A stretch of 64,000 bases of DNA from a virus. Both the position numbers and the translations under genes were made by a program. The notes below the pieces were generated by a model. That model searched no databases. It was not told the DNA's origin and saw only the letters and a program-made list of their open reading frames with translations. Positions within the stretch are counted from its first letter, which is position 1; the number at the start of each line of letters is the position of its first letter. This document shows, piece by piece, positions 1-64,000 of the stretch. The stretch spans positions 32,001 through 96,000 of the IMG/VR virus record IMGVR_UViG_3300037452_000118; one strand, given 5' to 3'.

Positions 1-131
1 GCCCGCGTCGTTCTGCAACGCTGTGTCCCCGGTCCGATTGGCCCTTGGAATAATCGCCACTCACATACCGAAGTCGTCGCGGCCTTCGACGCTGCAATCG
101 CGTGCATAAGCGGCCAAGCCCAAGGGGCAAC

Positions 132-1052
132 ATGAGATTCCGCTTCACCCTCGTGGTCTGGGGCGATTGGCACATCGGCCAGTTCGTCAGGCACGGCCTG
201 CCCAGCCTGCGGGCGCCGGGCAACCTCGACGCGATCGACCACGTCGTTTCCGCGAAGACACGGCCGTCGGACCTGGAGCGCGTGCGCGCGGCGCTGGACG
301 GCGTCAACGCCGAGATCGAAGCGCTGCTTCCCGACGACATCGGCTCCGACCAGGCGACCTGCAACACGGCGGTCTTCACGCACAACGTCGACGACCGATC
401 CGCCGCCGCCCAGGCCGGGGAGGCCTGGGGACTGCTGTCGCCCGACATGGTGTGGGGCGAGGGAACGTGGGCGCACCACCGCGCCGCGCTGGAGGGCGGC
501 GCGAAGGCGGTCTTCCGCCCGCTGCTGCGCGTCGACTCCGAACGCGCCGGGACGATCCGCGATTTCCGCAGACGCAGCCTCGCCGCGACCGCCTTGGAGC
601 ACGAGCACGCGATCGCGCGGACGGACTACCGCGCCGGCGGGGAGAGGTTCTCGCCGCACGCCGAGATGATTATCTGGGAGGCGCCGGGTTGGCTGATCAA
701 CCGGACCATCACCGCTGAAGTCCAGACCTGCATCCCGGCTGCGGTGCCGTTCAACTCGCAGGGTTTGTCGGCGCTGCCGCTGGACGGCGAGATGTGCGTG
801 GTCCGCGACAGCGACGAGGCGATCGCGGTGGCGATGTGCCCGCCGGACAAGGACTTCGGCTGGCTGCAGGGGACGCGACCGCTCGATGTCGACCTTGTCC
901 GCGGTTTCCTGCGGTCCTACAACTCGCCGGCATCGAGGAACATCGCGCGCCAATCCTACCACCTGCATGCGGGCGACATCGTCGATGCCGAGATATGGAA
1001 AACGGTATTAGATCGTAGATCAGACGATTTCATCACGGAGGTCTTCGCGTGA
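132..1052 (+). CDS. Putative glycosyltransferase-like (GT-A-like) hypothetical protein
   Basis: ORF 102..1052; ATG at 132 follows AAGGGG. N-terminus FTLVVWG..LPSLRAPGNL and SPDMVW resemble nucleotide-sugar transferase-like proteins; similar to ORF 5724..6647. Confidence 0.45.
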   Translation: MRFRFTLVVWGDWHIGQFVRHGLPSLRAPGNLDAIDHVVSAKTRPSDLERVRAALDGVNAEIEALLPDDIGSDQATCNTAVFTHNVDDRSAAAQAGEAWGLLSPDMVWGEGTWAHHRAALEGGAKAVFRPLLRVDSERAGTIRDFRRRSLAATALEHEHAIARTDYRAGGERFSPHAEMIIWEAPGWLINRTITAEVQTCIPAAVPFNSQGLSALPLDGEMCVVRDSDEAIAVAMCPPDKDFGWLQGTRPLDVDLVRGFLRSYNSPASRNIARQSYHLHAGDIVDAEIWKTVLDRRSDDFITEVFA

Positions 1053-2167
1053 ACCTGCACCTCGCGTCAGACCTGCTCCTGGACAAGCATCTTCCGGAGC
1101 CGGAGCCTGTCCCCGACAAGGCGGCCTACCTCCGCGAGCGCGAGGCCTGCCTGGCGCTGTCGCCGGCGGCGCGCGAGAACTGGGAGCGCTACGAGCGCTC
1201 GACGAGGCGCGAGGCGGAGCTGGACTACCTGCCGGTCCGGCTCGACGTCGAGAACGTCAGCCGCTGCAATTTTCGTTGCACCATGTGCCAGGTCAGCGAC
1301 TGGCCGAAGGGCCAGCGCGCCGCCGACATGAGCCTCGACGACTTCAAGCGGCTGCTCGACGAGCAGGTCGGAGTCGTAGAGCTGAAAATCCAGGGCTTCG
1401 GCGAGCCGACGATGGGCGCCCACTATTTTGAAATGATCCAATACGCGAGGGCGCGGCGGATATGGGTGCGCACCATCACCAACGCCTCGCGGCTGCATTT
1501 GAGAAACACGTTTCAAAAGTTGGTCGATACCGACGTGAACGAAATCCAAATATCAATAGACGGCGCAACGAAGGAAGTCTTCGAGGGCATCCGGCGCGGC
1601 TCGGTGTTCGAGCAGGTCGTGAAGAATTGCGCGCTGATCAATGGCTATGCAAAAGCCCAGGGCAAGCTACGAACCAAAATGTGGACTGTCGTGCAACAAA
1701 CCAACGCGCACCAGCTCGACGACCTGGTCGACCTCGCCTACGACGCCGGCTTTGCGCATTTGGTTTTTTCATTTGAATTGATTGATTTTGGGCAGCCGAA
1801 ATGGAAGGAGACGAACGATGCCGCCTCGGTCGCGGATCGGATAAGCCTCGCGGAATGTTGGCGGCTGCACCATCGCGCCAAGGCGCTCGGCGTCCGATTG
1901 GGTTTTTGGTTTGCCAACGAACGCTATAGCTATGAGGCGGGCAACCCGGAAAAGCTATGCTCGTGGCCGTTTCAGTCTGCCTACATCTCGTCCGACATGA
2001 AAATCGTACCGTGCTGTATAATTGGAAACCCCGAAGTTAGCAATTTCGGCGATGCCCGCAAGCTCACTGAACTTTGGAATGGCCCCGCCATCAAGGCTTT
2101 CCGTGAGGGTCATTTGACGGGGTGTGTTCCGGATATTTGCAGGTCCTGTTATAAGGGGAATCGCTGA
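1049..2167 (+). CDS. Radical SAM protein with C-terminal SPASM/twitch domain
   Basis: CNFRCTMC (CxxxCxxC), GFGEP, ISIDG motifs; C-terminal CSWPF..VPCC..CRSC. Confidence 0.92.
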   Translation: MNLHLASDLLLDKHLPEPEPVPDKAAYLREREACLALSPAARENWERYERSTRREAELDYLPVRLDVENVSRCNFRCTMCQVSDWPKGQRAADMSLDDFKRLLDEQVGVVELKIQGFGEPTMGAHYFEMIQYARARRIWVRTITNASRLHLRNTFQKLVDTDVNEIQISIDGATKEVFEGIRRGSVFEQVVKNCALINGYAKAQGKLRTKMWTVVQQTNAHQLDDLVDLAYDAGFAHLVFSFELIDFGQPKWKETNDAASVADRISLAECWRLHHRAKALGVRLGFWFANERYSYEAGNPEKLCSWPFQSAYISSDMKIVPCCIIGNPEVSNFGDARKLTELWNGPAIKAFREGHLTGCVPDICRSCYKGNR

Positions 2168-2177
2168 ATCAACTCTA

Positions 2178-2216
2178 TTGACTTATAATTATCGCGTGGT
2201 GTAGGAATGGTTCCTA
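2178..2216 (+). promoter_or_regulatory. Putative sigma70-type promoter with palindromic operator
   Basis: TTGACT at 2178; AT-rich spacer; inverted repeat TAGGAA-tgg-TTCCTA (2202-2216) over the -10 region, ending at the RHH start codon. Confidence 0.5.
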
Positions 2217-2368
2217 TGAGAACCACGCACAAGCAGACGATTACCTTCACGAAACCAGAGATCGACTACCTGCGGATCGAGGCTAAACGCCTCGGCATAT
2301 CCGTGGCCGATCTTGTGCGGCGGATCATAGATCAGCACCAAGAGAGCCAAAGGAAAGCAGCAAAATGA
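2216..2368 (+). CDS. Ribbon-helix-helix (CopG-like) regulator, 50 aa
   Basis: Hand translation MRTTHKQTITFTKPEIDYLRIEAKRLGISVADLVRRIIDQH...; beta-strand then GISVADLVRR helix pattern; ATGA overlap with the next gene. Absent from the ORF track because it is short. Confidence 0.8.
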   Translation: MRTTHKQTITFTKPEIDYLRIEAKRLGISVADLVRRIIDQHQESQRKAAK

Positions 2369-3177
2369 ACAAACCAATCCAAGCCGAAGAGGCCGTTACC
2401 GTTGCCGAGATACAGATGACCGAGATGAGCTTCAACATCGTCGGGACATCCCCTCTCGTGATCCATGCTATGAGCGCGAAGAGCAAAGGCTCTCTGCTCT
2501 TTCCATCTCCGCGCAAGAATGCGACGGAGCGAGCGACGACGATGAAGCACGAACCATATGAGGAGTTTCTCGGCGCTTGCTATCGCTTCAGGGACGCCGA
2601 CAAATCGCCGACCCGGCTCTATATGCCGGCCGGAGCTTTTCATGCCGCGATGGCCAACTCCGCGATTGATATGGTCGGCGCTAAGAAAGCGCAGATCGGG
2701 CGCTTGACTACGGTACCCGGCGGCAAGATTCCAATCTTCGGTGTGCCGCAACTCTGGATGACCACCGTCAGGTCGAGCGACATGGCGCGAACACCGGACA
2801 TTCGCACGCTGCCGATCCTGCCGTCATGGTGCGCCACGATCACGGTGCAGTTCGTCGGTAGCCTGATCAAGCAGCAGTCGATCGCCAATCTGCTCGCTGC
2901 CGCTGGCGTCATCATTGGTATCGGTGACGGGCGCCCAGAGAAGGGCAAATTGTCGATGGGCCAGTTTCGCCTTTGCTCCGACGATGATCTAGAGTTTTTG
3001 CGGATCGTGAAGCAAGGCGTAACCGCGCAGGATAAGGCGCTTGCCGACCCGGCGACTTTCGACGAGGAAACTGCAGAACTTTGGGATTGGTTCACAAAAG
3101 AAAAAACCAAACGGGCGGCGGCTCCGGCGTCAATACCGAAGCGCCCCCCCCAAGGCAGAGCATGCAGCGCGAGCTAA
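2365..3177 (+). CDS. Stand-alone Cas7/RAMP-like protein, candidate effector of the adjacent pentamer arrays
   Basis: RAMP-like motifs: N-terminal strand IVGTSPLVIH, LYMPAGAFHAAM (like the YIPGSSLKGA motif), W-x-x-T-I-T-V strand and Gly-rich loop GIGDGRPEKGK..GQF. No cas1/2/3/10 in the window. Confidence 0.75.
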   Translation: MNKPIQAEEAVTVAEIQMTEMSFNIVGTSPLVIHAMSAKSKGSLLFPSPRKNATERATTMKHEPYEEFLGACYRFRDADKSPTRLYMPAGAFHAAMANSAIDMVGAKKAQIGRLTTVPGGKIPIFGVPQLWMTTVRSSDMARTPDIRTLPILPSWCATITVQFVGSLIKQQSIANLLAAAGVIIGIGDGRPEKGKLSMGQFRLCSDDDLEFLRIVKQGVTAQDKALADPATFDEETAELWDWFTKEKTKRAAAPASIPKRPPQGRACSAS

Positions 3178-3188
3178 CGGCTCTTGAA

Positions 3189-4060
3189 ATCCAGTCCAGT
3201 TGGGACACGATAGCCCAGTCATATCTCGATGTGACGAGATACGACTAGATGCGACCGGGACCAACAAGACTTGATCGGTCAAGATGCGAACAGTCTTGAT
3301 GCGACGGGACCGGATATGATCCGATGAGCCGTGACTGGACCAACGCGACTAGACCGGACGCGACGCGATACGATCTGGCTAGATACGATGAGACCAATGC
3401 GATGCGTTTGGCCGAGTTCGGACGCGACATGATCCGCCGTGATGCGCTTTGCCAAGACGCGACCAACATGATGAGCCGTGACCAGCCACGATCAGACCCG
3501 ACGGGCCGGAGCGCGACTTGCTCAGACCAACAAGACCTGCCGAGCCGCGATCGGCCGCGCTGCGATACGATTGGACAGGACGTGTTTTGTCCAACATGAC
3601 CCGACTAGCGATGACGAGCGGTGCCGGGCCATGACGAGACCAACAAGCCAAGTCTGGACGTGCTCGGACGGAATATGATCGGACTGGACAAGACCAACAC
3701 GACAAGACTGGAGACGACGTGCGGAGCCGGGACCGGCCGCGACAACGCTGGACCTGACCAACGGGCCTAGAAGGGACCGGATTAGCAATGCCGTGGCGAG
3801 ACGGGACCGACAAGTCACGATCAGCCAAGTCCCGAGGAGCCAACGCGAGATCGGACATGCCAAGACCAACGAGGTTTGCTCAGATGAGCGAAGCCGCGAC
3901 GTGATCGGCCAAGACGTGACCAACGTGACTGGCTATGCCGAGATTGGCCCGGACCAGATGCCTTGGGACGAGACTTGAAATGCCGAGACCAACGAGCCGC
4001 GATGTGACCTGACGCGCTATGCCGCGATCAGTAGCGATGAGATGGGATAAGTTGCCAACC
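3189..4060 (+). repeat. Pentamer-periodic array 1, (G-led triplet + NN)n units separated by GACCAAC; candidate guide-RNA array
   Basis: Delimiters at 3259, 3338, 3392, 3461, 3525, 3589, 3638, 3692, 3756, 3805, 3864, 3918, 3987 (variants GACCAAT, GTCCAAC, GACCGAC). Spacings 79,54,69,64,64,49,54,64,49,59,54,69 are all 5n+4. Triplets are mostly GAC/GAT/GCC/GTC. Confidence 0.93.
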
Positions 4061-4076
4061 AAAGAGGAGGTTAAAA

Positions 4077-4571
4077 ATGTCGACCATGAAAATCCGCGCT
4101 GCGGCGATCAAAGCGATCGAGGATGAAGCCGGCAGAGTGACGGCGGAAGCGCTGGTATTGGCGGCGCGCGATCAAACCCATCCGCTGCACAAGGAGTTTC
4201 CCTGGGACGACAAAAAGGCGGCGCACCAGCATCGCCTCGATGTCGCCCGCCGTATAATCGCCAGCGTAAGGGTAACCATCACAACTACAACCAAGAAGGT
4301 AACCTGCGTTGGCTATGTCAGGGATCCTGAAGCCGGGCTACGACAGGGCTACGTCAGCACCGTCAAGCTGCGTACTGAGGCCGATGCTGCGCGGGAAGCC
4401 CTCGGCGCGGAGATCGCCAGGGTACAGAGCATTTTGGAAAGAGCGAAGGAACTCGCTGCAGGCCTCGAGCTTGACGAGGATTTTCAATTGTCTCTCGCCG
4501 GCGCCTTGGATTTTTCCAGCCGGATGCGAAAAGGACTCGGTTTTCCAGGAGATGGAAGAGCCTTGCAATAA
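4077..4571 (+). CDS. Phage hypothetical protein embedded between the two arrays (partner of the RAMP gene)
   Basis: Strong SD AGAGGAGG; motif TAEALVLAAR..HPLHKEFPWDD..AA..HRL..ARRII. Confidence 0.8.
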   Translation: MSTMKIRAAAIKAIEDEAGRVTAEALVLAARDQTHPLHKEFPWDDKKAAHQHRLDVARRIIASVRVTITTTTKKVTCVGYVRDPEAGLRQGYVSTVKLRTEADAAREALGAEIARVQSILERAKELAAGLELDEDFQLSLAGALDFSSRMRKGLGFPGDGRALQ

Positions 4572-4577
4572 AGCCTA

Positions 4578-4711
4578 AACGTACTGTGCCGTGTCACGTT
4601 ACGACATGATCGGACACGATCTGACGAGACCAACGCGACCTGACTCGTCTTGTTGCGGTGAGGCATGACATGATGCGATTTGTCGCGATCCGACTAGCCG
4701 CAGCAAGATGA
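4578..4711 (+). repeat. Pentamer-periodic array 2 (two units)
   Basis: aac gt/act gt/gcc gt/gtc ac/gtt ac/gac at/gat cg/gac ac/gat ct/gac ga, GACCAAC at 4628, then 15 further pentamers. Confidence 0.88.
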
Positions 4712-4725
4712 TCAAAGGGAAGCTA

Positions 4726-5727
4726 ATGATACTCTCTGTCGGGGAATACGATGCCCTTGAGCAGGAAGCTCGCTGCGGTCTTTCTTTTTGCGAGCTCATG
4801 GCCTTCGCGCCGCGCACTTTCGACATGCTCGGCTTCCCGCATCGCGTCGAGGATGAGCGGGAGCTCGTCCGCTACGCCGATTGGAATCGGGACACCGGAA
4901 ATCAAGAATACTTTCGGCCCGGCCATTTCTTCGGCGGCCCGGCCGTGCAGACCGACTTCACCGCCGATGAGGTCGAGATGATGAATCGCGTCCGCGACCA
5001 GGCCGTCGCGGCGACCACCAAGCTCGGCCGGCCGGTGCGGCCGCTGTGCAGTCCCTTCGCGCAGCTCGGCCTGTTTCGCATCTTGGCCGCCATCGGATTG
5101 CCTGGGCTCCGCGTCTTCGAGGTCGGCCCCGGTACCGCCTATCTCGGCGCCATGCTCATCAACGAAGGCGCGAGCTATTATTCTTTCACCGACAACGCCC
5201 AGGCGCTTTTCCTTTGGCAATGTCGCTTGATGGCCGAGGTCGGGTATCAACCGACGTCGCGCGCTGGGCTTCCGTGGTGGGACTTCGCCCGCGGCGTCAA
5301 CCTTCTTCCGGTCGATGTCGTGGTCTCCAACACCAACCTCGGCGAGATGACCGGCGACGCGCTCAAGATCACGGCGCACCGCGCGCGGCAGATGCTGGAG
5401 AGATCGCCGCTTGGTCTCTTCCTGTTCGTCAACGTCGGGGCGCCGATGTACAATTCGGAGGAGGGCGTCGACCGCGAGCTGCGCCGTGCCGGCTTCAGCC
5501 TCGTCGTCAACCGCTTTTTCCGCGCCTACCGGGCGCCCAACTCCGAGCCGCTCCCGGAGGCGGCGCTGGCCTTGGAGTTCGGCATGCCGCTCTATAATCC
5601 AAGCGGCAGGCCTGGCACGGTGTCCGGTGGCGAGGCCGTGTACATCCCCGACGACCAGCGCCCGCTCGACCTCGACGTTACGGAGCTGCTGGAGGGGTGG
5701 CGCCCGCCGGTGAGGAGCAAGCCATGA
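4726..5727 (+). CDS. SAM-dependent methyltransferase (putative sugar O-methyltransferase-like)
   Basis: Motif I VFEVGPGTAYLG, acidic FTD at strand 2, later DVVVSNTNLGEM. ATG 4726 preferred because 4708 lies inside array 2. Confidence 0.75.
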   Translation: MILSVGEYDALEQEARCGLSFCELMAFAPRTFDMLGFPHRVEDERELVRYADWNRDTGNQEYFRPGHFFGGPAVQTDFTADEVEMMNRVRDQAVAATTKLGRPVRPLCSPFAQLGLFRILAAIGLPGLRVFEVGPGTAYLGAMLINEGASYYSFTDNAQALFLWQCRLMAEVGYQPTSRAGLPWWDFARGVNLLPVDVVVSNTNLGEMTGDALKITAHRARQMLERSPLGLFLFVNVGAPMYNSEEGVDRELRRAGFSLVVNRFFRAYRAPNSEPLPEAALALEFGMPLYNPSGRPGTVSGGEAVYIPDDQRPLDLDVTELLEGWRPPVRSKP

Positions 5728-6647
5728 AGATCGAGGTCGTCGTCGCGGCGTGGGGACACTGGGCGCAGCGCTGGCGCAACCTCAACTGCGCCGTCGTGCG
5801 GGCCGAGGCCGACGACGTCGGCGGCACCTTGGTCGTCTACGCCGACGACGACGGCCGCGAGCGGCTGGCGGGGGAATGGATCGACGAGTTCAGGCCGCTG
5901 CCGGAGCCGGTGAGCTGGTTCGACCAGGCCGACGGCGCGCACGCCGACGCGATCGACCGGGCCCTGGCCGGCGGCTACGCCGTGGCGCCGCTGTGCGCGT
6001 CGCTCCGCCTCGGCAGGGGGACGCTCGCCGCCGCCAAGCGCCGGCTCGACGCCGGCTACCGGGCCTGCATGGCGCTCTGCGTCCCGGCCGGGGTGCCCGA
6101 CAAGGTCGAGACCGCCGCGGCGATGTCGGCCAAGCTCAAGCACGCCGGGTTCGGCTGGTGGGAGGGCAGGACGAGGACGACCCACCCCGGCCACTATGCC
6201 TGGCGCTCGGCCAACGGCGCCGTCCTGGTGCGGCCGATCTACCACCACCCCGTCCTCATCAGGCCGACGCGCGCCCACGCTCCGCGCCGCGCCGCCGACC
6301 ACTTCATGACCGAGGGCTACCTCGACGACGTCTCGCAGGTCGCGCAGCTCGACCCCCTCGACGGCTGCATCAGCGGCCTGCCGGCCCACGACGGCACCGG
6401 CCCTCCGCCGGGCCCGGCCAGGCCCCCGGAGAACCCGGCGCTGGCGGAGCCCGCCGGCATCGTGGGCTGGATGCTGTCCGGGGTCGGCGTCGCCGGCGGC
6501 GTCAACGTGATGCCCTGGAACCTGCACTACATGGCCCACCGCTTCTGGTGTGGCGAGCCCGGCGCCGACAGGCTAGAAGTTGAGATGGAATCGGACCGCG
6601 CCGTCGCCGAGATCAGGCGGATTTATTTTGAAAGGGTAGGAAAGTGA
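5724..6647 (+). CDS. Hypothetical protein, probable paralogue of 132..1052
   Basis: SD GAGGAG; N-terminus IEVVVAAWG and similar length and layout to the first ORF. Confidence 0.5.
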   Translation: MKIEVVVAAWGHWAQRWRNLNCAVVRAEADDVGGTLVVYADDDGRERLAGEWIDEFRPLPEPVSWFDQADGAHADAIDRALAGGYAVAPLCASLRLGRGTLAAAKRRLDAGYRACMALCVPAGVPDKVETAAAMSAKLKHAGFGWWEGRTRTTHPGHYAWRSANGAVLVRPIYHHPVLIRPTRAHAPRRAADHFMTEGYLDDVSQVAQLDPLDGCISGLPAHDGTGPPPGPARPPENPALAEPAGIVGWMLSGVGVAGGVNVMPWNLHYMAHRFWCGEPGADRLEVEMESDRAVAEIRRIYFERVGK

Positions 6648-6823
6648 ACTTAGCGGAGCGGAGGCGGGGAAAGCAGACCCGCACGGACTGGACACAGGTA
6701 CGCAGGGAATTAGGGGCGCAAGCTCCGTGAATTGCGACGCACCTCAGCGGGTTCGATTCCCGACGGTCATCAACGAAATAGCGATGAAGCTGGAGTAGCG
6801 CCCAGCCCGCTCCGCTAAGTTCA
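6645..6823 (+). ncRNA. Candidate structured tRNA-like ncRNA
   Basis: Perfect 17-bp terminal inverted repeat (6645-6661 / 6807-6823) enclosing a GCGGG..CCCGC hairpin, a T-arm motif CGGGTTCGATTCCCG and a GCTGG-AGTAGCGC-CCAGC hairpin. Confidence 0.55.
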
Positions 6824-6852
6824 TACGAGCTAAAGCCGCAAAGGAGGATCAA

Positions 6853-7062
6853 ATGCCCAAGTGTCGTTTCTGCGGTGCGGACATGATCTTCCGAGATTTT
6901 GGTCCGTACTACCCGCTCTACGATGTTCCCGGCGCGAGCGTCGGCTATTGGGAATGTCTCAATTTCAACGATGGTCGCCACGGCGATCCGCGACAGAGAC
7001 AGGACCGTTATCAGACGAACGACAAAACCCTCGTGCCAAAGGAGAAATATCATGCCGCTTAA
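6853..7062 (+). CDS. Small Cys-containing hypothetical protein
   Basis: SD AAGGAGG; CRFC..C. Confidence 0.55.
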   Translation: MPKCRFCGADMIFRDFGPYYPLYDVPGASVGYWECLNFNDGRHGDPRQRQDRYQTNDKTLVPKEKYHAA

Positions 7063-7486
7063 AGACCCGCGCGAATCCCTCGTTGAACGCCGCGCGCTAC
7101 TAAAATTTTTCGGGATTGCCGTCCCCGCCGCGCTTCTACCGACCGTTGCCGAAGAAAGCGAGCGGCCTTCTGGCCCGCAATTCTTTATGAGGCCGGACGA
7201 AATCTTCACATTGTTCGTGAGCGAAATGGTAGCCGCGCTGCCCCAGCAATATGCCGATGCGGCGCGTGATCGTAGTTCGGTATTGCGAACGATGATCGAG
7301 GCACACGGCGTCGCGATGGCAACCGTTTTAGCAACGTTCCAGATGCCGCCGCAGGATATTGCCATCGGGAAAACGTTGACGGACTTCGGAATAATGTGGG
7401 ATGTCGTCCGCTTAGATGGCGAATCCGACAATGATTTGCGGACTCGGCTGGCAGATCGAATGAAAGGCACCGCGAGACGATCATGA
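7052..7486 (+). CDS. Hypothetical protein with Tat-like RR signal
   Basis: SD AAGGAG; ERRALLKFFGIAVPAALL; C-terminal RLDGESDNDLRTRL. Confidence 0.55.
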   Translation: MPLKDPRESLVERRALLKFFGIAVPAALLPTVAEESERPSGPQFFMRPDEIFTLFVSEMVAALPQQYADAARDRSSVLRTMIEAHGVAMATVLATFQMPPQDIAIGKTLTDFGIMWDVVRLDGESDNDLRTRLADRMKGTARRS

Positions 7487-7770
7487 AAATGATGAAAACT
7501 ATTTCGGTCCCGGCGACAACGCGCGAAGCGCTTGATTACATCAAATGCGAGCTTTGCCCTACGCAAACACGCTCCGATGGCTATTGGCCTACGAACATAG
7601 GCTACAGAGTTGATGACGTTGAGGTTGAGTACGTCACGGGGGACAGCTACCCGGAAGGTGGCTCTACAAAAACCGTCATTCTCGACATCTGCCCCAAATG
7701 CTTCGAAGAAAAGTTGGTCCCGTGGTTTAGGTCTCAAGGTGGTGTACCTCGTGTGGAAGAAAGGGACTGA
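7483..7770 (+). CDS. Zn-ribbon-like hypothetical protein
   Basis: CELC ... DICPKC; ATGA overlap. Confidence 0.65.
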   Translation: MKMMKTISVPATTREALDYIKCELCPTQTRSDGYWPTNIGYRVDDVEVEYVTGDSYPEGGSTKTVILDICPKCFEEKLVPWFRSQGGVPRVEERD

Positions 7771-7948
7771 CGATATGCCGGACGTTCCCAAAGTCCTCGA
7801 CACCATTGCCGACCGGGTCCTCCGATACCGGCCCAAGCCGAAGTCAAAGCCCGCTCGCCGCCGTAAGCGCCGGGCTGCCAAGCTGGCGTCAAAATGAGCG
7901 GAAGAATCAGAAGCGGGTTGATCTATATGCAGCATTGGAGATGATATA

Positions 7949-8917
7949 ATGCAGTGGTGTTGGAATTGTTTTTCGCATAATCCTACGGGCATCCGCTCTC
8001 TCGAGGACATCATCGAGATCGTCTCCGGCCAGCTCATCGCGCTGGGCCACACCGCGGCGTGGGACCGGACCAACGAGCACATGGTCGCGCGGGACGCCGG
8101 CATCAACATCCTCGTCGAGGGCTTCACGGAGCACCACGTCGGCATCGTCAAGCAGATGCACGAGGCCGGCGCGCGCTTCATCGTCCTCGCCACCGAGGAG
8201 CCGACCGACAAGGGCTTCAACCACGGCACGCAGAAGGAGATGGTGGAGAGGCAGCAGGTGTTCCCGCTGATCGCCCCGTACATCGAGGGCATCATCCACC
8301 TCGTCCCCGGCGACCACGTCACGCGCTGGTACTCGCAGTTCGCGCCGTCGGCCTACACCGAGCTAGGCTGGTCGCCGAAGATCATGCGGCAGAACGCGCC
8401 GATCGTCGTGAAGAACAAGGACGGCTCGCAGCGCGTCATCCCGGAGCCGGACTACGAGTTCGGCTTCTACGGCTCGCTGACCGATCGGCGGCACAAGCTG
8501 CTGAAGAAGCTGGCCAAGAGGGTCACCAACAACCCGAAGGCCATCGTGACGATGGTCGACTTCGGCACCCGGGGCAACCGCGACAACGAGATGCGCCGCG
8601 CCAAGGTCATCGTGCAGCTCCGCAAGTTCGACGAGATGGGGCTGGTGTCGTCGAGCCGCTGCAACACCGCGCTGGCCATCGGGCGGCCGGTGATCGCGGA
8701 GCCGCACGAATTGGCGAAACCGTGGGACGAAGTGATCCGCTTCTCGAAGACGCAGGAGTCCTTCATCGACGAGGCGATGGCGATGCGCGCGATGTGGCGC
8801 GGCGTCTACCAGCACCAGGTGGCCAAGTTCAAGGAGAAGTTCCCGCCGGAGGCCTGCATCGGTCGCGCGCTGGAGATCCTCGGCATCGGGCAGGAGCCGC
8901 GGAGGCTGGCGTCGTGA
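7949..8917 (+). CDS. Putative GT-B glycosyltransferase
   Basis: YEFGFYGSLTDRR and AKVIVQLR...SSSRCNTALAIGRPVIAE resemble the C-terminal nucleotide-sugar-binding lobe of GT-B enzymes. Confidence 0.65.
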   Translation: MQWCWNCFSHNPTGIRSLEDIIEIVSGQLIALGHTAAWDRTNEHMVARDAGINILVEGFTEHHVGIVKQMHEAGARFIVLATEEPTDKGFNHGTQKEMVERQQVFPLIAPYIEGIIHLVPGDHVTRWYSQFAPSAYTELGWSPKIMRQNAPIVVKNKDGSQRVIPEPDYEFGFYGSLTDRRHKLLKKLAKRVTNNPKAIVTMVDFGTRGNRDNEMRRAKVIVQLRKFDEMGLVSSSRCNTALAIGRPVIAEPHELAKPWDEVIRFSKTQESFIDEAMAMRAMWRGVYQHQVAKFKEKFPPEACIGRALEILGIGQEPRRLAS

Positions 8918-8956
8918 GAAAGCGCGCGCTTGCTTCTGCATAGTCGAGAGAAAACT

Positions 8957-9268
8957 ATGATCGATCTTGAGAGCGACGATATTCCAGAGGGCTACTTTGA
9001 GTGCGAAGATGGCGATTATTGCGACCATGAAGAATATGAAATTGACGTGTGCACCGGCCGCGCCGCATGCCAGGTTTGCGGAGCCCGATGGTGGGCAACA
9101 AAAGAACAAGTCGATGCGGAGTTAGATCGCATCGCTGACTATACGAAATGGACTGATCAAGAAAATCGCCGCGAGCGTTGGCGCGAAGTTCTTTATTGGT
9201 TATGGTGGCCGTTGCGCCAGTTACGCCGCTTTTGGCCCGAACGGCATGACGATGAAATCCCGTTCTAA
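8957..9268 (+). CDS. Hypothetical protein
   Basis: ORF with CDH..CQVC. Confidence 0.55.
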   Translation: MIDLESDDIPEGYFECEDGDYCDHEEYEIDVCTGRAACQVCGARWWATKEQVDAELDRIADYTKWTDQENRRERWREVLYWLWWPLRQLRRFWPERHDDEIPF

Positions 9269-9296
9269 GGCCGGTTAACTGAGGTCTAGCATCCCG

Positions 9297-10094
9297 ATGC
9301 CGAGGCCGCCTAAACGCGACAAAGCCTTCAAGACTGAGGTTGAATTATGCGGTGCATTTTTGGCCGCTGTTGATAATACTCAATGGACCGCATTCGCGGA
9401 AACGGCGAATTGGGACATACTTTTAGTCCGCAAGATCGACGGCTTCCAGATCGGCATCCAGGCGAAGCTGAAGCTCAACGTCGACGTTGTAAACCAGGTG
9501 ATCGAGGGCGACGATGGCTGGTTCAACACCGCCCACGCCCACCCCGACTGCTGCGCGATCCTCGTCCCCGAGGGCGACGACGGCAAGCTCGGGAAAGTGT
9601 GCGACTGCCTCGGCATCACGGTGATCAGGATGCGGTCGGCGAGCGCGGAGGGCTGGCGCGAGAGCGACTTCAAGCACAACGCCCGCTTCACGCCTGACCT
9701 GCCGCAGCCGGGGAAGTCTTGGAGTCAGGAAGCCTGGCACGACCTCGCCACGGTGAAGCGGCACAAGCTGCCGGAATACGTGCCGGACGTCGCGGCCGGC
9801 GCGCCCTCCCCGCTCCAGCTCACCGACTGGAAGATCAAGGCGATCAAGCTCGCCGTCACGCTGGAAATGAGAAAGCATCTCACCCGCCGCGACTTCGCCC
9901 ACCACGGCGTCGACCACCGCCGCTGGGTAACGCAGGGCTGGCTGAAGGTAGTCGACGGCCGCTACGTCAAGGACGCCTTCCCGAACTTCAAGAAAATGCA
10001 CCCGGTCAATTACAAGCAAATCAAAAAGGACGCGCCGAAATGGCTGCCGAAGACTCTGCTGGAGCCGGTGGCAACCCAGGCGGCGATGCTGTGA
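9297..10094 (+). CDS. Hypothetical protein, possible PD-(D/E)XK-like fold
   Basis: E...WDILLV...IGIQAK pattern; strong coding bias. Confidence 0.5.
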   Translation: MPRPPKRDKAFKTEVELCGAFLAAVDNTQWTAFAETANWDILLVRKIDGFQIGIQAKLKLNVDVVNQVIEGDDGWFNTAHAHPDCCAILVPEGDDGKLGKVCDCLGITVIRMRSASAEGWRESDFKHNARFTPDLPQPGKSWSQEAWHDLATVKRHKLPEYVPDVAAGAPSPLQLTDWKIKAIKLAVTLEMRKHLTRRDFAHHGVDHRRWVTQGWLKVVDGRYVKDAFPNFKKMHPVNYKQIKKDAPKWLPKTLLEPVATQAAML

Positions 10095-10930
10095 GCCTGA
10101 TCCGGGTTTTCCCCAGGCGCACGCGGGCGACGCCCGACGATGCCCTCGCGCGCTTCGGGCCGCCCGACCTCCTCGATGAGGCCGACGAGGTGCACGTCTC
10201 GGTCACCTTTACCTACGACAAGGCCAAGGCGGAGCAGCTCGCGGAGCAATGGCGCCACGTCGCGCCGGTCAAGATCGGCGGCGTGGCCTACGGCGACACC
10301 AGCCTGGAGTTCATCCCCGGCCGCTATCTGAGGCCCGGCTACACGATCACCTCGCGCGGCTGCCCGCGCCGCTGCTGGTTCTGCAGCGTCCCAAAGAAGT
10401 GGCCGACCGTGAACCTGCTTCCGATCTACGACGGCTGGAACGTCCTCGACGACAACCTGCTGGCCTGCGACCGCGGCCACTTCGAGAGCGTCATCGCCAT
10501 GCTCCGGCGCCAGAAACTGCCGGAGAACGGCCGCGTCGAGTTCAGCGGCGGGCTCGAGGCGCTGTCGCTGCAGGACTGGCACGTCGACATGCTGGCCAGC
10601 CTGAAGCCGCGCCCGAACTGCTTCTTCGCCTACGACCCCGGCGACGCCTTCGAGACGCTGGAGAGCGCCGCGCGCCGGATGCTCGCCGCTGGCTTCACGG
10701 CGGCGTCGCACCGGCTGCGGACCTTCGTCCTCGTCGGCTATCCCAAGGACACGCTGGCGCTCGCCGAGGCGAGGCTGCGGCAGATGACTTCCATCGGCTT
10801 TACCCCGTTCGCGATGCTGTGGAGGCCGGAGACGCCATCGCAGCAGAGATATGCGCCCGGACCGGAGTGGAAGCGGTTCCAAAAAATGTGGGCGCGACCG
10901 GCTATCATTCACGCCCAGGCGGCGGCATAG
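10091..10930 (+). CDS. Radical SAM protein
   Basis: TSRGCPRRCWFC, LDDNLL; GTG start at 10091 overlaps the previous stop. Confidence 0.85.
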   Translation: MSLIRVFPRRTRATPDDALARFGPPDLLDEADEVHVSVTFTYDKAKAEQLAEQWRHVAPVKIGGVAYGDTSLEFIPGRYLRPGYTITSRGCPRRCWFCSVPKKWPTVNLLPIYDGWNVLDDNLLACDRGHFESVIAMLRRQKLPENGRVEFSGGLEALSLQDWHVDMLASLKPRPNCFFAYDPGDAFETLESAARRMLAAGFTAASHRLRTFVLVGYPKDTLALAEARLRQMTSIGFTPFAMLWRPETPSQQRYAPGPEWKRFQKMWARPAIIHAQAAA

Positions 10931-10960
10931 TGGGCGAATCCAGTTTTCAAGAGAGCGCCG

Positions 10961-11236
10961 ATGAGCAACCGCAAGGGCCGATGCTTCCGATCACAGCGCC
11001 GCCTGAAGAGGCGCAAGGCGCGGCAGGACAAGGTTCAGCGGCGCATCGATCTTATGGCGCTCGCCGTCGAGGTCGGGGCGGTGCTGTCGCTGGTGGAGGC
11101 GATGAGGTTCTCCAATGAAAGCCTCACCGCGATGACTCGAGGGCGGCGGTCGCGCCTCCGGGATTTTTACCCGCCGCTCAACGTGACCGCCGCCATGATG
11201 AAGGCACGGCAAGCAGGAATAGGATTGCGGATATGA
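10961..11236 (+). CDS. Hypothetical protein
   Basis: Basic ORF in operon context. Confidence 0.4.
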   Translation: MSNRKGRCFRSQRRLKRRKARQDKVQRRIDLMALAVEVGAVLSLVEAMRFSNESLTAMTRGRRSRLRDFYPPLNVTAAMMKARQAGIGLRI

Positions 11237-11478
11237 CCAACGAGCAGCACGCTTGGCTTCAGGCTCACCCCGACTACACGATGATCGGCCAGGTCGGCGG
11301 CGGCATGCGCTACGTCAGGCGCGGCACGCTGAGGAAGGACGGCACCTTCGTCCCGGTCACCCGGTCCGCCCCGCTGGTCGACACCCGCGACGGCGGCTTC
11401 GGGGTCGGCGTCAAGGAGGTCGGCAGGATGGGCGCCGATCCCCGCACCGACTTCGGCCCGCGGTCGGCGGGGCGCTGA
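11233..11478 (+). CDS. Hypothetical protein
   Basis: ATGA overlap, GC3-rich codons. Confidence 0.55.
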   Translation: MTNEQHAWLQAHPDYTMIGQVGGGMRYVRRGTLRKDGTFVPVTRSAPLVDTRDGGFGVGVKEVGRMGADPRTDFGPRSAGR

Positions 11479-11480
11479 AC

Positions 11481-11729
11481 GTGGGATTGCTCGTGCGCTG
11501 CACGGACGAGGCGGCGCCCTTCCCGCGCCCGGTAATCCTCGAGCTGGCCTGCGACGGCGCCGCGCACGGCATGTTCCCCGACCATCAAACCTTCGCCGAT
11601 CCTGACGGCTTCATCGCGCAGCACTCCGCCGCGATCGCGTCGGGATGGACCGAGCGCCAAGGCCCGCAGGGCAGGACATGGATCGGCCGCTGCTGCACCG
11701 GAAAAGGAGCGCGCGATGTTCCGGTTTGA
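11481..11729 (+). CDS. Hypothetical protein
   Basis: GTG start directly after previous stop; Cys-containing. Confidence 0.45.
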   Translation: MGLLVRCTDEAAPFPRPVILELACDGAAHGMFPDHQTFADPDGFIAQHSAAIASGWTERQGPQGRTWIGRCCTGKGARDVPV

Positions 11730-11835
11730 ATGGCCGCCGCAGTTGCTCTATCGTCTCCGGCGCCACCACCGTCGAGTCGCGATCGTCGTCGACGGCCGCA
11801 TCCACGAGCTCAACCCCCACCGGAGGACGCACCTC

Positions 11836-12162
11836 ATGCTCCCAGTCACCGCCGGCCACGCCGTCGCCCTCGCCATCGCCTACCTCGACGCCAACGGCCA
11901 CAAGATGCTGACGCAGCCGACCCCGGACGGCCCGCCGTCCTGGACAGACGCCCCGAGCGCCCCCGGCATCGACACGCTGACCGTCGCCCCCGACGGGTCG
12001 AGCGCCATCCTGGCCACCAACCCCGCCGACGCCGACGGCTCCGACACCGTCGGCCTGTCCGTAACCGTCGGCGGCAAGACGTTCTCCGCGACGCTCGCCG
12101 TCGCGATCTCCGCCGCACCACAAGTCTTGAGCAGCGTGGAAATCGTCGGCACCGTCCAATAA
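11836..12162 (+). CDS. Beta-rich hypothetical protein
   Basis: SD GGAGG before ATG 11836; Ser/Thr/Val-rich. Confidence 0.55.
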   Translation: MLPVTAGHAVALAIAYLDANGHKMLTQPTPDGPPSWTDAPSAPGIDTLTVAPDGSSAILATNPADADGSDTVGLSVTVGGKTFSATLAVAISAAPQVLSSVEIVGTVQ

Positions 12163-12242
12163 TCCCGTTGCAACGAATCGTCGCCCCGTGCGACAAACGT
12201 CGCCGGTGCGAGAGAACTCCTCGAAACCGTTGGAAGTCCCCG

Positions 12243-12277
12243 CCGCCGGCAGCACCCCCTGCCGGCGGTTTGCTTTT
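12243..12277 (+). terminator. Putative intrinsic terminator
   Basis: CCGCCGGCAG-caccc(c)-CTGCCGGCGG followed by TTTGCTTTT. Confidence 0.55.
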
Positions 12278-12339
12278 GCGGATGGCATGCGGCTAAGATA
12301 GCCAATGCCGCAAAAAAATAGCCATTGGACCTGATCAAG

Positions 12340-12855
12340 ATGCCGCGCGGAGGGGCAAAGCCCGGCGAACGCCGCGGCGGTCGCAAGAAGAACTCGCTCA
12401 ACAAGGCGACGATCGCCAAGCTGCACGATGCCGCCATCGTCGAGAGGGTCGCCGCCGACATCGGCGCCGACAAGACCATGGTAGACGCCGCGCTCAAGAG
12501 GGCGCAGGCCCTGCAAGGCTTCCGCGCCAAGTACGAACTCATCGAGCTGGCGATGGTGATGAAAAACCACCTGCTCCATTTCCAGGAGGCGGCGATGGCG
12601 GCCGGACTCCCCGGCGCGAAGGGCTACAGCAAGGCGCTATGGGACGAGGTCAAGGAATGGGGCAAGTTCTACCTCGACCTCTGCGACACGGTCGCGGACT
12701 TCGGCCCCGACGCCCGCATCAAGACGATCGCGATGGTAATGGCAGCGCCGCCGGAGTCTCCGAAAGCGCAGCCTGAAAACATCCATCAGATCGAAGATGC
12801 CAACGCGGCCTCGCGCGTCTATCTGCGCGTCGTGAAGGGGGGCAAAGCCGCCTAA
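12340..12855 (+). CDS. terS: Probable terminase small subunit
   Basis: GGAKPGERRGGRKKNSLNK motif; directly upstream of terL. Confidence 0.65.
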   Translation: MPRGGAKPGERRGGRKKNSLNKATIAKLHDAAIVERVAADIGADKTMVDAALKRAQALQGFRAKYELIELAMVMKNHLLHFQEAAMAAGLPGAKGYSKALWDEVKEWGKFYLDLCDTVADFGPDARIKTIAMVMAAPPESPKAQPENIHQIEDANAASRVYLRVVKGGKAA

Positions 12856-12879
12856 CGCTCCGGGCGCGCCGAGCGCGCG

Positions 12880-14577
12880 ATGATCACCGACCCCGACTCG
12901 ATCGATTGGAAGCATCCGGATTACTCCGCCATCTTCCGGGCGCGGCTCAAGGTGCTGGAGGCGATCCGCGCCGACCCTTCGGTGCTCCCCGCCTTGAAAG
13001 AGTATTACCGTGACAACCCCGCCGATTTCATCTCAGATTGGGGCTTGACCTACGAACCCCGCAACGCCGAGCGCAACCTGCCGACCTTTATCCCGTTCAT
13101 CCTTTTCCCGCGGCAGCGGGAGTGGGTAGACTGGGTAGTGGCGCATTGGCGGGCCGGAACGCCGGGACTGACGGAGAAGTCGCGCGATTGCGGCGTCTCC
13201 TGGCTGGCGATGGCCCTGTCTTGCACGCTCTGCCTTTTCCACGAAGGCATCGCCATCGGCGTCGGCAGCCGCAAGACAGAGTACGTTGACAAAATTGGCA
13301 CCTATAAGCCGCTTCTGCCGAAGGGCCGATTGTTCGTCGAGCACCTGCCGGAGGAGTTCCGCGGCGGTTGGGTGGACTGGCGCGACGCGCCGTTCATGCG
13401 GATCACGTTCCCGCAGACGCGGTCGATCATCGGCGGCGAGGGCGGCGACGACCTCGGCCGGGGAGATCGTACGTCGCTTTTCATAGTCGACGAGTTCGCA
13501 TATTTCGAAAGGCCGGAGCTGACGGAGATGTCGCTGTCGCAGACGACGAACTGCCGCATCGACGTTTCGTCCGTCGCTGGCATGAACAATAAGTTCGCCG
13601 AGAAACGGCATAGCGGTCGCGTCGACGTCTTCATTTTCGATTGGAAAGAAGATTTTCGGAAAGACCAGGAATGGTACGACAACCTCGGCAAGCCGGAATC
13701 TGAGGGCGGCAAGGGCCTCGATCCCGTCACCATCGCGCAGGAGGTCGACCGCGACTACTCCGCCTCGGTCGAGGGCATCGTCATCCCCGGGGCGTGGGTG
13801 CGCTCGGCGATCGACGCTCATCTCAAACTAAAGGTCGAGATCACCGGCCGGCGCGGCATGTCGCTCGACGTCGCCGACGAGGGCGCCGACAAGAACGCGG
13901 CGTGCCGGTCGCAGGGCATCCTCATTGAGGGCAGCGAGGAGTGGAGCGGCAAGGGCGCCGACATCTTCGACACCGTGCAGCGGGCCTTCAACATCTGCGA
14001 CCTCTACGGTATCCCTGACTTCGACTACGATTCCGACGGGCTAGGCGCTGGCGTCCGCGGCGATGCCCGGATCATCAACGAGACGCGCCGCGCGAACGGC
14101 GCAAAGCCGATCCCGGCGCTCGGCTTCCGCAGCTCCGAGGCCGTAGTCAACCCGGACGGCATCGTCGAGGGCACCATCGGACGCGACGACGACAAGGGGC
14201 GCCTCAACAAGGATTACTTCGCTAACCGAAAAGCGCAGGGCTGGTGGTCGCTGCGGCGGCGCTTCCAGAAGATCCACCGCTGGGTAGTCGACGGCGTCAA
14301 ATGTTCGCCAGACGAGATCGTCGCGATCAGCTCGAAGTGTCCCAACCATCTCAAGCTCGTCGCCGAACTCAGCCAGCCGACCTACGCCACGAACGGCGTC
14401 GGCAAGATCGTCATCAACAAGAAGCCGGGCGGCATGAAGAGCCCGAACATGGCCGACGCCTGCATGATCCGCTTCGCCCCGAAGGACCAGCAGCCCGCCG
14501 AGTACACCGCGGAGCTGACCCAGCTGATCCGGCAGTACGGCGCCCAGCGCCAGGCCCGCCGGAACCGCGGCCGTTGA
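12880..14577 (+). CDS. terL: Terminase large subunit
   Basis: Walker A-like EKSRDCGVSW, Walker B IVDEFA, nuclease LDVADEGAD and KSPNMADA. Confidence 0.92.
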   Translation: MITDPDSIDWKHPDYSAIFRARLKVLEAIRADPSVLPALKEYYRDNPADFISDWGLTYEPRNAERNLPTFIPFILFPRQREWVDWVVAHWRAGTPGLTEKSRDCGVSWLAMALSCTLCLFHEGIAIGVGSRKTEYVDKIGTYKPLLPKGRLFVEHLPEEFRGGWVDWRDAPFMRITFPQTRSIIGGEGGDDLGRGDRTSLFIVDEFAYFERPELTEMSLSQTTNCRIDVSSVAGMNNKFAEKRHSGRVDVFIFDWKEDFRKDQEWYDNLGKPESEGGKGLDPVTIAQEVDRDYSASVEGIVIPGAWVRSAIDAHLKLKVEITGRRGMSLDVADEGADKNAACRSQGILIEGSEEWSGKGADIFDTVQRAFNICDLYGIPDFDYDSDGLGAGVRGDARIINETRRANGAKPIPALGFRSSEAVVNPDGIVEGTIGRDDDKGRLNKDYFANRKAQGWWSLRRRFQKIHRWVVDGVKCSPDEIVAISSKCPNHLKLVAELSQPTYATNGVGKIVINKKPGGMKSPNMADACMIRFAPKDQQPAEYTAELTQLIRQYGAQRQARRNRGR

Positions 14578-14641
14578 CGCGCCCTTGGTTTCGGGACACG
14601 GTGCCGTGCTCGATTTTCAAAAAAATCAAGGGGCAAATCCG

Positions 14642-14914
14642 ATGAGCGTTCCGCGCCTTCTCCGCAACGCCCGCGACGGGCTGGGCAAGTACAGCGTCTT
14701 CGACAACCGCAAGCAGAAGCCGGTGCTGCAGGACGGCCCCGGCGAGGCGAACGAGCACTTCGTCCTGATGCTCAAGGACAAATACTCGCGCGCCGCGCTG
14801 ATGGCCTACGCCGACGCGGCCGCTGCCGACGGCGAGCTGGAGTATGCCAGGGACGTGACCGATCTGGCGAACCGCGCCGGGCCGCTGCACCCGAACTGCA
14901 AGGCGCCGGACTGA
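14642..14914 (+). CDS. Hypothetical protein
   Basis: FVLMLKDKYSRAALMAYA; good coding bias. Confidence 0.6.
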   Translation: MSVPRLLRNARDGLGKYSVFDNRKQKPVLQDGPGEANEHFVLMLKDKYSRAALMAYADAAAADGELEYARDVTDLANRAGPLHPNCKAPD

Positions 14915-15054
14915 TGCGCACCGATCCCTACAAGGTCGCCGACCGGCTGACGGCGGTCTACGTCTTCGCCGGCGTCGGGATTGGCCTCGCCATCCTCGGC
15001 GGATGGGGCTACGTCGTCGTCCATTTCGCGCGCAAGTTCTGGTGAGAAACACGC

Positions 15055-15273
15055 ATGAGCGCCGACAAGCACAAGAAGAAGCAGCGGGCTTTCGAGATGC
15101 TCCGCGATCACAGGCGATGGGTGCGCCACGACGGTCCGATGTCCTTCCATTTCAGCGGAACGCCATCGGCCGCGATGCGATGGCTCGTCGAGAAAGGTCA
15201 CGCCGTCATTACCAGACGGGCTCGGCATCCGGCAGGCTTGGCGGGACGCAACGTGTTCACAGAGCTAAGTTGA
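15055..15273 (+). CDS. Hypothetical protein
   Basis: Short ORF in operon. Confidence 0.4.
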   Translation: MSADKHKKKQRAFEMLRDHRRWVRHDGPMSFHFSGTPSAAMRWLVEKGHAVITRRARHPAGLAGRNVFTELS

Positions 15274-15735
15274 ATGAACGAGATCCCGCGCCGATCCTTC
15301 CTCGCCCTGCTCGGCGCCGCCGTGGTCGCGGCGAAGCTGCCGCCGGAGCCTTTGCTGGCGACGCCGCTTCAGGCGTTCACCCCGGAGGAGATCAAGAGCG
15401 ATCCGGTCACCATCGTGCGGCGCTGGTACGTCACCCGCGTTGAGATATGTGACGGATGGGGAGGAGAGCGTTCCCGCGTGCGCCTCGTCGAGACTTTTTT
15501 CCCAGAAGACGATGCCGCCAAGTTCCCGCAGGCGCAGATTGATTACGGGGACATCATCGCCTGCTCGGTGGAGAGGCCGGTCGAGACCTACATGACGCAG
15601 GAGATGGGCCCGATCCATTTTCCGCTGCCGGCGACCGCAGAGGTCGAGATAAGTACCGGCAAAGCGATGGACCTGCAGCGGAAGATGATGGGCGGCCTCG
15701 ACCTCGTCGAGTTCGTCGGCGACGCTCCGCTTTGA
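15274..15735 (+). CDS. Hypothetical protein with Tat-like signal
   Basis: PRRSFLALLGAAVVAA. Confidence 0.6.
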   Translation: MNEIPRRSFLALLGAAVVAAKLPPEPLLATPLQAFTPEEIKSDPVTIVRRWYVTRVEICDGWGGERSRVRLVETFFPEDDAAKFPQAQIDYGDIIACSVERPVETYMTQEMGPIHFPLPATAEVEISTGKAMDLQRKMMGGLDLVEFVGDAPL

Positions 15736-16077
15736 TCCCAAAGGAGTTTCATGTGAAACAGTCGCTTGCAGGACGTTAGTATGGACAAGGCCGCACTGCC
15801 TGAAATGAGAGAAGGTCGCCCCGATGATTGGGTGGCCTCATGTGGCGTCTGTGACGAACCGTTCGCTATGCGAAACGCGGACGCCCCAGAAGGCAATCCT
15901 TATCCGCATGGGTGCTTTTGCCCAGACTGCCAAGCTCGGAAATTGATTGCGCCGGGGGTGCTGCACTGGCATCGCCGCGCGGAAAACGACTAACCGCCGA
16001 CAATCGCGCGCCGCGTGACACCTGCTTGATTCCCGGCCATACTGCGAGTCGCCTTTTCAAATCGGGGGACTAGCCTG

Positions 16078-16557
16078 ATGGCTGACCAACGGCGCGAGCG
16101 CGACAAGTCCGGCGCCGCCGCGGCGTTCGGCGTCGCGATCCTCCTCCTGCTGGCGGTCATGCTGGCTTGGTGCGGGCATCGCGTCCCGGCGGCGCTCCCG
16201 CCGGCCGCAGAGCCGCCGATCGTTGCGCCGACCCCTCCGGTTGTTGCGCCGGAACCCCCTCCCGTTGCATCGGAGCCGCCGGCCGTCGCGCAACCGGGCG
16301 AAGCGCCCCAGATGGCGCCGCAGGAAGAGCCGAAACCACCGGAACCGGCCGTTCCAGCTATGCCCCTGCCGCCAGATAGGGCCGTGGCGCCGCCGACCCC
16401 GCCAGACGCGGCGCCGCCGGCGCGGGCCACGCCAGCGGGCCCGGCGCCCGGTCGCGCCCCCGCCCCCCGCAGGCACCGGGCGCCCCGTCCCCGCGGCGAC
16501 CGCGGCTGCAGCCAAGCCTACCTGTCGATCTCCTGCCCGCAGAAGGAACGCCAATGA
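16078..16557 (+). CDS. Membrane-anchored proline-rich protein
   Basis: Hydrophobic N-terminal helix then Pro-rich tract; ATGA overlap with the portal gene. Confidence 0.55.
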   Translation: MADQRRERDKSGAAAAFGVAILLLLAVMLAWCGHRVPAALPPAAEPPIVAPTPPVVAPEPPPVASEPPAVAQPGEAPQMAPQEEPKPPEPAVPAMPLPPDRAVAPPTPPDAAPPARATPAGPAPGRAPAPRRHRAPRPRGDRGCSQAYLSISCPQKERQ

Positions 16558-19500
16558 CCAAGAAAGCCGGCCACGGCGGCCCGAGGCCCGGCGCCGGCCG
16601 CAAGCCGCTGACCCCCGAGGAGCAGGAGGCCAAGCGGGTTCGGCGGAACGAGGCCGCCCGGAAACGCCGCGCCGACGCCAAGGCGAAGGCCGCCGGCGCG
16701 GCCGTAGCCGAGGCCCCCGCCACCGTCCCCGCCGCGCCGAAGGGCCAGCAGGCGGGCGCCTGGGGCGACGCGCGGGCCATCGAGGCGCTGATGGAGCGGA
16801 TGGGCCAGCGGAGGAAGCGGAGCCGGGCGCCGGAGTTCAACCCGTTCCAGGTCGCCAAGCACCCGCCGCGGGCCACCCCGCCGAAGAAGCTCCAGATGGC
16901 GATGGACGACGGCACGATGGGCTGGGCGGCGAGCGCCTGGCTGGGCGGGTTCGGCGGCGTCTTCGGGGCGGTGGGCGCGGAGGGGCTGCAGTTCCTCGGC
17001 TACCCCTACCTGTCGGAGCTGGCGCAGCGGACGGAGTACCGCGTCATCTCGGAGACCATCGCCGACGACGCCACGCGGAAGTGGATCGACTTCGACGTCA
17101 CCGGCACCATCAAGGACAAGGAGAAGGGCCAGGACGACGAGGAGACCGAGGAGAAGGAGGAGGCCGGCGAGCCGGTCGACCCCGACGAGGAGAAGCAGAA
17201 GCGCGAGGACCGCGTGAAGTCCTCGGGCAAGATGGAGAAGGTGAAGCAGCTCAAGGACGAGCTGGCGCGGCTCGAGCTGCGGGACTGCATGTACCGGATC
17301 TGCCGCGACGACGGCTTCTTCGGGCGATCGCACCTCTACCTCGACTTCGGCGACGACCTCGACAAGACCGAGGCGATGAACGAGCTGAAGACGCCGATCG
17401 GCGACGGCCGCGACAAGCTCAGCCAGGGCAAGGTGGGACCGCAGAAGCCGCTGGCGGCGGTGCGCCCGGTCGAGCCGGTGTGGTGCTACCCGACGACCTA
17501 CAACGCCATCAACCCGCTGCGCGACGACTGGTACAACCCGCAGGTCTGGTACGTGATGGGCCGCGAGATCCACCGCAGCCGCCTGCCGACCTTCGTCGGC
17601 CACCCGGTCCCCGACCTCCTGAAGCCTGCGTACTCGTTCGGCGGCCTGTCGCTGTCGCAGATAGCGAAACCCTACGTCGACATCTGGCTGCAGACCCGGG
17701 ACAGCGTTGGGGAGCTGATCCACGCCTTCTCGACGATGGTGCTGCTGACCGACGTGCAGACCAACCTGGCGCCGGGGGCGACCGGCGGTCCGGGCACGCT
17801 GATGGCGCGCGTCGCCGCGTTCAACGACTTCCGCGACAACATGAACACCTTCGTGCTGAACAAAAATACGGAGGATTTCAAAAATGTGTCGGTCCCGCTC
17901 GGCGGCCTGCACGAGCTCCAGGCGCAGTCGCAGGAGCATGTTGCCTCGGCTGTACGCATCCCGCTCATCAAGTTCACGGGGCTGCAGCCTGCGGGACTCA
18001 ATGCGTCCGCCGAGGGTGAGGTGCGAGCATATTACGACACGATCGCGGCCTACCAGAACCGCTTCCTACGGCCCAACCTGACCCGCGTCCTCAACTTCGT
18101 GCAGCTCTCGCTATGGGGCGAGATTGACCCAGAAATTGTCTTCGACTTCGAGGGCCTCTGGGAGATGAGCGAGAAGGAGAAGGCCGACCTCCAGAAGGCC
18201 GAGGCGGAGCGCAACCAGACCTACGTCGACATGGGCGTCATCGCGCCGGAGGAGGTCCGCGGCGTGGTCATCGACGACCCCGAGCTGCCGTTCGGCGACC
18301 TCGACCCCGACGACGTGCCGGAGCTCAAGGAGGAGGAAGAGGGCGGCCTCATCCCGCCCGGCGGCGGGCGCGCCGAGGAGGCCATCATCGGCGAGCCGGG
18401 CGCGGAGCCCGGCGGTCCGGGCCGGCCGGCGGGCGCCCCGGCGCCGAAGCCCGGCGGCGGCCACGGCGACCCGGCGTTCCAGGAAGACGGGGGAGGCGCG
18501 GCGGCGGGGGCGCGCAACGTGGTCCCTTTCAGGGCGCGCGGCGCCGCTGACGAGCTGGACCCGCTCTTCGCCAGCCTCGCCAACGACGCCGCGATCGAGT
18601 GGAACGAGAGCAAGCACCCCCGCGACCCCAAGGGCGAGTTCACGGCTGGCGCGTCGGCTGGCGCGGCGTCCCATGCCGCGGAGACCGGCGCCGGCGCCCC
18701 GAAGGCCAAGGGCTACGGCTGGCACGGCGGCCCCCAGCAGCACTTCGTCATGCCGCAGTTCGGGCTGTGGGGGCCGCCGGGCAGTTTCGGCGGCGGGCAC
18801 TGGAGGCCGGAGCCGCGGCCGCCGCTCGACCCCTCGACGCTCAAGAAGGTCGGCCCGCAGATGGGGTCGAACCCCGGCGGCGTGTTCGAGGACGAGAAGG
18901 GGCGCAAGTTCTACGTCAAGGAGGGCCGGTCCAAGGACCACGTCCGCAACGAGCTCACCGCGGCCGACCTCTACGACCTCGCCGGCGCCCCGACGCTGCG
19001 CTACCGCGACGTCGCCGGCGGCGCGCACATAGCGTCGGAGATGGAGAAGCTCAGCAAGAAGAACGCGTCGGAGCTGTCGGCGGAGGAGGTGCGCAAGGCC
19101 AAGCGCGACTTCGCCGCGCACGCCTGGACGGCGAACTACGACGCGGTGGGCACCGGCGGCGACAACCTTGTCGCGGCGGGCCCGGACGTCTTCACGGTCG
19201 ACCTCGGCGGCGCGCTTGAATACCGGGCGCGCGGCAAGCCCAAGGGCGACGCGTTCGGGAACCAAGTCACAGAGATGGACACCATGCGCGATCCGAGCAT
19301 CGCGCCGGACGCCTCCGCGATCTTCGGCGACATCACCCCCGCCGAGTTCAGGGAATCGGCCGCCCGCGTGACGCGGATCAGCGACGGCGCCATCCGCGCC
19401 GCGGTCAAAGCGCGCGGCGGGTCGGACGCCTTGGCCGACAAGATGATCGCGCGGCGCGACGACATAGCGAAGCGGGCCAAGACTTTCGGCGCCGAGGGCG

Positions 19501-22500
19501 ATCCGAAGAAGAAGACCTCGACCGTGATCTTCCCCGCCGGCGACGCGCTACCGGTGAAGACGCTCAACGGGGTGGCGTTCGAGCCGTGGACGCCGCCGGC
19601 CGACGGCGACTGGAACGAGGTCGACGGCCAGATGGACATCGAGGACGAGGCGCCGCTGCCGGAGGGCGCGCAGGGCAAGCAGCTGGCCTCGGGACTGATC
19701 ATCAGGGAGAAGGACGGCCGCGTCTGGCTCGCCCGGCCGAAGGGTGGCTTCGGCGGATACGACAGCACATTTCCAAAGGGCCGGGTCGAGCACGCGCTGT
19801 CGATGCAGGCCAACGCGATCAAGGAGGCCTTCGAGGAGACCGGGCTCAAGGGGCGGATCACCGGCATGGCCGGCGACCGCGTCGGCGACGTCACGCTGAC
19901 CCGGTACTATCTCGCGGAGCGCGAGGGCGGCGATCCCAGCCGGCCCGGAGAGGAGAGCGAGGGCGTGGTGCTGGCGCCGGCGGACAAGCTCGACGGCTTC
20001 CTCAACCGCGACCGCGACCGCAAGCTGGCCAAGGAGATCGCCCAGGACGAGGAGCCCGGCGCGCCGCGGACGCTCTACGTCAACCGCCCGCTGCTCAACG
20101 CCGGCGACCTGGCGGCGTGGGCGCGGGAGCACGGCGTCAAGAAGCTGCTGCCGGCCGACGACATGCACGTTACCGTGGCGTTCAGCAAGGCGCCGCTGGC
20201 GTGGGCCGCTGCTGGGGACGGCGCGGCGAAGGTCGTCGCCGAGGGTGGCGAGCGGTCGGTCGAGCGCCTCGGCAACGAGGGCGCCGTAGTGCTGCGCTTC
20301 GAGTGCCCCGCGCTGGACCGGGACTGGCGGCGGTTCGTCGACGCCGGCGCCTCGTGGGACCATCCAGGCTACAAGCCGCACGTCACCTTCACGATGGGCG
20401 ACGTCGACGTCGACGCGGTCGAGCCCTACGACGGGCCGCTGGAGTTCGGGCCGGAAGAGTGGGACGAGATCGGCAACCGGCCGGCCGACTGGGCCGCCAA
20501 GGCGAAGGCCTCGCTGGTCGCCGCGGACGCCTTCGAGGAGGGCAAGCACCCCCGCGGGCAGCCGGAGAACAAGGGCCAGTTCGGCCCCGGAGGCGGCGGG
20601 GGCGGCCAGGCGAAGCGGACCTCGGCCGGCAGGCCGACGCCCCGGCGCGGGAGCGGGGCGGTGCTGCAAAGCCGGAGCCAGGGCGCCGCCCAGGCGGCGG
20701 CCGCGGCGCCGAAGCACGACTCCGCGAAGCTGCTGGAGAAGTCGGTCTCCGACGCGCTGGCGAAGGCCACGCCGAAGCAGAAAGAGCAGGCGGCCGACCA
20801 CGACCGCAAGACGAAAGCGTTCCTCGCCTCGGAGCCCGCCCGCAAGTCGATGGCGGCGTCGGTCAAGGCGTTCGCCGCCAAGCACGCCGCGGCGATGGCG
20901 AACTACCACCTCACCGACGCGATCATGCTGCCCGGGGTGCACCACGTCGTCGAGCAGGCGGTCTCTGCGATCGGGCTGGGCGCGGTGCCCGGCCTCACGC
21001 TGGGCGCCACCGCGGTCGCGGCGTACGCGGCGAACCGGCTGATCGAGACCTACCACCTCAACCTCACCGGGGCGAAGCAGCTGCTGGCGCCGGTGGTGCG
21101 CGGGATGGTCGACGTGCTCGGCAACGTCAAGGAGACCTCGGCGCGGATCGCCGACCTGGAGCGGCGCGGGCTCGTCGGGGCGGAGGACGCGAAACGCGAC
21201 GATACCGTGCTCGACGCGCTGATCGTACTGCTGCTGGAGGTCGAGAAGCTCGGCGAGGAGGAGCCGCAGGCCGAGGACGAGGCGCCGTTTGAGGAGTCGA
21301 AGCATCCCCGCGACGCGCACGGCGAGTTCACCAGCAAAGGCGGCGAGGGCGGGGGCGGGCAGTACATCGGCACTGGCGGCGAGGAGGATCCCGCGGAGCA
21401 GATCGCCGCGGCCAACGAGCCGCCGGCCGGCGAGGGCACGAAGCCGGTATCTACCAACGACATCGTGAAGAAGGCGAACGCGAACGCCGAGGCCGCCGGC
21501 CAGGGCGGCCTCGACGACGTGGACCCGCTGACGAGCGCGAAGCACAAGTACAACGCCGCGATCCAGCTCGGCGCCAACTACGCTACGGCGACGTGGGCGA
21601 CGACGCACGAGGAGGACGCGGCGCTCAAGCAGGTCTACAGCTCGACCGAAGACGCATGGAAAGCGCTCGCCGAGGCTGAGAAAAATAAGGCCGGCGACCC
21701 GCAACAATCGTTCAAGGCCGAGATCGCGAAGATCGACAACGCTGAGGGCGAGTACGCCGACCTCGATACCAACCTGAAATCTGCCGAAGCGAAGGTAAAG
21801 GCCGGCATGGCGCACGAGATGGCGCCGGATGATGTTGTCGATGCTCTCTCCGAGGTCGAATACAACGCGATCCAGAAGAAGTACGGCAACATTACCGGCG
21901 CCTACGCAGAGATGAAGAAGGCCGATGAGGAAAAACCTCAAGGAGCGCTGGAGTGGGCCAAAAAACTGCTTGAGACCGGGCTTGTCGGGCCAGAGGCGGA
22001 GAAGATTCTCGCCCACCTTGATACGATCGGATACGGCGACACCGACAAACTCAATGCTTTGATCGCGCAGGCTGCCGGGAAAGAAGCGCCCACTCCACAA
22101 GCCAAGGAGGGCAAAACCAAGTTCGGCGGCCTGTGGAAGGTGACCGGCCTCGGCGAGAAGGCGGACATCCAGCTCAACGCCAAGACGGTGCTCCTCAAAC
22201 CGACCAACGCCGGACAGAGCTACCGGCAGATGATGACGTTCCTGATCAACAACGCCGCGGCCGGCGACCTCGACGCCGACATCGTCGGCAAATTGAAAGT
22301 TAAACTGGTCGAGGCGCTCTACAAGGCCAGCGACAAGGCGACTCAGCTCGGCAAGGAGGGCGACGCCAAGAAGATCAACCTCGCGCTGAACAAGATCAGC
22401 ATGAAGGAGCCGGCCATCCTCGCCGCCGGGATGGGGGCGTGGGAGGCCAGCAAGAACGGCCAGCCGCCGCCGGCCTACAAGCCCCCGCAGCCCGAGCCCG

Positions 22501-23777
22501 ATCCGGCGCCGCAATCCAAGCCGACCGTGAACGACAAGGCGATGGCCTCCTTCAAGAAAGCTGCCGCCGCGATGTGGAAGAAGGCCGGTTACGGCCCCGA
22601 CAGCAAGGGCGATTCGGTCACCGCGTCCGAGAAGGCCAAGCTGGCCGCGCAGCACGGCATCTCGACGCAAGACCTCATCGACAATCTCACCTTGGCGGAG
22701 AACAAGTCGCTGAAGGATTTTTACGGCTCGATCGCCAACGCGATGAATTGGGCCGCGAACAAGGTCGAACCCGACGCCAACGAGGCGAAGGAGGTCGCCA
22801 CGATCGCGCCGGCGACGTCCGCGTCGGAGCCACCGTCATCGTTGAAGGCGACCTATGCCGAGATCACCAAGGCGAAGAAGACCGCTCCGCTCCAACTGCA
22901 GTACGTGCCGAACGCGCCGCAGACCGATGAAGCGCAGAAGCTCGTCGACGAGTTCAACGCGAAGTGGTCCGGCAAGGAGGTCGACGACGACATCGCGCTG
23001 AAGAAGATCGCCGACTTCAAGGCGATGCAGCAGAAGATGGTGCCGCTGATGAACGCGGCGCAGAAGGCGGCGGCGGAGCAGAACGCCAAGATCGCCGCGG
23101 AGGCGAAAAAATCGCAGGCGGAGCAAGTCGCGAAGTCGGCGAAGGAGACCGCGAAGCACGCGGCGCAGCTCGAGGAGTACAAGAAGGAACTCGGCGTCGG
23201 CGACGCGGAGGCCGAGGCCTTCGAGGGCCTGGTCGACATGCTCGGCGGCGACAAGCAGAAGGTGCTGGCCAGTTTCAAGAGCTACGCTACCTCCGCAGGC
23301 CACGGCCTGACCGGCTTCGAGGGCAAGCTGATCGCGGGCTACAAGTCGGACAGCAGCGTCGTCAACGCGGAGATGCGGAAGCCTATGGCGTCGTGGAAGT
23401 CGCCGAAGTTCATGTACGCCAAGATATTGAACAAGGCGCTGTCGAAGCTGCCCGGCTACAGCGGCGTCACGATCAGGAACACGCCGCTGAGCAGCGAGCT
23501 GCAGATGCGCTACCAGCCCGGCAACGTCGTCATGGAGCACGGCTTCACCGGGACCTCGAAGCAGAAGCCGAACGGGGTGTTCAGCGGCAACACGAGGTTC
23601 TACATCAAGGGGATCGGCAAGCGGGCGGCCGACATCTCGGAGATGTACGGCTTCCAGGGCGAGGGCGAGGTGCTCTACCAAGCGCACACCGCCTTCCACG
23701 TCGACAAGGTCGAGGGCCAGGTAGGCAGCGACGGCGAGGCGAGCTACAAGGTCTACATGACCGAGCTGGAGGTTTGA
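16554..23777 (+). CDS. Giant portal (DUF1073-like) fusion with kinase-like, Nudix, 2H phosphoesterase (Acb1-like) and ADP-ribosyltransferase domains
   Basis: Portal ~16896-18330 (FLGYPYLSELAQR, IPLIKFTGLQPAGLNASAEGE); kinase-like ~18840-19490 (GSNPGG, FYVK, NE, D..G..DN, VDLGG); Nudix box GRVE..AIKEAFEETGL ~19670-20040; two HxT motifs (HVTV, HVTF) ~20068-20470; ART R..GTS..EGE ~23310-23777. Confidence 0.88.
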   Translation: MTKKAGHGGPRPGAGRKPLTPEEQEAKRVRRNEAARKRRADAKAKAAGAAVAEAPATVPAAPKGQQAGAWGDARAIEALMERMGQRRKRSRAPEFNPFQVAKHPPRATPPKKLQMAMDDGTMGWAASAWLGGFGGVFGAVGAEGLQFLGYPYLSELAQRTEYRVISETIADDATRKWIDFDVTGTIKDKEKGQDDEETEEKEEAGEPVDPDEEKQKREDRVKSSGKMEKVKQLKDELARLELRDCMYRICRDDGFFGRSHLYLDFGDDLDKTEAMNELKTPIGDGRDKLSQGKVGPQKPLAAVRPVEPVWCYPTTYNAINPLRDDWYNPQVWYVMGREIHRSRLPTFVGHPVPDLLKPAYSFGGLSLSQIAKPYVDIWLQTRDSVGELIHAFSTMVLLTDVQTNLAPGATGGPGTLMARVAAFNDFRDNMNTFVLNKNTEDFKNVSVPLGGLHELQAQSQEHVASAVRIPLIKFTGLQPAGLNASAEGEVRAYYDTIAAYQNRFLRPNLTRVLNFVQLSLWGEIDPEIVFDFEGLWEMSEKEKADLQKAEAERNQTYVDMGVIAPEEVRGVVIDDPELPFGDLDPDDVPELKEEEEGGLIPPGGGRAEEAIIGEPGAEPGGPGRPAGAPAPKPGGGHGDPAFQEDGGGAAAGARNVVPFRARGAADELDPLFASLANDAAIEWNESKHPRDPKGEFTAGASAGAASHAAETGAGAPKAKGYGWHGGPQQHFVMPQFGLWGPPGSFGGGHWRPEPRPPLDPSTLKKVGPQMGSNPGGVFEDEKGRKFYVKEGRSKDHVRNELTAADLYDLAGAPTLRYRDVAGGAHIASEMEKLSKKNASELSAEEVRKAKRDFAAHAWTANYDAVGTGGDNLVAAGPDVFTVDLGGALEYRARGKPKGDAFGNQVTEMDTMRDPSIAPDASAIFGDITPAEFRESAARVTRISDGAIRAAVKARGGSDALADKMIARRDDIAKRAKTFGAEGDPKKKTSTVIFPAGDALPVKTLNGVAFEPWTPPADGDWNEVDGQMDIEDEAPLPEGAQGKQLASGLIIREKDGRVWLARPKGGFGGYDSTFPKGRVEHALSMQANAIKEAFEETGLKGRITGMAGDRVGDVTLTRYYLAEREGGDPSRPGEESEGVVLAPADKLDGFLNRDRDRKLAKEIAQDEEPGAPRTLYVNRPLLNAGDLAAWAREHGVKKLLPADDMHVTVAFSKAPLAWAAAGDGAAKVVAEGGERSVERLGNEGAVVLRFECPALDRDWRRFVDAGASWDHPGYKPHVTFTMGDVDVDAVEPYDGPLEFGPEEWDEIGNRPADWAAKAKASLVAADAFEEGKHPRGQPENKGQFGPGGGGGGQAKRTSAGRPTPRRGSGAVLQSRSQGAAQAAAAAPKHDSAKLLEKSVSDALAKATPKQKEQAADHDRKTKAFLASEPARKSMAASVKAFAAKHAAAMANYHLTDAIMLPGVHHVVEQAVSAIGLGAVPGLTLGATAVAAYAANRLIETYHLNLTGAKQLLAPVVRGMVDVLGNVKETSARIADLERRGLVGAEDAKRDDTVLDALIVLLLEVEKLGEEEPQAEDEAPFEESKHPRDAHGEFTSKGGEGGGGQYIGTGGEEDPAEQIAAANEPPAGEGTKPVSTNDIVKKANANAEAAGQGGLDDVDPLTSAKHKYNAAIQLGANYATATWATTHEEDAALKQVYSSTEDAWKALAEAEKNKAGDPQQSFKAEIAKIDNAEGEYADLDTNLKSAEAKVKAGMAHEMAPDDVVDALSEVEYNAIQKKYGNITGAYAEMKKADEEKPQGALEWAKKLLETGLVGPEAEKILAHLDTIGYGDTDKLNALIAQAAGKEAPTPQAKEGKTKFGGLWKVTGLGEKADIQLNAKTVLLKPTNAGQSYRQMMTFLINNAAAGDLDADIVGKLKVKLVEALYKASDKATQLGKEGDAKKINLALNKISMKEPAILAAGMGAWEASKNGQPPPAYKPPQPEPDPAPQSKPTVNDKAMASFKKAAAAMWKKAGYGPDSKGDSVTASEKAKLAAQHGISTQDLIDNLTLAENKSLKDFYGSIANAMNWAANKVEPDANEAKEVATIAPATSASEPPSSLKATYAEITKAKKTAPLQLQYVPNAPQTDEAQKLVDEFNAKWSGKEVDDDIALKKIADFKAMQQKMVPLMNAAQKAAAEQNAKIAAEAKKSQAEQVAKSAKETAKHAAQLEEYKKELGVGDAEAEAFEGLVDMLGGDKQKVLASFKSYATSAGHGLTGFEGKLIAGYKSDSSVVNAEMRKPMASWKSPKFMYAKILNKALSKLPGYSGVTIRNTPLSSELQMRYQPGNVVMEHGFTGTSKQKPNGVFSGNTRFYIKGIGKRAADISEMYGFQGEGEVLYQAHTAFHVDKVEGQVGSDGEASYKVYMTELEV

Positions 23778-23781
23778 GGCG

Positions 23782-24204
23782 ATGGCGAAGCTGGAGCATC
23801 AGTACGGCGTCGGAGAGCGGTCCGACGGCACGATCGACACGTTCCCGATGAGCGAGTGGCCTGCAAGACTGGCGGAGCTCCGCGCGATGCTCGATGGCGA
23901 GACGAAGCCCGACGACCTCGAAGATCTCGGCGCGATCGAGAAGTTGTTCGAGGCGGAGCCCAAAGATGCCGCGGCTGACGAGCGCCGGACGGTCCGCGTT
24001 TTCAAGCTGAAGCCGCCCGGCGGCGAAGCGTTCGTGGCCGCGCTGGCCGGCGGCCGCATCGTGTCGAACCGTGCCGGGAAATGGGCGGACGAGGATCAGA
24101 TCAGCGTCGCCGACCTCGCGATGCCGGAGCAGCGGCTCGGCGAGTGGGACGTCGAGGAGATCCCGGCCGACGATCCAAGAGTCGCCGCGCTTCGGCGCCA
24201 GTAA
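23782..24204 (+). CDS. Hypothetical protein directly after the ART domain
   Basis: SD GGAGG; 4-nt gap to the upstream stop. Confidence 0.6.
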   Translation: MAKLEHQYGVGERSDGTIDTFPMSEWPARLAELRAMLDGETKPDDLEDLGAIEKLFEAEPKDAAADERRTVRVFKLKPPGGEAFVAALAGGRIVSNRAGKWADEDQISVADLAMPEQRLGEWDVEEIPADDPRVAALRRQ

Positions 24205-24805
24205 CGATGCGGGCATCGCCGGTCACGCCGTCGATAACCTTGACCGAATAATCGTAGATCAAATCGCCGACCGTTGCCGGTGCGAGCATCTCGCGTAACG
24301 CCCAAAACTCCACGCCTTGCCCCGAGACAGCATAAAGTTCGCCGCGCTCGGTGACCTCCTTGCGGCCGACCTTGAACGGCTTGCCAAGCAGCGCATTGAA
24401 ATCGACGGACCACCAAGCGGCGCCATCTGGAGGGGGAGGCGGCGTTGCAACGAGGGTTACTGTATCATCGAGGCTTATGGGCTTCGATAATCCTAATGTC
24501 TCGGCCGCCTCTGGCGACATGAACAATGTCTGAGGTTCTGGAATCGCCTCCCGCATGACCGCGGCGAGAAGTTGCGCACTCTCCCATACCTGCCACGTCG
24601 GGTCACGCTGCTGCGCGTCCCAGACCCAGGACAGCGCCGCCAGAACATCGCGCGCCGCAGATTCCCGTTCCCAGTTGAACTTTCGCGCGTCTGCCAAAAA
24701 GTCTTGGCAACCCCGCAGATATGCCCGCGCCTGCTCCAACTCGGACGGCGGCCGCACCAAATGGGTGACGTCGACTATTTGGGTGACGTTCTGCAAGGTG
24801 GTCAT
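24101..24805 (-). CDS. Hypothetical protein
   Basis: SD GGAG before ATG at 24805; 3' end overlaps the opposite-strand ORF. Confidence 0.45.
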   Translation of the reverse strand: MTTLQNVTQIVDVTHLVRPPSELEQARAYLRGCQDFLADARKFNWERESAARDVLAALSWVWDAQQRDPTWQVWESAQLLAAVMREAIPEPQTLFMSPEAAETLGLSKPISLDDTVTLVATPPPPPDGAAWWSVDFNALLGKPFKVGRKEVTERGELYAVSGQGVEFWALREMLAPATVGDLIYDYSVKVIDGVTGDARIVTGAEARRLLDRRPGSPRRPTRRAAAPASRGRRR

Positions 24806-25032
24806 AGATTCTCCATTTGGCGGACGAGGAAAGCGCGGGGGCGGTTTTATCCCACGCCCCCGCGCCCGTGACGGCTTCGGACCTGCCGCCTTTTGCACCG
24901 GCGGCGCCTTAAAGCCGCCCCGCCGCGGATTGCTACGCGGCGTTGGTGCTGGCGAGGCGGTACGGCGATCGACCGCCGTTTTCGTACACGCCTCGCCGCG
25001 CGAAAGGCCTTCTTATATAGAGCCCTCCGCTG

Positions 25033-25380
25033 TTAAGCGCCCGGATCGGTTGCACCGGATGCGCCCCGCCTGGATTGCTCCAGGTAGCCGATTATCGAGC
25101 CGGTGACGCGCTTGACGATGGAGCGGCGGGCATCGGCGACTTGCTGGTTCGACCCAAAATACTCCCTGTGGTGGAGGATGCAATCGGCCACGGCGCCGTC
25201 GACGATCCTCCATATCTGGGTGTAGCGGCCGCGCGGCTTCTGCGGCGGCACCTTGGCGCGCTTCCAGCGCTGGCGTTTTGATGCTGGCCTCTTCGCGACG
25301 AATCTCTTCAGCTCCGGCGACCACTTGCCGAGGAGGCGGCGCCGCGCCTTGCGCCGGGCCCTAGCGCCTTTCGCGCTCAT
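25033..25380 (-). CDS. Basic hypothetical protein
   Basis: MSAKGARARRK...IWRIVDGAVADCILHH. Confidence 0.5.
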   Translation of the reverse strand: MSAKGARARRKARRRLLGKWSPELKRFVAKRPASKRQRWKRAKVPPQKPRGRYTQIWRIVDGAVADCILHHREYFGSNQQVADARRSIVKRVTGSIIGYLEQSRRGASGATDPGA

Positions 25381-25541
25381 TGCTTTTGCGAAAACTCTTG
25401 AAGACGTTTCAGGAAGTCTGGAGGGGGATCCGTGAAGCGCCGGGTGATCTTCAGACAAACCCATGCGAACGGGAGGGCGATGCCAAACTCGATCAGGTTG
25501 GCCAATCCCTGCGCGGCGTGTTCCGGGGTGATGCTCATCGG

Positions 25542-25814
25542 TCAGTTCGCCTTTCTGCCGCCGGACAGCCGGCAGCCCAGCTTGACGGAGCGCGGGTCGT
25601 CGGGCCGGCCCGCGGTCGTCACCACGACGAACAGGCCGCAATCCTCGCAGTGGACAGTGTAGGCGCCGCACCGCCTCGCCGGGTAGTCGAGCTTCAGCGA
25701 GCAGGTCGCCTCGGCGCCGGCGGAGAGGTCGGCGTCGACGCCGCGCGGGAATGCGGGGTTTGGTTTGCACTTCGGCTCGCGGCCGGCGTCGTGCCAGCGG
25801 ACGCGGAAGGTCAT
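25542..25814 (-). CDS. Cys-rich hypothetical protein
   Basis: GREPKCKPNPAFPRGVD..C..CG..CEDC..TAGRPDDPRS. Confidence 0.65.
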   Translation of the reverse strand: MTFRVRWHDAGREPKCKPNPAFPRGVDADLSAGAEATCSLKLDYPARRCGAYTVHCEDCGLFVVVTTAGRPDDPRSVKLGCRLSGGRKAN

Positions 25815-26014
25815 CGGTCGTCCTTCCATTTCGTCTCGTTCCAGGCGCTCGCCATGCAGGCTCCGACGACGACGCCGCCGACGAAACCGAGCTCGCCGAA
25901 GGAAAACCGCAGGACGAGGTAAGTCCCAGCGCCGGCGGCGAGCGCGGCGCACAGGCTGCAGGCCTGCCAGGTCCAGTAGTACGTCCGCGTCATCCTGAGA
26001 TCGGGCGGCGTCAT
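25811..26014 (-). CDS. Small membrane protein
   Basis: Two hydrophobic segments; overlaps neighbours. Confidence 0.5.
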   Translation of the reverse strand: MTPPDLRMTRTYYWTWQACSLCAALAAGAGTYLVLRFSFGELGFVGGVVVGACMASAWNETKWKDDR

Positions 26015-26361
26015 TGCTTCCTCGGCCAAATGGTCGCGCCGCGCGCCGCCCCACGCGAAGGGTCTTTCTCCTTGAACCTGTCCTCGTCGCGCATGACCTT
26101 GGAGATCGCGGCGCGGAGGTCGCGCTGGTCGCGCCCCGTCGTGGCTTGGTAGGCCGCCGCGATGTGGTCGAGCAGGTCGGAGAGCAAGACGCCGGCGACC
26201 CTGGGGTCGTCCATGTTTTCGTTAATGTCGCCGAACGAGATCAGATAGCGGACACCGCCATCGTCGGTTTTGTACACGACGATGATCGGGTTGCGGATGA
26301 AGCCGGACGGATCGCCGCCGGGCGGGATCAGCGAATCGTCGTCTTGGATGCGGTCAGTCAT
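26011..26361 (-). CDS. Hypothetical protein
   Basis: SD AAGGAG; operon context. Confidence 0.6.
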   Translation of the reverse strand: MTDRIQDDDSLIPPGGDPSGFIRNPIIVVYKTDDGGVRYLISFGDINENMDDPRVAGVLLSDLLDHIAAAYQATTGRDQRDLRAAISKVMRDEDRFKEKDPSRGAARGATIWPRKQ

Positions 26362-26601
26362 GCGTCGGTCTCCTTTACGATCCCGGCCGCGGACGCCGTC
26401 TCGCCGCGCGAGACCGGGTCGACGATGGCCGCAGCGGCCGGGTACTCAACGGGGTCGGTCATCGCTCTATCCAAGCGCGGCAGCGATTGAGGTCTATAAT
26501 CAGCGTTCCCGGCTTGCGTACTGGAAACATCAAGTCCAGGACGTCATCGATGGCGCAGACGACGGCGATCTGCGGCAAAACCAAAATCCACCTCAGTGTC
26601 A

Positions 26602-26880
26602 TCATCGGATTTTCTCCGGCGACTGCGCCTTCTTCTTGGCTTCGCGCTTCTTCCTGGCCTTCGCCGCCTCTTTGATCAGCCCGGGCACCAACTGCTCGAC
26701 TTCGTCGAAGGCGATCTTCCCCTCGTCGATGAAATGCAGAAGCGCCGCCGTCGGGACCGGGATCGGCAGGCCGTTGGCGTAGCCTTGCGATGTCCGCTTG
26801 CCGATGCCGAACGCGCGCCCGAAAGCCTCTTGCGAGAGTTTGAGTTTGGCGAGCAAGCTGCGATATTGGTCCTTCGTCAT
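26602..26880 (-). CDS. HTH (Cro/XRE-like) regulator
   Basis: LSQEAFGRAFGIGKRTSQGYANG. Confidence 0.8.
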   Translation of the reverse strand: MTKDQYRSLLAKLKLSQEAFGRAFGIGKRTSQGYANGLPIPVPTAALLHFIDEGKIAFDEVEQLVPGLIKEAAKARKKREAKKKAQSPEKIR

Positions 26881-26937
26881 CTTGTCCTCTCAGATGGGCG
26901 CGGAAACCGCGCTTTGTGCAACATCCGCGCCCCGGTG

Positions 26938-27276
26938 TCAAAACTCCTTGAACATCGGCCAGTCGTCCCAGTTCTCCTGGAGCGGGCCGAGCGCGCTCCA
27001 GACCCGCATGTAGGCCATGTGCAGTTTGTTGTCGGCGACGGAGCTCTTGAAGTTGGGGTAGGTGATCCGGTCGACCTCGCCCTTGAGCGCCTCGGCGATC
27101 GCGGACTTCTTGATCGCGGCGCGGTAGAGGTAGTCGGCCTTCGGGTCGCGCTTCACCTTCGCCTTCGGGAACACCTTCTCGATGTCGCCCTTGCGCCTGG
27201 CGCGCACCAGCAGCTCGTCGCGGGCGCAGTCCTTTGACACAATGGAGAGGAAGCAATCTGAAAGTAGCAGCCACAT
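26938..27276 (-). CDS. Phage hypothetical protein
   Basis: FLSIV..LLVRARRKGDIE..DYLYRA..YPNFKSSV. Confidence 0.7.
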   Translation of the reverse strand: MWLLLSDCFLSIVSKDCARDELLVRARRKGDIEKVFPKAKVKRDPKADYLYRAAIKKSAIAEALKGEVDRITYPNFKSSVADNKLHMAYMRVWSALGPLQENWDDWPMFKEF

Positions 27277-27282
27277 CGTGGT

Positions 27283-27576
27283 TTATTTCCTTTCCAACAT
27301 CGTCAGGCAGATCGAGTTGTGGCTATGCTCGCGTCCCCAGCGCTGCATCGCCCAGATCAGCGTATCGGCGTTGCCGCAGGCCTGCATCGCCCACCAAACC
27401 ATCCGCAAGGAAACGCTGGCGTCATCCCGGACGCTCATGGTGCTGCCGCCCTCGTCCGGCGCCCACTCGACCTTCGCCAGAAATGACATGCCATTGGCGT
27501 CGCATTTGCTGGCGAGCTCCATCAGCGTCGGCGCGATCTCGCGGTCGTAGAAAGCCTCGCGTTCTTTCTCGTCCAT
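27283..27576 (-). CDS. Hypothetical protein
   Basis: REAFYDREIAPTLMELASKC; SD GAGGG. Confidence 0.65.
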   Translation of the reverse strand: MDEKEREAFYDREIAPTLMELASKCDANGMSFLAKVEWAPDEGGSTMSVRDDASVSLRMVWWAMQACGNADTLIWAMQRWGREHSHNSICLTMLERK

Positions 27577-27579
27577 CCC

Positions 27580-27855
27580 TCAGTCCTCCCTCTTTTCCCA
27601 ACGCCACTTCTTGACGGACGAGAACGTCACGCGCACGCGAAACCGCGCCGGCACGCTGTTGTAGATGGCGTCCTTGACCGCTTGCTTCGTAGAGGCGGAC
27701 AGCCGGCGAGAAGTCGAGATGTCCCAACGGAAATCCCAAAATTCGAGGTAGTTCTCCCGAACCAGCCAATCGTCGCACTCCTCCGCGAGAAACTCGCATA
27801 TCATCTTCATCGCCTTCGTGAGGCTCGCATGGATCGGAAGTTGAGCGTGCGGCAT
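27580..27855 (-). CDS. Hypothetical protein
   Basis: Operon context. Confidence 0.5.
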   Translation of the reverse strand: MPHAQLPIHASLTKAMKMICEFLAEECDDWLVRENYLEFWDFRWDISTSRRLSASTKQAVKDAIYNSVPARFRVRVTFSSVKKWRWEKRED

Positions 27856-28238
27856 CAGTATTCGCTCGGCAGAAGGATCACGTTGTCGGTGCAGTACAGC
27901 TTGACCTCCGGCAGCGGGAAGTCAGTGAACTCGATGTGCTTGCTGGCGACGACGTTTCCGTTGCCGTCGTCGCAGCTCAGCGTCGCCCCGTTTCCAGTCT
28001 TGCCAATCGCCGCATCGTCGCGAAGGAGCGTCCAGACCTGGAACTCCTCGGCGGCGACCTTCTTGTCGAACTTCTGCGCCAGCGCGATCTCGTCCAGGAG
28101 CCAATAGGCGCCGCCGGCATCGGCGACGTGCTTCGCCCCGTCGGTGAACGTGATCTTCGGCACCAAGCCGTGCTGGTACCATTGCTCGCTGCCGGTGAAC
28201 TGCCGCAACTCCGCTTCGTTCAAGGTCATCGTCGTCAT
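27855..28238 (-). CDS. DUF6876-like protein
   Basis: LRQFTGSE.WY.H..TDG..GAYWLLDEI..DDGNGN..FTDFPL..LLPSEY. Confidence 0.7.
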   Translation of the reverse strand: MTTMTLNEAELRQFTGSEQWYQHGLVPKITFTDGAKHVADAGGAYWLLDEIALAQKFDKKVAAEEFQVWTLLRDDAAIGKTGNGATLSCDDGNGNVVASKHIEFTDFPLPEVKLYCTDNVILLPSEY

Positions 28239-28260
28239 CGTTTTCTCTCCCCTCTTTGTT

Positions 28261-28515
28261 TCAATCCAACCCGGCGACGTGCTCGCCGATCTCGCGCAGC
28301 TCGGCCAGGACGGCCTCGAGCTTCTGCAGGCGCGCCCAATGCTCGGTCGTCGCGGCCGTCCCGGCGCCGGGGACGAGGTAGTAGTCCCGCAGGTTCGGCC
28401 CGTTCTTCTGGCAGACCTCGATGGCGTGCCGCACCGCGTTGACGCAGTCGATGTAGCCCTCGAGCAGCGCCTCGCGCGAGGTGCCGTTGAGGTGGACCGT
28501 CGGGAAGGTCGTCAT
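28261..28515 (-). CDS. Hypothetical protein
   Basis: PTVHLNGTSREALLEGY..PNLRDYY. Confidence 0.65.
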   Translation of the reverse strand: MTTFPTVHLNGTSREALLEGYIDCVNAVRHAIEVCQKNGPNLRDYYLVPGAGTAATTEHWARLQKLEAVLAELREIGEHVAGLD

Positions 28516-28733
28516 AGCCCGATCCTCATCATGAGCTCTTCGGCGCCGTAGACGGCGTTCTCGCCGCAGCCTTCGCACTTGTACTTGCGGGCGTCGGGCT
28601 CGCAGCAGCCGTTCTCCAGCCCACAGGCGAGACAGATGCCGGGGTTGTCGAGCGAGGTCATCTGCCGCTCGCAGGCCTCCATGATCACCTCCTCGGTGAC
28701 CTTGGGGTTCACGTTTATTCCGTCGATCTTCAT
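28512..28733 (-). CDS. Small Zn-finger protein
   Basis: GICLACG..CEPDARKYKCEGCG..VYGAEE. Confidence 0.7.
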   Translation of the reverse strand: MKIDGINVNPKVTEEVIMEACERQMTSLDNPGICLACGLENGCCEPDARKYKCEGCGENAVYGAEELMMRIGL

Positions 28734-28915
28734 TTTCTCAACCCCGCTTGCTGGATGATGGACAGCCCGATCAGCATCGCCTCGTCGGCCGCCTTGTGCT
28801 CCCCGCGCTGCGTCTTGCGCTGGAACGAGGACTCGACGGCGTGGACGACGTGAATCCAGTCGGCGATGGGTAGCGCGACGGCGACTATCGGCGATTTGAC
28901 CTTGGTGTCGCTCAC
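28730..28915 (-). CDS. Hypothetical protein
   Basis: GTG start overlapping the upstream stop. Confidence 0.4.
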   Translation of the reverse strand: MSDTKVKSPIVAVALPIADWIHVVHAVESSFQRKTQRGEHKAADEAMLIGLSIIQQAGLRK

Positions 28916-29250
28916 TGCTCGCCCCCGATGAACTTTTGCCGCGCGATCTCCCATGCCTCGTTCCAGAGGGCAGTATCGGCGTCTGATCCGAAGTCCAATG
29001 GGCGGCCGACGACATCCGTGAAGGCCTCGTCCATCGCCATGTTCGCGTCGCAGAAATCGTGCGAGGCGCAGCAGCCCTCGGCATAGGCTGAGGTTTGGTT
29101 GCGCTTCCGCATCTCGGCGAACTCGCCGGGGGAAAGCCACCGCCGCAGCACCGCCGCGAACTTCTCGGCGATCTGCGCCGGGCGCTCGTCGCCCTCGGCA
29201 TAGGCGACGTAGTTCTCTGCGGCGCTTTCAAAGCCTTTGATGATTGCCAT
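28912..29250 (-). CDS. Hypothetical protein
   Basis: CASHDFCDANMAMDEAF; SD GGAG. Confidence 0.65.
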   Translation of the reverse strand: MAIIKGFESAAENYVAYAEGDERPAQIAEKFAAVLRRWLSPGEFAEMRKRNQTSAYAEGCCASHDFCDANMAMDEAFTDVVGRPLDFGSDADTALWNEAWEIARQKFIGGEQ

Positions 29251-29254
29251 CGTT

Positions 29255-29500
29255 TCAAGTCTCCGCTCGATTGTCATAGAGAAGGACGGTTTGCGAGGTC
29301 CAGTCCTTCGCCGATCCGGCCCAGACCCGGCCGTTATAGCTGATATGGCCGATGACCTTGCCGTCCTGAAACAAGGCGGCGGCCGAGAGCCGGGAGGCGC
29401 CGAGACCGAGGCCGTCGCGGACGTTGGAGTAGGTCTCCGAGCATTCCTTGATCGTCGCGCACTCGAAGGCCATCCGGTTGACGCGGAACTTGTAGGCCAT
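29255..29500 (-). CDS. Hypothetical protein, first gene of the leftward cluster
   Basis: GHISYNGRVW; purine-rich SD. Confidence 0.65.
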   Translation of the reverse strand: MAYKFRVNRMAFECATIKECSETYSNVRDGLGLGASRLSAAALFQDGKVIGHISYNGRVWAGSAKDWTSQTVLLYDNRAET

Positions 29501-29530
29501 TGATCTTTTCCCCTTCCTCTTATGCTCTCA

Positions 29531-29656
29531 ATATGCGCATTTTCCGCGCCTTACGCAATATCCGCGCTTACGGCGGAACGGTGTGCCTGGCACGCGCCCC
29601 CGGCATAGCCCCCGGAGGGCGCGGGTATTGCGTACGCGGATATTGCGCATATATCA
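29531..29656. promoter_or_regulatory. Mirror-symmetric divergent promoter/operator region
   Basis: Four copies of ~TRCGCAATATCCGCG, two per strand; TTGCGT-N17-CATATT on the minus strand and TTGCGT-N16-TATATC on the plus strand. Confidence 0.55.
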
Positions 29657-29786
29657 GTATCGAAGGGAAAAGGAGGGGAAAAGCCGCGCAGTAAGGCCAA
29701 TCCGTTGCCCCCGGTCAAAAAGCGGACACCGCAAGTAGACCGTGGAGGGCAGCGAGCGCGGCGGCCCCCTCCCTGAAGGAGCAAGC

Positions 29787-30143
29787 ATGACACTGCCAAC
29801 AGTCGAGAAAAACACGGTCCTCGTGATCCGCACCGATGGAAGGGAGGAGATCGTCAAAGGCAAGCCGAAGGTCGCGGCGATGCACGCGATGATCGGGGCC
29901 GAAAGCCTGGACTTCGTCCGCATCGGAAAACTCGTGCCGAGCGACCTGACGATGGCAGTCGACGACTTCGGCTGGGAGACGGAGCGGATCGAGACGCCGG
30001 GCAAGGTCGAGCTGCGCCCGGTCCGGGCGCGGAAGCCGATCAACGCCAAGGCGACCGCGCTCTACCTCGCGGTCTGCCGCCCCGGCACGACGCATCAGAT
30101 CGCCGGCGACGTCGCGGTTTTTCACGACGAGGACATCGGATAA
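29787..30143 (+). CDS. Hypothetical protein
   Basis: SD AAGGAG; PINAKATALY..HQIAGDV. Confidence 0.65.
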   Translation: MTLPTVEKNTVLVIRTDGREEIVKGKPKVAAMHAMIGAESLDFVRIGKLVPSDLTMAVDDFGWETERIETPGKVELRPVRARKPINAKATALYLAVCRPGTTHQIAGDVAVFHDEDIG

Positions 30144-30182
30144 CGGTAGACTTTCGGCGCCGGGGCGGCCACATATCGCGGC

Positions 30183-30533
30183 ATGGCCCCTCAACGTCAC
30201 CAGCCAGCAGAAGATCGCCGCGCAATGGCGCGCCGCCTGGGCGCGACGAAGCATACATTCATCGCGTGGCTGTCTTACCAGCGAGGAGCGGCCTACGTAT
30301 TGGCCGCTCGATTGGAGTACCACGGCCATGAACCAGGATTACATTGCCATGCGTCGTGCGGCGACCTGGATGAGCTTCCTGCCGGAGTCGTGAAGCCCTT
30401 CGGCACCCGACGTGTGCCACAATACGGCACGTTTCACAGGCGAGTAACCTACGAAATGACAGAATCGTCAGCGCTCAGTTTGTCATTCGAATTTTTTGGG
30501 GTAAATGCGCCGCCAGAAGGTGCGATGATATGA
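30183..30533 (+). CDS. Hypothetical protein, possibly 5'-truncated partner of the DUF1828-like gene
   Basis: ARLEYHGHEPGLHCH; N-terminus looks non-native. Confidence 0.45.
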   Translation: MAPQRHQPAEDRRAMARRLGATKHTFIAWLSYQRGAAYVLAARLEYHGHEPGLHCHASCGDLDELPAGVVKPFGTRRVPQYGTFHRRVTYEMTESSALSLSFEFFGVNAPPEGAMI

Positions 30534-31315
30534 ACAAGGAGCAGCTTTGCCACGCTTTCTGCAATGATCTCAAGGTCCAGCAGGTCCCTGCCGGACTCGC
30601 CGTCACAACTGCGTTCGCCGCTGCTGACGGCGATCATATTGGCTTTTACATAATCAACGAGGGTGGCCTGTTCCGCATTGAAGACGATGGCGCCACCCTT
30701 CCATATTTGGAAGCCAGCGGCGTTGATTTTCGTTCCGGTACGCGAGGCGAGGCCCTAAGCGAACTGCTTGGGGAATATGGCGTTCATATCGATGAGACGA
30801 CACAAGAGTTTTATATCGCGCAGTTGAACGAGGAAGAGGTTCCTGCGGCGGCGCTCAAGTTCGTCGCATTTTCATTGCGTGTCCGAGACTTCATGTTGAT
30901 GACGGAGTTTCGTGTTGCCACGACATTCCGTGAGGATGCCGCCAAGCTGCTTAAGGAGGCGGTGAGCGGGAAGGCTCGTTTCGAGGAAAACCAAAAGATC
31001 AGCGACAACCTTGCGGACTTTCCTGCAGATTTCGTCCTTCGCGCTCCTCATCGTCCTCCGGTTGGAGTATATCTTGGCATCTCGGATAACCGTATCCTAG
31101 AGGCGCTTTTCATGCACATGCGAGCGCTGCACGAAGTACATGAACCCGTTCAGATCATTGCGTTGCTTGAACGTGGTCGTGGGATCAGCGCGAAGGTAAG
31201 ACAACAAGCAATGAATCGCTTAGACGCAGTGACTGAATTTAGAGGCGATGAAATCGCAGCGGTTCAGCGCATTGCGCGTGCGGCTCTTGGAGAGGCTCCC
31301 CGTGTTGCCCATTGA
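30530..31315 (+). CDS. DUF1828/DUF1829-like protein
   Basis: TTAF..DGDHIGFYI..RIEDDGAT; lower GC. Confidence 0.65.
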   Translation: MNKEQLCHAFCNDLKVQQVPAGLAVTTAFAAADGDHIGFYIINEGGLFRIEDDGATLPYLEASGVDFRSGTRGEALSELLGEYGVHIDETTQEFYIAQLNEEEVPAAALKFVAFSLRVRDFMLMTEFRVATTFREDAAKLLKEAVSGKARFEENQKISDNLADFPADFVLRAPHRPPVGVYLGISDNRILEALFMHMRALHEVHEPVQIIALLERGRGISAKVRQQAMNRLDAVTEFRGDEIAAVQRIARAALGEAPRVAH

Positions 31316-31562
31316 TCCCAAAGCAAACCCAGAAGTCGAATTGCGCCCTGACGCTTGGCAACGATTCGAACGCGCCGTTGATGTTGTGGCTAAGTCGCCG
31401 CCGCAACATAAGACGAAGATTGACAAAATACGTGGCAAGCGGAAAGTAACGAAACTAAAGGCATCACCCAAGCGTTGAAATCTGAAGCCCACTCTTTCGG
31501 AGGCCCGTTTCATGGAACGCCCAGACCGACAAAATTCATGTGGCCTGCTCACATCAGACGGA

Positions 31563-32087
31563 TCAGCCTATTTCCCCAATCTCGTGAATAATTCCGGCTT
31601 TCAATGCAGCATCTGGGTCGATCGTGCCGGGGTTGCGAAAGTAGGTTTCAACGTCCTTGGCAGAGAGATTAGTGCGCTCGACAATAATGTCGGTCATAAT
31701 CTTCTCGCCAATCTTCAGCGTCTCTAGCGCATCTTCATAGACAACGCGGTGTGAGGTTCCTTGGAGCGGATAGAATGTTCCGTGGTGGCGGAAATAACTG
31801 TGCTTGCAAGCTCGTCGTTTTTCACCCGCTAAAAATATAATATTTGCGCCCGATGTCACCTCACCGATGTTGTGAGTGGTAACCGGAATTTTTATTGAGC
31901 GCAGAATATTATAGATCGCTATAGATGCTCCAATATCACCTCCAAGGCTGCTGATCGGAATAATTAGTTCCGTGATAGCTTTTGACGGGTCAGCCTGCGG
32001 GACAGCAAGTTGCGAAGCCAATTGGAATACTGAAGCTACGATGGTGTGGTCCAGACTCCCCACGATGTAGAATGAGTATGTGGTCAT
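31563..32087 (-). CDS. ClpP-like serine protease (IS passenger)
   Basis: ISSLGGDI..IYNILR..HNIGEVTSGANIIFLAGEKR..HG; low GC. Confidence 0.8.
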   Translation of the reverse strand: MTTYSFYIVGSLDHTIVASVFQLASQLAVPQADPSKAITELIIPISSLGGDIGASIAIYNILRSIKIPVTTHNIGEVTSGANIIFLAGEKRRACKHSYFRHHGTFYPLQGTSHRVVYEDALETLKIGEKIMTDIIVERTNLSAKDVETYFRNPGTIDPDAALKAGIIHEIGEIG

Positions 32088-32155
32088 CAGTTTTTCCTAG
32101 CCGATCAATTCATTTTCTCATATTGCGCCAGCGCATAAAGCGCTTCGCCTCGCGC

Positions 32156-33097
32156 TTAAAGCGCGTTCGATTTAGTGATTTTGTGAGGCCGTCGATAAGT
32201 TAGCCTCTTGCCTTTGATGCCGGAGGCCGCTGCTTCGGCGCGCATTAGATCGTTGAAGCCCAAGGCCGTGCGCGTGTTGTAGCGGAAATCAAATTCCGCC
32301 AAATAACGATGAAGGTGCTTTTCAGCGCAATGCTGATAGACGCCTTTCATCCCGCGTTTGAAGATCGAAAAGAAGCCTTCGACCGTGTTGGTTGTCACGT
32401 CGCCGCGTGCGTATTCCTCTTTGCTGTGGTTGACGGTTTGGTGGCTGGCAAAGTCCTTATTGAGATATTTGTATTGCAAGCCCTCGTCCGTCATAACAGC
32501 AGTTTCTCGGGCAACATTGGCGCGGATGATTGGTACCAATGCGAATTTACTGGTCGCGTGAACATGAAAAGATCGCGCGGTACCGTCACGTTCAACCAGC
32601 GACAGCACTACATTTCGGTCCTGAAAGCCCTTGCGACGTTTCTTGGGTGCATTTTCATGGCGACCAATGCCGGTTTCATCGATTTCTACAATCTTGCTAG
32701 TGCCACCCATAGGCGCAAGACCGCCAGTGCGCATGGCTTCGCGTAAACGGTGCATCATGAACCAGCTCGACTTGTATGAAATGCCAAGCGAACGATGCAC
32801 TTGATGGGCGGAAACGCCTTTCTTGGACGCGGTGAGCAGGAATAGCGCGGCAAGCCACTTGGACAAAGGGATTTTGCTGCGCTCGAATACCGTCTTGACC
32901 GTGACCGTGAATTGCTCGCGGCACTGGCTGCACTGGTAGAGGCCCGGACGGTGGGCCTTACCCTGGAGCGCCGTCACGTCATCGCCTGTAGCGCCACAGT
33001 GAGGGCATACAGGACCATTCGGCCAAACCCGTGCCTCCAGCCACTCCCTGGCCTTGGTTTCGTCGGTGAAAATGGGGTTTTGGAGGTTCGCGGTCAT
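32156..33097 (-). CDS. IS1595-family (ISXO2-like) DDE transposase
   Basis: Zn ribbon CPHC..CSQC, VEIDET, MTDE, TNTVEGFFS, YLAEFDFRYN. Confidence 0.95.
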   Translation of the reverse strand: MTANLQNPIFTDETKAREWLEARVWPNGPVCPHCGATGDDVTALQGKAHRPGLYQCSQCREQFTVTVKTVFERSKIPLSKWLAALFLLTASKKGVSAHQVHRSLGISYKSSWFMMHRLREAMRTGGLAPMGGTSKIVEIDETGIGRHENAPKKRRKGFQDRNVVLSLVERDGTARSFHVHATSKFALVPIIRANVARETAVMTDEGLQYKYLNKDFASHQTVNHSKEEYARGDVTTNTVEGFFSIFKRGMKGVYQHCAEKHLHRYLAEFDFRYNTRTALGFNDLMRAEAAASGIKGKRLTYRRPHKITKSNAL

Positions 33098-33576
33098 AGG
33101 AAAGGCCCTTGTTTATGCGCCTAACCTATATCCTGTGGTCTGCTTTGTCAAGGTTATAATCCCCACCTGACCGGCGAAGCGGAGATCACTCTCCATCAGG
33201 CCGATCCGACGAAGGACTGCCGCATCGACATCGTTCCAGCGGACCGAAAGCGGCAAGAAGATTGGCCCCCAGTTTTTCAATGGGCTTACATCGAGAACGC
33301 CGCCGGCAAAACGGTCGAGCGGCTTCATCTGCTCCCCGTCGACCTGCCGTCGAAGGCCGCATAAAATCCAAGTTTCGGCGGATGTGCCCCGTACCGCCCG
33401 GCGATGTAGGCCGGTGTCGACGCGAACGGCTCGCGAACGAAGGGGGAAGCATCTCATGGCGCTGCGGCGCGTAGGCGCCCGTCAACGAGTATGGACGGCG
33501 CTTTGGCGCTCGCGATGGCGACCTCACGACGCGGGGATGGCGCCCCGCCCGTCCGCCGATTTTTTCCTCCGCCAAA

Positions 33577-33801
33577 TCATCGGCCGATGATGATCGTCAC
33601 CGTGCCGTTGCGGATGACCTGCTCCTGTTGCGGCTGCGGGGGCGGCGCGTAACAGCACCGGCGGTACGCGTTCAGGCAATAGTCCGACGTGGCCGCCTGC
33701 GGGCGCAACGCGCAGTCCCTGGCCCAGACGGCGTATTGCGCCGTCGCCGGCGATGCGGCGAGGGACGCGAGCAGCGCGGCGGCGAGGCAGATGCGGGTCA
33801 T
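33577..33801 (-). CDS. Small secreted protein
   Basis: Signal peptide MTRICLAAALLASLAASPATA; SD AAGGAG. Confidence 0.55.
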   Translation of the reverse strand: MTRICLAAALLASLAASPATAQYAVWARDCALRPQAATSDYCLNAYRRCCYAPPPQPQQEQVIRNGTVTIIIGR

Positions 33802-33975
33802 GTTGGTCGCTCCTTGGGTCAATTTGGGAAAAACTCGTCCGCCGCAGACTGCCACACAGGCCAGGCGAATCAACGGCTTGCATTTTCGGTAGGCGACATC
33901 TTGGGAAAATCCGGGTGAATCGTCCATCCCTCCTGCCATATTGCCAACCCCTGCCCGGACGTTCACATTGCGCCG

Positions 33976-34215
33976 ATGATCGATCCCAAGAAGCTGCAGG
34001 AGGCGCTGGACTCCGCGATGGCCGACAACGTCGGCGGCGAGTTCAGGGGCCTGATCACCAACCTCATCGAGGCGCGCTCGAAGCATCCCTCCCCGGCGGC
34101 GCCGAACGAGCAGCAGTCCATCGTCGTCTTCACCAACGGCGTCCGGATGATCTGGGACGCCTACCTCAAGGCCTCCGACATCGTCGCCGGGATCGCCAAG
34201 CCCCCGGTGGCGTGA
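33976..34215 (+). CDS. Hypothetical protein
   Basis: GC3-rich ORF. Confidence 0.55.
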   Translation: MIDPKKLQEALDSAMADNVGGEFRGLITNLIEARSKHPSPAAPNEQQSIVVFTNGVRMIWDAYLKASDIVAGIAKPPVA

Positions 34216-34263
34216 CGCGCCGAAGGCCGGTAGGATGACCTTCCCCCAAGGAGGATTCCCCCC

Positions 34264-34571
34264 ATGAGCATCGTCGGCAAGTTCTTCTGCTTCTGCGGCG
34301 AGGAATACCTGCACACCGGGGAGATAGTCGAGCAGCTCGACGCCGCCACGGTGCTGGTGCGGTTCACAAGTGCAAGCACGTTCCGGTCGCCAGCACGGTC
34401 GCGCTGGCGACGTCTTCGATGATCTCGAAGATGGATAAGGATGGCGACTTGAACGCCACGTGGGAGTTCTTCGACACCCGCGCCGACCTCGACGCCTGGA
34501 TGACGTGGCTCGGCATGCCGGACGACGACCGCCACAAGGACGCCGGCGAAGAAGTGCCGAAGCTGAACTGA
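34264..34571 (+). pseudogene. Possible frameshifted small gene
   Basis: MSIVGKFF..VRF continues as coding-like ..WEFFDTRADLDAW.. only after a frame change near 34370; could be a sequencing error. Confidence 0.35.
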
Positions 34572-34573
34572 CC

Positions 34574-35371
34574 ATGCGCCGGCGCAAGGGCGAGAAGGTG
34601 CTGCGGCCGGTGTTCGCCAACGCCGGCATCGCGGCGCTCTACCGCAAAAAACTTCGCGCGCTGATCGAGGAGATGCAGGCGTCGTACGCCCACTTCCTCA
34701 AGGCGCAGTACCGCCGAACGCCCCCGATCATGGCGCAGGACGACTCGCCGGCGAAGGAGCTGGAGCGCGAGCTGCGACGGCTCGGCGTCCAATGGCGGAA
34801 GAATTTCGACGCCGCAGCCCCGGCGCTGGCGGCATGGTTCGCGAAAGCGGCCTGGAAGCGCTCCGACGCCGCGCTACGGAAGATTCTGAAAGACGCCGGA
34901 ATTTCCGTGGAATTTCAGATGACCCGCGCGATGCGCGACATCCTCAACGCGACCGTCGCACAAAATGTCTCCCTGATAAAATCCATCGGCAGCGAGTACC
35001 ATACCGAGGTCGAGGGGCTTGTGATGCGTTCAGTAACAGCCGGCCGCGACCTCGGATTCCTGGCTAAAGAACTCCAGCACCGCTTTGGCGTTACGCAGCG
35101 CCGAGCGGCGTTTATCAGCCTTGACCAGAACAACAAGGCGACCTCTGCGCTGATGGCCGCGCGGCAGACGAGCCTCGGCATCGAAGAGGGGACATGGCTT
35201 CACTCTGGGGCCCGCAAACACCCTCGACCCAGCCATGTACGCAACAACGGGAAACGATTTAGTATCCGTGATGGCTGGCCCGATCCAGCGCTGAAAGGCA
35301 AGCGGATATGGCCCGGAACGGAGCCAAACTGCCGCTGTACCTGGAAACCCGTCGTCTTCGGATTTAGCTAA
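34574..35371 (+). CDS. MuF-like minor head morphogenesis protein
   Basis: NVSLIKSI, RAAFISLDQNNK, WLHS..PRPSH, PGTEPNCRC. Confidence 0.9.
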   Translation: MRRRKGEKVLRPVFANAGIAALYRKKLRALIEEMQASYAHFLKAQYRRTPPIMAQDDSPAKELERELRRLGVQWRKNFDAAAPALAAWFAKAAWKRSDAALRKILKDAGISVEFQMTRAMRDILNATVAQNVSLIKSIGSEYHTEVEGLVMRSVTAGRDLGFLAKELQHRFGVTQRRAAFISLDQNNKATSALMAARQTSLGIEEGTWLHSGARKHPRPSHVRNNGKRFSIRDGWPDPALKGKRIWPGTEPNCRCTWKPVVFGFS

Positions 35372-35800
35372 GTAGGGAAATAGGGGGGGGTTGTTTTTCG
35401 AGTTTGGGCATGGCATATCCCCCAGACAACGAGGAAATCATGCTTTCGATACGCTCATATATCGCGCCAACAGCCGCCGCCCGACCGAGCAATCGGTTCA
35501 GGACGTGGGCGTTGTCGCGCGTGTGTGATTTCCAGACGAAGCCCGAACAAGGGCTAGAGACCAAGGACTAAACGGCAGGGGCCAATCTCCCTCTGCCGAG
35601 ACAGGCAGAGAGGATCGAGACGGCCCGCAAAGTCCAAGTTAGAAACACCTCCCAAGCGAGCCGATACCTTCCGAACTGCCTGACGACCTCGCAAGAGCGT
35701 CGTGATGTTGCTCATCGTGAACGTCCAGAATTTTGGACGGGTGTTGTGCGACCGCCTCCTAACGGATGCTCAGCGGAACGCCCGTCCGTTTGTCAATTTT

Positions 35801-35875
35801 GCTGGCATAGCTCAGATGTAGAGCAGCTCCCCTGTAAGGAGACGCGCGGAGACTCAAGCCCTCCTGTCAGCACCA
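35801..35875 (+). tRNA. tRNA-Thr(TGT)
   Basis: Cloverleaf, CCA end, atypical T-loop. Confidence 0.8.
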
Positions 35876-35878
35876 TTC

Positions 35879-35953
35879 GGCCCCTGAAGCATTGTGACGA
35901 TGCAGCCGCCCCGTAAGCGGCAGAGCCGTGTTTGATTCACGGCTGGGGCTCCA
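35879..35953 (+). tRNA. tRNA-Thr(CGT)
   Basis: CCGC-CCCGTAA-GCGG; CCA. Confidence 0.72.
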
Positions 35954-35954
35954 T

Positions 35955-36030
35955 GCTCTCTTAGCTCATTTGGTAGAGCACCGAGTTGGTATCTCGGAGG
36001 CGGGTGGATCGAAGCCACCAGGGAGCACCA
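35955..36030 (+). tRNA. tRNA-Thr(GGT)
   Basis: CCGAG-TTGGTAT-CTCGG; CCA. Confidence 0.88.
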
Positions 36031-36035
36031 TTTTC

Positions 36036-36112
36036 GGCCTCGTAGTCCAACTGGCAGAGACGACGCCCTCAGAAGGCGTGCGTTGGGAGTTCGAATCTCC
36101 CCGAGGCTACCA
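36036..36112 (+). tRNA. tRNA-Leu(CAG)
   Basis: ACGCC-CTCAGAA-GGCGT; short variable loop. Confidence 0.85.
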
Positions 36113-36116
36113 ATTC

Positions 36117-36193
36117 GCTCGCGTATGCAAATCGGTAAAGCAGCGAAGCTCAAACCTTCGTGTTTGGAGATTCGAGTTCTCCCGCGAGCACCA
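36117..36193 (+). tRNA. tRNA-Leu(CAA)
   Basis: CGAAG-CTCAAAC-CTTCG; short variable loop. Confidence 0.82.
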
Positions 36194-36194
36194 T

Positions 36195-36271
36195 GCCGCA
36201 GTAGCCCAATTGGCAGAGGCATCCGGCTTAAACCCGGTTCAGTGCGGGATCGTGGCCCGCTTGCGGCACCA
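36195..36271 (+). tRNA. tRNA-Leu(TAA)
   Basis: CCGG-CTTAAAC-CCGG; short variable loop. Confidence 0.82.
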
Positions 36272-36277
36272 TTTCAC

Positions 36278-36349
36278 GGGCGCTTAGCTCAGAGGAAGAG
36301 CGTCGCGTTTACACCGCGAAGGTCGAGATATCATAATTCTCAGCGCCTA
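36278..36349 (+). tRNA. tRNA-Val(TAC)
   Basis: TCGCG-TTTACAC-CGCGA; no encoded CCA. Confidence 0.8.
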
Positions 36350-36350
36350 C

Positions 36351-36425
36351 GGGCTGTTAGTTCAGCGGCAGAATGCTTGCTCGACACGCAAGAGGTCCGG
36401 TGTTCGATTCACCGACAGCCCACCA
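36351..36425 (+). tRNA. tRNA-Val(GAC)
   Basis: CTTGC-TCGACAC-GCAAG; CCA. Confidence 0.85.
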
Positions 36426-36429
36426 TCAT

Positions 36430-36503
36430 GGTCCTGTATCTCAGTGGCAGAGAACGCGGCCGATAACCGTGAGACGCGGGTTCGATTCCCGACGGGACTA
36501 CCA
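36430..36503 (+). tRNA. tRNA-Ile(GAT)
   Basis: CGCGG-CCGATAA-CCGTG; CCA. Confidence 0.85.
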
Positions 36504-36550
36504 ACGAAAGGAACTAGGAAAATGCTCTATCCGCTCAAACGCGGGTCTGC

Positions 36551-36625
36551 GGACCCGTGGTGTAATAGGTAGCACACGAGACTTTTAATCTTGGAGCCAG
36601 AGTTCAAATCTCTGCGGGTCTACCA
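36551..36625 (+). tRNA. tRNA-Lys(TTT)
   Basis: CGAGA-CTTTTAA-TCTTG; CCA. Confidence 0.85.
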
Positions 36626-36631
36626 AATAAC

Positions 36632-36707
36632 GGACGACTAGCTCAATTGGCAGAGCATCCGCCTCTTAAGCGGCAGGTTCGGGGATCGTGGCCCCGGTCG
36701 TCCTCCA
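36632..36707 (+). tRNA. tRNA-Lys(CTT)
   Basis: CCGC-CTCTTAA-GCGG; CCA. Confidence 0.85.
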
Positions 36708-36708
36708 T

Positions 36709-36784
36709 GTGCCAGTACCCCAACGGTAGAGGGATCGCCCTGAGAAGGCGTTCAGTGGGCGTTCGAATCGCCCTTGGCACACCA
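36709..36784 (+). tRNA. tRNA-Leu(GAG)
   Basis: CGCC-CTGAGAA-GGCG; short variable loop. Confidence 0.8.
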
Positions 36785-36785
36785 T

Positions 36786-36859
36786 GCGGCTATAGCTCAA
36801 AGGCAGAGCGTTCGGTTGTCAACCGAGGGACCGGGGATCAATACCCCGTAGCCGCGCCA
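36786..36859 (+). tRNA. tRNA-Asp(GTC)
   Basis: TTCGG-TTGTCAA-CCGAG; GCCA end. Confidence 0.85.
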
Positions 36860-36865
36860 ATTCAA

Positions 36866-36942
36866 CAGGGTGTAGCTCAGTCTGGTAGAGCACTTGCTTC
36901 GGAAGCAAGGGGCCGCAGGATCGAAGCCTGCCACCCTGACCA
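36866..36942 (+). tRNA. tRNA-Pro(CGG)
   Basis: CTTGC-TTCGGAA-GCAAG; CCA. Confidence 0.9.
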
Positions 36943-36946
36943 ATTC

Positions 36947-37021
36947 GGCCGTCTAGCTTAACGGCAGAGCCCGCGCCTCATAAGCGCAGTGATGCGAGTT
37001 CGACTCTCGCGGCGGCTACCA
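36947..37021 (+). tRNA. tRNA with CAT anticodon (Met or Ile2)
   Basis: GCGC-CTCATAA-GCGC; CCA. Confidence 0.8.
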
Positions 37022-37031
37022 GGAGGCGGCC

Positions 37032-37358
37032 ATGCGCTGCATCGTCAAATACGAGCATCCGAAAAGATTGCTCCGCGTCTACGTGCACGGCGCGCCTCAT
37101 CGGCGCGTCCATCGCGAAGTGCTCAAACGCTACCGCGAGGAATTGTGGAAGGCGGCGCAGGCTGCGGGCATCACGGCGGCGATGACCCATCAAATAACTT
37201 TGTCGGCGACGTTCATCGACCCGACGGGACCGGACTTGGACAACCTCATCACGGCGCTGTTTCAGGCGCTGGACGGCAAATGCGGGAAAGGTCCGACGAT
37301 CTTGAAAGACGACAAACAGATCGTCTACATCGAAAAAACTGGGATCATCTTCCCTTAG
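37032..37358 (+). CDS. RusA-like Holliday junction resolvase/endonuclease inside the tRNA array
   Basis: PDLDNLITALFQALDG..LKDDKQIV; SD AGGAGG. Confidence 0.7.
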   Translation: MRCIVKYEHPKRLLRVYVHGAPHRRVHREVLKRYREELWKAAQAAGITAAMTHQITLSATFIDPTGPDLDNLITALFQALDGKCGKGPTILKDDKQIVYIEKTGIIFP

Positions 37359-37425
37359 CTCATTTGGACAGAGCACCCGGTTCCGAACCGGGAGGTACGG
37401 TGTTCGAATCACCGAGGGAAGGCCA
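37349..37425 (+). tRNA. tRNA-Arg(CCG)
   Basis: CCCGG-TTCCGAA-CCGGG; overlaps the RusA-like stop codon. Confidence 0.88.
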
Positions 37426-37429
37426 ACAT

Positions 37430-37514
37430 GGATGGTTTGCCGGCGGCCCGGCGGCGAGTTTTGAAAACTCGTAGCACCGAAAGGTGTGGCGATCGACACG
37501 TCAACCATCCGCCA
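37430..37514 (+). tRNA. tRNA-Ser(TGA)
   Basis: CGAGT-TTTGAAA-ACTCG; long variable arm. Confidence 0.8.
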
Positions 37515-37518
37515 ATAC

Positions 37519-37604
37519 GGAAGGCTAACCGAACAGGGTTCGGCGTCGCCTGGAAAGCGCACGGCTCGGCAACGAGTGGAGATCGTGTCTTCAGCCTTCC
37601 GCCA
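37519..37604 (+). tRNA. tRNA-Ser(GGA)
   Basis: CGC-CTGGAAA-GCG; long variable arm; GCCA. Confidence 0.75.
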
Positions 37605-37608
37605 TTAC

Positions 37609-37698
37609 GGAAAGTCAACGCGGCGAGTGCCGCGCGCCCGTTCGAAGCGGGATGGAACGCGCATAGCGTTTGGGGATCAAGACCTCGGCTTTCCGCCA
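37609..37698 (+). tRNA. tRNA-Ser(CGA)
   Basis: CCCG-TTCGAAG-CGGG; long variable arm; GCCA. Confidence 0.75.
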
Positions 37699-37702
37699 TT
37701 GA

Positions 37703-37776
37703 CGCGCGATGGAGGAGGAGTTCCTTGCTAGGCTCATAACCTGGAGACGTCGGTGCAAGTCCGGCTCGCGCAACCA
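37703..37776 (+). tRNA. Initiator-like tRNA-fMet(CAT)
   Basis: C1:A72 mismatch; CTAGG-CTCATAA-CCTGG. Confidence 0.78.
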
Positions 37777-37781
37777 ACTAA

Positions 37782-37868
37782 GGGCAAGTATGCAAGAGGC
37801 CAAAGCAGCGGCGCTGTAAACGCCGTCCCGAAAGGGTTCGCAGGTTCGAATCCGTGCCTTGCCCACCA
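37782..37868 (+). tRNA. tRNA-Tyr(GTA)
   Basis: CGGCG-CTGTAAA-CGCCG; long variable arm. Confidence 0.88.
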
Positions 37869-37869
37869 T

Positions 37870-37943
37870 GCGGACAAAGGATTACGGCAGTCTCCCTCGT
37901 TGCCAACGAGGTGGCGGGAGTTCGACTCTCCCTGTCCGTACCA
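37870..37943 (+). tRNA. tRNA-Gly(GCC)
   Basis: CCTCG-TTGCCAA-CGAGG. Confidence 0.82.
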
Positions 37944-37945
37944 AC

Positions 37946-38021
37946 GCCCACTAAGCTAATCTGGTGAAAGCGTCTGCCTGAAGAGCAGAAGAGCGTGGCT
38001 CGAAACCACGAGTGGGCACCA
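37946..38021 (+). tRNA. tRNA-Phe(GAA)
   Basis: TCTGC-CTGAAGA-GCAGA. Confidence 0.85.
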
Positions 38022-38025
38022 ATCT

Positions 38026-38097
38026 GGGCCGGGCGTCGGGACGCAGTGATGCCTTGCAAGCAACGCGTTGGGAGTTCAACTCTCCCTCGGTCCACCA
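38026..38097 (+). tRNA. tRNA-Ala(TGC)
   Basis: TGC-CTTGCAA-GCA; G3:U70 pair; reduced D-arm. Confidence 0.72.
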
Positions 38098-38104
38098 ATT
38101 TTAT

Positions 38105-38178
38105 TCCCCTCTCGTTCAACGGTAGGACACCTGACTGTTAATCAGAGAATTGTGGTTCGATTCCACGGAGGGGAGCCA
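38105..38178 (+). tRNA. tRNA-Asn(GTT)
   Basis: CTGA-CTGTTAA-TCAG; GCCA. Confidence 0.9.
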
Positions 38179-38181
38179 ATT

Positions 38182-38256
38182 GCCGCCATCGTCTAGTGGC
38201 TAGGATATTTGGTTCTCAACCAAATGAAGCGGGGTCGGAACCCGCTGGCGGCTCCA
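38182..38256 (+). tRNA. tRNA-Glu(CTC)
   Basis: TTTGG-TTCTCAA-CCAAA. Confidence 0.85.
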
Positions 38257-38262
38257 TTTTAC

Positions 38263-38339
38263 GGTGGGCGTAGCTCAATCGGTAGAGCACCAGATTGTGA
38301 ATCTGGTGGCCACGGGTTCGATCCCCGTCGCTCACCCCA
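38263..38339 (+). tRNA. tRNA-His(GTG)
   Basis: G-1, CCAGA-TTGTGAA-TCTGG, CCCA end. Confidence 0.92.
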
Positions 38340-38340
38340 A

Positions 38341-38417
38341 GGTCCCATAGCTCAACTGGACAGAGTGCCAGATTACGAATCTGGGAGATCGGGGTTCGAA
38401 TCCTCGTGGGATCGCCA
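38341..38417 (+). tRNA. tRNA-Arg(ACG)
   Basis: CCAGA-TTACGAA-TCTGG. Confidence 0.92.
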
Positions 38418-38422
38418 TTTAA

Positions 38423-38499
38423 CAGGGAGTGGGAAAGTCTGGTAATCCGCTTGCCTTGGAAGCAAGAGATCGCGGGATCGAAGCCCGCCTCCCTGACCA
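38423..38499 (+). tRNA. tRNA-Pro(TGG)
   Basis: CTTGC-CTTGGAA-GCAAG. Confidence 0.85.
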
Positions 38500-38502
38500 A
38501 TT

Positions 38503-38576
38503 GCCCCTTTCGCTCAATGGTAGGGCGCTGCGCTCTGAACGCAGATACGGTGGTTCGATTCCATCAAGGGGTGCCA
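38503..38576 (+). tRNA. tRNA-Gln(CTG)
   Basis: CTGCG-CTCTGAA-CGCAG. Confidence 0.88.
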
Positions 38577-38580
38577 TGAT

Positions 38581-38655
38581 GTTGCAGTGCCGAGAGTGGC
38601 TATCGGCCGGTCTGCAAAACCGAGAACGCGAGTTCGATCCTCGCCTGCAACTCCA
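38581..38655 (+). tRNA. tRNA-Cys(GCA)
   Basis: CGGT-CTGCAAA-ACCG; TCCA end. Confidence 0.85.
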
Positions 38656-38659
38656 TCTT

Positions 38660-38735
38660 GCGCTCGTAGCTCAGTGGACAGAGCGGCCGGTTTCTACCCG
38701 GTTGGTCCGGGGTTCGAATCCTCGCGAGCGCGCCA
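38660..38735 (+). tRNA. tRNA-Arg(TCT)
   Basis: GCCGG-TTTCTAC-CCGGT. Confidence 0.9.
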
Positions 38736-38736
38736 C

Positions 38737-38813
38737 GGTCACGTAGCTCAATTGGACAGAGCCGCAGTTTCCTAAACTGCCGTGTGGGGGTTCGAGTCCT
38801 CCCGTGATCGCCA
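38737..38813 (+). tRNA. tRNA-Arg(CCT)
   Basis: GCAGT-TTCCTAA-ACTGC. Confidence 0.9.
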
Positions 38814-38818
38814 TTTTT

Positions 38819-38902
38819 GGAGAGTTAATTCGGCAGGGACCGAACGCGGTTTGCTAAACCGTTGGTGCCGCAAGGCATGGGAATCGTGCTCTCAACTCTC
38901 CG
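38819..38902 (+). tRNA. tRNA-Ser(GCT)
   Basis: GCGGT-TTGCTAA-ACCGT; long variable arm. Confidence 0.8.
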
Positions 38903-38903
38903 C

Positions 38904-38977
38904 GCGGGTATGGTATATAGGCTGTGCCCAAGGCTTCCAACCTTGTGAACGGAGTTCGAGTCTCCGTGCCCGCACCA
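38904..38977 (+). tRNA. tRNA-Gly(TCC)
   Basis: CAAGG-CTTCCAA-CCTTG. Confidence 0.88.
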
Positions 38978-38983
38978 AATAAC

Positions 38984-39058
38984 GGCCCCTTAGTTTACTG
39001 GCTAGAATCTCCGGCCTTCACCCGGAAGGAAGCGGATCGAAACCGCTAGGGGCTGCCA
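38984..39058 (+). tRNA. tRNA-Glu(TTC)
   Basis: TCCGG-CCTTCAC-CCGGA. Confidence 0.8.
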
Positions 39059-39062
39059 AAAT

Positions 39063-39136
39063 AGCCGGTTCGTTCAACGGTAGGACGTGGGACTTTGAAT
39101 CCCACTATGAGGGTTCGATTCCTTCACCGGCTGCCA
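39063..39136 (+). tRNA. tRNA-Gln(TTG)
   Basis: TGGGA-CTTTGAA-TCCCA. Confidence 0.9.
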
Positions 39137-39137
39137 T

Positions 39138-39211
39138 GGCGGCAGAGCGCTGGGTCTCAGCGGTTCCTCATAAGGACCGTGTGCGCGGATCGTCACCGCG
39201 GGCCGCTACCA
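39138..39211 (+). tRNA. tRNA-Met(CAT), atypical
   Basis: GGTTC-CTCATAA-GGACC; degenerate D and T arms; CCA. Confidence 0.65.
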
Positions 39212-39214
39212 AAT

Positions 39215-39289
39215 ACGGGTGTAAGATAACGGTAGTCGGCAGGTCTCCAAAACCTTGCAGTCCGGGTTCAAATCCTGGCACCCGTGCCA
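39215..39289 (+). tRNA. tRNA-Trp(CCA)
   Basis: AGGT-CTCCAAA-ACCT; GCCA. Confidence 0.88.
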
Positions 39290-39355
39290 TTCCTTTCTGG
39301 ACGTTTACTGCCTGCTTCATTTCTGGCGATAGGCTGGTGACGGGAATCGCGGGGC

Positions 39356-39607
39356 GTGCTAAACGCCTTCCCGGCCATGCAGATCATCCCCAGCGGCTGC
39401 GCGTCCCCCGGCGTCGTCCTCTCGATCGCCGCGCTGGCGCCGTACTCGTTCTGGACGCGCAACGAGATGATAGGGTCGAGCAACGAGGAGATGCTGGCGG
39501 TCATGCTCAACCAGGTGCCCGCGGCGCGGATCGCCGAGATCAACGCCGCGCACGCCGCCGCGCTGAACCGGCTCGCCGGGATGCCGGTCGAGGGGAGGCC
39601 GTCGTGA
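39356..39607 (+). CDS. Hypothetical protein
   Basis: GC3-rich ORF. Confidence 0.45.
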   Translation: MLNAFPAMQIIPSGCASPGVVLSIAALAPYSFWTRNEMIGSSNEEMLAVMLNQVPAARIAEINAAHAAALNRLAGMPVEGRPS

Positions 39608-39801
39608 GCGCGCTGGTCCCGAAGACGGCGGCGCGGCGCAGGATGCTGATGGGCACCGCGATCTACCACGCCGGCGCCGCCCCGCACCTCTTCGGCACGA
39701 TCCCGCGGGCGGTCGTCGTCCCGGAGGGGACGCCGGAGCGCGTCGTCGAGAGGCTCAGCAAGGCTCAGATCAAGGCGGCGCGGAAAGAGGAGAAGCGGTG
39801 A
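39604..39801 (+). CDS. Hypothetical protein
   Basis: GTGA overlaps at both ends. Confidence 0.45.
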   Translation: MSALVPKTAARRRMLMGTAIYHAGAAPHLFGTIPRAVVVPEGTPERVVERLSKAQIKAARKEEKR

Positions 39802-41912
39802 TGCAGCCGGCGATGAGCACTTCGGCGAGCAGCGGCTTCCCTGCCGGCGCCAGGCAGGCCGACGACATGACGCCGGAGGGCTGGGCCGGCCTGATCGGCG
39901 GGCTGATGGAGTTCCTGGGCGAGGAGGTCAAGGAGCCGGAGCACGCCGCGGACGCGCAGCCGCACGGCGCCGGCGTCGCCTTCGTAACCCCGGAGGGGCA
40001 CGCTCTGTTCCTGAAGAGGTCGGCCGCAGGGGACCACCCCAACGAATTTTGTTTTCCAGGCGGCGGCGTCGAGCCCGGCGAGAACGCCGTCGAGGCGGCG
40101 CGCCGCGAGGGCGCGGAGGAGACCGGCCACCCGACCGATGGCGAGCTGCAGCCGATCGACCGCCGCAGCACCGCTGGCGTCGACTTCATGACCTTCGCCC
40201 ATCCGGTCGACGAGAAGTTCGAGCCGAAGCTCAACGGCGAGCACACCGAGCACGTCTGGGCGCCGCTCGACTCGCCGCCGTCCCCGCTGCACCCCGGCGT
40301 CGAGGCGACGCTCAAGGGCGCCGACGACTCGATGCCGGTCAAGGGCGGCAAGCAGAGCCCGTTCGACCCCGGCACCGACCCCGAGGTCAGCCTGGACGAC
40401 GAGTACCGCCGCGACGCGAAGGGCGAGTTCGCCAGCGCGGGCGAGGAGTCCGGCTCCGGCACCTCCCGCCGCGAGAGGGAGGACGGGGAGGGCCGCGGCC
40501 GGCGCCTCGACAAGGGCCGCGAGGGCGGCTCCGGCTGGTCCGAGCAGGACCTCGCCGACTACGCCGACGAGAAGCCGGAGGATGTTGCCGCCGCCGACGC
40601 GGCGAAGGAAGCGGAGCACACCGCGACGATCAAGTTCAACGGCGACTTCGACATGGCGGGGCTGCTCAAGCACCTGCACCACCTCGGCGCCATCGGCGCG
40701 TCGCGGGCGGTGGACGCGATAGACGCCGACGACAAGCCGGTCCACTTCGGCTGGGACGGCGACGGCGCCGACAAGATCGTCGAGGCGCAGATCGACGGGA
40801 AGGACGTCCTCGCCGGCGACGAGGCGATCGACGGCATCGAGGTCGATGCTACGCACGACGGCCCGTGGATGTCGTGCATGTCCAAGGACCGGCGCCGGAT
40901 GTACCGCAACAAGAATGTGCCGGCCCAAGCGGACGTCGACGGCAAGTCGGTGCCGGTCGACCCCATCCTGGCCCGCCACGAGAAGGCGGAGGTCGTCGAG
41001 CTTGAGCGGCTGCTCGCGGAGTTCAAGGAGAAGAACGGCCGCGAGCCGGACGAGGAGGAGCGCAAGGCGCTCTACCTCAAGGCCCACAAGGCGAAGGGCA
41101 CGCCGGCGGAACGGGACTTCGTCGAGCAGACCTACGGCCCCGGCTTCTGGACGAAGTGGTCGGCGTGGTGCCGCGGCGAGGAGGCCAAGGTCGAGAAGAT
41201 GCCGGTGACCAACGCGCCGGCCGACGCCGATGTCAAGCCGATCCCGCACGGGCACGGCGACCTCGAGGCCGAGGACGCCGCGTGGGACGCCGCGATCGAC
41301 ATCGCGACGGACTGGGCGCTGCGCATGGCGCTGGACCGCGAATCGGTGCGCTCGATCGACCACGACGGCCGCCTCCACATCGAGGTCGCCAACATCTGCA
41401 AGGCGAACGTCTGCCCGTACAAGGGCGACGAGATCCCGGGATGGGAGGAGCTCGGCCTCGACCCTGACAAGATCTACCGGCTGCTGCGCGACCCCGAGGA
41501 GCTGGAGAAGGCGCTGCCCTCGGCGAACAGCCTCCAGATCCTCAAGCGCCACGTCCCGGTTAACGCGGACGACCACCAGCCGTGGGAGACCGTCGGCGCG
41601 ACGGGGAGCACGGCGACGTGGGTCGCCCCTTGCATCCAGAACAGCCTCGTCATCTGGGCGCAGGACGCCATCGACGACATCGAATCGGACGCGAAGCGCG
41701 AGCTGTCGCCGGGCTACCACTACAGGCCGGACATGACGCCGGGCTCCTACCAGGGCGAGGCGCACGACGGCGTCATGCGCGAGATCAAGTTCAACCACCT
41801 CGCGCTCGTCGAGACCGGCAGGCAGGGCGACGACGTCGTGATCGGCGACACCGACGAGGTGCTGTGGGCGATCGCGGAGCGCGCCATCACGGAATTTTTG
41901 CAGGATGTCTGA
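39798..41912 (+). CDS. Multidomain prohead protease (C-terminal DUF2213-like) with N-terminal Nudix and other domains
   Basis: Nudix box GGGVEPGENAVEAARREGAEETG; HEKAE..YLKAH region; C-terminal NICKANVCPYKG..RELSPGY..FNHLALVETGRQG. Confidence 0.85.
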   Translation: MMQPAMSTSASSGFPAGARQADDMTPEGWAGLIGGLMEFLGEEVKEPEHAADAQPHGAGVAFVTPEGHALFLKRSAAGDHPNEFCFPGGGVEPGENAVEAARREGAEETGHPTDGELQPIDRRSTAGVDFMTFAHPVDEKFEPKLNGEHTEHVWAPLDSPPSPLHPGVEATLKGADDSMPVKGGKQSPFDPGTDPEVSLDDEYRRDAKGEFASAGEESGSGTSRREREDGEGRGRRLDKGREGGSGWSEQDLADYADEKPEDVAAADAAKEAEHTATIKFNGDFDMAGLLKHLHHLGAIGASRAVDAIDADDKPVHFGWDGDGADKIVEAQIDGKDVLAGDEAIDGIEVDATHDGPWMSCMSKDRRRMYRNKNVPAQADVDGKSVPVDPILARHEKAEVVELERLLAEFKEKNGREPDEEERKALYLKAHKAKGTPAERDFVEQTYGPGFWTKWSAWCRGEEAKVEKMPVTNAPADADVKPIPHGHGDLEAEDAAWDAAIDIATDWALRMALDRESVRSIDHDGRLHIEVANICKANVCPYKGDEIPGWEELGLDPDKIYRLLRDPEELEKALPSANSLQILKRHVPVNADDHQPWETVGATGSTATWVAPCIQNSLVIWAQDAIDDIESDAKRELSPGYHYRPDMTPGSYQGEAHDGVMREIKFNHLALVETGRQGDDVVIGDTDEVLWAIAERAITEFLQDV

Positions 41913-42117
41913 AGTCGTGGTAATCGACGTGAAAACCCTGCGTTTGCGGCTGCAACTGACGCAGGAGCAGTTCGCGTTGCGCTTCGGATTCAACGTCACG
42001 ACCTTGCGCCAATGGGAGCAGGGACGCCGCTGTCCGGACAGAGCAGCTAGGGCCTTCCTCGCCGTCATCGCGCACTCCCCCGAGATCGTGAGCGACGCGC
42101 TCCGCGCGGCATCTTGA
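41905..42117 (+). CDS. XRE-family HTH protein
   Basis: LTQEQFALRFGFNVTTLRQWEQGRRCP. Confidence 0.85.
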   Translation: MSEVVVIDVKTLRLRLQLTQEQFALRFGFNVTTLRQWEQGRRCPDRAARAFLAVIAHSPEIVSDALRAAS

Positions 42118-42218
42118 GCGCCGCCGCCCGCGCTAATGCAATGACGCACTATCGAATTTAGAAAAAATGCGTCATTCATAGCCGAAGTCTTTTTCTTCGG
42201 GATGCAGGACGCCGCCCA

Positions 42219-43334
42219 GTGACCACCAAGCTCGGTGCAGCCCTCCGCGAGAAGTTCGGCGACCCGAAGAAGTTGCTGGAGGCCCTCGGCCTCGACGAGA
42301 GCGTCCTCGACGCGCGCAAAACGGAGAGCCACATGTCGACGAAGCCGACGCGCCTTGCCTACGCGGTCCTCATGAATACCGCCCGCGCCGTCAACCCGCT
42401 CCTGGCCTTCGACGCCCAGGTCGACTACGCGCCGATCGTGGCCGGGCTGACGATGAAGAACTTCAAGGCGCGGAAACCGGAGATCGTCAAGCAGCTCGGC
42501 GCCGCGCTCAAGGGCAAGCTGGCGATCGACGAGGGCGTCACAATGGGCCACGTCGGCAAGATGCTCGACCACATCGAGAAGGAGGGCATGTCGAAGCCCG
42601 AATCGCTCGACGAGTCGGTATCGCCGGAGCAGCACGGCGCGATGGAGGCGGCCGCGCACGGCCACTCCAACCTCGGCATCCCCAAGGACGTCGGCAAGGA
42701 GTTTGCCGACGCCGACAAGGGCAAGACGTTCGACGCCGGCGGCCTGGAGAACCTCAAGGGGTTCCTGAAGTCCAAGGGCGTCAGCGACGAGGACATCGCG
42801 ACGGGCTGCGACATGATGTTCAAGAAGACCGTCGGCGACGCCGAGGCCGGCAAGGAAGACAAGGAAGAGCGCGAGAGCGCCCAGGCCGCCGTCGGCGACG
42901 AGACGCCGGAGGAGAAGGCCGCCCGAGAGAAGAAAGAGGGCGAGGACAAGGCCGCCAAGGACGCCGCCGACAAGGCCGCGCGCGACAACATGGTCACCAA
43001 GGACGAGATGAACAAGTCGATCTCCGCCGCCGTGAGGGCGTCGCGCGAGAACGACCGCCAGACCTTCGCCGCGCTGGAGGACGTCCGCCCCTACGTCGGC
43101 GAGCTCAAGGGCATGACCTTCGACAGCGCCGAGAAGGTCTACAGCCACGCGCTCAAGACGCTCGGCGTCAAGGTCGACGGCGTCCACCCGTCCGCGTTCA
43201 AGACGATCCTCGACCTGCAGCCGAAGCCCGGCGCGAGGCCGGCGCACGTCGCGCAGGACGCCGCGATCGACGCGACGGCGCGCAGCGACTTCAACACGAT
43301 GTTCCCGGGCGCGGCCCGCATCCAGGCGGGCTGA
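42219..43334 (+). CDS. Capsid scaffold-like protein
   Basis: Charged, helical; VRPYVGEL..FDSAEKVY..GVHPSA..AQDAA; lies between protease and capsid genes. Confidence 0.7.
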   Translation: MTTKLGAALREKFGDPKKLLEALGLDESVLDARKTESHMSTKPTRLAYAVLMNTARAVNPLLAFDAQVDYAPIVAGLTMKNFKARKPEIVKQLGAALKGKLAIDEGVTMGHVGKMLDHIEKEGMSKPESLDESVSPEQHGAMEAAAHGHSNLGIPKDVGKEFADADKGKTFDAGGLENLKGFLKSKGVSDEDIATGCDMMFKKTVGDAEAGKEDKEERESAQAAVGDETPEEKAAREKKEGEDKAAKDAADKAARDNMVTKDEMNKSISAAVRASRENDRQTFAALEDVRPYVGELKGMTFDSAEKVYSHALKTLGVKVDGVHPSAFKTILDLQPKPGARPAHVAQDAAIDATARSDFNTMFPGAARIQAG

Positions 43335-43343
43335 AAGGCAAAA

Positions 43344-44030
43344 ATGAGCCCCGACGCGAACTTCTACGTCTACGCTTACCTCCGCCCCGACGGGCGCCCC
43401 TGCTACGTCGGCAAGGGGAAGGGCAAGCGTTGGCAGCATCGGGGAAAGTGCGGGCGCAACAAGCATTTCCTGAGCATCCGCGCGCAGGCCAAGGCCGCGG
43501 GCATGGAGATGCCCTGCATCAAACTCGTCGAGGGCTTGACGGACGAGCAGGCCAAGCAGATCGAGCGCGACCTTATCTTGCTCATCGGTCGCGAGGCCAA
43601 CGGCGGTCCGCTCGTCAATCTGACGGACGGCGGGGACGGGGCGTCGGGCTACAAGCCGACCCCGGAAACGTTGGCGAAGCATAGCGCGAACCGAAAGGGC
43701 CGCACTCTTTCGCCGGAGTGGTGCGCCGCGATCAGCGCCGCGATGCCGAAGACCAAAGCCCCAGAACACGTTGCGAGTCAGGCCGCCAGCCAACGCGGCG
43801 GCACCAAAAAAAGCGGCTGGTGGTCTACTGAGGAAGGCCGCGCGAAACAACGAGCCAACAACCCCGGACATACCGGACATCACCACTCGCCGGAGACTAA
43901 GGAAATCATTCGTCGCGCTACCATACGGCAGAACGCGCGCAGAGCGGTGATCACTTCACCCGCTTGGATGATCCAAAACGCGGTCCGGTATCCTCAGCCT
44001 ACGGCTGTTTGCACAGGAGAAATTCGATGA
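43344..44030 (+). CDS. GIY-YIG-type homing endonuclease with NUMOD3-like repeats
   Basis: FYVYAY..CYVGKG..R; LVNLTDGGDG; HSPETKE. Confidence 0.8.
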   Translation: MSPDANFYVYAYLRPDGRPCYVGKGKGKRWQHRGKCGRNKHFLSIRAQAKAAGMEMPCIKLVEGLTDEQAKQIERDLILLIGREANGGPLVNLTDGGDGASGYKPTPETLAKHSANRKGRTLSPEWCAAISAAMPKTKAPEHVASQAASQRGGTKKSGWWSTEEGRAKQRANNPGHTGHHHSPETKEIIRRATIRQNARRAVITSPAWMIQNAVRYPQPTAVCTGEIR

Positions 44031-45004
44031 GCGGTTCTGGTGGATTCCAGCAGCAGGCGTTCCCCCAACCTTCTATGGCGGTGGCGGGCGACTTCGCCAG
44101 CCAGAACCCGTACTTCACCTACGACGCCGGCCCCGGCGGCCTCGTCGCCGGCGTCGGCGGCCTGACGGTCGGGCGCTTCGCCTGGGCCTACCCGCCGTCG
44201 GACCCCGACGGCACGCCGACGATCGCGCTGAACTCCGGCAGCGGCCCGGTCTCCGGCTTCGTCCACCGCGAGCAGCAGGCGCTCATCACGCCCTACCTCG
44301 CCGTCGCCTCGCAGGTCGTCCCGGTGGGCTACGAGGCCACGCTGTGCACCGGCGGCGACTTCTGGGTGGTCAACGACGGCACCTCGCAGGCGCTCCCGCA
44401 GAGCCCCGGCCAGGCGGCGATGAAGGCCTACGCCAACCTCGCCACCGGCAAGGTCAGTTTCGCGCTGACCGGCGCGCCGACGAACGCGGCGACCTCGACG
44501 GCGTCCTCGATCGCCGCGGCGTCCTCGACGTTCACCGGCTCGATCACCGGCAACGTGCTGACGGTCACCACGGCGCCGACGACGACGCTCCAGCCCGGCG
44601 CGACGATCACCGGCACCGCGGGCACCATCCCGGCGACGACGCAGATCGTCTCGCAGCTCAGCGGCTCCGTCGGCGGCATCGGCACCTACCTTCTCAACAA
44701 CCCGGAGGGCAACTACGCCTCCGGGCCGCTCACGGCGACGTGGGGCATCCTCACCGTCGGCGGCTCCGTCACCGGCACCTTCGCGGTGGGCGAGACGCTG
44801 TCCGGCACCGGCGTGGCGGCGAACACCAACATCACGGCGCTCGGCACCGGCACCGGCGGCGCCGGCACCTACTACGTCAACAACAACGCCGTGGTGGGGT
44901 CGTCCACGATCAACGTCGTCGGCAACGTCGAGACGAAGTGGATCGCGATGTCGAGCGGCCTGCCCGGCGAGCTCGTCAAGATCAGCGATCACGCCCTCGG
45001 GTAA
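44027..45004 (+). CDS. Head decoration/cement-like structural protein
   Basis: AVAGDFASQNP..GFVHREQQALIT..GDFWV; upstream of the capsid gene. Confidence 0.75.
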   Translation: MSGSGGFQQQAFPQPSMAVAGDFASQNPYFTYDAGPGGLVAGVGGLTVGRFAWAYPPSDPDGTPTIALNSGSGPVSGFVHREQQALITPYLAVASQVVPVGYEATLCTGGDFWVVNDGTSQALPQSPGQAAMKAYANLATGKVSFALTGAPTNAATSTASSIAAASSTFTGSITGNVLTVTTAPTTTLQPGATITGTAGTIPATTQIVSQLSGSVGGIGTYLLNNPEGNYASGPLTATWGILTVGGSVTGTFAVGETLSGTGVAANTNITALGTGTGGAGTYYVNNNAVVGSSTINVVGNVETKWIAMSSGLPGELVKISDHALG

Positions 45005-45046
45005 CAGAGCTGATTTGACCCTGGGATCAAAATAGGAGCAACGGCG

Positions 45047-46141
45047 ATGAATTTGCAGGAAGCCCGGACGAAGTTCCAAGAGCACAAGCCGATGCTCGAG
45101 GAGCGGGGCGTCTTCCTCCCCGGCGTCACGATGTACCTGCCGGACGAGTGGAAGAAGGACTGGCGGCTCGCGATGGACGCGCAGCCGACGCTGTCCACGG
45201 ACCCCAGCTCGGGCATCCCGTCGCTGCTGACGACGGTCATCGACCCGAAGGTCATCCGCATCGTCTTCACGCCGCTGAACTTCGCCAAGATCCTCGGCGA
45301 GCAGAAGGCCGGCGACTGGCTCGAGGAGACCCGCATCTTCCCGGTCATCGAGGAGACCGGCGAGGTGTCGAGCTACGGCGACTTCAACAACAACGGCCGC
45401 GCCGGCGTCAACCTGAACTTCCCGAACTTCCAGGCCTACCTCTTCCAGACCTTCGTCCGCTACGGCGAGCGCGAGCTGGAGAGGGCCGGGCTGGCGAAGA
45501 TCAACTACGTCTCCGAGCTCAACGTCTCGGCGTCGGACCTGCTGAACCGGTACCAGAACCTCAGCTACGCCTTCGGCATCAACGGGCTGCAGAGCTACGG
45601 CATCATCAACAACCCGTTCCTGTCGGCCTACATCACCCCGGCCACCAAGGCGAACGGCGGCACGGCGTGGTTCACCGCGGGCGGCGCGCCGAACGCCACG
45701 GCGAACGAGGTCTACAACGACGTCGTCGCGCTGTTCAACAAGCTGATCTCGCTGACCAACGGCACGGTCGAGCTCGACGCCAAGTGCACGCTCGTGATGG
45801 CGCCGATCTCGGCGCTGGCGCTGCGCTTCGCCAACACCTTCGGCGTCTACGTGAAGGACCTCCTCAAGGAGGGCTTCCCGAACATGGAGGTCATGACGGC
45901 GCCGCAGTACGGCCAGAACACCTCGACCAACCCGCAGGGCTACTCCGCGGCCGGCAACGCGATGCAGCTGATCGTCAAGGACATCGCCGGCCAGGAGGTA
46001 GCCTACGCGGCCTTCAACGAGAAGCTCCGCGCCCACAAGATCATCCCGGAGCCGTCCGCCTGGCAGCAGAAGATGACGTCCGGCACCTGGGGGACCATCA
46101 CCAGGATCCCGATGGGCGTCGTCGGGATGCTCGGCATCTGA
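45047..46141 (+). CDS. Major capsid protein (DUF2184-like)
   Basis: AMDAQP, GEQKAGDW, SSYGDFNNNG, YGERELE, KMTSGTWG; strong codon bias. Confidence 0.9.
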   Translation: MNLQEARTKFQEHKPMLEERGVFLPGVTMYLPDEWKKDWRLAMDAQPTLSTDPSSGIPSLLTTVIDPKVIRIVFTPLNFAKILGEQKAGDWLEETRIFPVIEETGEVSSYGDFNNNGRAGVNLNFPNFQAYLFQTFVRYGERELERAGLAKINYVSELNVSASDLLNRYQNLSYAFGINGLQSYGIINNPFLSAYITPATKANGGTAWFTAGGAPNATANEVYNDVVALFNKLISLTNGTVELDAKCTLVMAPISALALRFANTFGVYVKDLLKEGFPNMEVMTAPQYGQNTSTNPQGYSAAGNAMQLIVKDIAGQEVAYAAFNEKLRAHKIIPEPSAWQQKMTSGTWGTITRIPMGVVGMLGI

Positions 46142-46169
46142 TCTTTTCGACCCGGCCTGCCTGGCTGAG

Positions 46170-46198
46170 GCCGCCCCTGCGAATCGGGGGCGGCTTTT
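46170..46198 (+). terminator. Intrinsic terminator after the capsid gene
   Basis: GCCGCCCC..GGGGCGGC followed by TTTT. Confidence 0.7.
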
Positions 46199-46275
46199 CC
46201 GTTCGCTGGTGACAAAGCCCGCGCGACGGAGTATGGGTGAACCCCAGTGGAAACCCGCGATCCGGAGAATCACCG

Positions 46276-46848
46276 ATGGCGACGCCGAAGAGGAAGCAGC
46301 CGACCCCCGCCGCGAAGTCGGTCATCGACGCCCCCCACGTACCGCCGGCCGCGCGGCCGACCCGCTCCTACGCCGGCGGCAAGGTGACGGTCTGCAGCAA
46401 GCTCCCCTTCGCGCTGGAGCTCCAGCTCTGCGAGCCGACGCAGGTCCAGATGCGCTACAAGCAAGAGGCTTGGTTCGAGCAGGTCTTCGCCAAGACCGGA
46501 CCCGTCGTCGTGATCCAGGGCACCAACTACCCGATCGGCGCGCCGCCGGAGGGCGTTGTGTGGCCGGAGCGGCCGACGATGGCCGGCGGCTACGCGCTGA
46601 CGTTCGGCGTCGACGCCGACTTCTTCGAGGTTTGGCTGGAGCAGAACAAGACGACCGACATGGTCAAGAACAAGATGATCTTCGCCCAGGAGAAGGTCGA
46701 TGACGCCAAGGCCGAGGCGGTCGAGAACAAGTCGCGCGACAGCGGCTTCGGCCCGCTGCGGCCGGACAATGACAAGCGGATGCCGAAGAAGACCCGCGTC
46801 AACCCGATGAGCCGGCCGGCGGAAGACGCGCTGCTCGCCGACGCCTGA
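46276..46848 (+). CDS. Phage head-associated hypothetical protein
   Basis: VTVCSKLP..GGYALTFGVDADFFEVWLEQNK. Confidence 0.7.
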   Translation: MATPKRKQPTPAAKSVIDAPHVPPAARPTRSYAGGKVTVCSKLPFALELQLCEPTQVQMRYKQEAWFEQVFAKTGPVVVIQGTNYPIGAPPEGVVWPERPTMAGGYALTFGVDADFFEVWLEQNKTTDMVKNKMIFAQEKVDDAKAEAVENKSRDSGFGPLRPDNDKRMPKKTRVNPMSRPAEDALLADA

Positions 46849-46861
46849 CGGGAGGGGCCAG

Positions 46862-47356
46862 ATGGGTCCCCCGGCCGCGCCGACGGTCACCTTCGACCCC
46901 GCGGCCTTCATCGCCGCTTTCCCGGACTTCGCCGGCTGCTCCGCGCCGCAGCTGCAGGGCTACTTCAACCGGGCGACGCTGCTGTTCGCCAACGCCGGCT
47001 GGACCGGGGCGCTGCCGCAGGCGGCGACGCTCCTCGACCTCCTCACCGCCCACATCGCCTGGCTCAACGCGCCGCGCGACGCCAACGACAACCCGTCCTC
47101 GCAGGGCCAGCCGGCGTCCCCGCTGGTCGGCCGCGTCACCAACGCCAGCGAGGGCTCCGTCTCCGTGCAGGTCGACATGGGCGAGGCCGACGCCGGCAGC
47201 CCGTCGCAGGCATATTTTATGCAGACCAAGTGGGGGGCGGAATTTTGGGCCGCGACCGCCCAATTCCGCACCGCGTTCCCGGTCATCAGGCCCCGCGTCG
47301 CGCCCGGGCTCGCCGGCAGCTACCCGTTCTTCCCGCGCGGCAGGCGCATCTACTGA
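46862..47356 (+). CDS. Head-tail adaptor (DUF4054-like)
   Basis: FDPAAF..LLTAHIA..VGRVTNASEGSVSV..QTKWG. Confidence 0.85.
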   Translation: MGPPAAPTVTFDPAAFIAAFPDFAGCSAPQLQGYFNRATLLFANAGWTGALPQAATLLDLLTAHIAWLNAPRDANDNPSSQGQPASPLVGRVTNASEGSVSVQVDMGEADAGSPSQAYFMQTKWGAEFWAATAQFRTAFPVIRPRVAPGLAGSYPFFPRGRRIY

Positions 47357-47370
47357 GGGAGGCCGTGGCG

Positions 47371-47568
47371 ATGGCCGAGGCCATGAAGAGTCACCGCTTC
47401 GTGTGCGCGGCCTGCCGCGCCGAGACCGTCGTCAAGAACTCCCTCTACGCGGCGGCGAACGTCGCGGTCGGGGCGCTGGGATGGGGGATCGGGCGCCACC
47501 CGAAGCAGCCCGGCGACTTCTGCCTGCAGTGCCCGAAGTGCTTGGCGCCCGCCGCAGAGGCGGCCTGA
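47371..47568 (+). CDS. Small Zn-finger protein
   Basis: CAAC...CPKC; SD GGAGG. Confidence 0.55.
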   Translation: MAEAMKSHRFVCAACRAETVVKNSLYAAANVAVGALGWGIGRHPKQPGDFCLQCPKCLAPAAEAA

Positions 47569-47605
47569 GATGGCGACGATCAGAAAGCCATGATAAACTC
47601 CGCAG

Positions 47606-48343
47606 ATGATCGCACTCCGCAATCGCGCTGGTATTTATCGGATCCGGATTGATCGTCCCGGATTGCCGCCGAAGTTCTACATCGGCCAAGCCGCCAAGTT
47701 TCGCGTTCGCAAAGCAACTCATTTTCGAGATTTGCGCAAAAATAAGCATTGCAACTCATTTTTGCAGAGAGCTTATTTGAAGTATGGCGAAAATGCTTTC
47801 AGTTTCGAAATTATAATAGTCTGTCCAAAAGACAAAGAAATGCTGAACTTCTATGAACAATTGATTTTGGATACTTATGATGGAGCGATTGTCTACAATA
47901 TTCTTCGAGAATGCGTATATTCCAATCTCGGTCGATCACAGTCGGCGATTACTCGTCAAAAAATTTCAACGAAACTTACAGGACTCAAACGAACAGAAGA
48001 ATATCGCGAAGAGTGCAGAAAGCGCCAGATTGAGCGTATGAGCGACCAATCGAAACGTGATGCTATAGCTGAAAAAGTCCGCAAGATTATGGAAGATCCA
48101 GAACGTAGAGAATCTGCGGCTCAATTGCTGCGTAGCATGCGATCATCGCCAGAGCATATGGATTTTATGAGGTCATTTCTTATTGGTCGCACGGTACCGC
48201 AGGAACAAATTGATCGGGCGCGGGAAACATTCAAGAAAAATTATATTCCAAGGCCGGGACGAAAACTATCCGCAGAAGAAATTGCTCGGCGACAGGCTAC
48301 ACGACTAGCTAATCGTCAAGCACAAGGGATTGACAGGTATTAA
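47606..48343 (+). CDS. GIY-YIG homing endonuclease
   Basis: GIYRI..FYIGQ..R..H..HCNSFLQRAY.KYG; low GC. Confidence 0.88.
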   Translation: MIALRNRAGIYRIRIDRPGLPPKFYIGQAAKFRVRKATHFRDLRKNKHCNSFLQRAYLKYGENAFSFEIIIVCPKDKEMLNFYEQLILDTYDGAIVYNILRECVYSNLGRSQSAITRQKISTKLTGLKRTEEYREECRKRQIERMSDQSKRDAIAEKVRKIMEDPERRESAAQLLRSMRSSPEHMDFMRSFLIGRTVPQEQIDRARETFKKNYIPRPGRKLSAEEIARRQATRLANRQAQGIDRY

Positions 48344-48345
48344 AG

Positions 48346-48795
48346 ATGGCTAAAATTGTAGGAGGGCAAAAATTGGCCGCGGCGCTGGCCAAAATCTCGA
48401 AGGGCGTGAGCCAGCCGGCGGTGCTCCGGGTCGGATTTTTGGCCGGCGGAACTTATCCTGACGGCACTTCGATCCCGCTTGTCGCCGCTGTCAACGAATT
48501 TGGTGCGCCGTCGCGCGGGCAGCCACCTCGGCCGGCGTTCCGCAATATGGTTGCGGCCAAAAAGGGGGAATGGCCATCGGCTATTGCCGGCCTTTTGAAA
48601 GCCAATGATTACGATGCTGTAAAGACGCTGCAACAGGCTGGCGAGGCCATTGCCGGGCAGCTCAAGCAGTCTATTATACAGATTACCTCTCCTCCTCTGA
48701 AACCGAGTACGATCAAGAGGAAAGGGTTCGACAAGCCTTGGATAGAGACGGGGCACCTCCTTAACTCCGTCGCGTATGAGGTCAAGACAAAATGA
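48346..48795 (+). CDS. Neck/tail-completion protein
   Basis: LRVGFL..YPDG..NEFG..PPRPAFR..KPWIETGHLLNSV. Confidence 0.8.
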   Translation: MAKIVGGQKLAAALAKISKGVSQPAVLRVGFLAGGTYPDGTSIPLVAAVNEFGAPSRGQPPRPAFRNMVAAKKGEWPSAIAGLLKANDYDAVKTLQQAGEAIAGQLKQSIIQITSPPLKPSTIKRKGFDKPWIETGHLLNSVAYEVKTK

Positions 48796-49481
48796 CATTT
48801 ATTGATCTGACCGGGAAAAAATTTGGTCGCTTGACAGCTATCCGCCGCGTTGAGAATCGAGGTCATCGTCGCCCGCGCCCTCATTGGCTTTTCAGATGCG
48901 ATTGCGGAAATGAGGTAATCCGATCTGCTGAACGCGTCAGAGAAGGGCGCACAAGATCGTGCGGATGCGCGTGGGTAACGCCTCATAAGCATGGTCATAG
49001 TTATGATGAGAATGGCCAACAATCTCGCACCTATAGAGCTTGGGCCAATATGAAAACCCGCGTTAGACCCGGCAAAGAATGGAGTCGATATTACGCTGAC
49101 AAGGGGATTACGGTTTGTGAACGATGGGAAAAAGATTTTCGGGATTTTTTAGCCGACATGGGTGAATGCCCGCCAGGCATGACCCTTGATCGTATTAACA
49201 ACGATGGCAATTATGAGCCTGGAAATTGTCGTTGGGCGACTACTGCTGAACAGAACAGAAATCAAAGTCGCACAAAATTAGTGCCAATGAAGGACGATGA
49301 GATTTGTTTAATGGACGCCTGCATTCGGGCCGGTATAAATTATACGACCGTTCGGAGCCGCATAAATAATGGAATGAGTATAGAAGAGGCGCTGTCAATG
49401 GCGCCTCTTAAACGGACTCGACGCAAACTGTCGCTTGATGTGATGGTTTTAGAACGCGGTTCCGAATGGATGATGTATTGA
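48792..49481 (+). CDS. HNH-type homing endonuclease
   Basis: IDLTGKKFGRLT, CDCG, SCGC, TLDRINNDGNYEPGNCRWAT; low GC. Confidence 0.85.
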   Translation: MTFIDLTGKKFGRLTAIRRVENRGHRRPRPHWLFRCDCGNEVIRSAERVREGRTRSCGCAWVTPHKHGHSYDENGQQSRTYRAWANMKTRVRPGKEWSRYYADKGITVCERWEKDFRDFLADMGECPPGMTLDRINNDGNYEPGNCRWATTAEQNRNQSRTKLVPMKDDEICLMDACIRAGINYTTVRSRINNGMSIEEALSMAPLKRTRRKLSLDVMVLERGSEWMMY

Positions 49482-49506
49482 TCTTGGTCGACCGCAGGAG
49501 GCGGAA

Positions 49507-50097
49507 ATCAATCTTCACTCGATCGTAGCCGGCGCCGTAGGCGCCATCAACCCGCGCATCTACGTCGCGGTCCGGGTCAGCGTCGGCCAGACGACGGCCG
49601 CCGACGGCACGCCGCGGCCGGCCTACGCGACGCCGGGGTCGTTCGTCGGGAGCATCGCTGGCAACACGCTCACCGTCTCCTCCGTCGCCTCCGGGGTTCT
49701 CCAGCCTGGCCAAGCCATCTTCGACGGCTCCGGCGCGGTGCTCCCGGGGACGACGATCGTCGGCGTCGGGAGCGGCGGCGGTCCAGGCACCTACGAGGTC
49801 AGCGAGGAGCAGAACGTCCCGTCGACCGCGATGCAGTCGTCGCTGACGCTGCTCGCCCAGGCGCAGGCGCTGAGCACCCGCGACCTCCGCCAGATCGAGA
49901 TGCTGAACCTCCAGGGCACGCTCAAGGCGTTCTACGTCAACGGCGCGCTCGACGGCGGCGTGCGGGTTCAGCTCAAGGGCGGCGACCTGCTCACGCTCCA
50001 GGACGGCAGCGTCTGGCTGGTCACTATCGTGCCGGAACCGTGGGTGATCACCGCAGGCTGGACGAAATTGATCGCCACGCTCCAGACCGGGGCATAG
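49507..50097 (+). CDS. Head-closure-like structural protein; apparent ATC start
   Basis: Frame is open from 49474; SD GGAGG 5 nt before ATC-AAT-CTT-CAC (xNLHSIVAGAVGAINP); first standard start codon only at 49738. Confidence 0.7.
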   Translation: MNLHSIVAGAVGAINPRIYVAVRVSVGQTTAADGTPRPAYATPGSFVGSIAGNTLTVSSVASGVLQPGQAIFDGSGAVLPGTTIVGVGSGGGPGTYEVSEEQNVPSTAMQSSLTLLAQAQALSTRDLRQIEMLNLQGTLKAFYVNGALDGGVRVQLKGGDLLTLQDGSVWLVTIVPEPWVITAGWTKLIATLQTGA

Positions 50098-50161
50098 TGC
50101 GCGTCACGGCGCGATGTAGTAATGATTCCGGCCGTCGACATTTTCGGAAGGGATCGCGCAA

Positions 50162-50545
50162 ATGAAGAAGCTCTCGCTCGCGGTGGCCGCAGTGCTGCCG
50201 CTGCTCTGCTCTGCGGCGGGGTCGCAGACGCCGATGGTCGGCGTCCCGTGGGTGCCGCTGGGCTTCTGCCAGCTCTCGCCGACCGCGGCGACGAAGCTGT
50301 CGGCCTGCAGCATCAACAACGTCGTCGGCATCCCGGCCGGGGCGAACCTAGTCGTGGTCAGGGCGGAGGGCCAGACCGTGCGCTACCGCGACGACGGCAT
50401 CGCGCCGAGCTCCGGCTCCGGGCAGCCGATCCTGACCACCGACCCGCCGTTCGTCTACGAGGGCAACCTGGCGGCGCTCCAGTTCATCCAGGCCAGCAGC
50501 TCGGCGACGCTCGACGCGACGTTCTACAAGATCCCGGCGCAGTGA
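50162..50545 (+). CDS. Hypothetical protein with signal peptide
   Basis: MKKLSLAVAAVLPLLCSAA; VRYRDDGIAP. Confidence 0.7.
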   Translation: MKKLSLAVAAVLPLLCSAAGSQTPMVGVPWVPLGFCQLSPTAATKLSACSINNVVGIPAGANLVVVRAEGQTVRYRDDGIAPSSGSGQPILTTDPPFVYEGNLAALQFIQASSSATLDATFYKIPAQ

Positions 50546-51523
50546 ATGGTCGCGATCTCCCCGACGCAGTCGAACGTCCAGCAGGCGCTCATCGCCTTCC
50601 TGGGCGCGGTGCTGCCCGGCCTCCCCGGCCAGCCGCCCGCGGTGTTCGTCGGCTCGATCGCGGGGAACGTCCTCACCGTGGCGCCGCTGCCGGGGAAGGT
50701 GCCGGTCGGCATCCAGGGGACTGTCCAGGTCAACGCGCCGCTGCTCGGGCTCGGCGTCGCGCCCGGAACGACGATCTCGGCGCAGCTCACCGGGGCCGGG
50801 GGCGTCGGCACCTACCAGGTCTCGATCTCCCAGACCGTCGACGCGGCCACGATGTCCACCGGGGTCTCCGCGGTGCCCGGCCAAGTCAACCGGGTGCCGG
50901 AGCCCGTAAACCCGTTTTTCGCGATCGCCACGCCGATCAGGATCGAACGGCTGCGGACCAACGTCGACGCCTCGGCGGACGTCAAGCTGGTGGGGTCGAT
51001 CGCGGGCGGCGTGCTGTCGGTCTCGCAGGTCGTCTCCGGCCAAGTCCAGGCCGGCGCCGCGCTCTTCGGCACCGGCGTGGTGCCGAACACCGCGGTGACC
51101 GGGCTCATCTCGGGCGTCGGCGGCACCGGAACCTACGCGGTCTCGCCCTCGCAGAGCGCGGCGGCGCAGACGATGTCGGCGGGGGCCAAGACGCTGACGC
51201 AGTCGGCGGAGATCACGGTCCAGGTGGATTTTCATTCAAGCGACACGATGGCCGGGGACTTCGCGCAGACCGTCTCGACGTGCCTGCGCGACGAGTTCGG
51301 GGTCAACTTCTTCGCCGGGCTGGCGCCCCCGCTGAACGGGGTCGTGCCGCTCTACGCCGACGACCCCCGGCAGGCCCCCTTCGTTAACGCCGAAGGGCAA
51401 TATGAATATCGGTGGACGCTCGACGTCTGCCTCCAGATTTACCAAACGGTGCAGGTCCCATCACAGTACGCCGACTCCGCGACCGTCGCGGTGGAAGACG
51501 TCAACGCGCTTTACCCGCCCTAG
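50546..51523 (+). CDS. Neck/tail terminator protein with two inserted beta-rich repeats
   Basis: GQVNRVPEP, VQVDFH, PLYADDPRQAPF..QYEYRW. Confidence 0.8.
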   Translation: MVAISPTQSNVQQALIAFLGAVLPGLPGQPPAVFVGSIAGNVLTVAPLPGKVPVGIQGTVQVNAPLLGLGVAPGTTISAQLTGAGGVGTYQVSISQTVDAATMSTGVSAVPGQVNRVPEPVNPFFAIATPIRIERLRTNVDASADVKLVGSIAGGVLSVSQVVSGQVQAGAALFGTGVVPNTAVTGLISGVGGTGTYAVSPSQSAAAQTMSAGAKTLTQSAEITVQVDFHSSDTMAGDFAQTVSTCLRDEFGVNFFAGLAPPLNGVVPLYADDPRQAPFVNAEGQYEYRWTLDVCLQIYQTVQVPSQYADSATVAVEDVNALYPP

Positions 51524-51603
51524 CATTTGTCGTGCGCCCCGCGCCGTGTTAATTGGTGCGCGGTGCGGTGCGCCGACTCAGGGGCGCCAAGGGAGACTTC
51601 GCG

Positions 51604-53553
51604 ATGTCAACGATCCCGGCAAGCACGATCGTCAGCGTCGTCCCGAGCGTGCTCGCCGCCGGCGGCACCGGCCTGACCGGCACCGGCCTGATGCTCACCC
51701 GCAACACGCGGGTTCCGGTCGGCACCGTCGCGAACTTCGCCAACCAGGCCGCCGTTTCCGCCTTCTTCGGCGCCAGCGACGCGCTCACCGCCGAGGCCGG
51801 GATATACTTCGCCGGCTTCACCGGGGCGTCGATCCAGCCGTCGTCGCTCCTGATGGCGCAGTTTCCCGCGACAGCAGTCGCCGCCTACCTCCGCGGCGGC
51901 AACATCTCCGGCCTGTCGCTGCCCCAGCTCCAGGCCATCAACGGCACGCTGACCGCCGTATTTGAGGGCTACAGCCGCTCCGGCAACGTCAACCTGGCCG
52001 CGGCGACCAGCTTCTCCAACGCCGCCACGCTCATCCAGACCGCGCTGAACTCCGCGCTGCCGAGCGAGGCCAGCGTCACCGGTACGATCGCGGCGCAGAC
52101 CGCCAGCTTCGTCGGCTCCATCGCCGGCAACGTGCTGTCCGTGACGCAGGTCACCGCGGGGCCGATCGTGACCGGCGGCGCGCTCAGCGGCTCCAGCGTC
52201 GCGGCGAACACCACGGTCACCGGCCAGCTTACCGGTACGCCGGGCGGTATCGGAACGTACGCCGTCTCCGTCGCCCAGATCCTCGCCTCCGAGGCGCTCA
52301 CCGAAACCTACGGCCTGCTCAACGTGACCAACGTGGCCTCCGGCGCGCCCGCGATCGGGCAGGCGCTGTCCGGCACCGGGGTCGCCGCGAACACGTCGAT
52401 CGTCGCGCTGGGTACCGGCGTCGGCGGGACGGGGACGTACTACGTCAGCCCGTCGCAGTCCGCTGGCTCCGGGGCGATGACCGGCGCCGCGATCGCGCTC
52501 GCCGTCACCTACGACTCGGTCTCCGGGGCGCTCGTCGTCACCTCCGGCGTCAACGGTCCGGCCTCCACGGCCGCCTTCGCCACCGGCACCGCGGCGGCGC
52601 CGCTGCTGCTGACCTCCGCGACGGGGGCGGTACTGTCGCAGGGCGCGGCCCCGCAGACGCCGGCGGCCTTCATGACGGCGCTGATCGGGCAGAACGTGAA
52701 CTGGGTCAACTTCATGACCCACTTCGACCCCGACGGCGGCTCCGGCAACGCGGTCAAGCAGCAGTTCGCGGCGTGGAAGAACACCGCGCTGGGCGGCAAC
52801 CGCTTCGGCTACTTCTGCTGGGATCCCGACGCCAGCCCTGCGGCGTCGAACCCCGCCGCAGCGAGCCTCGGCCAGATCCTCAAGGCGAACAACGATTCCG
52901 GCACGCTGCTGATCTGGGAGGGCGGCGCCACCGTCGACACCGGGCTCTGCGCCTTCGCGCTCGGGCTCGCGGCGTCGATCAACTACCAGCAGACCAACGG
53001 CCGCACCGACTTCGCCTTCCGCCAGGGCGCCGGCGAGATCGCCAACGTGACCGATATCAACACGGCAACGAACCTGCTCGCCAACGGCTACTGCTTCTAC
53101 GGCGCCTACGGTGCCGCGAACGCCTCGTACGTCTGGTTCCAGAACGGCCAGATCACCGGCCCGTTCGCGTGGGCGGACAGCTACCAGACGCAGGTCTGGC
53201 TCAACAGTTTCTTCCAGACCCAGCTACTGGCGTTGTTCCAAAACTCGCTCTCGGTGCCGTTCACTCAAGCTGGCGTTTCGCTCATCCAACAAGCGTGTCA
53301 GACCGTCATCCAGCAAGGCCTCGCGTTCGGCGCCTTCGCTCCGAATACGCTGACTGCATCGCAAGTCGCGGAGGTCAACAACATGGCCGGCGCAAATATT
53401 GCCGGAACGCTGCAGGCTCAAGGTTATGCTTTGGTCATCAATATCCCCAGCCAGATAGTACAGGCGGCGCGCGGACCTTGGCCGATGCAGTTTTTTTACA
53501 TCGACCGCAATTCGGTGCACTCGCTCGACTTGTCCTCGGTCTTGGTGCAATAG
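51604..53553 (+). CDS. Tail sheath protein (DUF3383-like)
   Basis: IPASTIVSVVPSVL..AAYLRGG..NGYCFYGAY..WADSY. Confidence 0.88.
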   Translation: MSTIPASTIVSVVPSVLAAGGTGLTGTGLMLTRNTRVPVGTVANFANQAAVSAFFGASDALTAEAGIYFAGFTGASIQPSSLLMAQFPATAVAAYLRGGNISGLSLPQLQAINGTLTAVFEGYSRSGNVNLAAATSFSNAATLIQTALNSALPSEASVTGTIAAQTASFVGSIAGNVLSVTQVTAGPIVTGGALSGSSVAANTTVTGQLTGTPGGIGTYAVSVAQILASEALTETYGLLNVTNVASGAPAIGQALSGTGVAANTSIVALGTGVGGTGTYYVSPSQSAGSGAMTGAAIALAVTYDSVSGALVVTSGVNGPASTAAFATGTAAAPLLLTSATGAVLSQGAAPQTPAAFMTALIGQNVNWVNFMTHFDPDGGSGNAVKQQFAAWKNTALGGNRFGYFCWDPDASPAASNPAAASLGQILKANNDSGTLLIWEGGATVDTGLCAFALGLAASINYQQTNGRTDFAFRQGAGEIANVTDINTATNLLANGYCFYGAYGAANASYVWFQNGQITGPFAWADSYQTQVWLNSFFQTQLLALFQNSLSVPFTQAGVSLIQQACQTVIQQGLAFGAFAPNTLTASQVAEVNNMAGANIAGTLQAQGYALVINIPSQIVQAARGPWPMQFFYIDRNSVHSLDLSSVLVQ

Positions 53554-53565
53554 GAGCCCGCCGTT

Positions 53566-53994
53566 ATGCTCACAGCCGCCAACGCCGTCATTACATTCTC
53601 GCAGGCAACTTTGTTTCCAGTCCCGCAGCAGCTTCAGGGCTTCGCGGCGGACGACGTTACCGACATGGACAACGCGAAGGTCCTCGAGCACGTCATGGGG
53701 GTCGACGGCGTACTTTCTTTCGGCTTCGTCTACGTTGAGCGGATGCAGAACATAACTTTGCAGGCGGACTCGGCATCGAACTCGTTCTTCGACATCATCA
53801 ACGCCAGCCAAGAGGCGGCGCAGACCGCCTACCCGCTCACCGGGGTCATCATCCTCCCCGCCATCGGGCTGATGTTCAGCTGCATCAACGGCGGCCTTGA
53901 TACCTACAACCCGATGCCGCCGGTGCGTAAGATCATCCAACCGCGCAAGTTCCGCATCGTCTGGAACAAGGTCATCGCGGCGCCTGCGGCCTAG
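53566..53994 (+). CDS. Tail tube protein
   Basis: QLQGFAADD..MGVDGVLS..ITLQADSAS; follows the sheath. Confidence 0.8.
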   Translation: MLTAANAVITFSQATLFPVPQQLQGFAADDVTDMDNAKVLEHVMGVDGVLSFGFVYVERMQNITLQADSASNSFFDIINASQEAAQTAYPLTGVIILPAIGLMFSCINGGLDTYNPMPPVRKIIQPRKFRIVWNKVIAAPAA

Positions 53995-53995
53995 G

Positions 53996-54220
53996 ATGCC
54001 ATCCGTCCCGCTGAAGGACGGTGAGTGCCGGTGGTGCGGCGAGGTACATCCGACGCCCTTCCTCTGCCCCTGGGTCAAGGCGCTGGAGTTCGCGCACGGC
54101 GATGAACGGGTGACACGCGTCGAGTTCTTGACCGCGGCGGACTTCCCGAAGGATGACCAGAAGTCGACGCCGCCGGAACAACCTGATTATCCGCGGCTGA
54201 GGCCGATCGAAGGAGGTTGA
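53996..54220 (+). CDS. Small hypothetical protein
   Basis: CRWC..H..CP. Confidence 0.5.
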   Translation: MPSVPLKDGECRWCGEVHPTPFLCPWVKALEFAHGDERVTRVEFLTAADFPKDDQKSTPPEQPDYPRLRPIEGG

Positions 54221-54222
54221 GC

Positions 54223-54893
54223 GTGCGCAAGGAGAAGATCGTCAAGGCGCCGGACTACTGCGGACGCGATTACGCCGCCGGCAGAATTTACAAACTCAAG
54301 GAATGGCCAGCCGCCCGAGCGGAGAAATGGGGCATTCGCGCCGCGCTCTCGTTCAACAGCAAGGGGACAGTCCAGATCCCGATGTCGTGGGCGGGTATCG
54401 GATGGGAGGGGCTCGCCGTCTTGGGCATCAACGCTTTCCTCGGCGGCGGCATGGACCCTGACGTAGTGATCCCCATCCTCGACGAGCTGCTGGAATGCGT
54501 TACTATCATCCGCGATCCCAAGATACGCGATGCCCAGCATCAAGTTCTCGCTACCCCTCTGGTCAGCGACGACGACATCGAGGAAGTTATCACCCGGGGT
54601 TGGCTGCGCAGCGAAGTTTTCGAGCTCCACTCGGGTTTTTCGCCGGCCGACGCCCTGTCGAAGTGGCTATCGACAGTGGAGCGCCGGCAGGACTCGTCGA
54701 AAGCTACCTCGGATATCCAAACCTCAGCCCCAAAATCGGACTCGCCCTCTCCCGCTGCCCCGAGCTGATAGGGCCGCTTAACGACACGTTGGGGCTGGAG
54801 GACTTGGAAGATATAATCGAGGTCATCATGGTCGACTCGCACAACAAGTCGATCACGGCGGCAGCGATACGGCGCAAGCAAGAGAATCAGTAA
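54223..54893 (+). CDS. Tail assembly chaperone pair with probable -1 frameshift
   Basis: Frame-0 ORF ends at 54768; slippery G GGT TTT at 54633-54639; -1 frame open to 54893; located between tube and tape measure. Confidence 0.7.
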
Positions 54894-54924
54894 GATTCGG
54901 CAAATACAAAATAGGAGACAACAG

Positions 54925-55137
54925 ATGGGTCCCGGTGAACAACTTACAGTCGCTGATCTGATCAAAGAACTGCAAAAATTTCCGATGGATGGAAAATTAG
55001 AAATGAGGGACATCAGCGTCGTTACCAAGGATGGCGCCGATCGTCCCAAGCTGATCCTCATCGTCCATGACCACGAGATGGACCCGGTTTTCCAATTTAC
55101 GGGGCCGTTTGAGCGCGGTTTCAGGAGCAAGCCATGA
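54925..55137 (+). CDS. Hypothetical protein
   Basis: SD AGGAG; LTVADLIKELQKFP. Confidence 0.65.
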   Translation: MGPGEQLTVADLIKELQKFPMDGKLEMRDISVVTKDGADRPKLILIVHDHEMDPVFQFTGPFERGFRSKP

Positions 55138-55691
55138 ATCGCAGATCAATCGTCAAGGTGCTGGCCGCCGTCCTTCCCGCCGCCGTAGTTAGCAAGTTTG
55201 CAGCGGCCGAACCGGAAGCATCAACGCCTAACCATATTCGGAAATATGAGATGGAACTGGACAAGCAGCGCGATGGGAAGCTGCCACCAGTTATTTTCAT
55301 GTCGCTACCACTGAATCGCGATGGCAGATGGTATCCGTCATACGAACCGGATACTGTGATGCACATCGAAGTCGCAGCATCAATAAACTGCACGATCGCC
55401 TTCGATACGCCGAGCAAGAGCGGCAAAGGTACCTATCATCAGTATTTTATGTCGGTTCCGCAGATGGTAAAGAACTGGCACGATCCGAATTGGCGCCAAT
55501 ACTATGGTATGCCGCGCTTCAATATCGTCGATAGGGAGCCGGATCAAATTGAAGCCAATCATAAACTTTGGGAAGAATGTGAAGCAGGCGGCATCCCGCT
55601 CAAACAGCGACCGATAGATCTACAGGTTGAGCCGACGATAGCTAACTATCGTGCGCTCGATGAGCGTATTCTAGAGGATATTTTCGGATAG
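55134..55691 (+). CDS. Moron with Tat-like signal
   Basis: MNRRSIVKVLAAVLPAAVV..AAA; lower GC. Confidence 0.6.
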   Translation: MNRRSIVKVLAAVLPAAVVSKFAAAEPEASTPNHIRKYEMELDKQRDGKLPPVIFMSLPLNRDGRWYPSYEPDTVMHIEVAASINCTIAFDTPSKSGKGTYHQYFMSVPQMVKNWHDPNWRQYYGMPRFNIVDREPDQIEANHKLWEECEAGGIPLKQRPIDLQVEPTIANYRALDERILEDIFG

Positions 55692-55703
55692 GGGTAAAGG
55701 AAC

Positions 55704-57128
55704 GTGGCCGTCCTAGACTCGCTCGTCTTGGAATTTTCTCTCGATCCCAGCAAGTTCGAGCGCGGGCGGGAACAGATTGAGTCGGATGTCAAAAAACTGA
55801 AGGAAGGGACGCAGCGCGACGCCGCAGAAACCGAGGCGTCGACCAAGAAGCTCACCGAAGTTTTCACCGGGCTGAAGCGCGAGTTCCTCGGCTTCCTCGG
55901 CATCGCCGTCGGCGGTGCCGCGGCCCGGCAGTTTTTCGACTTCCTGGTCAATCTCGACGCCTCGACATCTCGTCTGAGCCGTACGCTCGGCATCAATATC
56001 TCAGAATTAAATGCTTGGTCGATGGCGGCCAAACAGTTCGGTGGTACTGGCCAAGAAGTCGCCGGTACCATCCAGAGGCTAGGGCAAGAGATATGGAGTT
56101 TTAGATTCGGCGTCCCCAGCAATCTCCCGGGCCAGCTTAATCAACTCGGAATTGACGCTTTCGACGAAAAACGTAACCCAAAAAGTGGTGTGCAGGTATT
56201 ACGCGATCTAGCTGATTGGGCAGATCGAAACCAAATGCCGATGGCTGGCAAAGCAGCATTTTTGCAGCGCGTAATTGGCCTCGACGAAACGACCATCAAC
56301 ATGATCATCCGCGGCCGCGCGGAGCTGGAAAAGACGCTCGCGACGGTGCGGCAGAGCGAAGCGGAAATGAAGGAGGCCGGTCGCACGGCAGAGGAGTTTC
56401 AGAAAAATTGGGCGACGATTGAATCGGGGGCGATTAACGCAGGGCGCGCTATCGCAGGCCCCTTCATGAGGTCGCTGATTGACGCCGTTGCCAAGTTGAA
56501 AGAATGGACAGGTCTGTTAGACAAAAAAAAAGATCTGTCCTCGTCGTTTCTGCTGGGTGAGGGTTGGGGTACTACTGAGCCTGAAGCGCCATCTGGCAAA
56601 GCCGCGCCGGGGAGAGGAGGATCGAACTGGGGCAATTTCCTCTCTGGCCTGTCCTTTCTCGAATCGTCGCAGACTGGCGGCGGCAACGCTGGCAGCACCG
56701 CGCAAGGATTTTTTCAGTTTCTCAGAGGGACCGCCGCAAGGGCTCGATCTGCCGGTATTGCCGACCCACGATTCGGAAACTATGCGAACCAGGCAGACAG
56801 GACGAAGCGGTACATCGAGAAGTTCTATCCCGGCGCGGCGGCGGCAATCGAAAAGGGGGACTTCAAGTCAGCATCGGCCGCATTGAACAAGGAATGGCCT
56901 AGCCTGCCCGGGGGAAGCCAGCCACAGAGCGCCGCGCGCTATTCGACCTTCGCTCAAGAGCTTCAAGGCGGCGGCCCGCGGCCGCCGGGAGGCGGCGGCG
57001 GAAACATCACCGTGCAAAATATGAACGTCTATTCCAAAGCCGACGACGCGGCCGGGATCAGCCGCGACATCAAGAGCAACCTCGAACGGAATCAGTTCAC
57101 GGCGCAGGTGCCGCAGGGGACGCAGTGA
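55704..57128 (+). CDS. Short tape measure protein with C-terminal lysozyme-like domain
   Basis: Helical N-terminus; LESS..STAQGFFQF..LNKEWPSLPG. Confidence 0.75.
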   Translation: MAVLDSLVLEFSLDPSKFERGREQIESDVKKLKEGTQRDAAETEASTKKLTEVFTGLKREFLGFLGIAVGGAAARQFFDFLVNLDASTSRLSRTLGINISELNAWSMAAKQFGGTGQEVAGTIQRLGQEIWSFRFGVPSNLPGQLNQLGIDAFDEKRNPKSGVQVLRDLADWADRNQMPMAGKAAFLQRVIGLDETTINMIIRGRAELEKTLATVRQSEAEMKEAGRTAEEFQKNWATIESGAINAGRAIAGPFMRSLIDAVAKLKEWTGLLDKKKDLSSSFLLGEGWGTTEPEAPSGKAAPGRGGSNWGNFLSGLSFLESSQTGGGNAGSTAQGFFQFLRGTAARARSAGIADPRFGNYANQADRTKRYIEKFYPGAAAAIEKGDFKSASAALNKEWPSLPGGSQPQSAARYSTFAQELQGGGPRPPGGGGGNITVQNMNVYSKADDAAGISRDIKSNLERNQFTAQVPQGTQ

Positions 57129-57790
57129 TGGCGAACATCGAGCTGCTTGTGGCCGACGCCGCCGACCTGTTCCTCGGCGCCCTGCTGGGACCGTCGTGGG
57201 GCATCTACCAGAACGGGCAAGCCGTCATCCAGCCGGCGAACCAATTCAGCGGACTGGTCACGTCGGCGCTGAGCACGCTATCGGACATCGCCTCCATCAT
57301 CGGGGTTCCCGGCCTTGTTCCGGTCGTCGCGTCGACGGTGTCCTTCGACTTCGCGCAGGACTGGCCGATCTCAAATTATCCGCAGGAACAAGGCGCATTC
57401 CAGAGTTACAACAAGGTAACGTTGCCCTACGACATCAAACTCCGGATGACGTGCCAGGGAGACGAAGCAACTCGCCAGGCCTTTCTGAACACCTGCATCG
57501 CCATCGCGAACGCGCCGGCGCCGACGGTCTTTGATATCCAGACGCCGGAAATCGTCTTCACGAGCTGCAGCGCAACGCACATCAGTTGGCGCCGGGAATC
57601 CGATCATGGTGCCACGCTGATAGTTGTCGAACTCTGGTTCCAGAAAATTGCGGTGACCTCAAGTACGACGTTCGAAAACACCCAGCAGCCCGGAGATGCC
57701 TCGCCTCAATCGCTCGGCAACGGCCAAGCGAAGGCGCCGGGCCAAGACATCAATCAACAGCTCACGGCGGGCACATTGGCGGTCCAATAA
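57128..57790 (+). CDS. Baseplate/tail-tube initiator protein
   Basis: WGIY..ISNYPQEQGAFQSYNKV. Confidence 0.75.
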   Translation: MANIELLVADAADLFLGALLGPSWGIYQNGQAVIQPANQFSGLVTSALSTLSDIASIIGVPGLVPVVASTVSFDFAQDWPISNYPQEQGAFQSYNKVTLPYDIKLRMTCQGDEATRQAFLNTCIAIANAPAPTVFDIQTPEIVFTSCSATHISWRRESDHGATLIVVELWFQKIAVTSSTTFENTQQPGDASPQSLGNGQAKAPGQDINQQLTAGTLAVQ

Positions 57791-58110
57791 TGCTCATAGT
57801 CCCCTTGCAAACGCTGCCTAACCAAACGCTTCAGGTCCAGCTCAACGGCCAAGCCTGCACGCTGAATGTCTTCCAATATGCTTACGGGCTTTTTACCTCG
57901 ATCACGGTAGGGGCGATACCGATCGTCAACAGCGTGATATGCGAGAATTTGGTGCGGCTGGTACGCGACGTGTATCTTGGCTTCGTCGGCGATCTTGTAT
58001 TCGTCGATACGCAGGGCAGCGAAAACCCAAACTATACCGAACTCGGTACGCGATGGCAGCTCGTCTATCTCGACCCCGCTGACCTTGCCGCTCTCAACAT
58101 AGCGGGGTGA
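57790..58110 (+). CDS. Baseplate component
   Basis: PNQTLQVQLNGQ..YLGFVGDLVFVDTQG..LGTRWQLVY. Confidence 0.75.
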   Translation: MLIVPLQTLPNQTLQVQLNGQACTLNVFQYAYGLFTSITVGAIPIVNSVICENLVRLVRDVYLGFVGDLVFVDTQGSENPNYTELGTRWQLVYLDPADLAALNIAG

Positions 58111-58111
58111 C

Positions 58112-59131
58112 ATGGTCACCCGCATCACGATCAACAAGGCGTCGCCGGCCGCGGTCCAGCAGCGCAGCCTGTCGAGCTTCACTCAAAAGCTGATCAGCGT
58201 CTCGATTCAACTGGCCGACAATCCCGGTACTAATCAGCCTAATTTCTTCAATCTGCCCGACGGGTCACAGGCATCATCGGCGACCTTTTCCAACCCTACT
58301 ACCGGTCAGCAGTTGCGCACCAGCGTGAGGATTCAAAATTCGGGATCACCATCCTACAGCGCCGCGCAAGTTCGTATCTGGGGGCTGCCGCTATCGGTAG
58401 TGAACCAACTTTCGACGCTGGGTATGCAGCTCAACCTGATCCCGAAAAACAACATCGCGGTGATGGCCGGTGACAGCATTTCCGGACTTTCGACGGTTTT
58501 CACCGGGACCATCCAACAAGCCTACGCCGACTTCAACGCGATGCCGGATACACCGATGTGCTTTGAGTGTCGCTTCGGTCTCGGTCCAGGAACGGCGCTG
58601 GCGAAGCCGGGCAGCTTTCCCGGCTCGCAGAGCGTGGCGAGCATCATGCAGACCTATGCCAAGGCTCTGAGCCTCAATTTCGAGAACAACGGCGTCAACG
58701 GCAACCTTTCAAAGTCATACTTCAAAGGATCGCTGATCGATCAGGTCGCCGCGTGCCGCGACGCCGCCGGCATCGGCGCCGAGTTTGTCGACGGCGGAAC
58801 GACGCTTGCCATCTTTCCAAAGTTTGGTTCCCGCGCGACGCAACCTATCCCGGTTATCTCCGCCCCACTATCAGACGGGACCGGCACGATGATCACTTAT
58901 CCGTCCTACACCCAGCAAGGTATTTTGGTTCACACGCTGTTCGATCCCGCGATCAAGTTCTTCGGACAAGCGCAAGTCCAAAGCAGCCTATACAAGGCGA
59001 GCGGACTCTGGGTAGTGCACAAGCTCGATCTGGCGCTCGATGCCATGCTGCCGAACGGCGAGTGGAAGGCCGATGTCTACTGCTACGCGCCGGGCAACAA
59101 AACCTCGACGCCGATCATGCCGCCGCCATGA
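58112..59131 (+). CDS. Baseplate hub protein
   Basis: AQVRIWGL..VFTGTI..FENNGV..YPS. Confidence 0.75.
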   Translation: MVTRITINKASPAAVQQRSLSSFTQKLISVSIQLADNPGTNQPNFFNLPDGSQASSATFSNPTTGQQLRTSVRIQNSGSPSYSAAQVRIWGLPLSVVNQLSTLGMQLNLIPKNNIAVMAGDSISGLSTVFTGTIQQAYADFNAMPDTPMCFECRFGLGPGTALAKPGSFPGSQSVASIMQTYAKALSLNFENNGVNGNLSKSYFKGSLIDQVAACRDAAGIGAEFVDGGTTLAIFPKFGSRATQPIPVISAPLSDGTGTMITYPSYTQQGILVHTLFDPAIKFFGQAQVQSSLYKASGLWVVHKLDLALDAMLPNGEWKADVYCYAPGNKTSTPIMPPP

Positions 59132-59841
59132 CCCAAACCGCAGACCAAGGCAGCATCGGGGCCAGCCAGCAGGGGCCGAACGACTCCTCGTCGGAGTACA
59201 GCAAGGTCGCCTTCCTGGTCCGCCAGATTCAGGCCCAGCTCGAGATAATGATGCCGGTCGAGGTTGTGACCTTTCATGCCGGCTCCGGCTCGCCGCCGGG
59301 GCCGGGTACCGTCGATGTTCAGCTCCTCGTCAGCCAGCTCGACGGCAACGGCAATGCGGTACCGCACGGCATCGTTTATGGTCTGCCGTATTGGCGACTA
59401 CAGGGCGGTCCCTGGGCCGTGATCCTCGATCCGGCGGCGAACGACTTCGGCTTCATCATCGCGGCATCGCGGGATATCACGTCGGTCCAGGCCAACCCAG
59501 GCATCCAGAACCCGGGATCGCTGCGCAAATACAGCTACAGCGACGGAATTTACCTCGGCGGCATCTTCAACGCCGTCCCGGCGGCGATTCTCTGGCTAAA
59601 GTCTGACGGTACCCTCCAGGTGACCGATGCGCCGGGAAATGTCATAAGCACTTCGGCGGCAGGAATCACGGCGACGCCGGTCAGCGGGGGAGCTTTCATC
59701 GTGAACGGTCCGATCAACGCTACCGGCAAGATCACGGCGCCCGACTTCTCGGACGGCACTGTCATCAGTATCCTGACCCACACGCATGGCGGCGTTCAAA
59801 CCGGTAGCGGTACGACCGGGCCGCCGACGCCGGGGAGCTGA
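59128..59841 (+). CDS. Baseplate spike protein
   Basis: GTVDVQLLV..PYWRLQGG..RDI..C-terminal HTH metal site (THTHGGV). Confidence 0.82.
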   Translation: MTQTADQGSIGASQQGPNDSSSEYSKVAFLVRQIQAQLEIMMPVEVVTFHAGSGSPPGPGTVDVQLLVSQLDGNGNAVPHGIVYGLPYWRLQGGPWAVILDPAANDFGFIIAASRDITSVQANPGIQNPGSLRKYSYSDGIYLGGIFNAVPAAILWLKSDGTLQVTDAPGNVISTSAAGITATPVSGGAFIVNGPINATGKITAPDFSDGTVISILTHTHGGVQTGSGTTGPPTPGS

Positions 59842-59847
59842 TGCGCG

Positions 59848-60237
59848 ATGGCAAATGCCTCCCTGCTTTTGGACGCAACATGGGATTTGACGCTCGATAG
59901 CAGCGGGAACATCGCCGTCGTACTGTCGCCGACTTCGCTCGCGCAGGACGCCGCGTCGGCAATCCAAACCTACCTCGGTGAAGTATATCTCGATACCACG
60001 GTCGGCGTGCCGTGGCTGACGCAGGTCCTCGGCGTCAATCCGCCCCCTACGCTGTCGCTGCTGAAGCAGATTTTGGTCACCGCGGCGCTTTCCGCCAACA
60101 CCGAGATCGCATCGGCGCAAGTCTTTTTGACCAGCTTCTCAAACCGTTCCGTTGGGGGCCAGGTCCAAGTGATTAGTACGGCTGGCCAGCTTACCGCGGC
60201 GGACTTTTCCGTGGTGAATCCGCAGGGGGCCGGCTGA
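59848..60237 (+). CDS. Baseplate wedge/sheath initiator (gp25-like)
   Basis: [33 protein letters not shown]. Confidence 0.75.
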
Positions 60238-60238
60238 G

Positions 60239-62128
60239 ATGGCAAACATCGGAACGACGAATGTCCCGGGAATCGTGTGGGGAGCTAATGGCCCGCAGGC
60301 GCCGTCTACCGCGGCTATCCTTGGCGGCGTTCAATCTGACTACAATATAGCCTTCAATATCTCATTCAATTGGAACGGTACGACCCCGCAAGGGCAGTTG
60401 ACGACGACGACCGCTGCACTGCTCGCCAATTACAACCAGGTCCTAATTTACTACGCCTCGCAGGTCGACCCGGCCTTCTCGCAGGGCCGGATGCAGGACG
60501 CCATCCTGCGCATCAACTTCCTCACCCGCAAGCCGGCGCAGTCGACGGTGCTCCAGATTTCCTGCAACGGCGCCGGGGCGTCCATCCCGGCCGGCCCGCT
60601 CGTCTACGGCACCGTCGTCGATTCATCGGGCAACCTCTACCAGTGCACCGGGTCCGGCACGCTGCCCGCGGCCGGCGGCTCGATCGTGCTGTCCTTCGCC
60701 GCGGTCACCCCAGGCCCGATCGCGGTGCCGAGCTCGGTGAAGATATATCAAGCCATCCCTGGGTGGGATTCGGCGGCCGTGATCTCCGGCGTCGTCGGCA
60801 ACAACACGGAAACCTCGCAGCAGGCCGAGCTGAGGCGGCAGCTCTCCGTGGCGGCGAACGCCCGCAATACCAACTCCGCGGTCCTGGGCGCCGTTCTCTC
60901 CGTCCCCGGGGTGCTCGACGCCTACGTCATCGACAACCCGACGAACTCGCCGGCGACGATCGGCGGCTACACCTTGGCGGCGCGCTCGATCTACGTCGCC
61001 GTGACGGGGGGCATCGCGCAGGCAGTCGGCAACGCGATCTGGACGAAGAAGCCGCCTGGCATCCCGATGAACGGCAACACGTCGGTGACGGTGACCGACC
61101 AGAACCCGGCCTACTCGCCGCCCTACCCCTCCTACACGATCACCTTCGAGACGCCGGCGCCGCTGCCGGTCTACTTCGCGGTCAACATCGCCAACAGCGG
61201 CCTCGTGCCGTCGAACGCCGCCGCGCAGGTCCAGACCGCCATCGTCAACGCCTTCAACGGGGCGAACACCGGCTCGAGCTTCACCGGCTCCATATCTGGC
61301 AACGTGCTCAACGTGACGGCCGTGGCGTCGGGGACTATCGTCGTCGGCCAATCGCTCGGCGGGGCCGGCGTCGTCCCCGGCACCACGATCTCGGCGCTGC
61401 TCACCGGGGCCGGGAACGCCGGCACCTACATCGTCAGCACGCCGCAGAACGTCGCCTCGACGGCGATGACTACGGCGCCGACGACGAACTTGACGGTGCC
61501 GCCGAAGGCCAGGATCGGCTCCGTGGTCTACGCCAGCCAGTACGGCGCCGCGGTCGCCGCGCTGGGCTCCTGGGCGGCCGTGAAGTCGATCCTGTGCGGC
61601 TCCGCCAACGACTCCGACGCCGCCTCCGTGGTCGGCTCCATCTCGGGCACCACGCTGACGGTGAGGTCCGTCACGTCCGGCGCGCTCGTCGTCGGGCAGT
61701 GGCTCACCGGGTTCGATTCCAACGGCGCCATCACGCCCGGGACGACGATCGCGGCCTTCAACACCGGGGTCGGCGGCACCGGGACTTACACCGTCAGCAA
61801 CCCGCAGAACCTCGGCGGCGCCATCTTCACGGGGACCAACGGGACCGGGGCCACGCTGACCGCGACCGGGGTCAGCGGCACCGTCGGCGTCGGCGACGTC
61901 ATCTCCGGGATCGGCGTCCCTTCCGGCACCACGATCACCGGCCAACTGTCCGGCACCATCGGCGGCAACGGCGTCTACACGACGTCGGTCCAGACCAGCT
62001 CGTCCGGCGCCACGATCACCTGCGGGATACAGATAACGGCGGTCGCCGCGACCCAGAACTTGGTCGCCGTCGGCATAGCGCAGGAGCCGACGATCGCGCC
62101 TCAGAACATTTCCGTAAGCGTCACATGA
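60239..62128 (+). CDS. Baseplate J-like wedge protein with three beta-rich repeats
   Basis: [40 protein letters not shown]. Confidence 0.88.
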
Positions 62129-62217
62129 ACGAACTCGCGAACCACGCTACAATGCAAGACCGCCGATTCCTTGCAGGGAATCGACGGCCTCTAACCTCAA
62201 TCCGAACGGAGCGGACT

Positions 62218-62787
62218 ATGGCTGCACGTGAAGATATTACCGCCGCACTTGTGCGGCAACTGCTCGATTACAATCCACAAACCGGAGAATTAATTTGGAA
62301 AATCCGTACGCCGGATATGTTCTTTAGTTCTGGCAATTGGTCAGCAGAATTGAAGTGCAAGCGCTTCAACGAAACGACCGCAGGGCAGCGCGCCGGATGC
62401 TTCAGTAAGGAAGGCTATTTGCAAGTCAAATTTGGCGGACGCCAATATCGCGCTCACAGGCTGATATGGCTGATCGTATTCGGAGAATTTCCGGCAGAAG
62501 AAATTGATCACCTCAATGGTAAAAGAGATGACAATTCTTTGGCAAATCTTCGTTTGGCCAACCGCTCTGGAAATATGCAAAACAAAGGAAAGGGCGCAAA
62601 TAATACGAGTGGCGTCATCGGCGTATATTGGCATAAACCGAGAAACAAATGGCGCGCCATTATCCGGTATAATGGACGAAGAATTGATTTGGGGCGGTTT
62701 GATCGAATCGAAGATGCTGCCAACGCCTATTTAGAAGCAAAGAAAAAATATCATTCATTTCAGCCGGTCCCGCGGGAGCTTCTCTGA
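62218..62787 (+). CDS. HNH-AP2 homing endonuclease
   Basis: YRAHRLIW..IDHLNGKRDDN..NLR; SGVIGVYW..KWRA..LGRF. Confidence 0.9.
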   Translation: MAAREDITAALVRQLLDYNPQTGELIWKIRTPDMFFSSGNWSAELKCKRFNETTAGQRAGCFSKEGYLQVKFGGRQYRAHRLIWLIVFGEFPAEEIDHLNGKRDDNSLANLRLANRSGNMQNKGKGANNTSGVIGVYWHKPRNKWRAIIRYNGRRIDLGRFDRIEDAANAYLEAKKKYHSFQPVPRELL

Positions 62788-63464
62788 TGCCATATAGCCC
62801 AGGGCCCCCGGTACCCCACCCCAATCCGGTCCCCGGCAGCAACGCCATCGGGACCTTCGTCATCGGCACATCGCCGATCGGGACGATCCCGCCGTTCGAT
62901 TGGCTGCAAACGCTGCTAATGCAGTATGCTAATTCCAAAATTCTTTTCACGCTCTGCAACAACATGGCGCAATACATTGACCCGACGCTAAACCTCGACG
63001 AGTTCTTCGATGTCCTTTGGAATGTGGATACCGCCATCGGAGTGGGTTTAGACAACTGGGGCGCCATCGTCGGCGTCGGCCGCGTTCTGCAGCTGCCCAA
63101 CATTTCCAGTTTTTTCGGTTTCGAGGAATCCGGGACGCCGACGACGCGCACCGGGTTCGGACAGTCGTCGTTCTTCAGCGGCCAGAGCGTCACCGGCAAC
63201 TTCACGCTCACCGACGCCGCGTACCGGCCGCTGGTCCTGACGAAGGCTTTGGCGAACATCTGCGACGGATCGATCCCGGCGGTGAACCAGATCCTCATCA
63301 ACCTTTTCCCCGGCATCGGGAACAGCTATGTTGCCGACGGGCTCGACATGACGGAAACGTACACCTTCTCGGCGCCGCTCTCCGCGCTCCAGCAGGCGAT
63401 CGTGCAGAACTCCGGCGTTCTGCCGCGCACCGTCGGCGTCACCGCCAACGTCTCCTTCCCATGA
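62787..63464 (+). CDS. Baseplate wedge protein (DUF2612-like)
   Basis: QYANS..WNVDTA.G.GLDNWGAIVGV.R..KALANI. Confidence 0.85.
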   Translation: MPYSPGPPVPHPNPVPGSNAIGTFVIGTSPIGTIPPFDWLQTLLMQYANSKILFTLCNNMAQYIDPTLNLDEFFDVLWNVDTAIGVGLDNWGAIVGVGRVLQLPNISSFFGFEESGTPTTRTGFGQSSFFSGQSVTGNFTLTDAAYRPLVLTKALANICDGSIPAVNQILINLFPGIGNSYVADGLDMTETYTFSAPLSALQQAIVQNSGVLPRTVGVTANVSFP

Positions 63465-63479
63465 CGAGGGGAAAAGAAA

Positions 63480-64000
63480 ATGCAGTCCGCTAACATCCCG
63501 GTGAAAATAACGGTGACGTGGGGAGCCTCCGCCCCCGCCGGCGACATCACCTACCCGATGCCGGTGCCCTCGCAGATTTCCATCACCCCGGGGCGGGCCT
63601 CGTTCACCGACGGTTTCCCGCCGGACAATTTTTTGCCGCCGGGAGGCGGCGGCGTCCCGCCGTTCGGGCAGGACTTCAACGGCATCGTGTCGCAGATCAC
63701 GCGCTGGACGCAGTGGCAGAACGCCGGGGCGCAGATTCTCTACGATCCTTCGTTCTCCTCCGCCGTCGGCGGCTACCCGAAGTGGGCGATGCTCGCCAAC
63801 GCGGCGACGCCCGGCCTGTTCTGGGTCTCCACCGTCGAGAACAACACCAGCGACCCAGATACCGGCGGCGCGAACTGGGCCAACCCAGGCCTTTTCGCCG
63901 GCGGCACCGTGGTCGGCACATGGCCGTCGCTGACCATCACGAACTCGGGGGTGACCGCAGGGACTTACACCAACCCGACCATCACGGTCGGCGCCGACGG
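63480..64000 (+). CDS. Tail fibre protein, N-terminal part (runs off the window)
   Basis: Hand translation GRASFTDGFPP..GGVPPFGQDFNGI..GGYPK. Confidence 0.8.
   Translation, partial: MQSANIPVKITVTWGASAPAGDITYPMPVPSQISITPGRASFTDGFPPDNFLPPGGGGVPPFGQDFNGIVSQITRWTQWQNAGAQILYDPSFSSAVGGYPKWAMLANAATPGLFWVSTVENNTSDPDTGGANWANPGLFAGGTVVGTWPSLTITNSGVTAGTYTNPTITVGAD

Follow-up and report, generated by a model that had tools for sequence, protein, structure and literature searches.

The question raised by this locus is whether a RAMP-like gene and the two arrays of short periodic sequence beside it constitute an RNA-guided system and, if so, of what kind. The window, which is the whole stretch of DNA that was analysed, comprises 64,000 nt of a viral genome, and its first-pass annotation had suggested a resemblance to phage VIPR systems with GGY/NN repeats. 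VIPR (Viral Interference Programmable Repeat) was described in 2026. According to the accessible parts of the discovery paper (PMC13142463), it combines a RAMP-type Vipr protein with a vap gene, its vrRNAs are composed of 9-16 YNNGG repeats and follow a 1-nt skip rule, and its hosts are mostly viral, with seven types that use 'GGY/NN or a related consensus'. Characterised VIPRs bind dsDNA, as stated in the accessible parts of PMC13142463 and 10.64898/2026.04.26.720927. The locus is very probably a phage-encoded VIPR system in which vrRNAs on Vipr direct NN-guided dsDNA silencing of competitors, and in which the scaffold is a tail-less G-[A/C/U]-Y variant. The flagged feature is real and is a member of an already described family.

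Locus layout and genomic context

The gene order proposed earlier (a small ORF, a RAMP-like gene, array 1, a partner gene, and array 2) agrees with the ORFs and the sequence. The features of the locus are as follows.

1049-2167: radical-SAM/SPASM gene (Pfam 1.1e-15 and 1e-08), 5' neighbour of the locus
2207-2368, + strand: small ORF of 53 aa, possible ribbon-helix-helix regulator (sub-threshold matches)
2365-3177, + strand: vipr, 270-aa ORF, minimal RAMP (Cas7-like) of the VIPR family
3178-3258, + strand: array 1 leader, with about six G-led pentamers at its end that have no upstream junction
3259-4060, + strand: vrRNA array 1, 13 staggered units, period 5, GACCAAC junctions
3918-3986, + strand: unit 12 of array 1, putative guide to (pro)phage genes encoding ParB_N + N6_N4 DNA methylases
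4077-4571, + strand: vap-like accessory gene, 164 aa, phrog_15946, conserved beside vipr
4603-4711, + strand: vrRNA array 2, abutting the ATG of the next ORF
4708-5727: 339-aa ORF, 3' neighbour of the locus

The host of the locus is a complete, myovirus-like soil phage genome of ~128.7 kb. Its 128,813 bases form a single contig with a terminal repeat of ~128 nt, and profile matches to PHROGs include terminase, portal, major head, sheath, and baseplate proteins. Contigs of more than 32 kb that were identical across the 5 kb compared were obtained from two of four soil DNA runs, both of them possible sources, and a third run contained identical short pieces. The sequencing runs listed for this stretch are DNA runs only. 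A low-depth joint from 3211 to 4617 (side 23, depth 2), located in repeat-like sequence, was also seen in the soil reads.

The stop codon of the 53-aa ORF overlaps the start of vipr in ATGA. Its designation as a ribbon-helix-helix regulator is weakly supported: matches to a NikA-like Pfam family (E 0.0034, 17.9 bits, cut-off 27) and to the BrnA antitoxin of NCBIfam (E 0.0012, 18.9 bits, cut-off 60) were weak and sub-threshold, and no homologue was found in 114 related loci (tblastn, E <=1e-3), so the ORF is not a conserved component. A homologue of the 164-aa partner, in turn, was located beside vipr and on the vipr strand in 86 of the 114 loci (tblastn, E <=1e-3), downstream in nearly all of them, as a conserved protein of 150-170 aa; it was assigned to none of vap1-6. 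The partner matches phrog_15946 (E 4.8e-16), its Atlas neighbours are virus-only hypothetical proteins, and its AF2 model (pLDDT 83.3) is mostly helical. Searches for its fold returned nothing at E <=0.001 (Foldseek against the PDB), a Z of at most 4.5 to a helical hairpin only (VIA wide search), and designed helical bundles only (profile against the PDB), and no match was found in Pfam or NCBIfam. Its role is a guess, because it has no recognisable DNA-binding fold and is unrelated to the SUSP1 gene taken as vap1 (hhalign probability 0.1%).

Periodicity and junctions of the arrays

Autocorrelation of 3189-4060, for which a peak at 5 had been expected, gave base identities of 0.41 at lag 5 and 0.40 at both lag 10 and lag 15, compared with 0.20-0.24 for the remaining lags in this range; the identity at lag 5 for 4572-4711 was 0.46. 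Relative to 300 dinucleotide-preserving shuffles, the period-5 score had a z of 15.1 for array 1 and 7.1 for array 2. The four flanking genes had period 3 only, and a score of at least 0.15 was reached in the 128,813-base genome by arrays 1 and 2 only, with one marginal off-target period-5 window (score 0.10) in the 64 kb window. As a positive control, Escherichia phage SUSP1 was scanned over its first 50 kb, where the period-5 signal was confined to intergenic arrays flanking vipr. A CRISPR repeat-spacer structure, for which the period of repeat plus spacer is given as ~60-79 nt in the accessible part of 10.64898/2026.10.21.760802, was not found; the earlier separation of these arrays from CRISPR was upheld, as they have period 5 only and adjoin a radical-SAM gene and uncharacterised ORFs, with no cas genes nearby.

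The heptamer GACCAAC, with at most one mismatch, has 14 matches in 3178-4076, and 13 of these were kept as delimiters. GACCAGC at 3480 was excluded because it lies inside a unit; if it is kept, two of the spacings become 19 and 45. Three of the 13 delimiters are degenerate (GACCAAT at 3392, GTCCAAC at 3589, and GACCGAC at 3805). All 12 spacings in array 1 (79, 54, 69, 64, 64, 49, 54, 64, 49, 59, 54, and 69) equal 5n+4, exactly as had been counted before, and 8-14 G-led pentamers follow each delimiter, which is close to the 8-15 claimed. A unit of array 1 is composed of AAC.NN, 8-14 pentamers of the form G[A/C/T][C/T].NN, and a terminal GAC.CA, with a 1-nt overlap with the next unit. GACCAAC is better read as this overlap, in which the last pentamer GAC.CA lies over the first pentamer AAC.NN of the following unit; that it marks processing sites, as had been suggested, we still infer. 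Array 2 contains one GACCAAC (4628) with 6 pentamers 5' and 16 pentamers 3' of it. With the first AAC.NN and last GAC.CA counted, the locus has 13 + 2 units of 10-16 pentamers each, compared with 4 vrRNAs in SUSP1.

Base composition was tallied over 140 pentamers, of which about 4, trailing at the 3' end, do not belong to the array. G occupies position 1 in 132 of the 140, and a pyrimidine occupies position 3 in 125; position 2 is A in 82, C in 39, T in 12, and G in 7, and 15 of the 16 dinucleotides are used at the NN positions. With G at position 2 in just 7/140 pentamers the canonical GGY triplet is not the scaffold here. The GAY-dominated triplet had been taken for a variant, and a survey of October 2026 (10.64898/2026.10.21.760802) names, in its accessible part, non-canonical VIPR-like arrays, e.g., GAC/NN and CAC/NN, detected via entropy periodicity. 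It is a bulk report of 21 clusters and 6,318 sequences, whose motifs are described as 10-fold repeats. Since GAC/NN is already listed in that part of the survey, the locus does not represent a new kind of system. Its arrays resemble the GAC/NN arrays described there in having period 5, a non-GGY triplet, and a position beside a Vipr-like fold; the accessible text does not mention a junction or stagger, protein residues that vary with the motif, or targets.

Among the relatives, a period-5 region was located beside vipr with a score of at least 0.10 in 106 of 111 loci and of at least 0.15 in 97, in line with the expectation that similar arrays would accompany homologues; the 5 array-less loci end within ~490 nt after the gene. 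The register shift was +4 (equivalent to -1) in 574 of 867 shifts from 88 non-duplicate relatives. This dominant shift and the 5n+4 spacing of the window resemble the staggered arrays in the legend of fig. S18 of the discovery preprint, according to which staggered vrRNAs overlap by 1 nt and the end of one is the start of the next, as far as the accessible text goes. The NN positions are hypervariable among relatives and the scaffold is fixed.

No Rfam family, hammerhead ribozymes included, was detected at E <=1 in 2000-5000, and the units are split by GACCAAC alone, which leaves no room for ribozymes in between. The folding energy of 3259-3530 was no better than that of shuffles (z 0.24), no sigma-70-like promoter was found in 1900-5000, and terminator-like sites around the locus were at chance level only. 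In SUSP1, each tract is followed by a structured tail/pseudoknot of ~50 nt, whereas the units of the window abut via a 7-nt junction without a tail. The locus points to a tail-less, dense array format, with 13 guides in 800 nt.

The Vipr protein and its relation to the scaffold

The first-pass annotation had proposed a RAMP/Cas7 fold for the product of 2365-3177, and the 270-aa protein is modelled with a Cas7/Csm3-like RAMP fold (AF2, pLDDT 86.2, pTM 0.81). A Foldseek comparison of the model with the PDB gave 46 matches at E <=0.001, of which the top ones were Csm3/Cmr4/Cas7 chains (best match 3.0e-5, probability 1.00; Csm3/Cmr4-type range E 3e-5 to 1e-3, TM 0.35-0.5), and structure matches in BFVD include a 'Cas system-associated RAMP superfamily protein'. 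A minimal RAMP of the Vipr type has an RRM core, a G-rich loop, and a thumb; the window protein contains a GIGDGRPEKG loop (185-194) and a beta-hairpin (145-164). Csm3 and Cmr4 polymerise along the guide, and their thumb flips bases at a fixed period. These Cas7 RAMPs provide the best solved-structure fold matches of the window Vipr; in contrast to their type III CRISPR systems, the locus is viral rather than cellular, has no repeat-spacer array and no other cas genes, and combines period 5 with a non-contiguous dinucleotide guide where Csm3/Cmr4 systems have period 6.

The relationship to VIPR, proposed earlier, was confirmed at the level of the family profile: a profile of 44 homologues matched 36pp, 'SUSP1 Vipr protein', at E 9.2e-5, the only PDB match below 0.8, compared with E 0.17 for the single sequence. 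Alignment with the SUSP1 gene product (28474-29061, - strand) by hhalign had a probability of 91.9% and an E of 6.8e-7 over 51 columns only, and the similarity is local, around the thumb and G-loop. The protein also matches phrog_4652 (E 3.9e-16). A tblastn search of the phage collection with the window Vipr gave no match, and the collection of viral contigs yielded 424 relatives. The locus resembles the type II VIPR of SUSP1 in being phage-borne, in its minimal RAMP with thumb and G-loop, in the small accessory gene that adjoins vipr, in the location of arrays beside both genes, and in 5-nt repeats of a fixed triplet plus variable NN, ~10-16 per RNA. It differs in the length of Vipr (270 aa against 195 aa in SUSP1, with similarity detectable only by profile) and in the scaffold.

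According to the accessible parts of 10.64898/2026.04.26.720927, cryo-EM of SUSP1 revealed one protomer per repeat, with the triplet as scaffold and NN as information; H17 and D177 bind G1, R138 and W178 hold G2, R179 holds Y3, and R138 is essential by alanine scan. The same arrangement of one subunit per pentamer had been postulated for the window, where the contact residues and the NN composition support it indirectly. In the alignment, the G1/Y3 contacts are conserved as H34 (H17), D188 (D177), and R190 (R179), the first of these resting on a weak N-terminal segment, and the G2 contacts are replaced, with L149 in place of thumb R138 and G189 in place of G-loop W178. D188 and R190 are invariant in 66/66 GGY-type relatives. 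The residue changes, seen by alignment and not in an RNA-bound structure, mirror the repeat present: the contacts of G1 and Y3 are kept, those of G2 are gone, and the GGY scaffold of SUSP1 has its counterpart here in G-[A/C/U]-Y.

Covariation was assessed in the 96 loci for which both a Vipr alignment and a parsed array were available. Exactly those 6 loci whose arrays are without G at position 2 (<=8% G in all six) have L149; they are the window, L005, and L001-L004, which represent a single sequence in four copies. R149 is present in the remaining 90. Because the covariation comes from one clade, it represents a single evolutionary event. The subclade of the window is marked by H34, L149, P150, and G189; 37 of the 44 aligned family members, none below 52% identity to the window protein, have H34/L149/P150, and the other 7 have N/R/A. 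L005 carries ~24 units with the same junction, and L112-L114 (62-76% identical) have a GNCCAAC junction and GAC triplets, as in the window. Three further loci (L037, L069, and L104) that had appeared to contain non-GGY arrays were rejected, because GGC reads as GCC in reverse and they had been parsed on the wrong strand.

A tentative interpretation, less probable than not, is that the G2 pocket has been dismantled in the H34/L149/G189 clade, so that G1 and Y3 alone would anchor the pentamers, position 2 would be free for A, C, or U, with G avoided perhaps so that the register stays unambiguous, and the -1 shift alone would set the ends. If true, this would be a natural 'relaxed-scaffold' VIPR in which an additional function or further information might reside in the middle base and vrRNA ends would be set without a tail, ribozyme, or dedicated nuclease. 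The R149 relatives with GGY and the L149/G189 clade with G-[A/C/U]-Y, in which the G1 and Y3 contacts are unchanged, constitute a matched pair. The guide logic of VIPR is distinct from that of CRISPR, and such scaffold variation shows engineers which contacts fix the code.

Guide content, mechanism, and alternative readings

The 149 NN pairs were compared with frame models and fitted codon positions 1-2 in the sense orientation best (-571.9 bits; background -595.7, next-best frame -613.5), with the sense coding strand favoured over antisense by 42 bits. Read in this manner, the 13 NN of unit 12 give V-C-M-D-W-R-H-A-G-D/E-F/L-I/M-D/E. This unit matches a ParB_N + N6_N4_Mtase gene that adjoins terminase at 23/26 bases (88%; the cut-off is 80% in the accessible part of PMC13142463), in frame, the skipped base being the wobble position, and at CMDWRHAG, the most conserved motif of the prophage DNA methylase. 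In 401 sampled genomes of one bacterial class, the methylase motif was the only match of unit 12 within 3 mismatches, and the reversed-pattern control gave 0. From sequence comparison, unit 12 is a candidate guide against (pro)phage ParB_N + N6_N4 DNA methylase genes, with support from 1 of 6 seed searches and an imperfect best match of 23/26. About one match per 18-base seed is expected by chance, on a rough estimate of the collection size.

Exact seeds of units 1 and 3 (11 NN) and 8 and 9 (9 NN) had 0 matches in viral contigs. The unit 4 seed had 2 (1 distinct sequence), which were attributed to chance because the match extends to 19/24 only and lies outside any ORF. No window guide except unit 12 matched in 80 methylase loci, and the unit-12 pattern had no match in five genomes carrying relatives. 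Self-targets at skips 0-3 were not found in the phage genome, where the best scores equalled those of shuffled guides with the exception of unit 1 (22/30, shuffle maximum 21), and the guides of relatives (806 distinct, those of the window removed) had no excess at skip 1 over skips 0, 2, and 3 against the phage. The candidate methylase target fits the published view that phages silence competing elements where synonymous changes offer no escape.

The system would operate as follows. Transcription of both arrays on the + strand would yield vrRNAs of 10-16 pentamers, and Vipr would coat each vrRNA with one protomer per pentamer, by analogy with SUSP1, burying the G-x-Y bases and presenting NN. 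The NN pairs would base-pair with dsDNA with every third target base skipped, and the guides would therefore read codon positions 1-2 of genes of competing mobile elements, which would be silenced with the assistance of the small Vap-like partner. At each junction, the GAC.CA/AAC.NN overlap shifts the G register by -1, and this shift may break the protein filament and set the vrRNA ends.

A VIPR-like RNP could instead target competitor transcripts, as the Cas7 backbones of type III CRISPR do, rather than dsDNA. The nearest solved folds are indeed the RNA-targeting Csm3/Cmr4 subunits, and the partner has no recognisable domain for DNA binding or nuclease activity; this reading is nevertheless very unlikely, since the NN composition favours sense by the 42 bits given above, characterised VIPRs bind dsDNA in the accessible accounts, and unit 12 agrees in sense with the coding strand of the methylase gene, so that its pairing partner would be the template strand of the DNA rather than the mRNA. 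That the arrays are not guides but act as DNA, offering the ribbon-helix-helix or Vap protein iteron-like binding sites or a structural repeat, is scarcely credible. The lack of a promoter in 1900-5000 and, weakly, the small DNA-binding-like ORF upstream would favour it, but that ORF is not conserved, the arrays accompany a RAMP RNA-binding protein in at least 97/111 loci, NN is hypervariable against a fixed scaffold and resembles codon positions 1-2, and the strand asymmetry (G1, pyrimidine 3) goes with the strand of the gene.

A decayed or orphaned VIPR locus, in which loss of the G2 pocket and of GGY would mean loss of function, is highly improbable. The repeat does depart from GGY, and both R138, essential in SUSP1, and W178 are replaced. 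Against decay, the ORFs are intact, the L149/G189 form is common to 37 of the 44 sampled members down to 52% identity, G1, Y3, and their contact residues are conserved, the contigs of more than 32 kb from two soil runs are identical across the 5 kb compared, and large regular arrays with the same junction are present in independent contigs, such as that of L005.

Layout of the locus and anatomy of its arrays

The source of the window is a single phage contig of 128,813 bases, the first ~128 bases of which recur from base 128,686 to the end; this points to a probably complete genome, either circular, terminally redundant or circularly permuted. Among its products are terminase, portal, head protease, major head, sheath, tape measure and baseplate proteins. 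A single ORF at 16554-23777 (plus strand) encodes a head protein of 2407 aa, a fusion of unusual size, which matched portal and minor-head PHROGs at residues ~108-613 (E 5e-96) and was also RNA-ligase-like at residues 1185-1281 (E 3.5e-15). A radical-SAM/SPASM gene at 1049-2167 and an ORF of 339 aa at 4708-5727 enclose five plus-strand elements:

2207-2368, plus strand: 53-aa ORF upstream of vipr
2365-3177, plus strand: 270-aa ORF (vipr), the ATG of which overlaps the stop of the 53-aa ORF
Between vipr and the 164-aa ORF, plus strand: non-coding stretch of 880 nt, period-5 DNA (array 1, 3259-4060)
4077-4571, plus strand: 164-aa ORF (partner, vap-like), between the two non-coding stretches
After the 164-aa ORF, plus strand: non-coding stretch of 140 nt, period-5 DNA (array 2, 4603-4711)

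The first-pass annotation had placed a ribbon-helix-helix regulator at the head of this operon; the 53-aa ORF is present, its ribbon-helix-helix matches in Pfam and NCBIfam were sub-threshold only, and no counterpart was detected in relatives at 114 loci. Near the locus, the ORF at 4708-5727 is weakly methyltransferase-like and a second radical-SAM gene lies at 9719-10930; these neighbours, with the SPASM gene, may have a role in nucleic-acid or peptide modification. Searches of Pfam, NCBIfam and PHROG found no family for the nearby ORFs at 102-1052, 5697-6647 and 7949-8917.

Base identity in the first non-coding stretch was 0.40-0.41 at lags 5, 10 and 15 versus 0.20-0.24 at other lags up to 15, which is the autocorrelation peak at 5 that had been anticipated. 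The second stretch gave 0.46 at lag 5, and the genes flanking the arrays displayed a period of 3 only. Against 300 dinucleotide-preserving shuffles, the period-5 score reached z = 15.1 for array 1 and z = 7.1 for array 2, and a whole-genome scan detected no further region at the period-5 threshold.

The motif GACCAAC, with at most one mismatch, was found at 14 sites. After exclusion of the site at 3480, which lies inside a unit, all 12 spacings between the remaining 13 sites were equal to 4 mod 5, in agreement with the 5n+4 rule proposed earlier. Cutting array 1 at these junctions produced units composed of GACCAAC NN followed by 8-14 pentamers, NN being the variable positions 4-5. Among 140 pentamers, position 1 was G in 132, position 2 was A in 82, C in 39, T in 12 and G in 7, and position 3 was a pyrimidine in 125; 15 of the 16 dinucleotides were used at the last two positions. 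Adjacent units overlap by one base, which belongs both to the closing pentamer of one (GAC.CA) and to the opening pentamer of the other (AAC.NN), and the register of the leading G therefore slips by -1 at each junction, giving 5n+4. Array 2 contains a single junction, preceded by 6 pentamers and followed by 16. No excess RNA structure was detected in 3259-3530 (z 0.24), and the arrays matched no Rfam family and thus contain no hammerhead.

The window stretch was found in four soil-metagenome DNA runs, with no RNA run among them; two of the four are possible sources of the contig. In a low-depth contig of one of these (X4), the leader of array 1 (3211) is joined to array 2 (4617) with 16 other letters between; this joint may stem from a variant phage whose first unit differs, or from misalignment within repeat-like sequence.

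Conservation of the module and its relation to published VIPR systems

No family was assigned to the 270-aa product by Pfam or NCBIfam, and it is a member of PHROG 4652, the function of which is unknown. Its relatives in a large protein collection numbered 606 at E <= 1e-3 among 8000 candidates scored. An AlphaFold2 model built from 44 relatives was confident (pLDDT 86.2, pTM 0.81), and the solved structures that best matched the predicted fold were without exception Cas7-type RAMPs from type III systems (Csm3, Cmr4 and Cas7-11), with 46 matches at E <= 0.001, a best E of 3.0e-5, probability ~1.0 and TM of 0.35-0.5; the original RAMP call therefore stands. Among predicted viral structures, the best match had an E of 8e-11, and another was annotated as a RAMP superfamily protein.

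The homologous loci scanned for arrays comprised 80 viral and 31 genomic loci. As had been expected of homologues, a period-5 region lay by the vipr homologue in 106 of the 111 at a score of at least 0.10 and in 97 at a score of at least 0.15; the five loci lacking one all end within ~490 nt after the gene. The same scan returned one marginal off-target window (0.10) in the 64 kb window and, in the first 50 kb of Escherichia phage SUSP1, which carries a characterised type II VIPR (Viral Interference Programmable Repeat) system, signal only at the intergenic arrays flanking vipr. Triplets in most relatives were GGC or GGT. Across 88 loci left after removal of duplicates, the register moved by +4 from one unit to the next in 574 of 867 cases (3 in 166, 1 in 69 and 2 in 58), and the dominance of this shift makes staggered units a family trait. 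Period-5 regions were also present in two very distant relatives with 25-26% identity, from an archaeal MAG (L110, 7501-8475) and a Gemmatimonadaceae MAG (L111, 5126-5525); the unit in L110 is different and A-rich (AGGAAAG, 14 copies) and lies 3 kb from the gene.

In 86 of 114 loci, vipr is adjoined on its own strand by a gene homologous to the 164-aa ORF, downstream in nearly all, so the vipr-vap pair constitutes a conserved module. The partner may have a role in the system. Its model was mostly helical (pLDDT 83.3), and profile, structure and neighbour searches returned no informative fold or family. It was unrelated to the gene adjoining SUSP1 vipr, which we take to be vap1.

The first-pass annotation had suggested a resemblance to VIPR systems with GGY/NN repeats, and that suggestion proved sound. 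When the family profile was compared with solved chains, the sole match below E 0.8 was PDB entry 36pp, ‘SUSP1 Vipr protein’ (E 9.2e-5; the single window sequence gave E 0.17). A 195-aa gene of SUSP1 (28474-29061, minus strand) aligned to the profile over 51 columns from thumb to G-loop (hhalign probability 91.9%, E 6.8e-7). In the published description, VIPR systems pair Vipr, which is a minimal RAMP, with an accessory gene named vap and with guide RNAs (vrRNAs) of 9-16 YNNGG repeats, recognise dsDNA by NN pairs with one base skipped, have mostly viral hosts, and fall into seven types with ‘GGY/NN or a related consensus’ (PMC13142463). In that work, types III and V were expressed in laboratory bacteria, and targets were sought by an nhmmer workflow with a cut-off of 80% NN match. 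The legend of fig. S18 in the discovery preprint describes ‘staggered vrRNA arrays’ in which vrRNAs arise from positions overlapping by 1 nt, and the window architecture is taken to be of this kind. A separate preprint treats SUSP1 and its satellite. ‘GAC/NN or CAC/NN’ is named in a preprint from October 2026, which reports 21 clusters of non-canonical VIPR-like arrays beside Vipr-like folds (10.64898/2026.10.21.760802), and the motif is therefore already in print.

The window thus holds a Vipr homologue with a RAMP fold, arrays and partner conserved beside it, a G-x-Y scaffold with variable NN, staggered junctions and a phage context. The initial observation is confirmed and its interpretation as VIPR is supported; the system is a member of the family first described in print in 2026, and the non-canonical repeat that it uses has been listed since then. 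By homology with SUSP1, one Vipr protomer would cover each pentamer, burying the scaffold bases and presenting NN, and the complex would bind dsDNA with a 1-nt skip and silence transcription of competitors. The arrays would be transcribed on the plus strand, and vrRNA ends would probably fall at the junctions, because the filament would be interrupted there by the -1 slip in register and by the AAC pentamer, which does not start with G.

Loss of G at the second repeat position

A non-G second base and a GNCCAAC junction are common to the window and its closest relatives, namely L001-L004 (four copies of one sequence, 62% identical to the window Vipr), L005 (57%) and metagenome contigs L112-L114 (62-76%). 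The main triplet is GAC in L001, L113 and L114, and GCC and GTC in L005. The array of L001-L004 (~4763-5090) is of low diversity, with recurrent GAC.GT and 11 copies of ACGTGAC, unlike the window arrays.

In the SUSP1 cryo-EM structure, as reported in the preprint, there is one protomer per repeat; G1 is bound by H17 and D177, G2 is held by R138 in the thumb and W178 in the G-loop, and Y3 by R179 and its neighbours (10.64898/2026.04.26.720927). An aligned Vipr and a parsed array were both available for 96 loci. At the column of R138, six of these (the window, L001-L004 and L005) have Leu (L149) and the other 90 have Arg; these six are the only loci with plus-strand-parsed arrays in which G makes up at most 8% of position 2. 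The arrays of L037, L069 and L104 also seemed low in G but were rejected, being GGC arrays that had been parsed from the opposite strand. At the column of W178 the window has Gly (G189); of 66 clear GGY loci, 27 have W there, 24 have F and 11 have G. D188 and R190, which align with D177 and R179, are invariant in these 66. H34 aligns with H17 through a weak N-terminal segment, and most GGY relatives have Asn there. In 44 sampled family proteins, H34/L149/P150 was found in 37, all at least 52% identical to the window protein, and N/R/A in the remaining 7, with identity of at most 51%.

Judged from these alignments, the clade without G2 repeats appears to have lost exactly its two G2 contacts (L149 and G189), and position 2 would no longer be read by the protein. 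The accompaniment of G2-contact loss by repeat G2 loss comes from one clade, hence one evolutionary event, and is suggestive, not statistical. The contrast between R149 with an aromatic residue or Gly (GGY) and L149 with G189 (G-[A/C/U]-Y) is useful for structure-function work. Seven loci (L006, L007, L010, L012, L022, L023 and L029) retain R149, have Gly at the W178 column, and mix GAC with GGC; A makes up 0.18-0.48 of their position-2 bases, most W/F-type loci having less, a tendency subject to parser noise, which hints that the G-loop aromatic residue tunes tolerance of A at this position.

Guide content and a candidate target

The 149 NN pairs were scored using dinucleotide frequencies in 59 long genes of the window phage itself. 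They best fit codon positions 1-2 in the sense direction (-571.9 bits); scores were worse for background (-595.7), antisense (-613.5) and four other frame models (-616 to -696). Base use at N4 and N5 resembles that at codon positions 1 and 2, respectively (G 0.42 vs 0.40; A 0.32 vs 0.26).

Six exact seed searches were performed against the viral contig collection, and four seeds had no match there. The site found with the seed of unit 4 extends to 19/24 outside any ORF and was taken as a chance match. The seed of unit 12 (3918-3986) matched two distinct sequences in three contigs, and the whole guide (13 NN) matched 23/26 bases in frame, with the skip on the codon wobble base, over the peptide x-C-M-D-W-R-H-A-G-D/E-L-x-x. 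The matched gene encodes a ParB_N + N6_N4_Mtase DNA methylase (Pfam E 7.7e-34) and is located directly upstream of terminase genes. The motif is present in 76 of 80 homologous methylase loci; among 69 distinct other sequences, the guide NN at C, M/I, D, W, R, H and E/D are the commonest in the family (0.72-1.0), and all four non-seed NN values occur in it at 0.10-0.25. In an even sample of 401 genomes from one bacterial class, the only site with at most 3 mismatches to the full unit-12 pattern was the same motif (V-C-M-D-W-R-H-A-G-E-L-L-A), and a reversed-pattern control gave no match in the same genomes.

Unit 12 is thus likely to target a methylase of this family, carried by a competing phage or prophage absent from the collections, and the locus adds a candidate natural target for its guides. 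The guide runs in the same sense as the coding strand, consistent with a DNA target but not with an mRNA target. No close methylase homologue was found in the window phage (23% identity at best), nor were there self-targets in its genome. None of the other window guides matched the 80 methylase loci, and the 806 distinct guides parsed from all loci, with those of the window removed, showed no preference for the window phage. In L118, a contig with the candidate target, the module at 2500-5724 comprises a ParB_N ORF, the N6_N4 methylase, a DUF5681 ORF and the large terminase; with a resolvase nearby and a glycosyl-hydrolase fragment upstream, this contig looks like the end of a prophage in a bacterial genome.

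What the first reader, a model, noticed from the sequence alone, without database searches (positions are those of the whole stretch)
3259..3337. Array unit decodes to a gapped match with the 3' end of the upstream radical SAM gene
Seen: the NN of this unit's 14 pentamers read tt cg aa gc ca tt gc gg cg at cc ga gt tg. Codon positions 1-2 of 2099-2140 (FREGHLTGCVPDIC) read tt cg ga gg ca tt ac gg tg gt cc ga at tg. Eight of 14 dinucleotides are identical and the other six differ by one base (22/28 nt). Read as codons the guide can spell F-R-K-A-H-L-A-G-R-I-P-D-V-C, a plausible homologue of the same segment. Inference: the code is NN-x-NN-x, it skips the wobble base so synonymous changes do not escape it, and the true target is a related phage's allele rather than self.
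Basis: partly seen in the sequence, partly recalled or inferred. Interest (0 to 1): 0.95.

Follow-up and report, generated by a model that had tools for sequence, protein, structure and literature searches.

The report
VIPR guide RNA targeting rival alleles
This 79-base repeat unit is one guide RNA of a phage VIPR system, a CRISPR-like DNA silencer first published in 2026, and its two-letter code spells the end of the neighbouring gene as related phages carry it rather than the phage's own altered copy.

Summary
The 14 variable dinucleotides of unit 3259-3337 match codon positions 1-2 of 2099-2140 at 22/28. This is the single best site in the 128.8-kb contig (next best 18). Only 4 of 4000 order-shuffles reach 22.

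The locus (RHH gene, Cas7-like gene 2365-3177, array, accessory gene 4077-4571, second array) is a VIPR system (bioRxiv 10.64898/2026.04.26.720920). In VIPR, the NN of pentamer repeats read DNA with a one-base skip at the codon wobble position. The array here is of the "staggered" kind and uses G-A/C-Y in place of GGY.

Of 16 homologues of the radical SAM gene, 2 must match the guide better than self (23-26 of 28) and 11 may. The phage's own copy carries residues unique in the family (G, C) at guide-read codons.

The last unit (4637) does the same on the other flank. It spells LSFAEIMAFAP, as 7 of 27 homologues have, while self has LSFCELMAFAP.

This is a new member of a known kind. This scan has already noted VIPR in at least 16 other genomes. 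No nucleotide sequence of the better-matching alleles could be fetched.

The parts
1049..2167 (+). Radical SAM / SPASM gene upstream of the cassette. Its last 23 codons hold the near-target of guide 1.
   Evidence: Pfam Radical_SAM 1.1e-15 and SPASM 1e-08. 16 homologues aligned.
2099..2140 (+). Near-target site of guide 1 (FREGHLTGCVPDIC). It matches at 22/28, in codon phase, with skip base = wobble.
   Evidence: G at codon 4 and C at codon 9 occur in 0 of 16 homologues.
2207..2368 (+). Small ribbon-helix-helix-like regulator gene at the head of the cassette.
   Evidence: ORF. Only weak NikA-like (E 0.0034) and phrog_876 repressor (E 0.031) matches. The assignment is tentative.
2365..3177 (+). 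vipr: a stand-alone Cas7-like RAMP protein of 270 aa with G-loop GIGDGRPEKG.
   Evidence: No Pfam match; phrog_4652 at 3.9e-16. AlphaFold model pLDDT 74.3. The top Foldseek and VIA-align hits listed are Csm3/Cmr4/Cas7-11-type RAMPs (E 3.7e-4; Z 8.6, rmsd 3.7, 153 aligned). hhalign to the SUSP1 locus protein gives prob 88.9%, E 2.4e-6.
3213..4052 (+). vrRNA array 1: about 12 staggered units of 8-14 pentamers (G, A/C, Y, N, N). Units are separated by a one-base phase slip inside GACC[A]AC.
   Evidence: Information per position is 1.74, 0.53, 0.68, 0.11 and 0.00 bits over 141 pentamers. The array is unique in the contig.
3259..3337 (+). The finding: first clean unit (guide 1), made of a junction 9-mer plus 14 pentamers.
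4077..4571 (+). vap: accessory gene of 164 aa, with an N-terminal winged-helix-like domain (weak evidence) and a C-terminal helical hairpin.
   Evidence: phrog_15946 at 4.8e-16. tblastn relatives found in 81 loci that also hold a vipr relative. Model pLDDT 90.5. Best Foldseek rows are FoxO/PadR DNA-binding domains at E 0.16-0.6, none at or below 0.001.
4588..4711 (+). vrRNA array 2: two units. The last one (pentamers from 4637) is guide 13.
4780..4824 (+). Near-target site of guide 13 in ORF 4708-5727 (LSFCELMAFAPRTFD). It scores 22/30, or 19/22 over the first 11 pentamers, in codon phase.
4708..5727 (+). Downstream gene of unknown function (no Pfam family). Its first 40 codons hold the near-target of guide 13.
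   Evidence: 27 homologues aligned.

Best explanation
The unit is one vrRNA (guide RNA) of a phage VIPR system.

Inferred from the published mechanism, not shown here:
- The + strand arrays are transcribed and cut into units at the one-base-overlap junctions.
- One Vipr protomer (gene 2365-3177) binds each pentamer and buries the G-A/C-Y triplet.
- The NN dinucleotides are presented to pair with double-stranded DNA, skipping every third target base.
- The filament then blocks transcription.

Shown here:
- The anatomy of the locus.
- The RAMP fold of the protein and its homology to the SUSP1 locus protein.
- Conservation of protein plus array across many phage loci.
- The in-phase 22/28 match and its rarity.
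- Homologous alleles fit the guide better than the phage's own allele, on both flanks of the cassette.

My reading: guides 1 and 13 are aimed at the radical SAM gene and at the gene downstream as rival relatives carry them. The resident copies escape through non-synonymous changes at guide-read codons. The cassette lies between its two resistant alleles, so recombination rarely separates the weapon from its antidote.
For: Protein. The top Foldseek and VIA-align hits listed are Cas7-type RAMPs. The family profile aligns with the 194-aa protein that lies between the GGT-NN arrays of Escherichia phage SUSP1. The alignment covers the strand plus G-loop, with prob 88.9% and E 2.4e-6.

Array. The pentamers have a conserved G and Y and near-random NN. 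Units hold 8-15 pentamers, against 9-16 in the paper. The one-base-overlap junctions fit the 'staggered arrays' of the Fig. S18 legend.

Conservation. 327 of 394 candidate stretches in IMG/VR encode relatives, and 80 loci were kept. 75 of 81 sources, the window included, hold runs of 8 or more pentamers on the gene's strand. These are mostly GGC-NN, with some GAC, GCC, GGT and GGA.

Match statistics.

Alleles. One DNA-level check was possible. In L117, a radical SAM gene 49% identical to the window's, the best hit of guide 1 is the homologous site at 21/28, with 17 as the next best.

Same pattern elsewhere. In L016 and L025, two guides match the adjacent terminase large-subunit gene in frame at 17/20. 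Synonymous differences between the two loci leave that score unchanged.

Literature. The 1-nt skip, wobble alignment, kin and VIPR targets, and self scores lower than non-self scores are all reported.
Against: - No RNA evidence: no listed sequencing run that holds this DNA is on record as RNA.
- No nucleotide sequence of the better-fitting alleles was obtained, so 23-26/28 is a range inferred from protein sequences.
- Exact-pattern scans of IMG/VR found nothing for guide 1 or for the first 11 dinucleotides of guide 13.
- The triplet is G-A/C-Y, not GGY. The tryptophan that stacks on the second G in SUSP1 Vipr aligns with a glycine here. Binding of this scaffold is therefore assumed, not known.
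- Eleven of 13 units have no identified target.
- Across 395 units of other loci, period-3 self-locus hits (9 at p<=0.01, two of them the window's) are not clearly more frequent than the period-4 control (6). Flank-directed guides are not shown to be general.
- The first 11 pentamers of guide 13 match self at 19/22 = 86%, above the papers' 80% line.
Confidence: 0.8

Rival explanations
1. Self-regulation. The imperfect matches are functional. The VIPR complex binds the phage's own radical SAM 3' end and the 5' end of ORF 4708 weakly. This tunes read-through into the cassette and expression of the downstream gene cluster.
For: Both sites lie within about 30-75 bases of the cassette ends. The first 11 pentamers of guide 13 match self at 86%, above the papers' 80% threshold.
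Against: Homologous alleles fit better than self on both flanks. The self mismatches sit at residues unique in the family. The papers found no self hit at 80% or more, and found self scores lower than non-self scores. Guide 1 matches self at 78.6%.
Confidence: 0.1
2. Relic. The two terminal guides were derived from the phage's own ancestral flanking sequence, or both have since drifted. They have no present target.
For: No perfect target was found in IMG/VR. The last four pentamers of unit 4637 do not match and their triplets are degenerate.
Against: The triplet scaffold of guide 1 is intact: 14 of 14 pentamers start with G. The guide spells common family residues, not random ones. Drift would not be expected to place the self differences at residues unique in the family.
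Confidence: 0.06
3. The repeats are only a protein-binding scaffold RNA or DNA, like the triplet repeats bound by TRAP or a centromere-like array. The NN are meaningless spacers and the match is chance.
For: NN positions carry almost no information (0.11 and 0.00 bits). 11 of 13 units have no hit. This was my first idea on seeing the 5-base period.
Against: 4 of 4000 shuffles reach 22 anywhere in the contig, and the hit is in frame, same-sense and adjacent. A second unit behaves likewise on the other flank. Alleles fit better than self. In L117 the guide's best hit is the homologous site. The published experiments show that NN dictate specificity.
Confidence: 0.03

Closest known systems
VIPR systems with staggered vrRNA arrays (bioRxiv 10.64898/2026.04.26.720920; main Results and the Fig. 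S18 legend read, supplementary figures not visible)
   Same: - A stand-alone small RAMP gene plus one accessory gene.
- Flanking arrays of pentamer repeats with a conserved triplet and a hypervariable NN.
- Units that abut with a one-base overlap and have no structured tail.
- Phage-borne.
- NN read with a one-base skip that falls on codon wobble positions.
- Self match below 80%.
   Different: - The triplet is G-A/C-Y (GAC 47, GAT 33, GCC 25 of 141 pentamers), not GGY.
- I could not see Fig. S17 or the data files. I therefore cannot say which of the seven types this is, or whether this consensus is among the 'related' ones (NNNGG, YNNNG, NNNNG).
- The protein is 270 aa, against about 20 kDa for the published one.
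Type II VIPR of Escherichia phage SUSP1 (NC_028808; locus read)
   Same: Homologous RAMP core and G-loop with the G-D-x-R-P motif. The guide arrays lie on the same strand as the gene. The function is inter-phage conflict.
   Different: - SUSP1 vrRNAs are GGT/GGC-NN repeats, each capped by a conserved hairpin or pseudoknot tail. No such tail exists here.
- The SUSP1 accessory protein shows no profile similarity to the window's Vap (hhalign prob 0.1%).
- The tryptophan of the SUSP1 G-loop aligns with a glycine here.
vrRNAs aimed at relatives' own loci, with self score lower than non-self score (bioRxiv 10.64898/2026.10.15.759431; abstract and the section on solo vrRNAs read)
   Same: The guides target close kin, and autoimmunity is avoided by lower self-match scores.
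   Different: The published cases are solo vrRNAs in VIPR-null Enterobacteriaceae phages that target vipr genes, vrRNAs or satellites. Here a complete cassette in a soil phage carries terminal guides that spell the two genes bracketing the cassette.
Class 1 CRISPR-Cas effector backbones (Cas7/Csm3/Cmr4)
   Same: The fold matches. Per the papers, one protomer binds per repeat and the guide-target pairing is periodically interrupted.
   Different: - There is no repeat-spacer array, only a 7-base junction motif.
- No CRISPR RNA family was found among the Rfam gathering-level hits, which were 28 tRNAs only.
- The period is 5 bases with only 2 read, not 6 with 5 read.
- I did not search the contig for cas1/cas2.

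Membership tests
VIPR system | Vipr protein: a small stand-alone RAMP with RRM core, glycine-rich loop and thumb | tested here: met
   Model pLDDT 74.3. Foldseek top rows are Csm3, Cmr and Cas7-11 chains (best E 3.7e-4). VIA-align gives Z 8.6 (rmsd 3.7, 153 aligned), 8.1 and 7.5, and nearly every one of the 50 listed rows is a CRISPR RAMP. The invariant G-loop is G185, G187, D188, G189, P191 and G194.
VIPR system | Homology to an experimentally studied Vipr | tested here: met
   hhalign of the 17-sequence family profile against the 194-aa protein between the SUSP1 arrays gives prob 88.9%, E 2.4e-6 over 51 columns. That this SUSP1 gene is the published Vipr is my inference. It rests on its position between the arrays, its size, and the D-W-R G-loop residues named in the structure paper.
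VIPR system | vrRNA made of tandem pentamers with a conserved triplet and a hypervariable NN, 9-16 repeats | tested here: met
   13 units of 8-15 pentamers. Position information is 1.74, 0.53, 0.68, 0.11 and 0.00 bits. The triplet consensus G-A/C-Y differs from GGY.
VIPR system | Arrays linked to vipr across relatives | tested here: met
   75 of 81 sources hold runs of 8 or more pentamers. The dominant triplet is GGC in most loci, and the arrays lie on the vipr strand beside the gene.
VIPR system | NN read the target with a 1-nt skip that falls on the wobble base | tested here: met
   Only period 3 gives an outlier for this unit; periods 2, 4 and 6 do not. The hit is in codon phase. Alleles fit at 82-93% by protein-derived range.
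VIPR system | No self target at 80% NN match or more | tested here: inconclusive
   Guide 1 matches self at 78.6%. Guide 13 matches at 73% over 15 pentamers but at 86% over its first 11. The true 3' end of that guide is unknown.
VIPR system | vap accessory gene with a DNA-interacting fold | tested here: inconclusive
   A conserved partner gene is present (81 loci). The Foldseek rows are forkhead/PadR winged-helix domains only at E 0.16-0.6. The VIA rows cover only the C-terminal helical hairpin. There is no similarity to the SUSP1 partner.
VIPR system | vrRNA is expressed, processed and co-purifies with Vipr; the complex binds DNA | not testable with these tools
   No RNA run was listed among the holders. 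This needs bench work.
Type II VIPR (SUSP1 clade) | Each vrRNA ends in an invariant structured 3' tail (pseudoknot) | tested here: not met
   Units abut through a 7-base junction motif with no intervening conserved hairpin. Compare the SUSP1 tails.
CRISPR-Cas | Repeat-spacer array of 20-40-base direct repeats | tested here: not met
   Tandem Repeats Finder and direct reading show only 5-base periodic units and a 7-base junction motif. Rfam gathering hits in the window are 28 tRNAs and no CRISPR repeat family.
TRAP-type triplet-repeat RNA (recalled from memory) | A fixed number of triplet repeats matching a ring of fixed size | tested here: not met
   Unit length varies from 8 to 15 pentamers here and from 8 to 32 across 429 runs.

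The most novel reading that the evidence does not exclude
The VIPR cassette and the two altered gene ends that bracket it form one co-inherited selfish module. The first guide of array 1 and the last guide of array 2 silence the un-altered alleles of both neighbouring genes in rival kin. The resident resistant alleles sit within 30-75 bases of the cassette ends. Any recombinant that takes the cassette without them would target itself, and any rival that loses to it can be rescued only by importing the whole block. That would make VIPR cassettes behave like a guide-RNA-based poison-antidote or homing-like drive among related phages. The G-A/C-Y scaffold would show that the protein's triplet pocket can be retuned.
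Probability: 0.3. Interest if true: 0.65.

Novelty: new member of a known kind. Interest (0 to 1): 0.42.

Why it matters
The method therefore worked, but the kind of system is no longer new.

This locus adds three points.

- It is a soil-phage VIPR of the staggered-array kind that uses G-A/C-Y in place of GGY. This bears on how the protein pocket recognises the scaffold: the stacking tryptophan of SUSP1 aligns with a glycine in this family.
- Guides on both ends of a complete cassette spell the two flanking genes as relatives carry them, while the resident copies carry family-unique residues at the read codons. This gives a concrete, testable case of a guide linked to its resistant allele.
- A second locus pair (L016/L025) has guides against conserved terminase motifs. 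There, synonymous differences leave the match unchanged, which illustrates why skipping the wobble base pays.

Tried and rejected
- TRAP-like, CsrA-sponge, primase-site, rut-site, origin-iteron or centromere readings of the 5-base repeat. I considered these on first sight and dropped them because of the variable unit length, the RAMP fold and the literature.
- Coding potential. Only short ORFs on both strands lie in 3180-4060.
- Rfam. There is no family over the arrays.
- Sigma-70 promoter scan of 2050-4850. It found 0 sites and 3 weak terminator-like sites, none informative.
- tblastn against GenBank phages. The window's Vipr, Vap and radical SAM proteins gave no match. A more typical family member (L096) gave only distant Gordonia and Mycobacterium phage hits.
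- Radical SAM relatives in IMG/VR. Only one turned up, at 49% identity.
- The metagenome scan gave three short loci.
- Exact-pattern scans of IMG/VR for guide 1 and for 11 dinucleotides of guide 13 gave 0 hits.
- All-against-all scan of 543 guides against about 1.3 Mb of fetched loci plus the contig, at 85% or more. It gave 51 hits at period 3 against 41 at period 4, mostly 8-10-pentamer guides. This is chance level apart from the L016/L025 terminase hits.
- Self-locus scan of 395 units. It gave 9 hits (period 3) against 6 (period 4) at p<=0.01.
- Sequencing runs. Six soil-metagenome holders were listed and none is an RNA holder.
- Laying contigs of four runs at 80% likeness gave only short pieces. 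None covers 1805-2126, and no contig joins the radical SAM gene to ORF 4708 across the cassette. One low-depth joint (3211 to 4617, 16 other letters between, shorter side 23 bases) is probably array-to-array likeness.
- Whether relatives lack the cassette could not be settled. The contig lengths tied to the radical SAM and ORF 4708 homologues (121209, 22387, 73322, 6428) do not appear among the 120 Vipr homologues listed of 606. This is only a hint.
- The supplementary figures and data files of the three preprints were not visible. They may already list this clade, its type and the G-A-Y consensus.
Full report
WHAT IS THERE

The window is bases 32001-96000 of a single 128,813-base viral contig. 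It carries 28 tRNA genes further on.

A 2.5-kb cassette lies between a radical SAM/SPASM gene (1049-2167) and an ORF of unknown function (4708-5727). Its parts are:
- a small RHH-like gene (2207-2368);
- a 270-aa gene (2365-3177);
- a non-coding array (about 3213-4052);
- a 164-aa gene (4077-4571);
- a second short array (about 4588-4711).

The arrays are built of pentamers. Over 141 pentamers in register, position 1 is G in 136, position 2 is A in 85 or C in 37, and position 3 is C or T in 131. Positions 4-5 are nearly random, at 0.11 and 0.00 bits.

Runs of 8-15 pentamers are separated by the motif GACCAAC. Read in register, this motif is two pentamers overlapping by one base, which gives a -1 phase slip. 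In GGC-type relatives the junction is GGCA[G]GC. The array is unique in the contig.

THE OBSERVATION

They match codon positions 1-2 of 2099-2140 at 22/28, with 8 dinucleotides identical and 6 differing by one base. The site is in frame.

- A period-3 scan of both strands finds no other site above 18 in the window or in the whole contig.
- Order-shuffled guides reach 22 in 1 of 3000 trials over the window.
- They reach 22 in 4 of 4000 trials over the contig.
- The same unit read at periods 2, 4 and 6 gives nothing unusual.

Scanning all 13 units without prior choice, one other unit stands out at period 3. Unit 4637, the last of array 2, scores 22/30 at 4780. This is in frame with ORF 4708 and about 75 bases beyond the end of the array. 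Shuffles match it in 67 of 4000 trials for all 15 pentamers. For the first 11 pentamers, which score 19/22, shuffles match it in 11 of 4000 trials. The other 11 units have no outlier.

WHAT IT IS

The 270-aa protein has no Pfam family and matches only phrog_4652, of unknown function.
- Its AlphaFold model (pLDDT 74.3) finds Cas7-type RAMPs in its top hits. Foldseek's best hits are Csm3 chains at E 3.7e-4.
- VIA-align gives Z 8.6 (rmsd 3.7, 153 aligned), 8.1 and 7.5 for Cmr, Csm and Csm3 chains. Nearly every one of the 50 listed rows is a CRISPR RAMP.
- It has 606 relatives at E<=0.001 among the 8000 candidates scored in the protein collection.
- 327 of 394 candidate stretches in IMG/VR encode relatives, and 31 loci were found in bacterial and MAG contigs.
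- 75 of 81 sources hold pentamer runs on the same strand beside the gene. These are mostly GGC-NN, with GAC (L001-L004), GCC (L005), GGT (L048) and GGA (L031, L058) variants. L081-L083 are also of the GAC type.
- The 164-aa partner gene has tblastn relatives in 81 of the loci.

A literature search then showed that this is a published kind, the VIPR system. I read the following:
- bioRxiv 10.64898/2026.04.26.720920: Results, Discussion and three Methods sections;
- bioRxiv 10.64898/2026.04.26.720927: abstract and two Results sections;
- bioRxiv 10.64898/2026.10.15.759431: abstract and one Results section.

They report the following:
- Vipr is a stand-alone RAMP.
- vrRNAs consist of 9-16 GGY/NN pentamers.
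- One protomer binds per repeat, burying GGY and presenting NN.
- dsDNA is read with a one-base skip that mostly falls on codon wobble positions.
- There is no PAM, and either strand can be targeted.
- The outcome is transcriptional silencing.
- Natural targets are rival phages, satellites and other VIPR systems.
- A match of 80% or more counts as a target, and no self hit reaches that level.
- There are seven types, some with 'related' repeat consensus.
- In 'staggered arrays', neighbouring vrRNAs overlap by one nucleotide.

As a direct link, I read the SUSP1 record and found its GGT/GGC-NN units with hairpin tails beside a 194-aa gene. The window's family profile aligns with that protein over the last strand and the G-loop (prob 88.9%, E 2.4e-6). 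The accessory proteins are unrelated. The window's Vap model (pLDDT 90.5) gives only weak winged-helix rows, with best E 0.16.

Sixteen homologues of the radical SAM protein, 50-86% identical to it, were aligned. Each aligned 14-residue segment was converted into the range of NN matches its residues allow.

| Allele | Segment | Residues compatible with the guide | NN match |
|---|---|---|---|
| Self | FREGHLTGCVPDIC | 8/14 | 22/28 (actual) |
| P0123 | FREDHLAGRIPEVC | 12/14 | 23-26 |
| P0131 | FRKAHLEGRIPAVC | 12/14 | 23-26 |
| Eight others | - | 11/14 | 21-25 |
| P0129, P0133, P0136 | - | 8-9/14 | 17-21 (worse than self) |

P0134 and P0137 reach at most 22, the same as self. So 2 of 16 must exceed self, 11 of 16 may exceed it, and 3 cannot reach it.

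At the six codons where self mismatches, the guide-encoded residue occurs in 1, 9, 3, 8, 10 and 13 of the 16 homologues. The self residues G (codon 4) and C (codon 9) occur in none.

One DNA-level allele was available, L117 at 49% identity. There the guide's best hit in 15 kb is the homologous site at 21/28, with 17 as the next best.

On the other flank, 27 homologues of ORF 4708 were aligned.
- The first 11 dinucleotides of guide 13 spell LS[FL]A[DE][IM][IM]A[FL]AP.
- Seven of the 27 homologues read LSFAEIMAFAP, which is 11/11 compatible and allows 19-22 of 22.
- Self reads LSFCELMAFAP, which is 9/11 compatible and scores 19/22.
- The self C occurs in 0 of 27 homologues.
- The last four pentamers of the unit match nothing.

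By the tables, P0123, P0152 and the 95%-identical Vipr P0001 share a longest-contig length of 104,239. The nearest relative therefore probably carries both a VIPR cassette and alleles that this phage's guides would hit. I could not fetch its DNA.

HOW GENERAL

In L016 and L025 the cassette lies just upstream of a terminase large-subunit gene. One guide in each locus matches that gene in frame at 17/20, at the motifs DEFHEHDSDH and TEKQSHEIFR, in both loci. Synonymous differences between the two loci leave the score unchanged. In its own locus, 0 of 300 shuffles matched each hit.

Over 395 units, however, period-3 self-locus hits at p<=0.01 number 9 (two of them the window's) against 6 for the period-4 control. 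An all-against-all scan is at chance level, with 51 hits against 41. Flank-directed guides are therefore an occasional feature, not a rule.

MECHANISM AND WHAT IS INFERRED

Shown here: the anatomy, the fold, the homology, the conservation, the rarity and phase of the match, and the better fit of non-self alleles.

Taken from the papers and not tested on this locus: transcription and processing of the array, filament formation, gapped pairing and silencing.

My inference is as follows. Guides 1 and 13 target the flanking genes of rival kin. The resident alleles escaped by non-synonymous change, since a wobble change cannot help. The tight linkage of cassette and resistant alleles keeps the cassette from being inherited without its protection. 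Earlier follow-ups of this scan reached a similar 'weapon linked to antidote' reading for solo guides in other genomes. I had formed the idea before reading them, so they are not independent proof.

WEAK POINTS

- The scaffold is G-A/C-Y, and the tryptophan that stacks on the second G in SUSP1 Vipr aligns with a glycine in this family.
- The true ends of the guides are unknown.
- The first 11 pentamers of guide 13 match self at 86%.
- Eleven guides have no target.
- No RNA data exist.

VERDICT

This is a new member of a known, very recently published kind, and this scan has already met that kind in at least 16 other genomes.

Noticed in passing
window 35801-39286: A block of 28 tRNA genes on the + strand, which fits a large phage genome.
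   Followed up: no
window 1350-2400 and 4500-4800: G+C falls from about 0.65-0.72 to 0.49-0.57 across the 3' two-thirds of the radical SAM gene, the cassette and the first ~100 bases of ORF 4708. The C-terminal 143 residues of the radical SAM protein are also less like their relatives than the whole protein is (76% against 86% for P0122). The block that moved may be larger than the cassette.
   Followed up: partly
L016 7668-7717 and 8175-8405; L025 2252-2301 and 2766-2996: Two VIPR guides match conserved motifs of the adjacent terminase large-subunit gene in frame at 17/20, in both loci. Synonymous differences between the loci do not change the score.
   Followed up: partly
L083 1680-1824: After a + strand GAC-NN array, the sequence continues as the reverse complement of such an array (GTC-led units, including the reversed junction motif). 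The two arrays are therefore convergent or inverted.
   Followed up: no
L116 4155-6592 (Gordonia phage Ecliptus): A distant vipr relative (gp19) with two HTH genes and a GGC-NN array in the 262-base gap after it. The block is inserted between the tail assembly chaperone and tape measure genes, and all genes are annotated hypothetical. In Gordonia phage UmaThurman the relative (gp39) sits just after the repressor and excise genes.
   Followed up: partly
L005 2592-4700: A relative with 22 runs of GCC-led pentamers, the longest array seen among the fetched loci.
   Followed up: no
window 3211 / 4617: One low-depth soil-metagenome contig joins 3211 to 4617 with 16 other letters between. It may be a relative with a shorter array and no vap gene, or mere array-to-array likeness.
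   Followed up: no
window 2365-3177, residues 185-194: The G-loop reads G-I-G-D-G-R-P. The D and R align with the SUSP1 residues said to contact G1 and Y3, but the tryptophan said to stack on G2 aligns with an invariant glycine in this family.
   Followed up: partly

Follow-up and report, generated by a model that had tools for sequence, protein, structure and literature searches.

A probable VIPR guide array of staggered GAC/NN pentamers in the genome of an uncultured soil phage

Introduction

What might be the function of a phage DNA tract in which an almost fixed triplet alternates, many times over, with two variable bases, and could these variable bases act as guides? The question was raised by a locus within a 64,000-nucleotide stretch of a viral genome (IMG/VR record IMGVR_UViG_3300037452_000118, positions 32,001 to 96,000), hereafter called the window, to whose numbering all coordinates refer unless stated otherwise. 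The genome is complete (128,813 bp with direct terminal repeats) and belongs to a tailed phage from soil. Among its products are a terminase, a portal fusion protein, a major capsid protein with no more than 46% identity to known phages, a tail sheath and a baseplate. The phage, which has a GC content of 63%, further carries a cluster of 31 tRNA genes (ARAGORN; 35801-39289) covering most amino acids, and an ORF of 2407 aa (16554-23777) in which portal, minor-head and RNA-ligase-like PHROG matches occur together.

Systems with a comparable repeat logic were described in 2026 under the name VIPR (Viral Interference Programmable Repeat). According to the available text of the first description, each combines Vipr, a homologue of RAMP proteins, with a vap gene and with vrRNAs in which the pentamer YNNGG recurs 9-16 times. 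Through its NN dinucleotides a guide pairs with dsDNA by a "1-nt skip", the skipped base being usually the wobble base of a codon, and in nature the guides are directed against competing phages, satellites and prophages (10.64898/2026.04.26.720920). Seven VIPR types are distinguished there, and the legend of fig. S18 of the same preprint describes "staggered" vrRNA arrays, in which each guide starts where the previous one ends, at a register offset of 1 nt. The structure of the Vipr protein of phage SUSP1, as presented in the accessible part of a companion preprint, contains one protomer per repeat (10.64898/2026.04.26.720927). Non-canonical arrays of the forms GAC/NN, CAC/NN, WGT/NN and TGH/NN, detected by entropy periodicity and situated beside Vipr-like folds, are described in the text of a third preprint (10.64898/2026.10.21.760802), and a fourth preprint is likewise related to VIPR (10.64898/2026.10.15.759431). 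In the available portions of these VIPR preprints we found no description of a mechanism for guide acquisition.

Here we present the evidence that the tract is a staggered array of VIPR guides with the GAC/NN scaffold, a scaffold variant that has already been reported, and that the locus is laid out as vipr, staggered array, vap and two further units. We assign this reading a probability of roughly 0.88.

Anatomy of the period-5 tract

The tract is located on the plus strand at 3226-4060 and 4586-4699 and consists of 15-16 units with 9-15 pentamers each. Autocorrelation at lag 5 was 0.41 in 3180-4060, compared with 0.19-0.24 at lags 1-4 and 6-9 and with 0.25 in a coding control. Counting of 178 in-phase pentamers gave the consensus NN-G-[A>C]-[C>T], with G at position 3 in 163/178, A (106) or C (46) at position 4, and C (104) or T (54) at position 5, which makes the latter a pyrimidine in 158 of the 178. 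The second N was flat (45/44/44/45) and the first N was rich in G (73/178). Neighbouring units are separated by the four nucleotides CAAC (once CAAT and once CGAC), which shift the phase by -1. Some pentamers carried degenerate scaffolds, for example in 3763-3866.

Thirteen units and a short leading partial unit were found between the vipr and vap candidate genes, all of them on the plus strand. The partial unit (3226-3265) has six pentamers and an irregular junction, CGGGA-CCAAC. It is followed by a unit of 15 pentamers (3266-3340; CAAC at 3341-3344) and one of 10 (3345-3394; then CAAT). Six units that each end on CAAC come next, with 13 (3399-3463), 12 (3468-3527), 12 (3532-3591), 9 (3596-3640), 10 (3645-3694) and 12 pentamers (3699-3758). 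After a unit of 9 pentamers (3763-3807; CGAC at 3808-3811), three further units followed by CAAC contain 11 (3812-3866, two of them with degenerate scaffolds), 10 (3871-3920) and 13 pentamers (3925-3989), and the last unit before vap has 12 pentamers and reaches the ribosome-binding site of this gene (3994-4053). Downstream of vap, two more plus-strand units occupy 4586-4699, one of 9 pentamers followed by CAAC (4586-4630) and one of 13 that is the last in the locus (4635-4699). A first-pass annotation of this DNA had counted about 12 units in 3338-4060, and there are exactly 12, starting with the one at 3345 and ending with the one at 3994. Two NN strings that it had read out were also exact, the one from its unit 3987 being that of unit 3994 (GA GC GT CT GC AT GC CA GC GA GG AA) and the one from its unit 3864 being that of unit 3871 (GA TT CA GA AA GC GT CG AA GT).

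No long-period repeat was found at the locus, and hence none of the direct repeats of 20-40+ nt with unique spacers by which CRISPR arrays are recognized. An invariable 3' tail of about 40 nt with a pseudoknot after each tract was absent, the units being only 4 nt apart. Folding predictions gave no structure signal (z -0.27), neither strand outdoing its shuffled versions, an Rfam search returned a single chance match to a snoRNA (E 0.85), and a scan for promoters and terminators stayed at chance level.

The strand on which the repeats occur bears on whether the tract might be a dsDNA iteron array to which the winged-helix-like protein of ORF 4077-4571 would bind, for instance in packaging, in partition or at an origin. 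The array does flank this putative DNA-binding gene, and the terminase gene follows about 9 kb downstream. Across the 128.8-kb genome, however, 11 of the 13 plus-strand runs of at least six in-phase pentamers were located at the locus, and the only minus-strand run was located elsewhere (0/1 at the locus). This strict strand asymmetry (11 against 0), a 5-bp period that would set successive sites on opposite faces of the helix, and the co-variation of the motif with those residues of the RAMP protein that contact RNA (see below) make an iteron array the least probable of the explanations that we weighed.

The genes beside the tract

The gene immediately before the tract (2365-3177, plus strand; vipr candidate, phrog_4652) encodes a protein of 270 aa without a Pfam match, which was modelled by AlphaFold with a pLDDT of 83. 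In a Foldseek search with this model, the 35 listed of 37 matches at E<=1e-3 were all CRISPR RAMP chains, namely those of Csm3, Cmr4, Cmr6, Cas7-11 or type VII proteins. The best 50 matches listed by VIA-align were also all CRISPR RAMPs, the top one being 6s6b_I (Z 9.2, 156 residues aligned, rmsd 3.8). The structural matches included 6ifn_E, the Cas7 query by which Vipr was discovered, according to the available text (10.64898/2026.04.26.720920). When a profile of 36 homologues was compared with all PDB sequences, the sole match at E<=1 was the entry "SUSP1 Vipr protein" (36pp_D; E 1.3e-4). The similarity is weak and extends over 50 residues (138-187) in the stretch from thumb to G-loop. The G-loop itself, GIGDGRPEKGK (residues 185-195), was invariant across the 36 homologues. 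Judged by its model, the protein is a RAMP-fold protein, and through the weak 50-residue match it is, at the level of sequence profiles, related to SUSP1 Vipr.

More than 606 homologues were recovered in the Vipr search, the closest of those in genomes being at most 45% identical and scattered over many phyla. A related contig of 104 kb encodes a Vipr with 95% identity. When 50,697 phage records were searched by blastn and tblastn, no match was obtained for the locus or for either of the two proteins, the Vipr candidate included, and single-protein scans of IMG/VR gave no relatives.

The gene that follows the main array (4077-4571, plus strand; phrog_15946) encodes a protein of 164 aa and has a good ribosome-binding site, AAAGAGGAGG, ahead of its ATG. 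Its model (pLDDT 87) shows a winged-helix-like N-terminal part and two long C-terminal helices. Foldseek gave weak forkhead-, MarR- and PadR-like matches only (E about 0.4), and the C-terminal part had a weak coiled-coil match. The family is large, with 12,961 representative clusters at E<=1e-3. We tentatively regard the product as a winged-helix-like accessory protein and the gene as a candidate vap, an assignment for which the fold similarity is weak.

Several other ORFs neighbouring the locus had no family match. Directly before vipr lies a gene for a radical SAM/SPASM protein (1049-2167), and 5 kb downstream there is another radical-SAM-like ORF (9719-10930).

Conservation of the locus

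Starting from 27 homologues of the 164-aa vap candidate, we obtained 36 metagenome loci. A Vipr homologue was encoded immediately upstream in 31 of them, and in the remaining five the contig begins 100-522 nt before the match. Period-5 tracts beside the genes were likewise present in 31/36, and in the other five the contig stops 2-181 nt past the match. A scan of species genomes with the Vipr profile yielded 30 loci, mostly from Alphaproteobacteria MAGs and isolates, of which 25 had period-5 tracts and 15 a detectable vap homologue. Because of this co-occurrence across metagenome and genome loci, the RAMP protein, the small accessory protein and the pentamer array form one conserved system.

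Some variation in layout was seen among the relatives. Six loci with a GGC/GGT scaffold (L013, L014, L021, L025, L028 and L038) have the 4-nt separators AGGC and CGGC, and their array follows vap instead of lying between vipr and vap. The contig of L023 carries two Vipr homologues in opposite orientation (983-1546 and 4324-4912, the latter on the minus strand). An IMG/VR scan for the junction pattern gave two loci, neither of which was an array. Array pieces identical to the window were found in an independent soil run (X3), and the soil-run contigs contained no diverged copy of the array. A contig of run X4 joins position 3211 to 4617 with 16 other letters between, which looks as if a relative were without the main array and vap; with a side of 23 and a depth of 2, this joint is too weak to interpret.

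Comparison with published systems

Among the closest published counterparts is the type II VIPR of SUSP1. Both are two-gene loci on phages with a small RAMP protein, both have guides of 9-16 pentamers in which a fixed triplet alternates with NN of codon-phased composition, and both are devoid of Cas1 and of CRISPR repeats. In the window, however, the scaffold is G-A/C-Y instead of GGY, the units have CAAC alone between them and neither 3' tail nor pseudoknot, the main array sits between vipr and vap, and the Vipr candidate is longer (270 aa compared with 202 aa). Since the 3' tail is absent, the window locus is not a VIPR of type II.

The GAC/NN arrays share with the window their GAC/NN pentamers adjoining a Vipr-like fold. 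The available description gives about 10 repeats for them, whereas the window has units of 9-15 pentamers in long staggered arrays; our comparison of the window clade with the 21 clusters of that work is one with their description in the text alone (10.64898/2026.10.21.760802). To the staggered vrRNA arrays, compared by their figure legend alone, the window is similar in that the guides abut, with CAAC giving a phase shift of -1.

A more distant likeness is that to the Cas7, Csm3 and Cmr4 filaments of Class 1 CRISPR systems, which gave the best structural matches and have one protomer per fixed stretch of guide and, in the accessible text, a base flipping driven by the thumb (10.64898/2026.04.26.720927). 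These filaments have a 6-nt period with one flipped base, whereas the array of the window has a period of 5 nt and, by analogy, would have three flipped guide bases. In contrast to Class 1 CRISPR loci, the window locus has no repeat-spacer array, Cas1 or Cas6-type handle. The first-pass annotation had pointed out that neither Cas1 nor a reverse transcriptase was encoded in the window, and this can be extended to the complete phage genome, in which a scan for these two families (PF01867 and PF00078) gave no match.

NN composition and search for targets

If the units are guides to coding sequences, their NN dinucleotides might resemble codon positions 1-2. When they were compared with the first two positions of sense codons in the phage's own genes, the NN frequencies of the window (n=171) gave r = 0.79, and those of relatives (n=1,479) gave r = 0.80; the five other codon registers gave r from -0.13 to 0.54. 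The suggestion of the first-pass annotation that NN strings look protein-like when read as codon positions 1-2 was thereby borne out. Taken literally as NNG codons, the units contain TAG stops. The 16 units shared no NN strings with one another beyond the level of shuffles. Among five pairs of related loci, mismatches concentrated at the N positions (37%, compared with 13% at G, 21-23% at positions 4-5 and 11% in the flanks), as had been anticipated for guides. Replacement of entire units would account trivially for part of this excess, and the two closest of the pairs were uninformative.

The spacing of the array also resembles that of TRAP sites, which are triplets with two free bases between. 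One could therefore think of a protein-binding RNA scaffold or sponge, in the form of a TRAP-like ring or filament, in which NN are neutral spacers without sequence-specific targeting, and the searches described below indeed gave no target for the window units. A codon-like instead of a neutral NN composition, 16 mutually unrelated units and a neighbouring protein with a RAMP fold and relatedness to Vipr, not to TRAP, all speak against such a sponge, which we consider very improbable. RNA bound by a TRAP-like ring protein was dropped as a candidate, as the neighbouring protein is RAMP/Vipr-like.

For the VIPR reading, targets were sought by gapped matching. In the phage's own genome, none of 15 units reached 80% NN match at skip 1, which agrees with what the available text states for other VIPRs (10.64898/2026.04.26.720920); at other skips, one unit reached at least 80% at skip 2 and none did so at skip 0 or 3. 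Against 63 related loci, the best matches were 20/24 (equalled by 1/40 shuffles) and 15/18 (4/40), which is not significant across 15-16 units. Conversely, the best match of 135 units from relatives to the window phage was 18/20, a value that a set of 135 should reach about once by chance. When vipr and vap genes were examined as possible cross-targets, the outcome was again at chance, with 2/158 units at <=1/100 shuffles. IMG/VR was scanned with exact patterns of 5 of the 16 units. The two 10-NN patterns, from units 3994-4053 and 3871-3920, had 0 matches. Three 8-NN seeds, those of units 3399-3463 and 4635-4699 among them, had 8, 13 and 87 matches, in which the remaining NN agreed at chance level (1-6/14, 0-4/10 and 1-5/10). 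Gapped matches of the window units were thus not enriched over shuffles in the phage genome, in the 63 related loci or in the exact IMG/VR scans of five units. Of the earlier proposal of a guide library against other phage or host genes, the guide part is upheld by homology to VIPR, and enrichment of targets was not seen in these searches. Since gapped matches were not enriched, "other phage or host genes" as targets stay a proposal drawn from homology.

The skip rule itself received support when all units were compared with all loci. Among 158 units searched against about 0.54 Mb of loci plus the window phage genome, skip 1 alone exceeded the shuffles (five matches of >=0.85 compared with 0). 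One guide of L034, a distant relative, had a perfect codon-phased match (20/20) to the last eight codons and the stop of an ORF encoding a helix-turn-helix-like protein on the opposite strand, 0.6 kb from its array (L034:553-612 and L034:1149-1177). The chance expectation of such a match is about 1e-6 per unit, and it serves also as a positive control for the gapped search. The site has the appearance of a self or neighbour target, in contrast to the published VIPRs, for which the available text reports self matches to be absent at a threshold of 80% NN match (10.64898/2026.04.26.720920).

This match raises the question whether some units might be self-regulatory, repressing in a timed manner the phage's own genes beside the locus rather than competitors. 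Two of 15 window units also had their best own-genome match at skip 1 in flanking genes, in frame and in sense orientation, namely unit 3266 (22/30, 73%; 2096-2140 in the radical SAM ORF) and unit 4635 (20/26, 77%; 4777-4815 in ORF 4708-5727), and each of them exceeded 100/100 shuffles. These values are marginal. Both matches are under the published 80% threshold, about 4% of unrelated guides (5/135, with 20 shuffles each) likewise beat all of their shuffles, and self matches are not a feature of the VIPRs in the published text (10.64898/2026.04.26.720920). We therefore regard self-regulation as improbable, if less so than an RNA sponge.

Scaffold specificity

In the accessible text on SUSP1 Vipr, H17 and D177 read the first scaffold base (G1), R138 and W178 hold the second (G2), and R179 is part of the pocket for the third (Y3) (10.64898/2026.04.26.720927). 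In an HMM alignment, the G1 contacts are retained in the window protein (H17 = H34; D177 = D188), as is the Y3 contact (R179 = R190). In contrast, both G2 contacts are replaced, R138 by L149 and W178 by G189. The loss of both residues that hold G2 fits the change of the scaffold from GGY to GAY.

We compared these residues with the scaffold in 42 loci with 20 or more counted pentamers, another 16 of the 58 loci having been left out because they fell below this number. All five loci with Leu in the thumb had A as the commonest scaffold base 2, and all five had GDG in the G-loop. Among loci with Arg in the thumb, G was commonest in 33/36, the exceptions being L012 (A 22, G 21), L060 (T) and L030 (T). 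In L004 the thumb region is off the contig, and this locus had GDG and A. The five Leu loci were 57-74% identical to the window and all other loci at most 48%. As the Leu loci are mutually closest relatives, the co-occurrence of Leu and scaffold A represents one evolutionary event, not five. From these sequence comparisons we infer that the G2-contact residues of Vipr might set scaffold base 2, a detail that may be new.

A more far-reaching idea is that the GAY clade represents a naturally orthogonal VIPR code, brought about by the exchanges of Arg for Leu in the thumb and of an aromatic residue for Gly in the G-loop, so that its phages would neither load the GGY guides of competitors nor be hijacked by them. 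In addition, the two guides with 73-77% in-frame matches to flanking genes would be aimed at diverged orthologues of these genes in rival relatives, with self and non-self split by few NN mismatches. We offer this idea tentatively and consider it rather unlikely as a whole.

Possible mode of action and significance

Returning to the tract as a VIPR guide array, this reading builds on what was observed here: how the array is built, the RAMP fold of the neighbouring protein and its sequence link to SUSP1 Vipr, the conserved association of genes and array and an NN composition similar to codon positions 1-2. Counted against it are the lack of a target for the window units, the weak similarity to SUSP1 Vipr together with the negative tblastn search of phage records, the absence of a type II tail or pseudoknot and of any Rfam or folding signal, the degenerate pentamers, the weak fold match of vap and the greater length of the Vipr candidate.

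By analogy with the SUSP1 system, the steps from transcription and processing to filament formation, DNA targeting and the identity of the targets might be pictured as follows. The plus strand would be transcribed, and CAAC, with its phase shift of -1, would form the boundary between neighbouring guides. Each pentamer would be bound by one Vipr protomer, which would flip the G-A/C-Y triplet out and present the two N bases. Along the filament, NN could then pair with the first two bases of one triplet after another in a dsDNA target while skipping the third, or wobble, base, and a gene that belongs to a competing phage, satellite or prophage would thereby be silenced.

The window locus represents an independent rediscovery, from sequence only, of the logic of VIPR guides, made in an uncultured myovirus from soil, and it extends the VIPR family to a large metagenomic clade (more than 606 Vipr homologues and 12,961 clusters of the vap family). 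Its 16 distinct guides are ready-made probes for competitors of this phage in soil viromes. The co-variation of scaffold base 2 with the G2 residues of Vipr points to a determinant of scaffold specificity, which might be usable for orthogonal VIPR tools.
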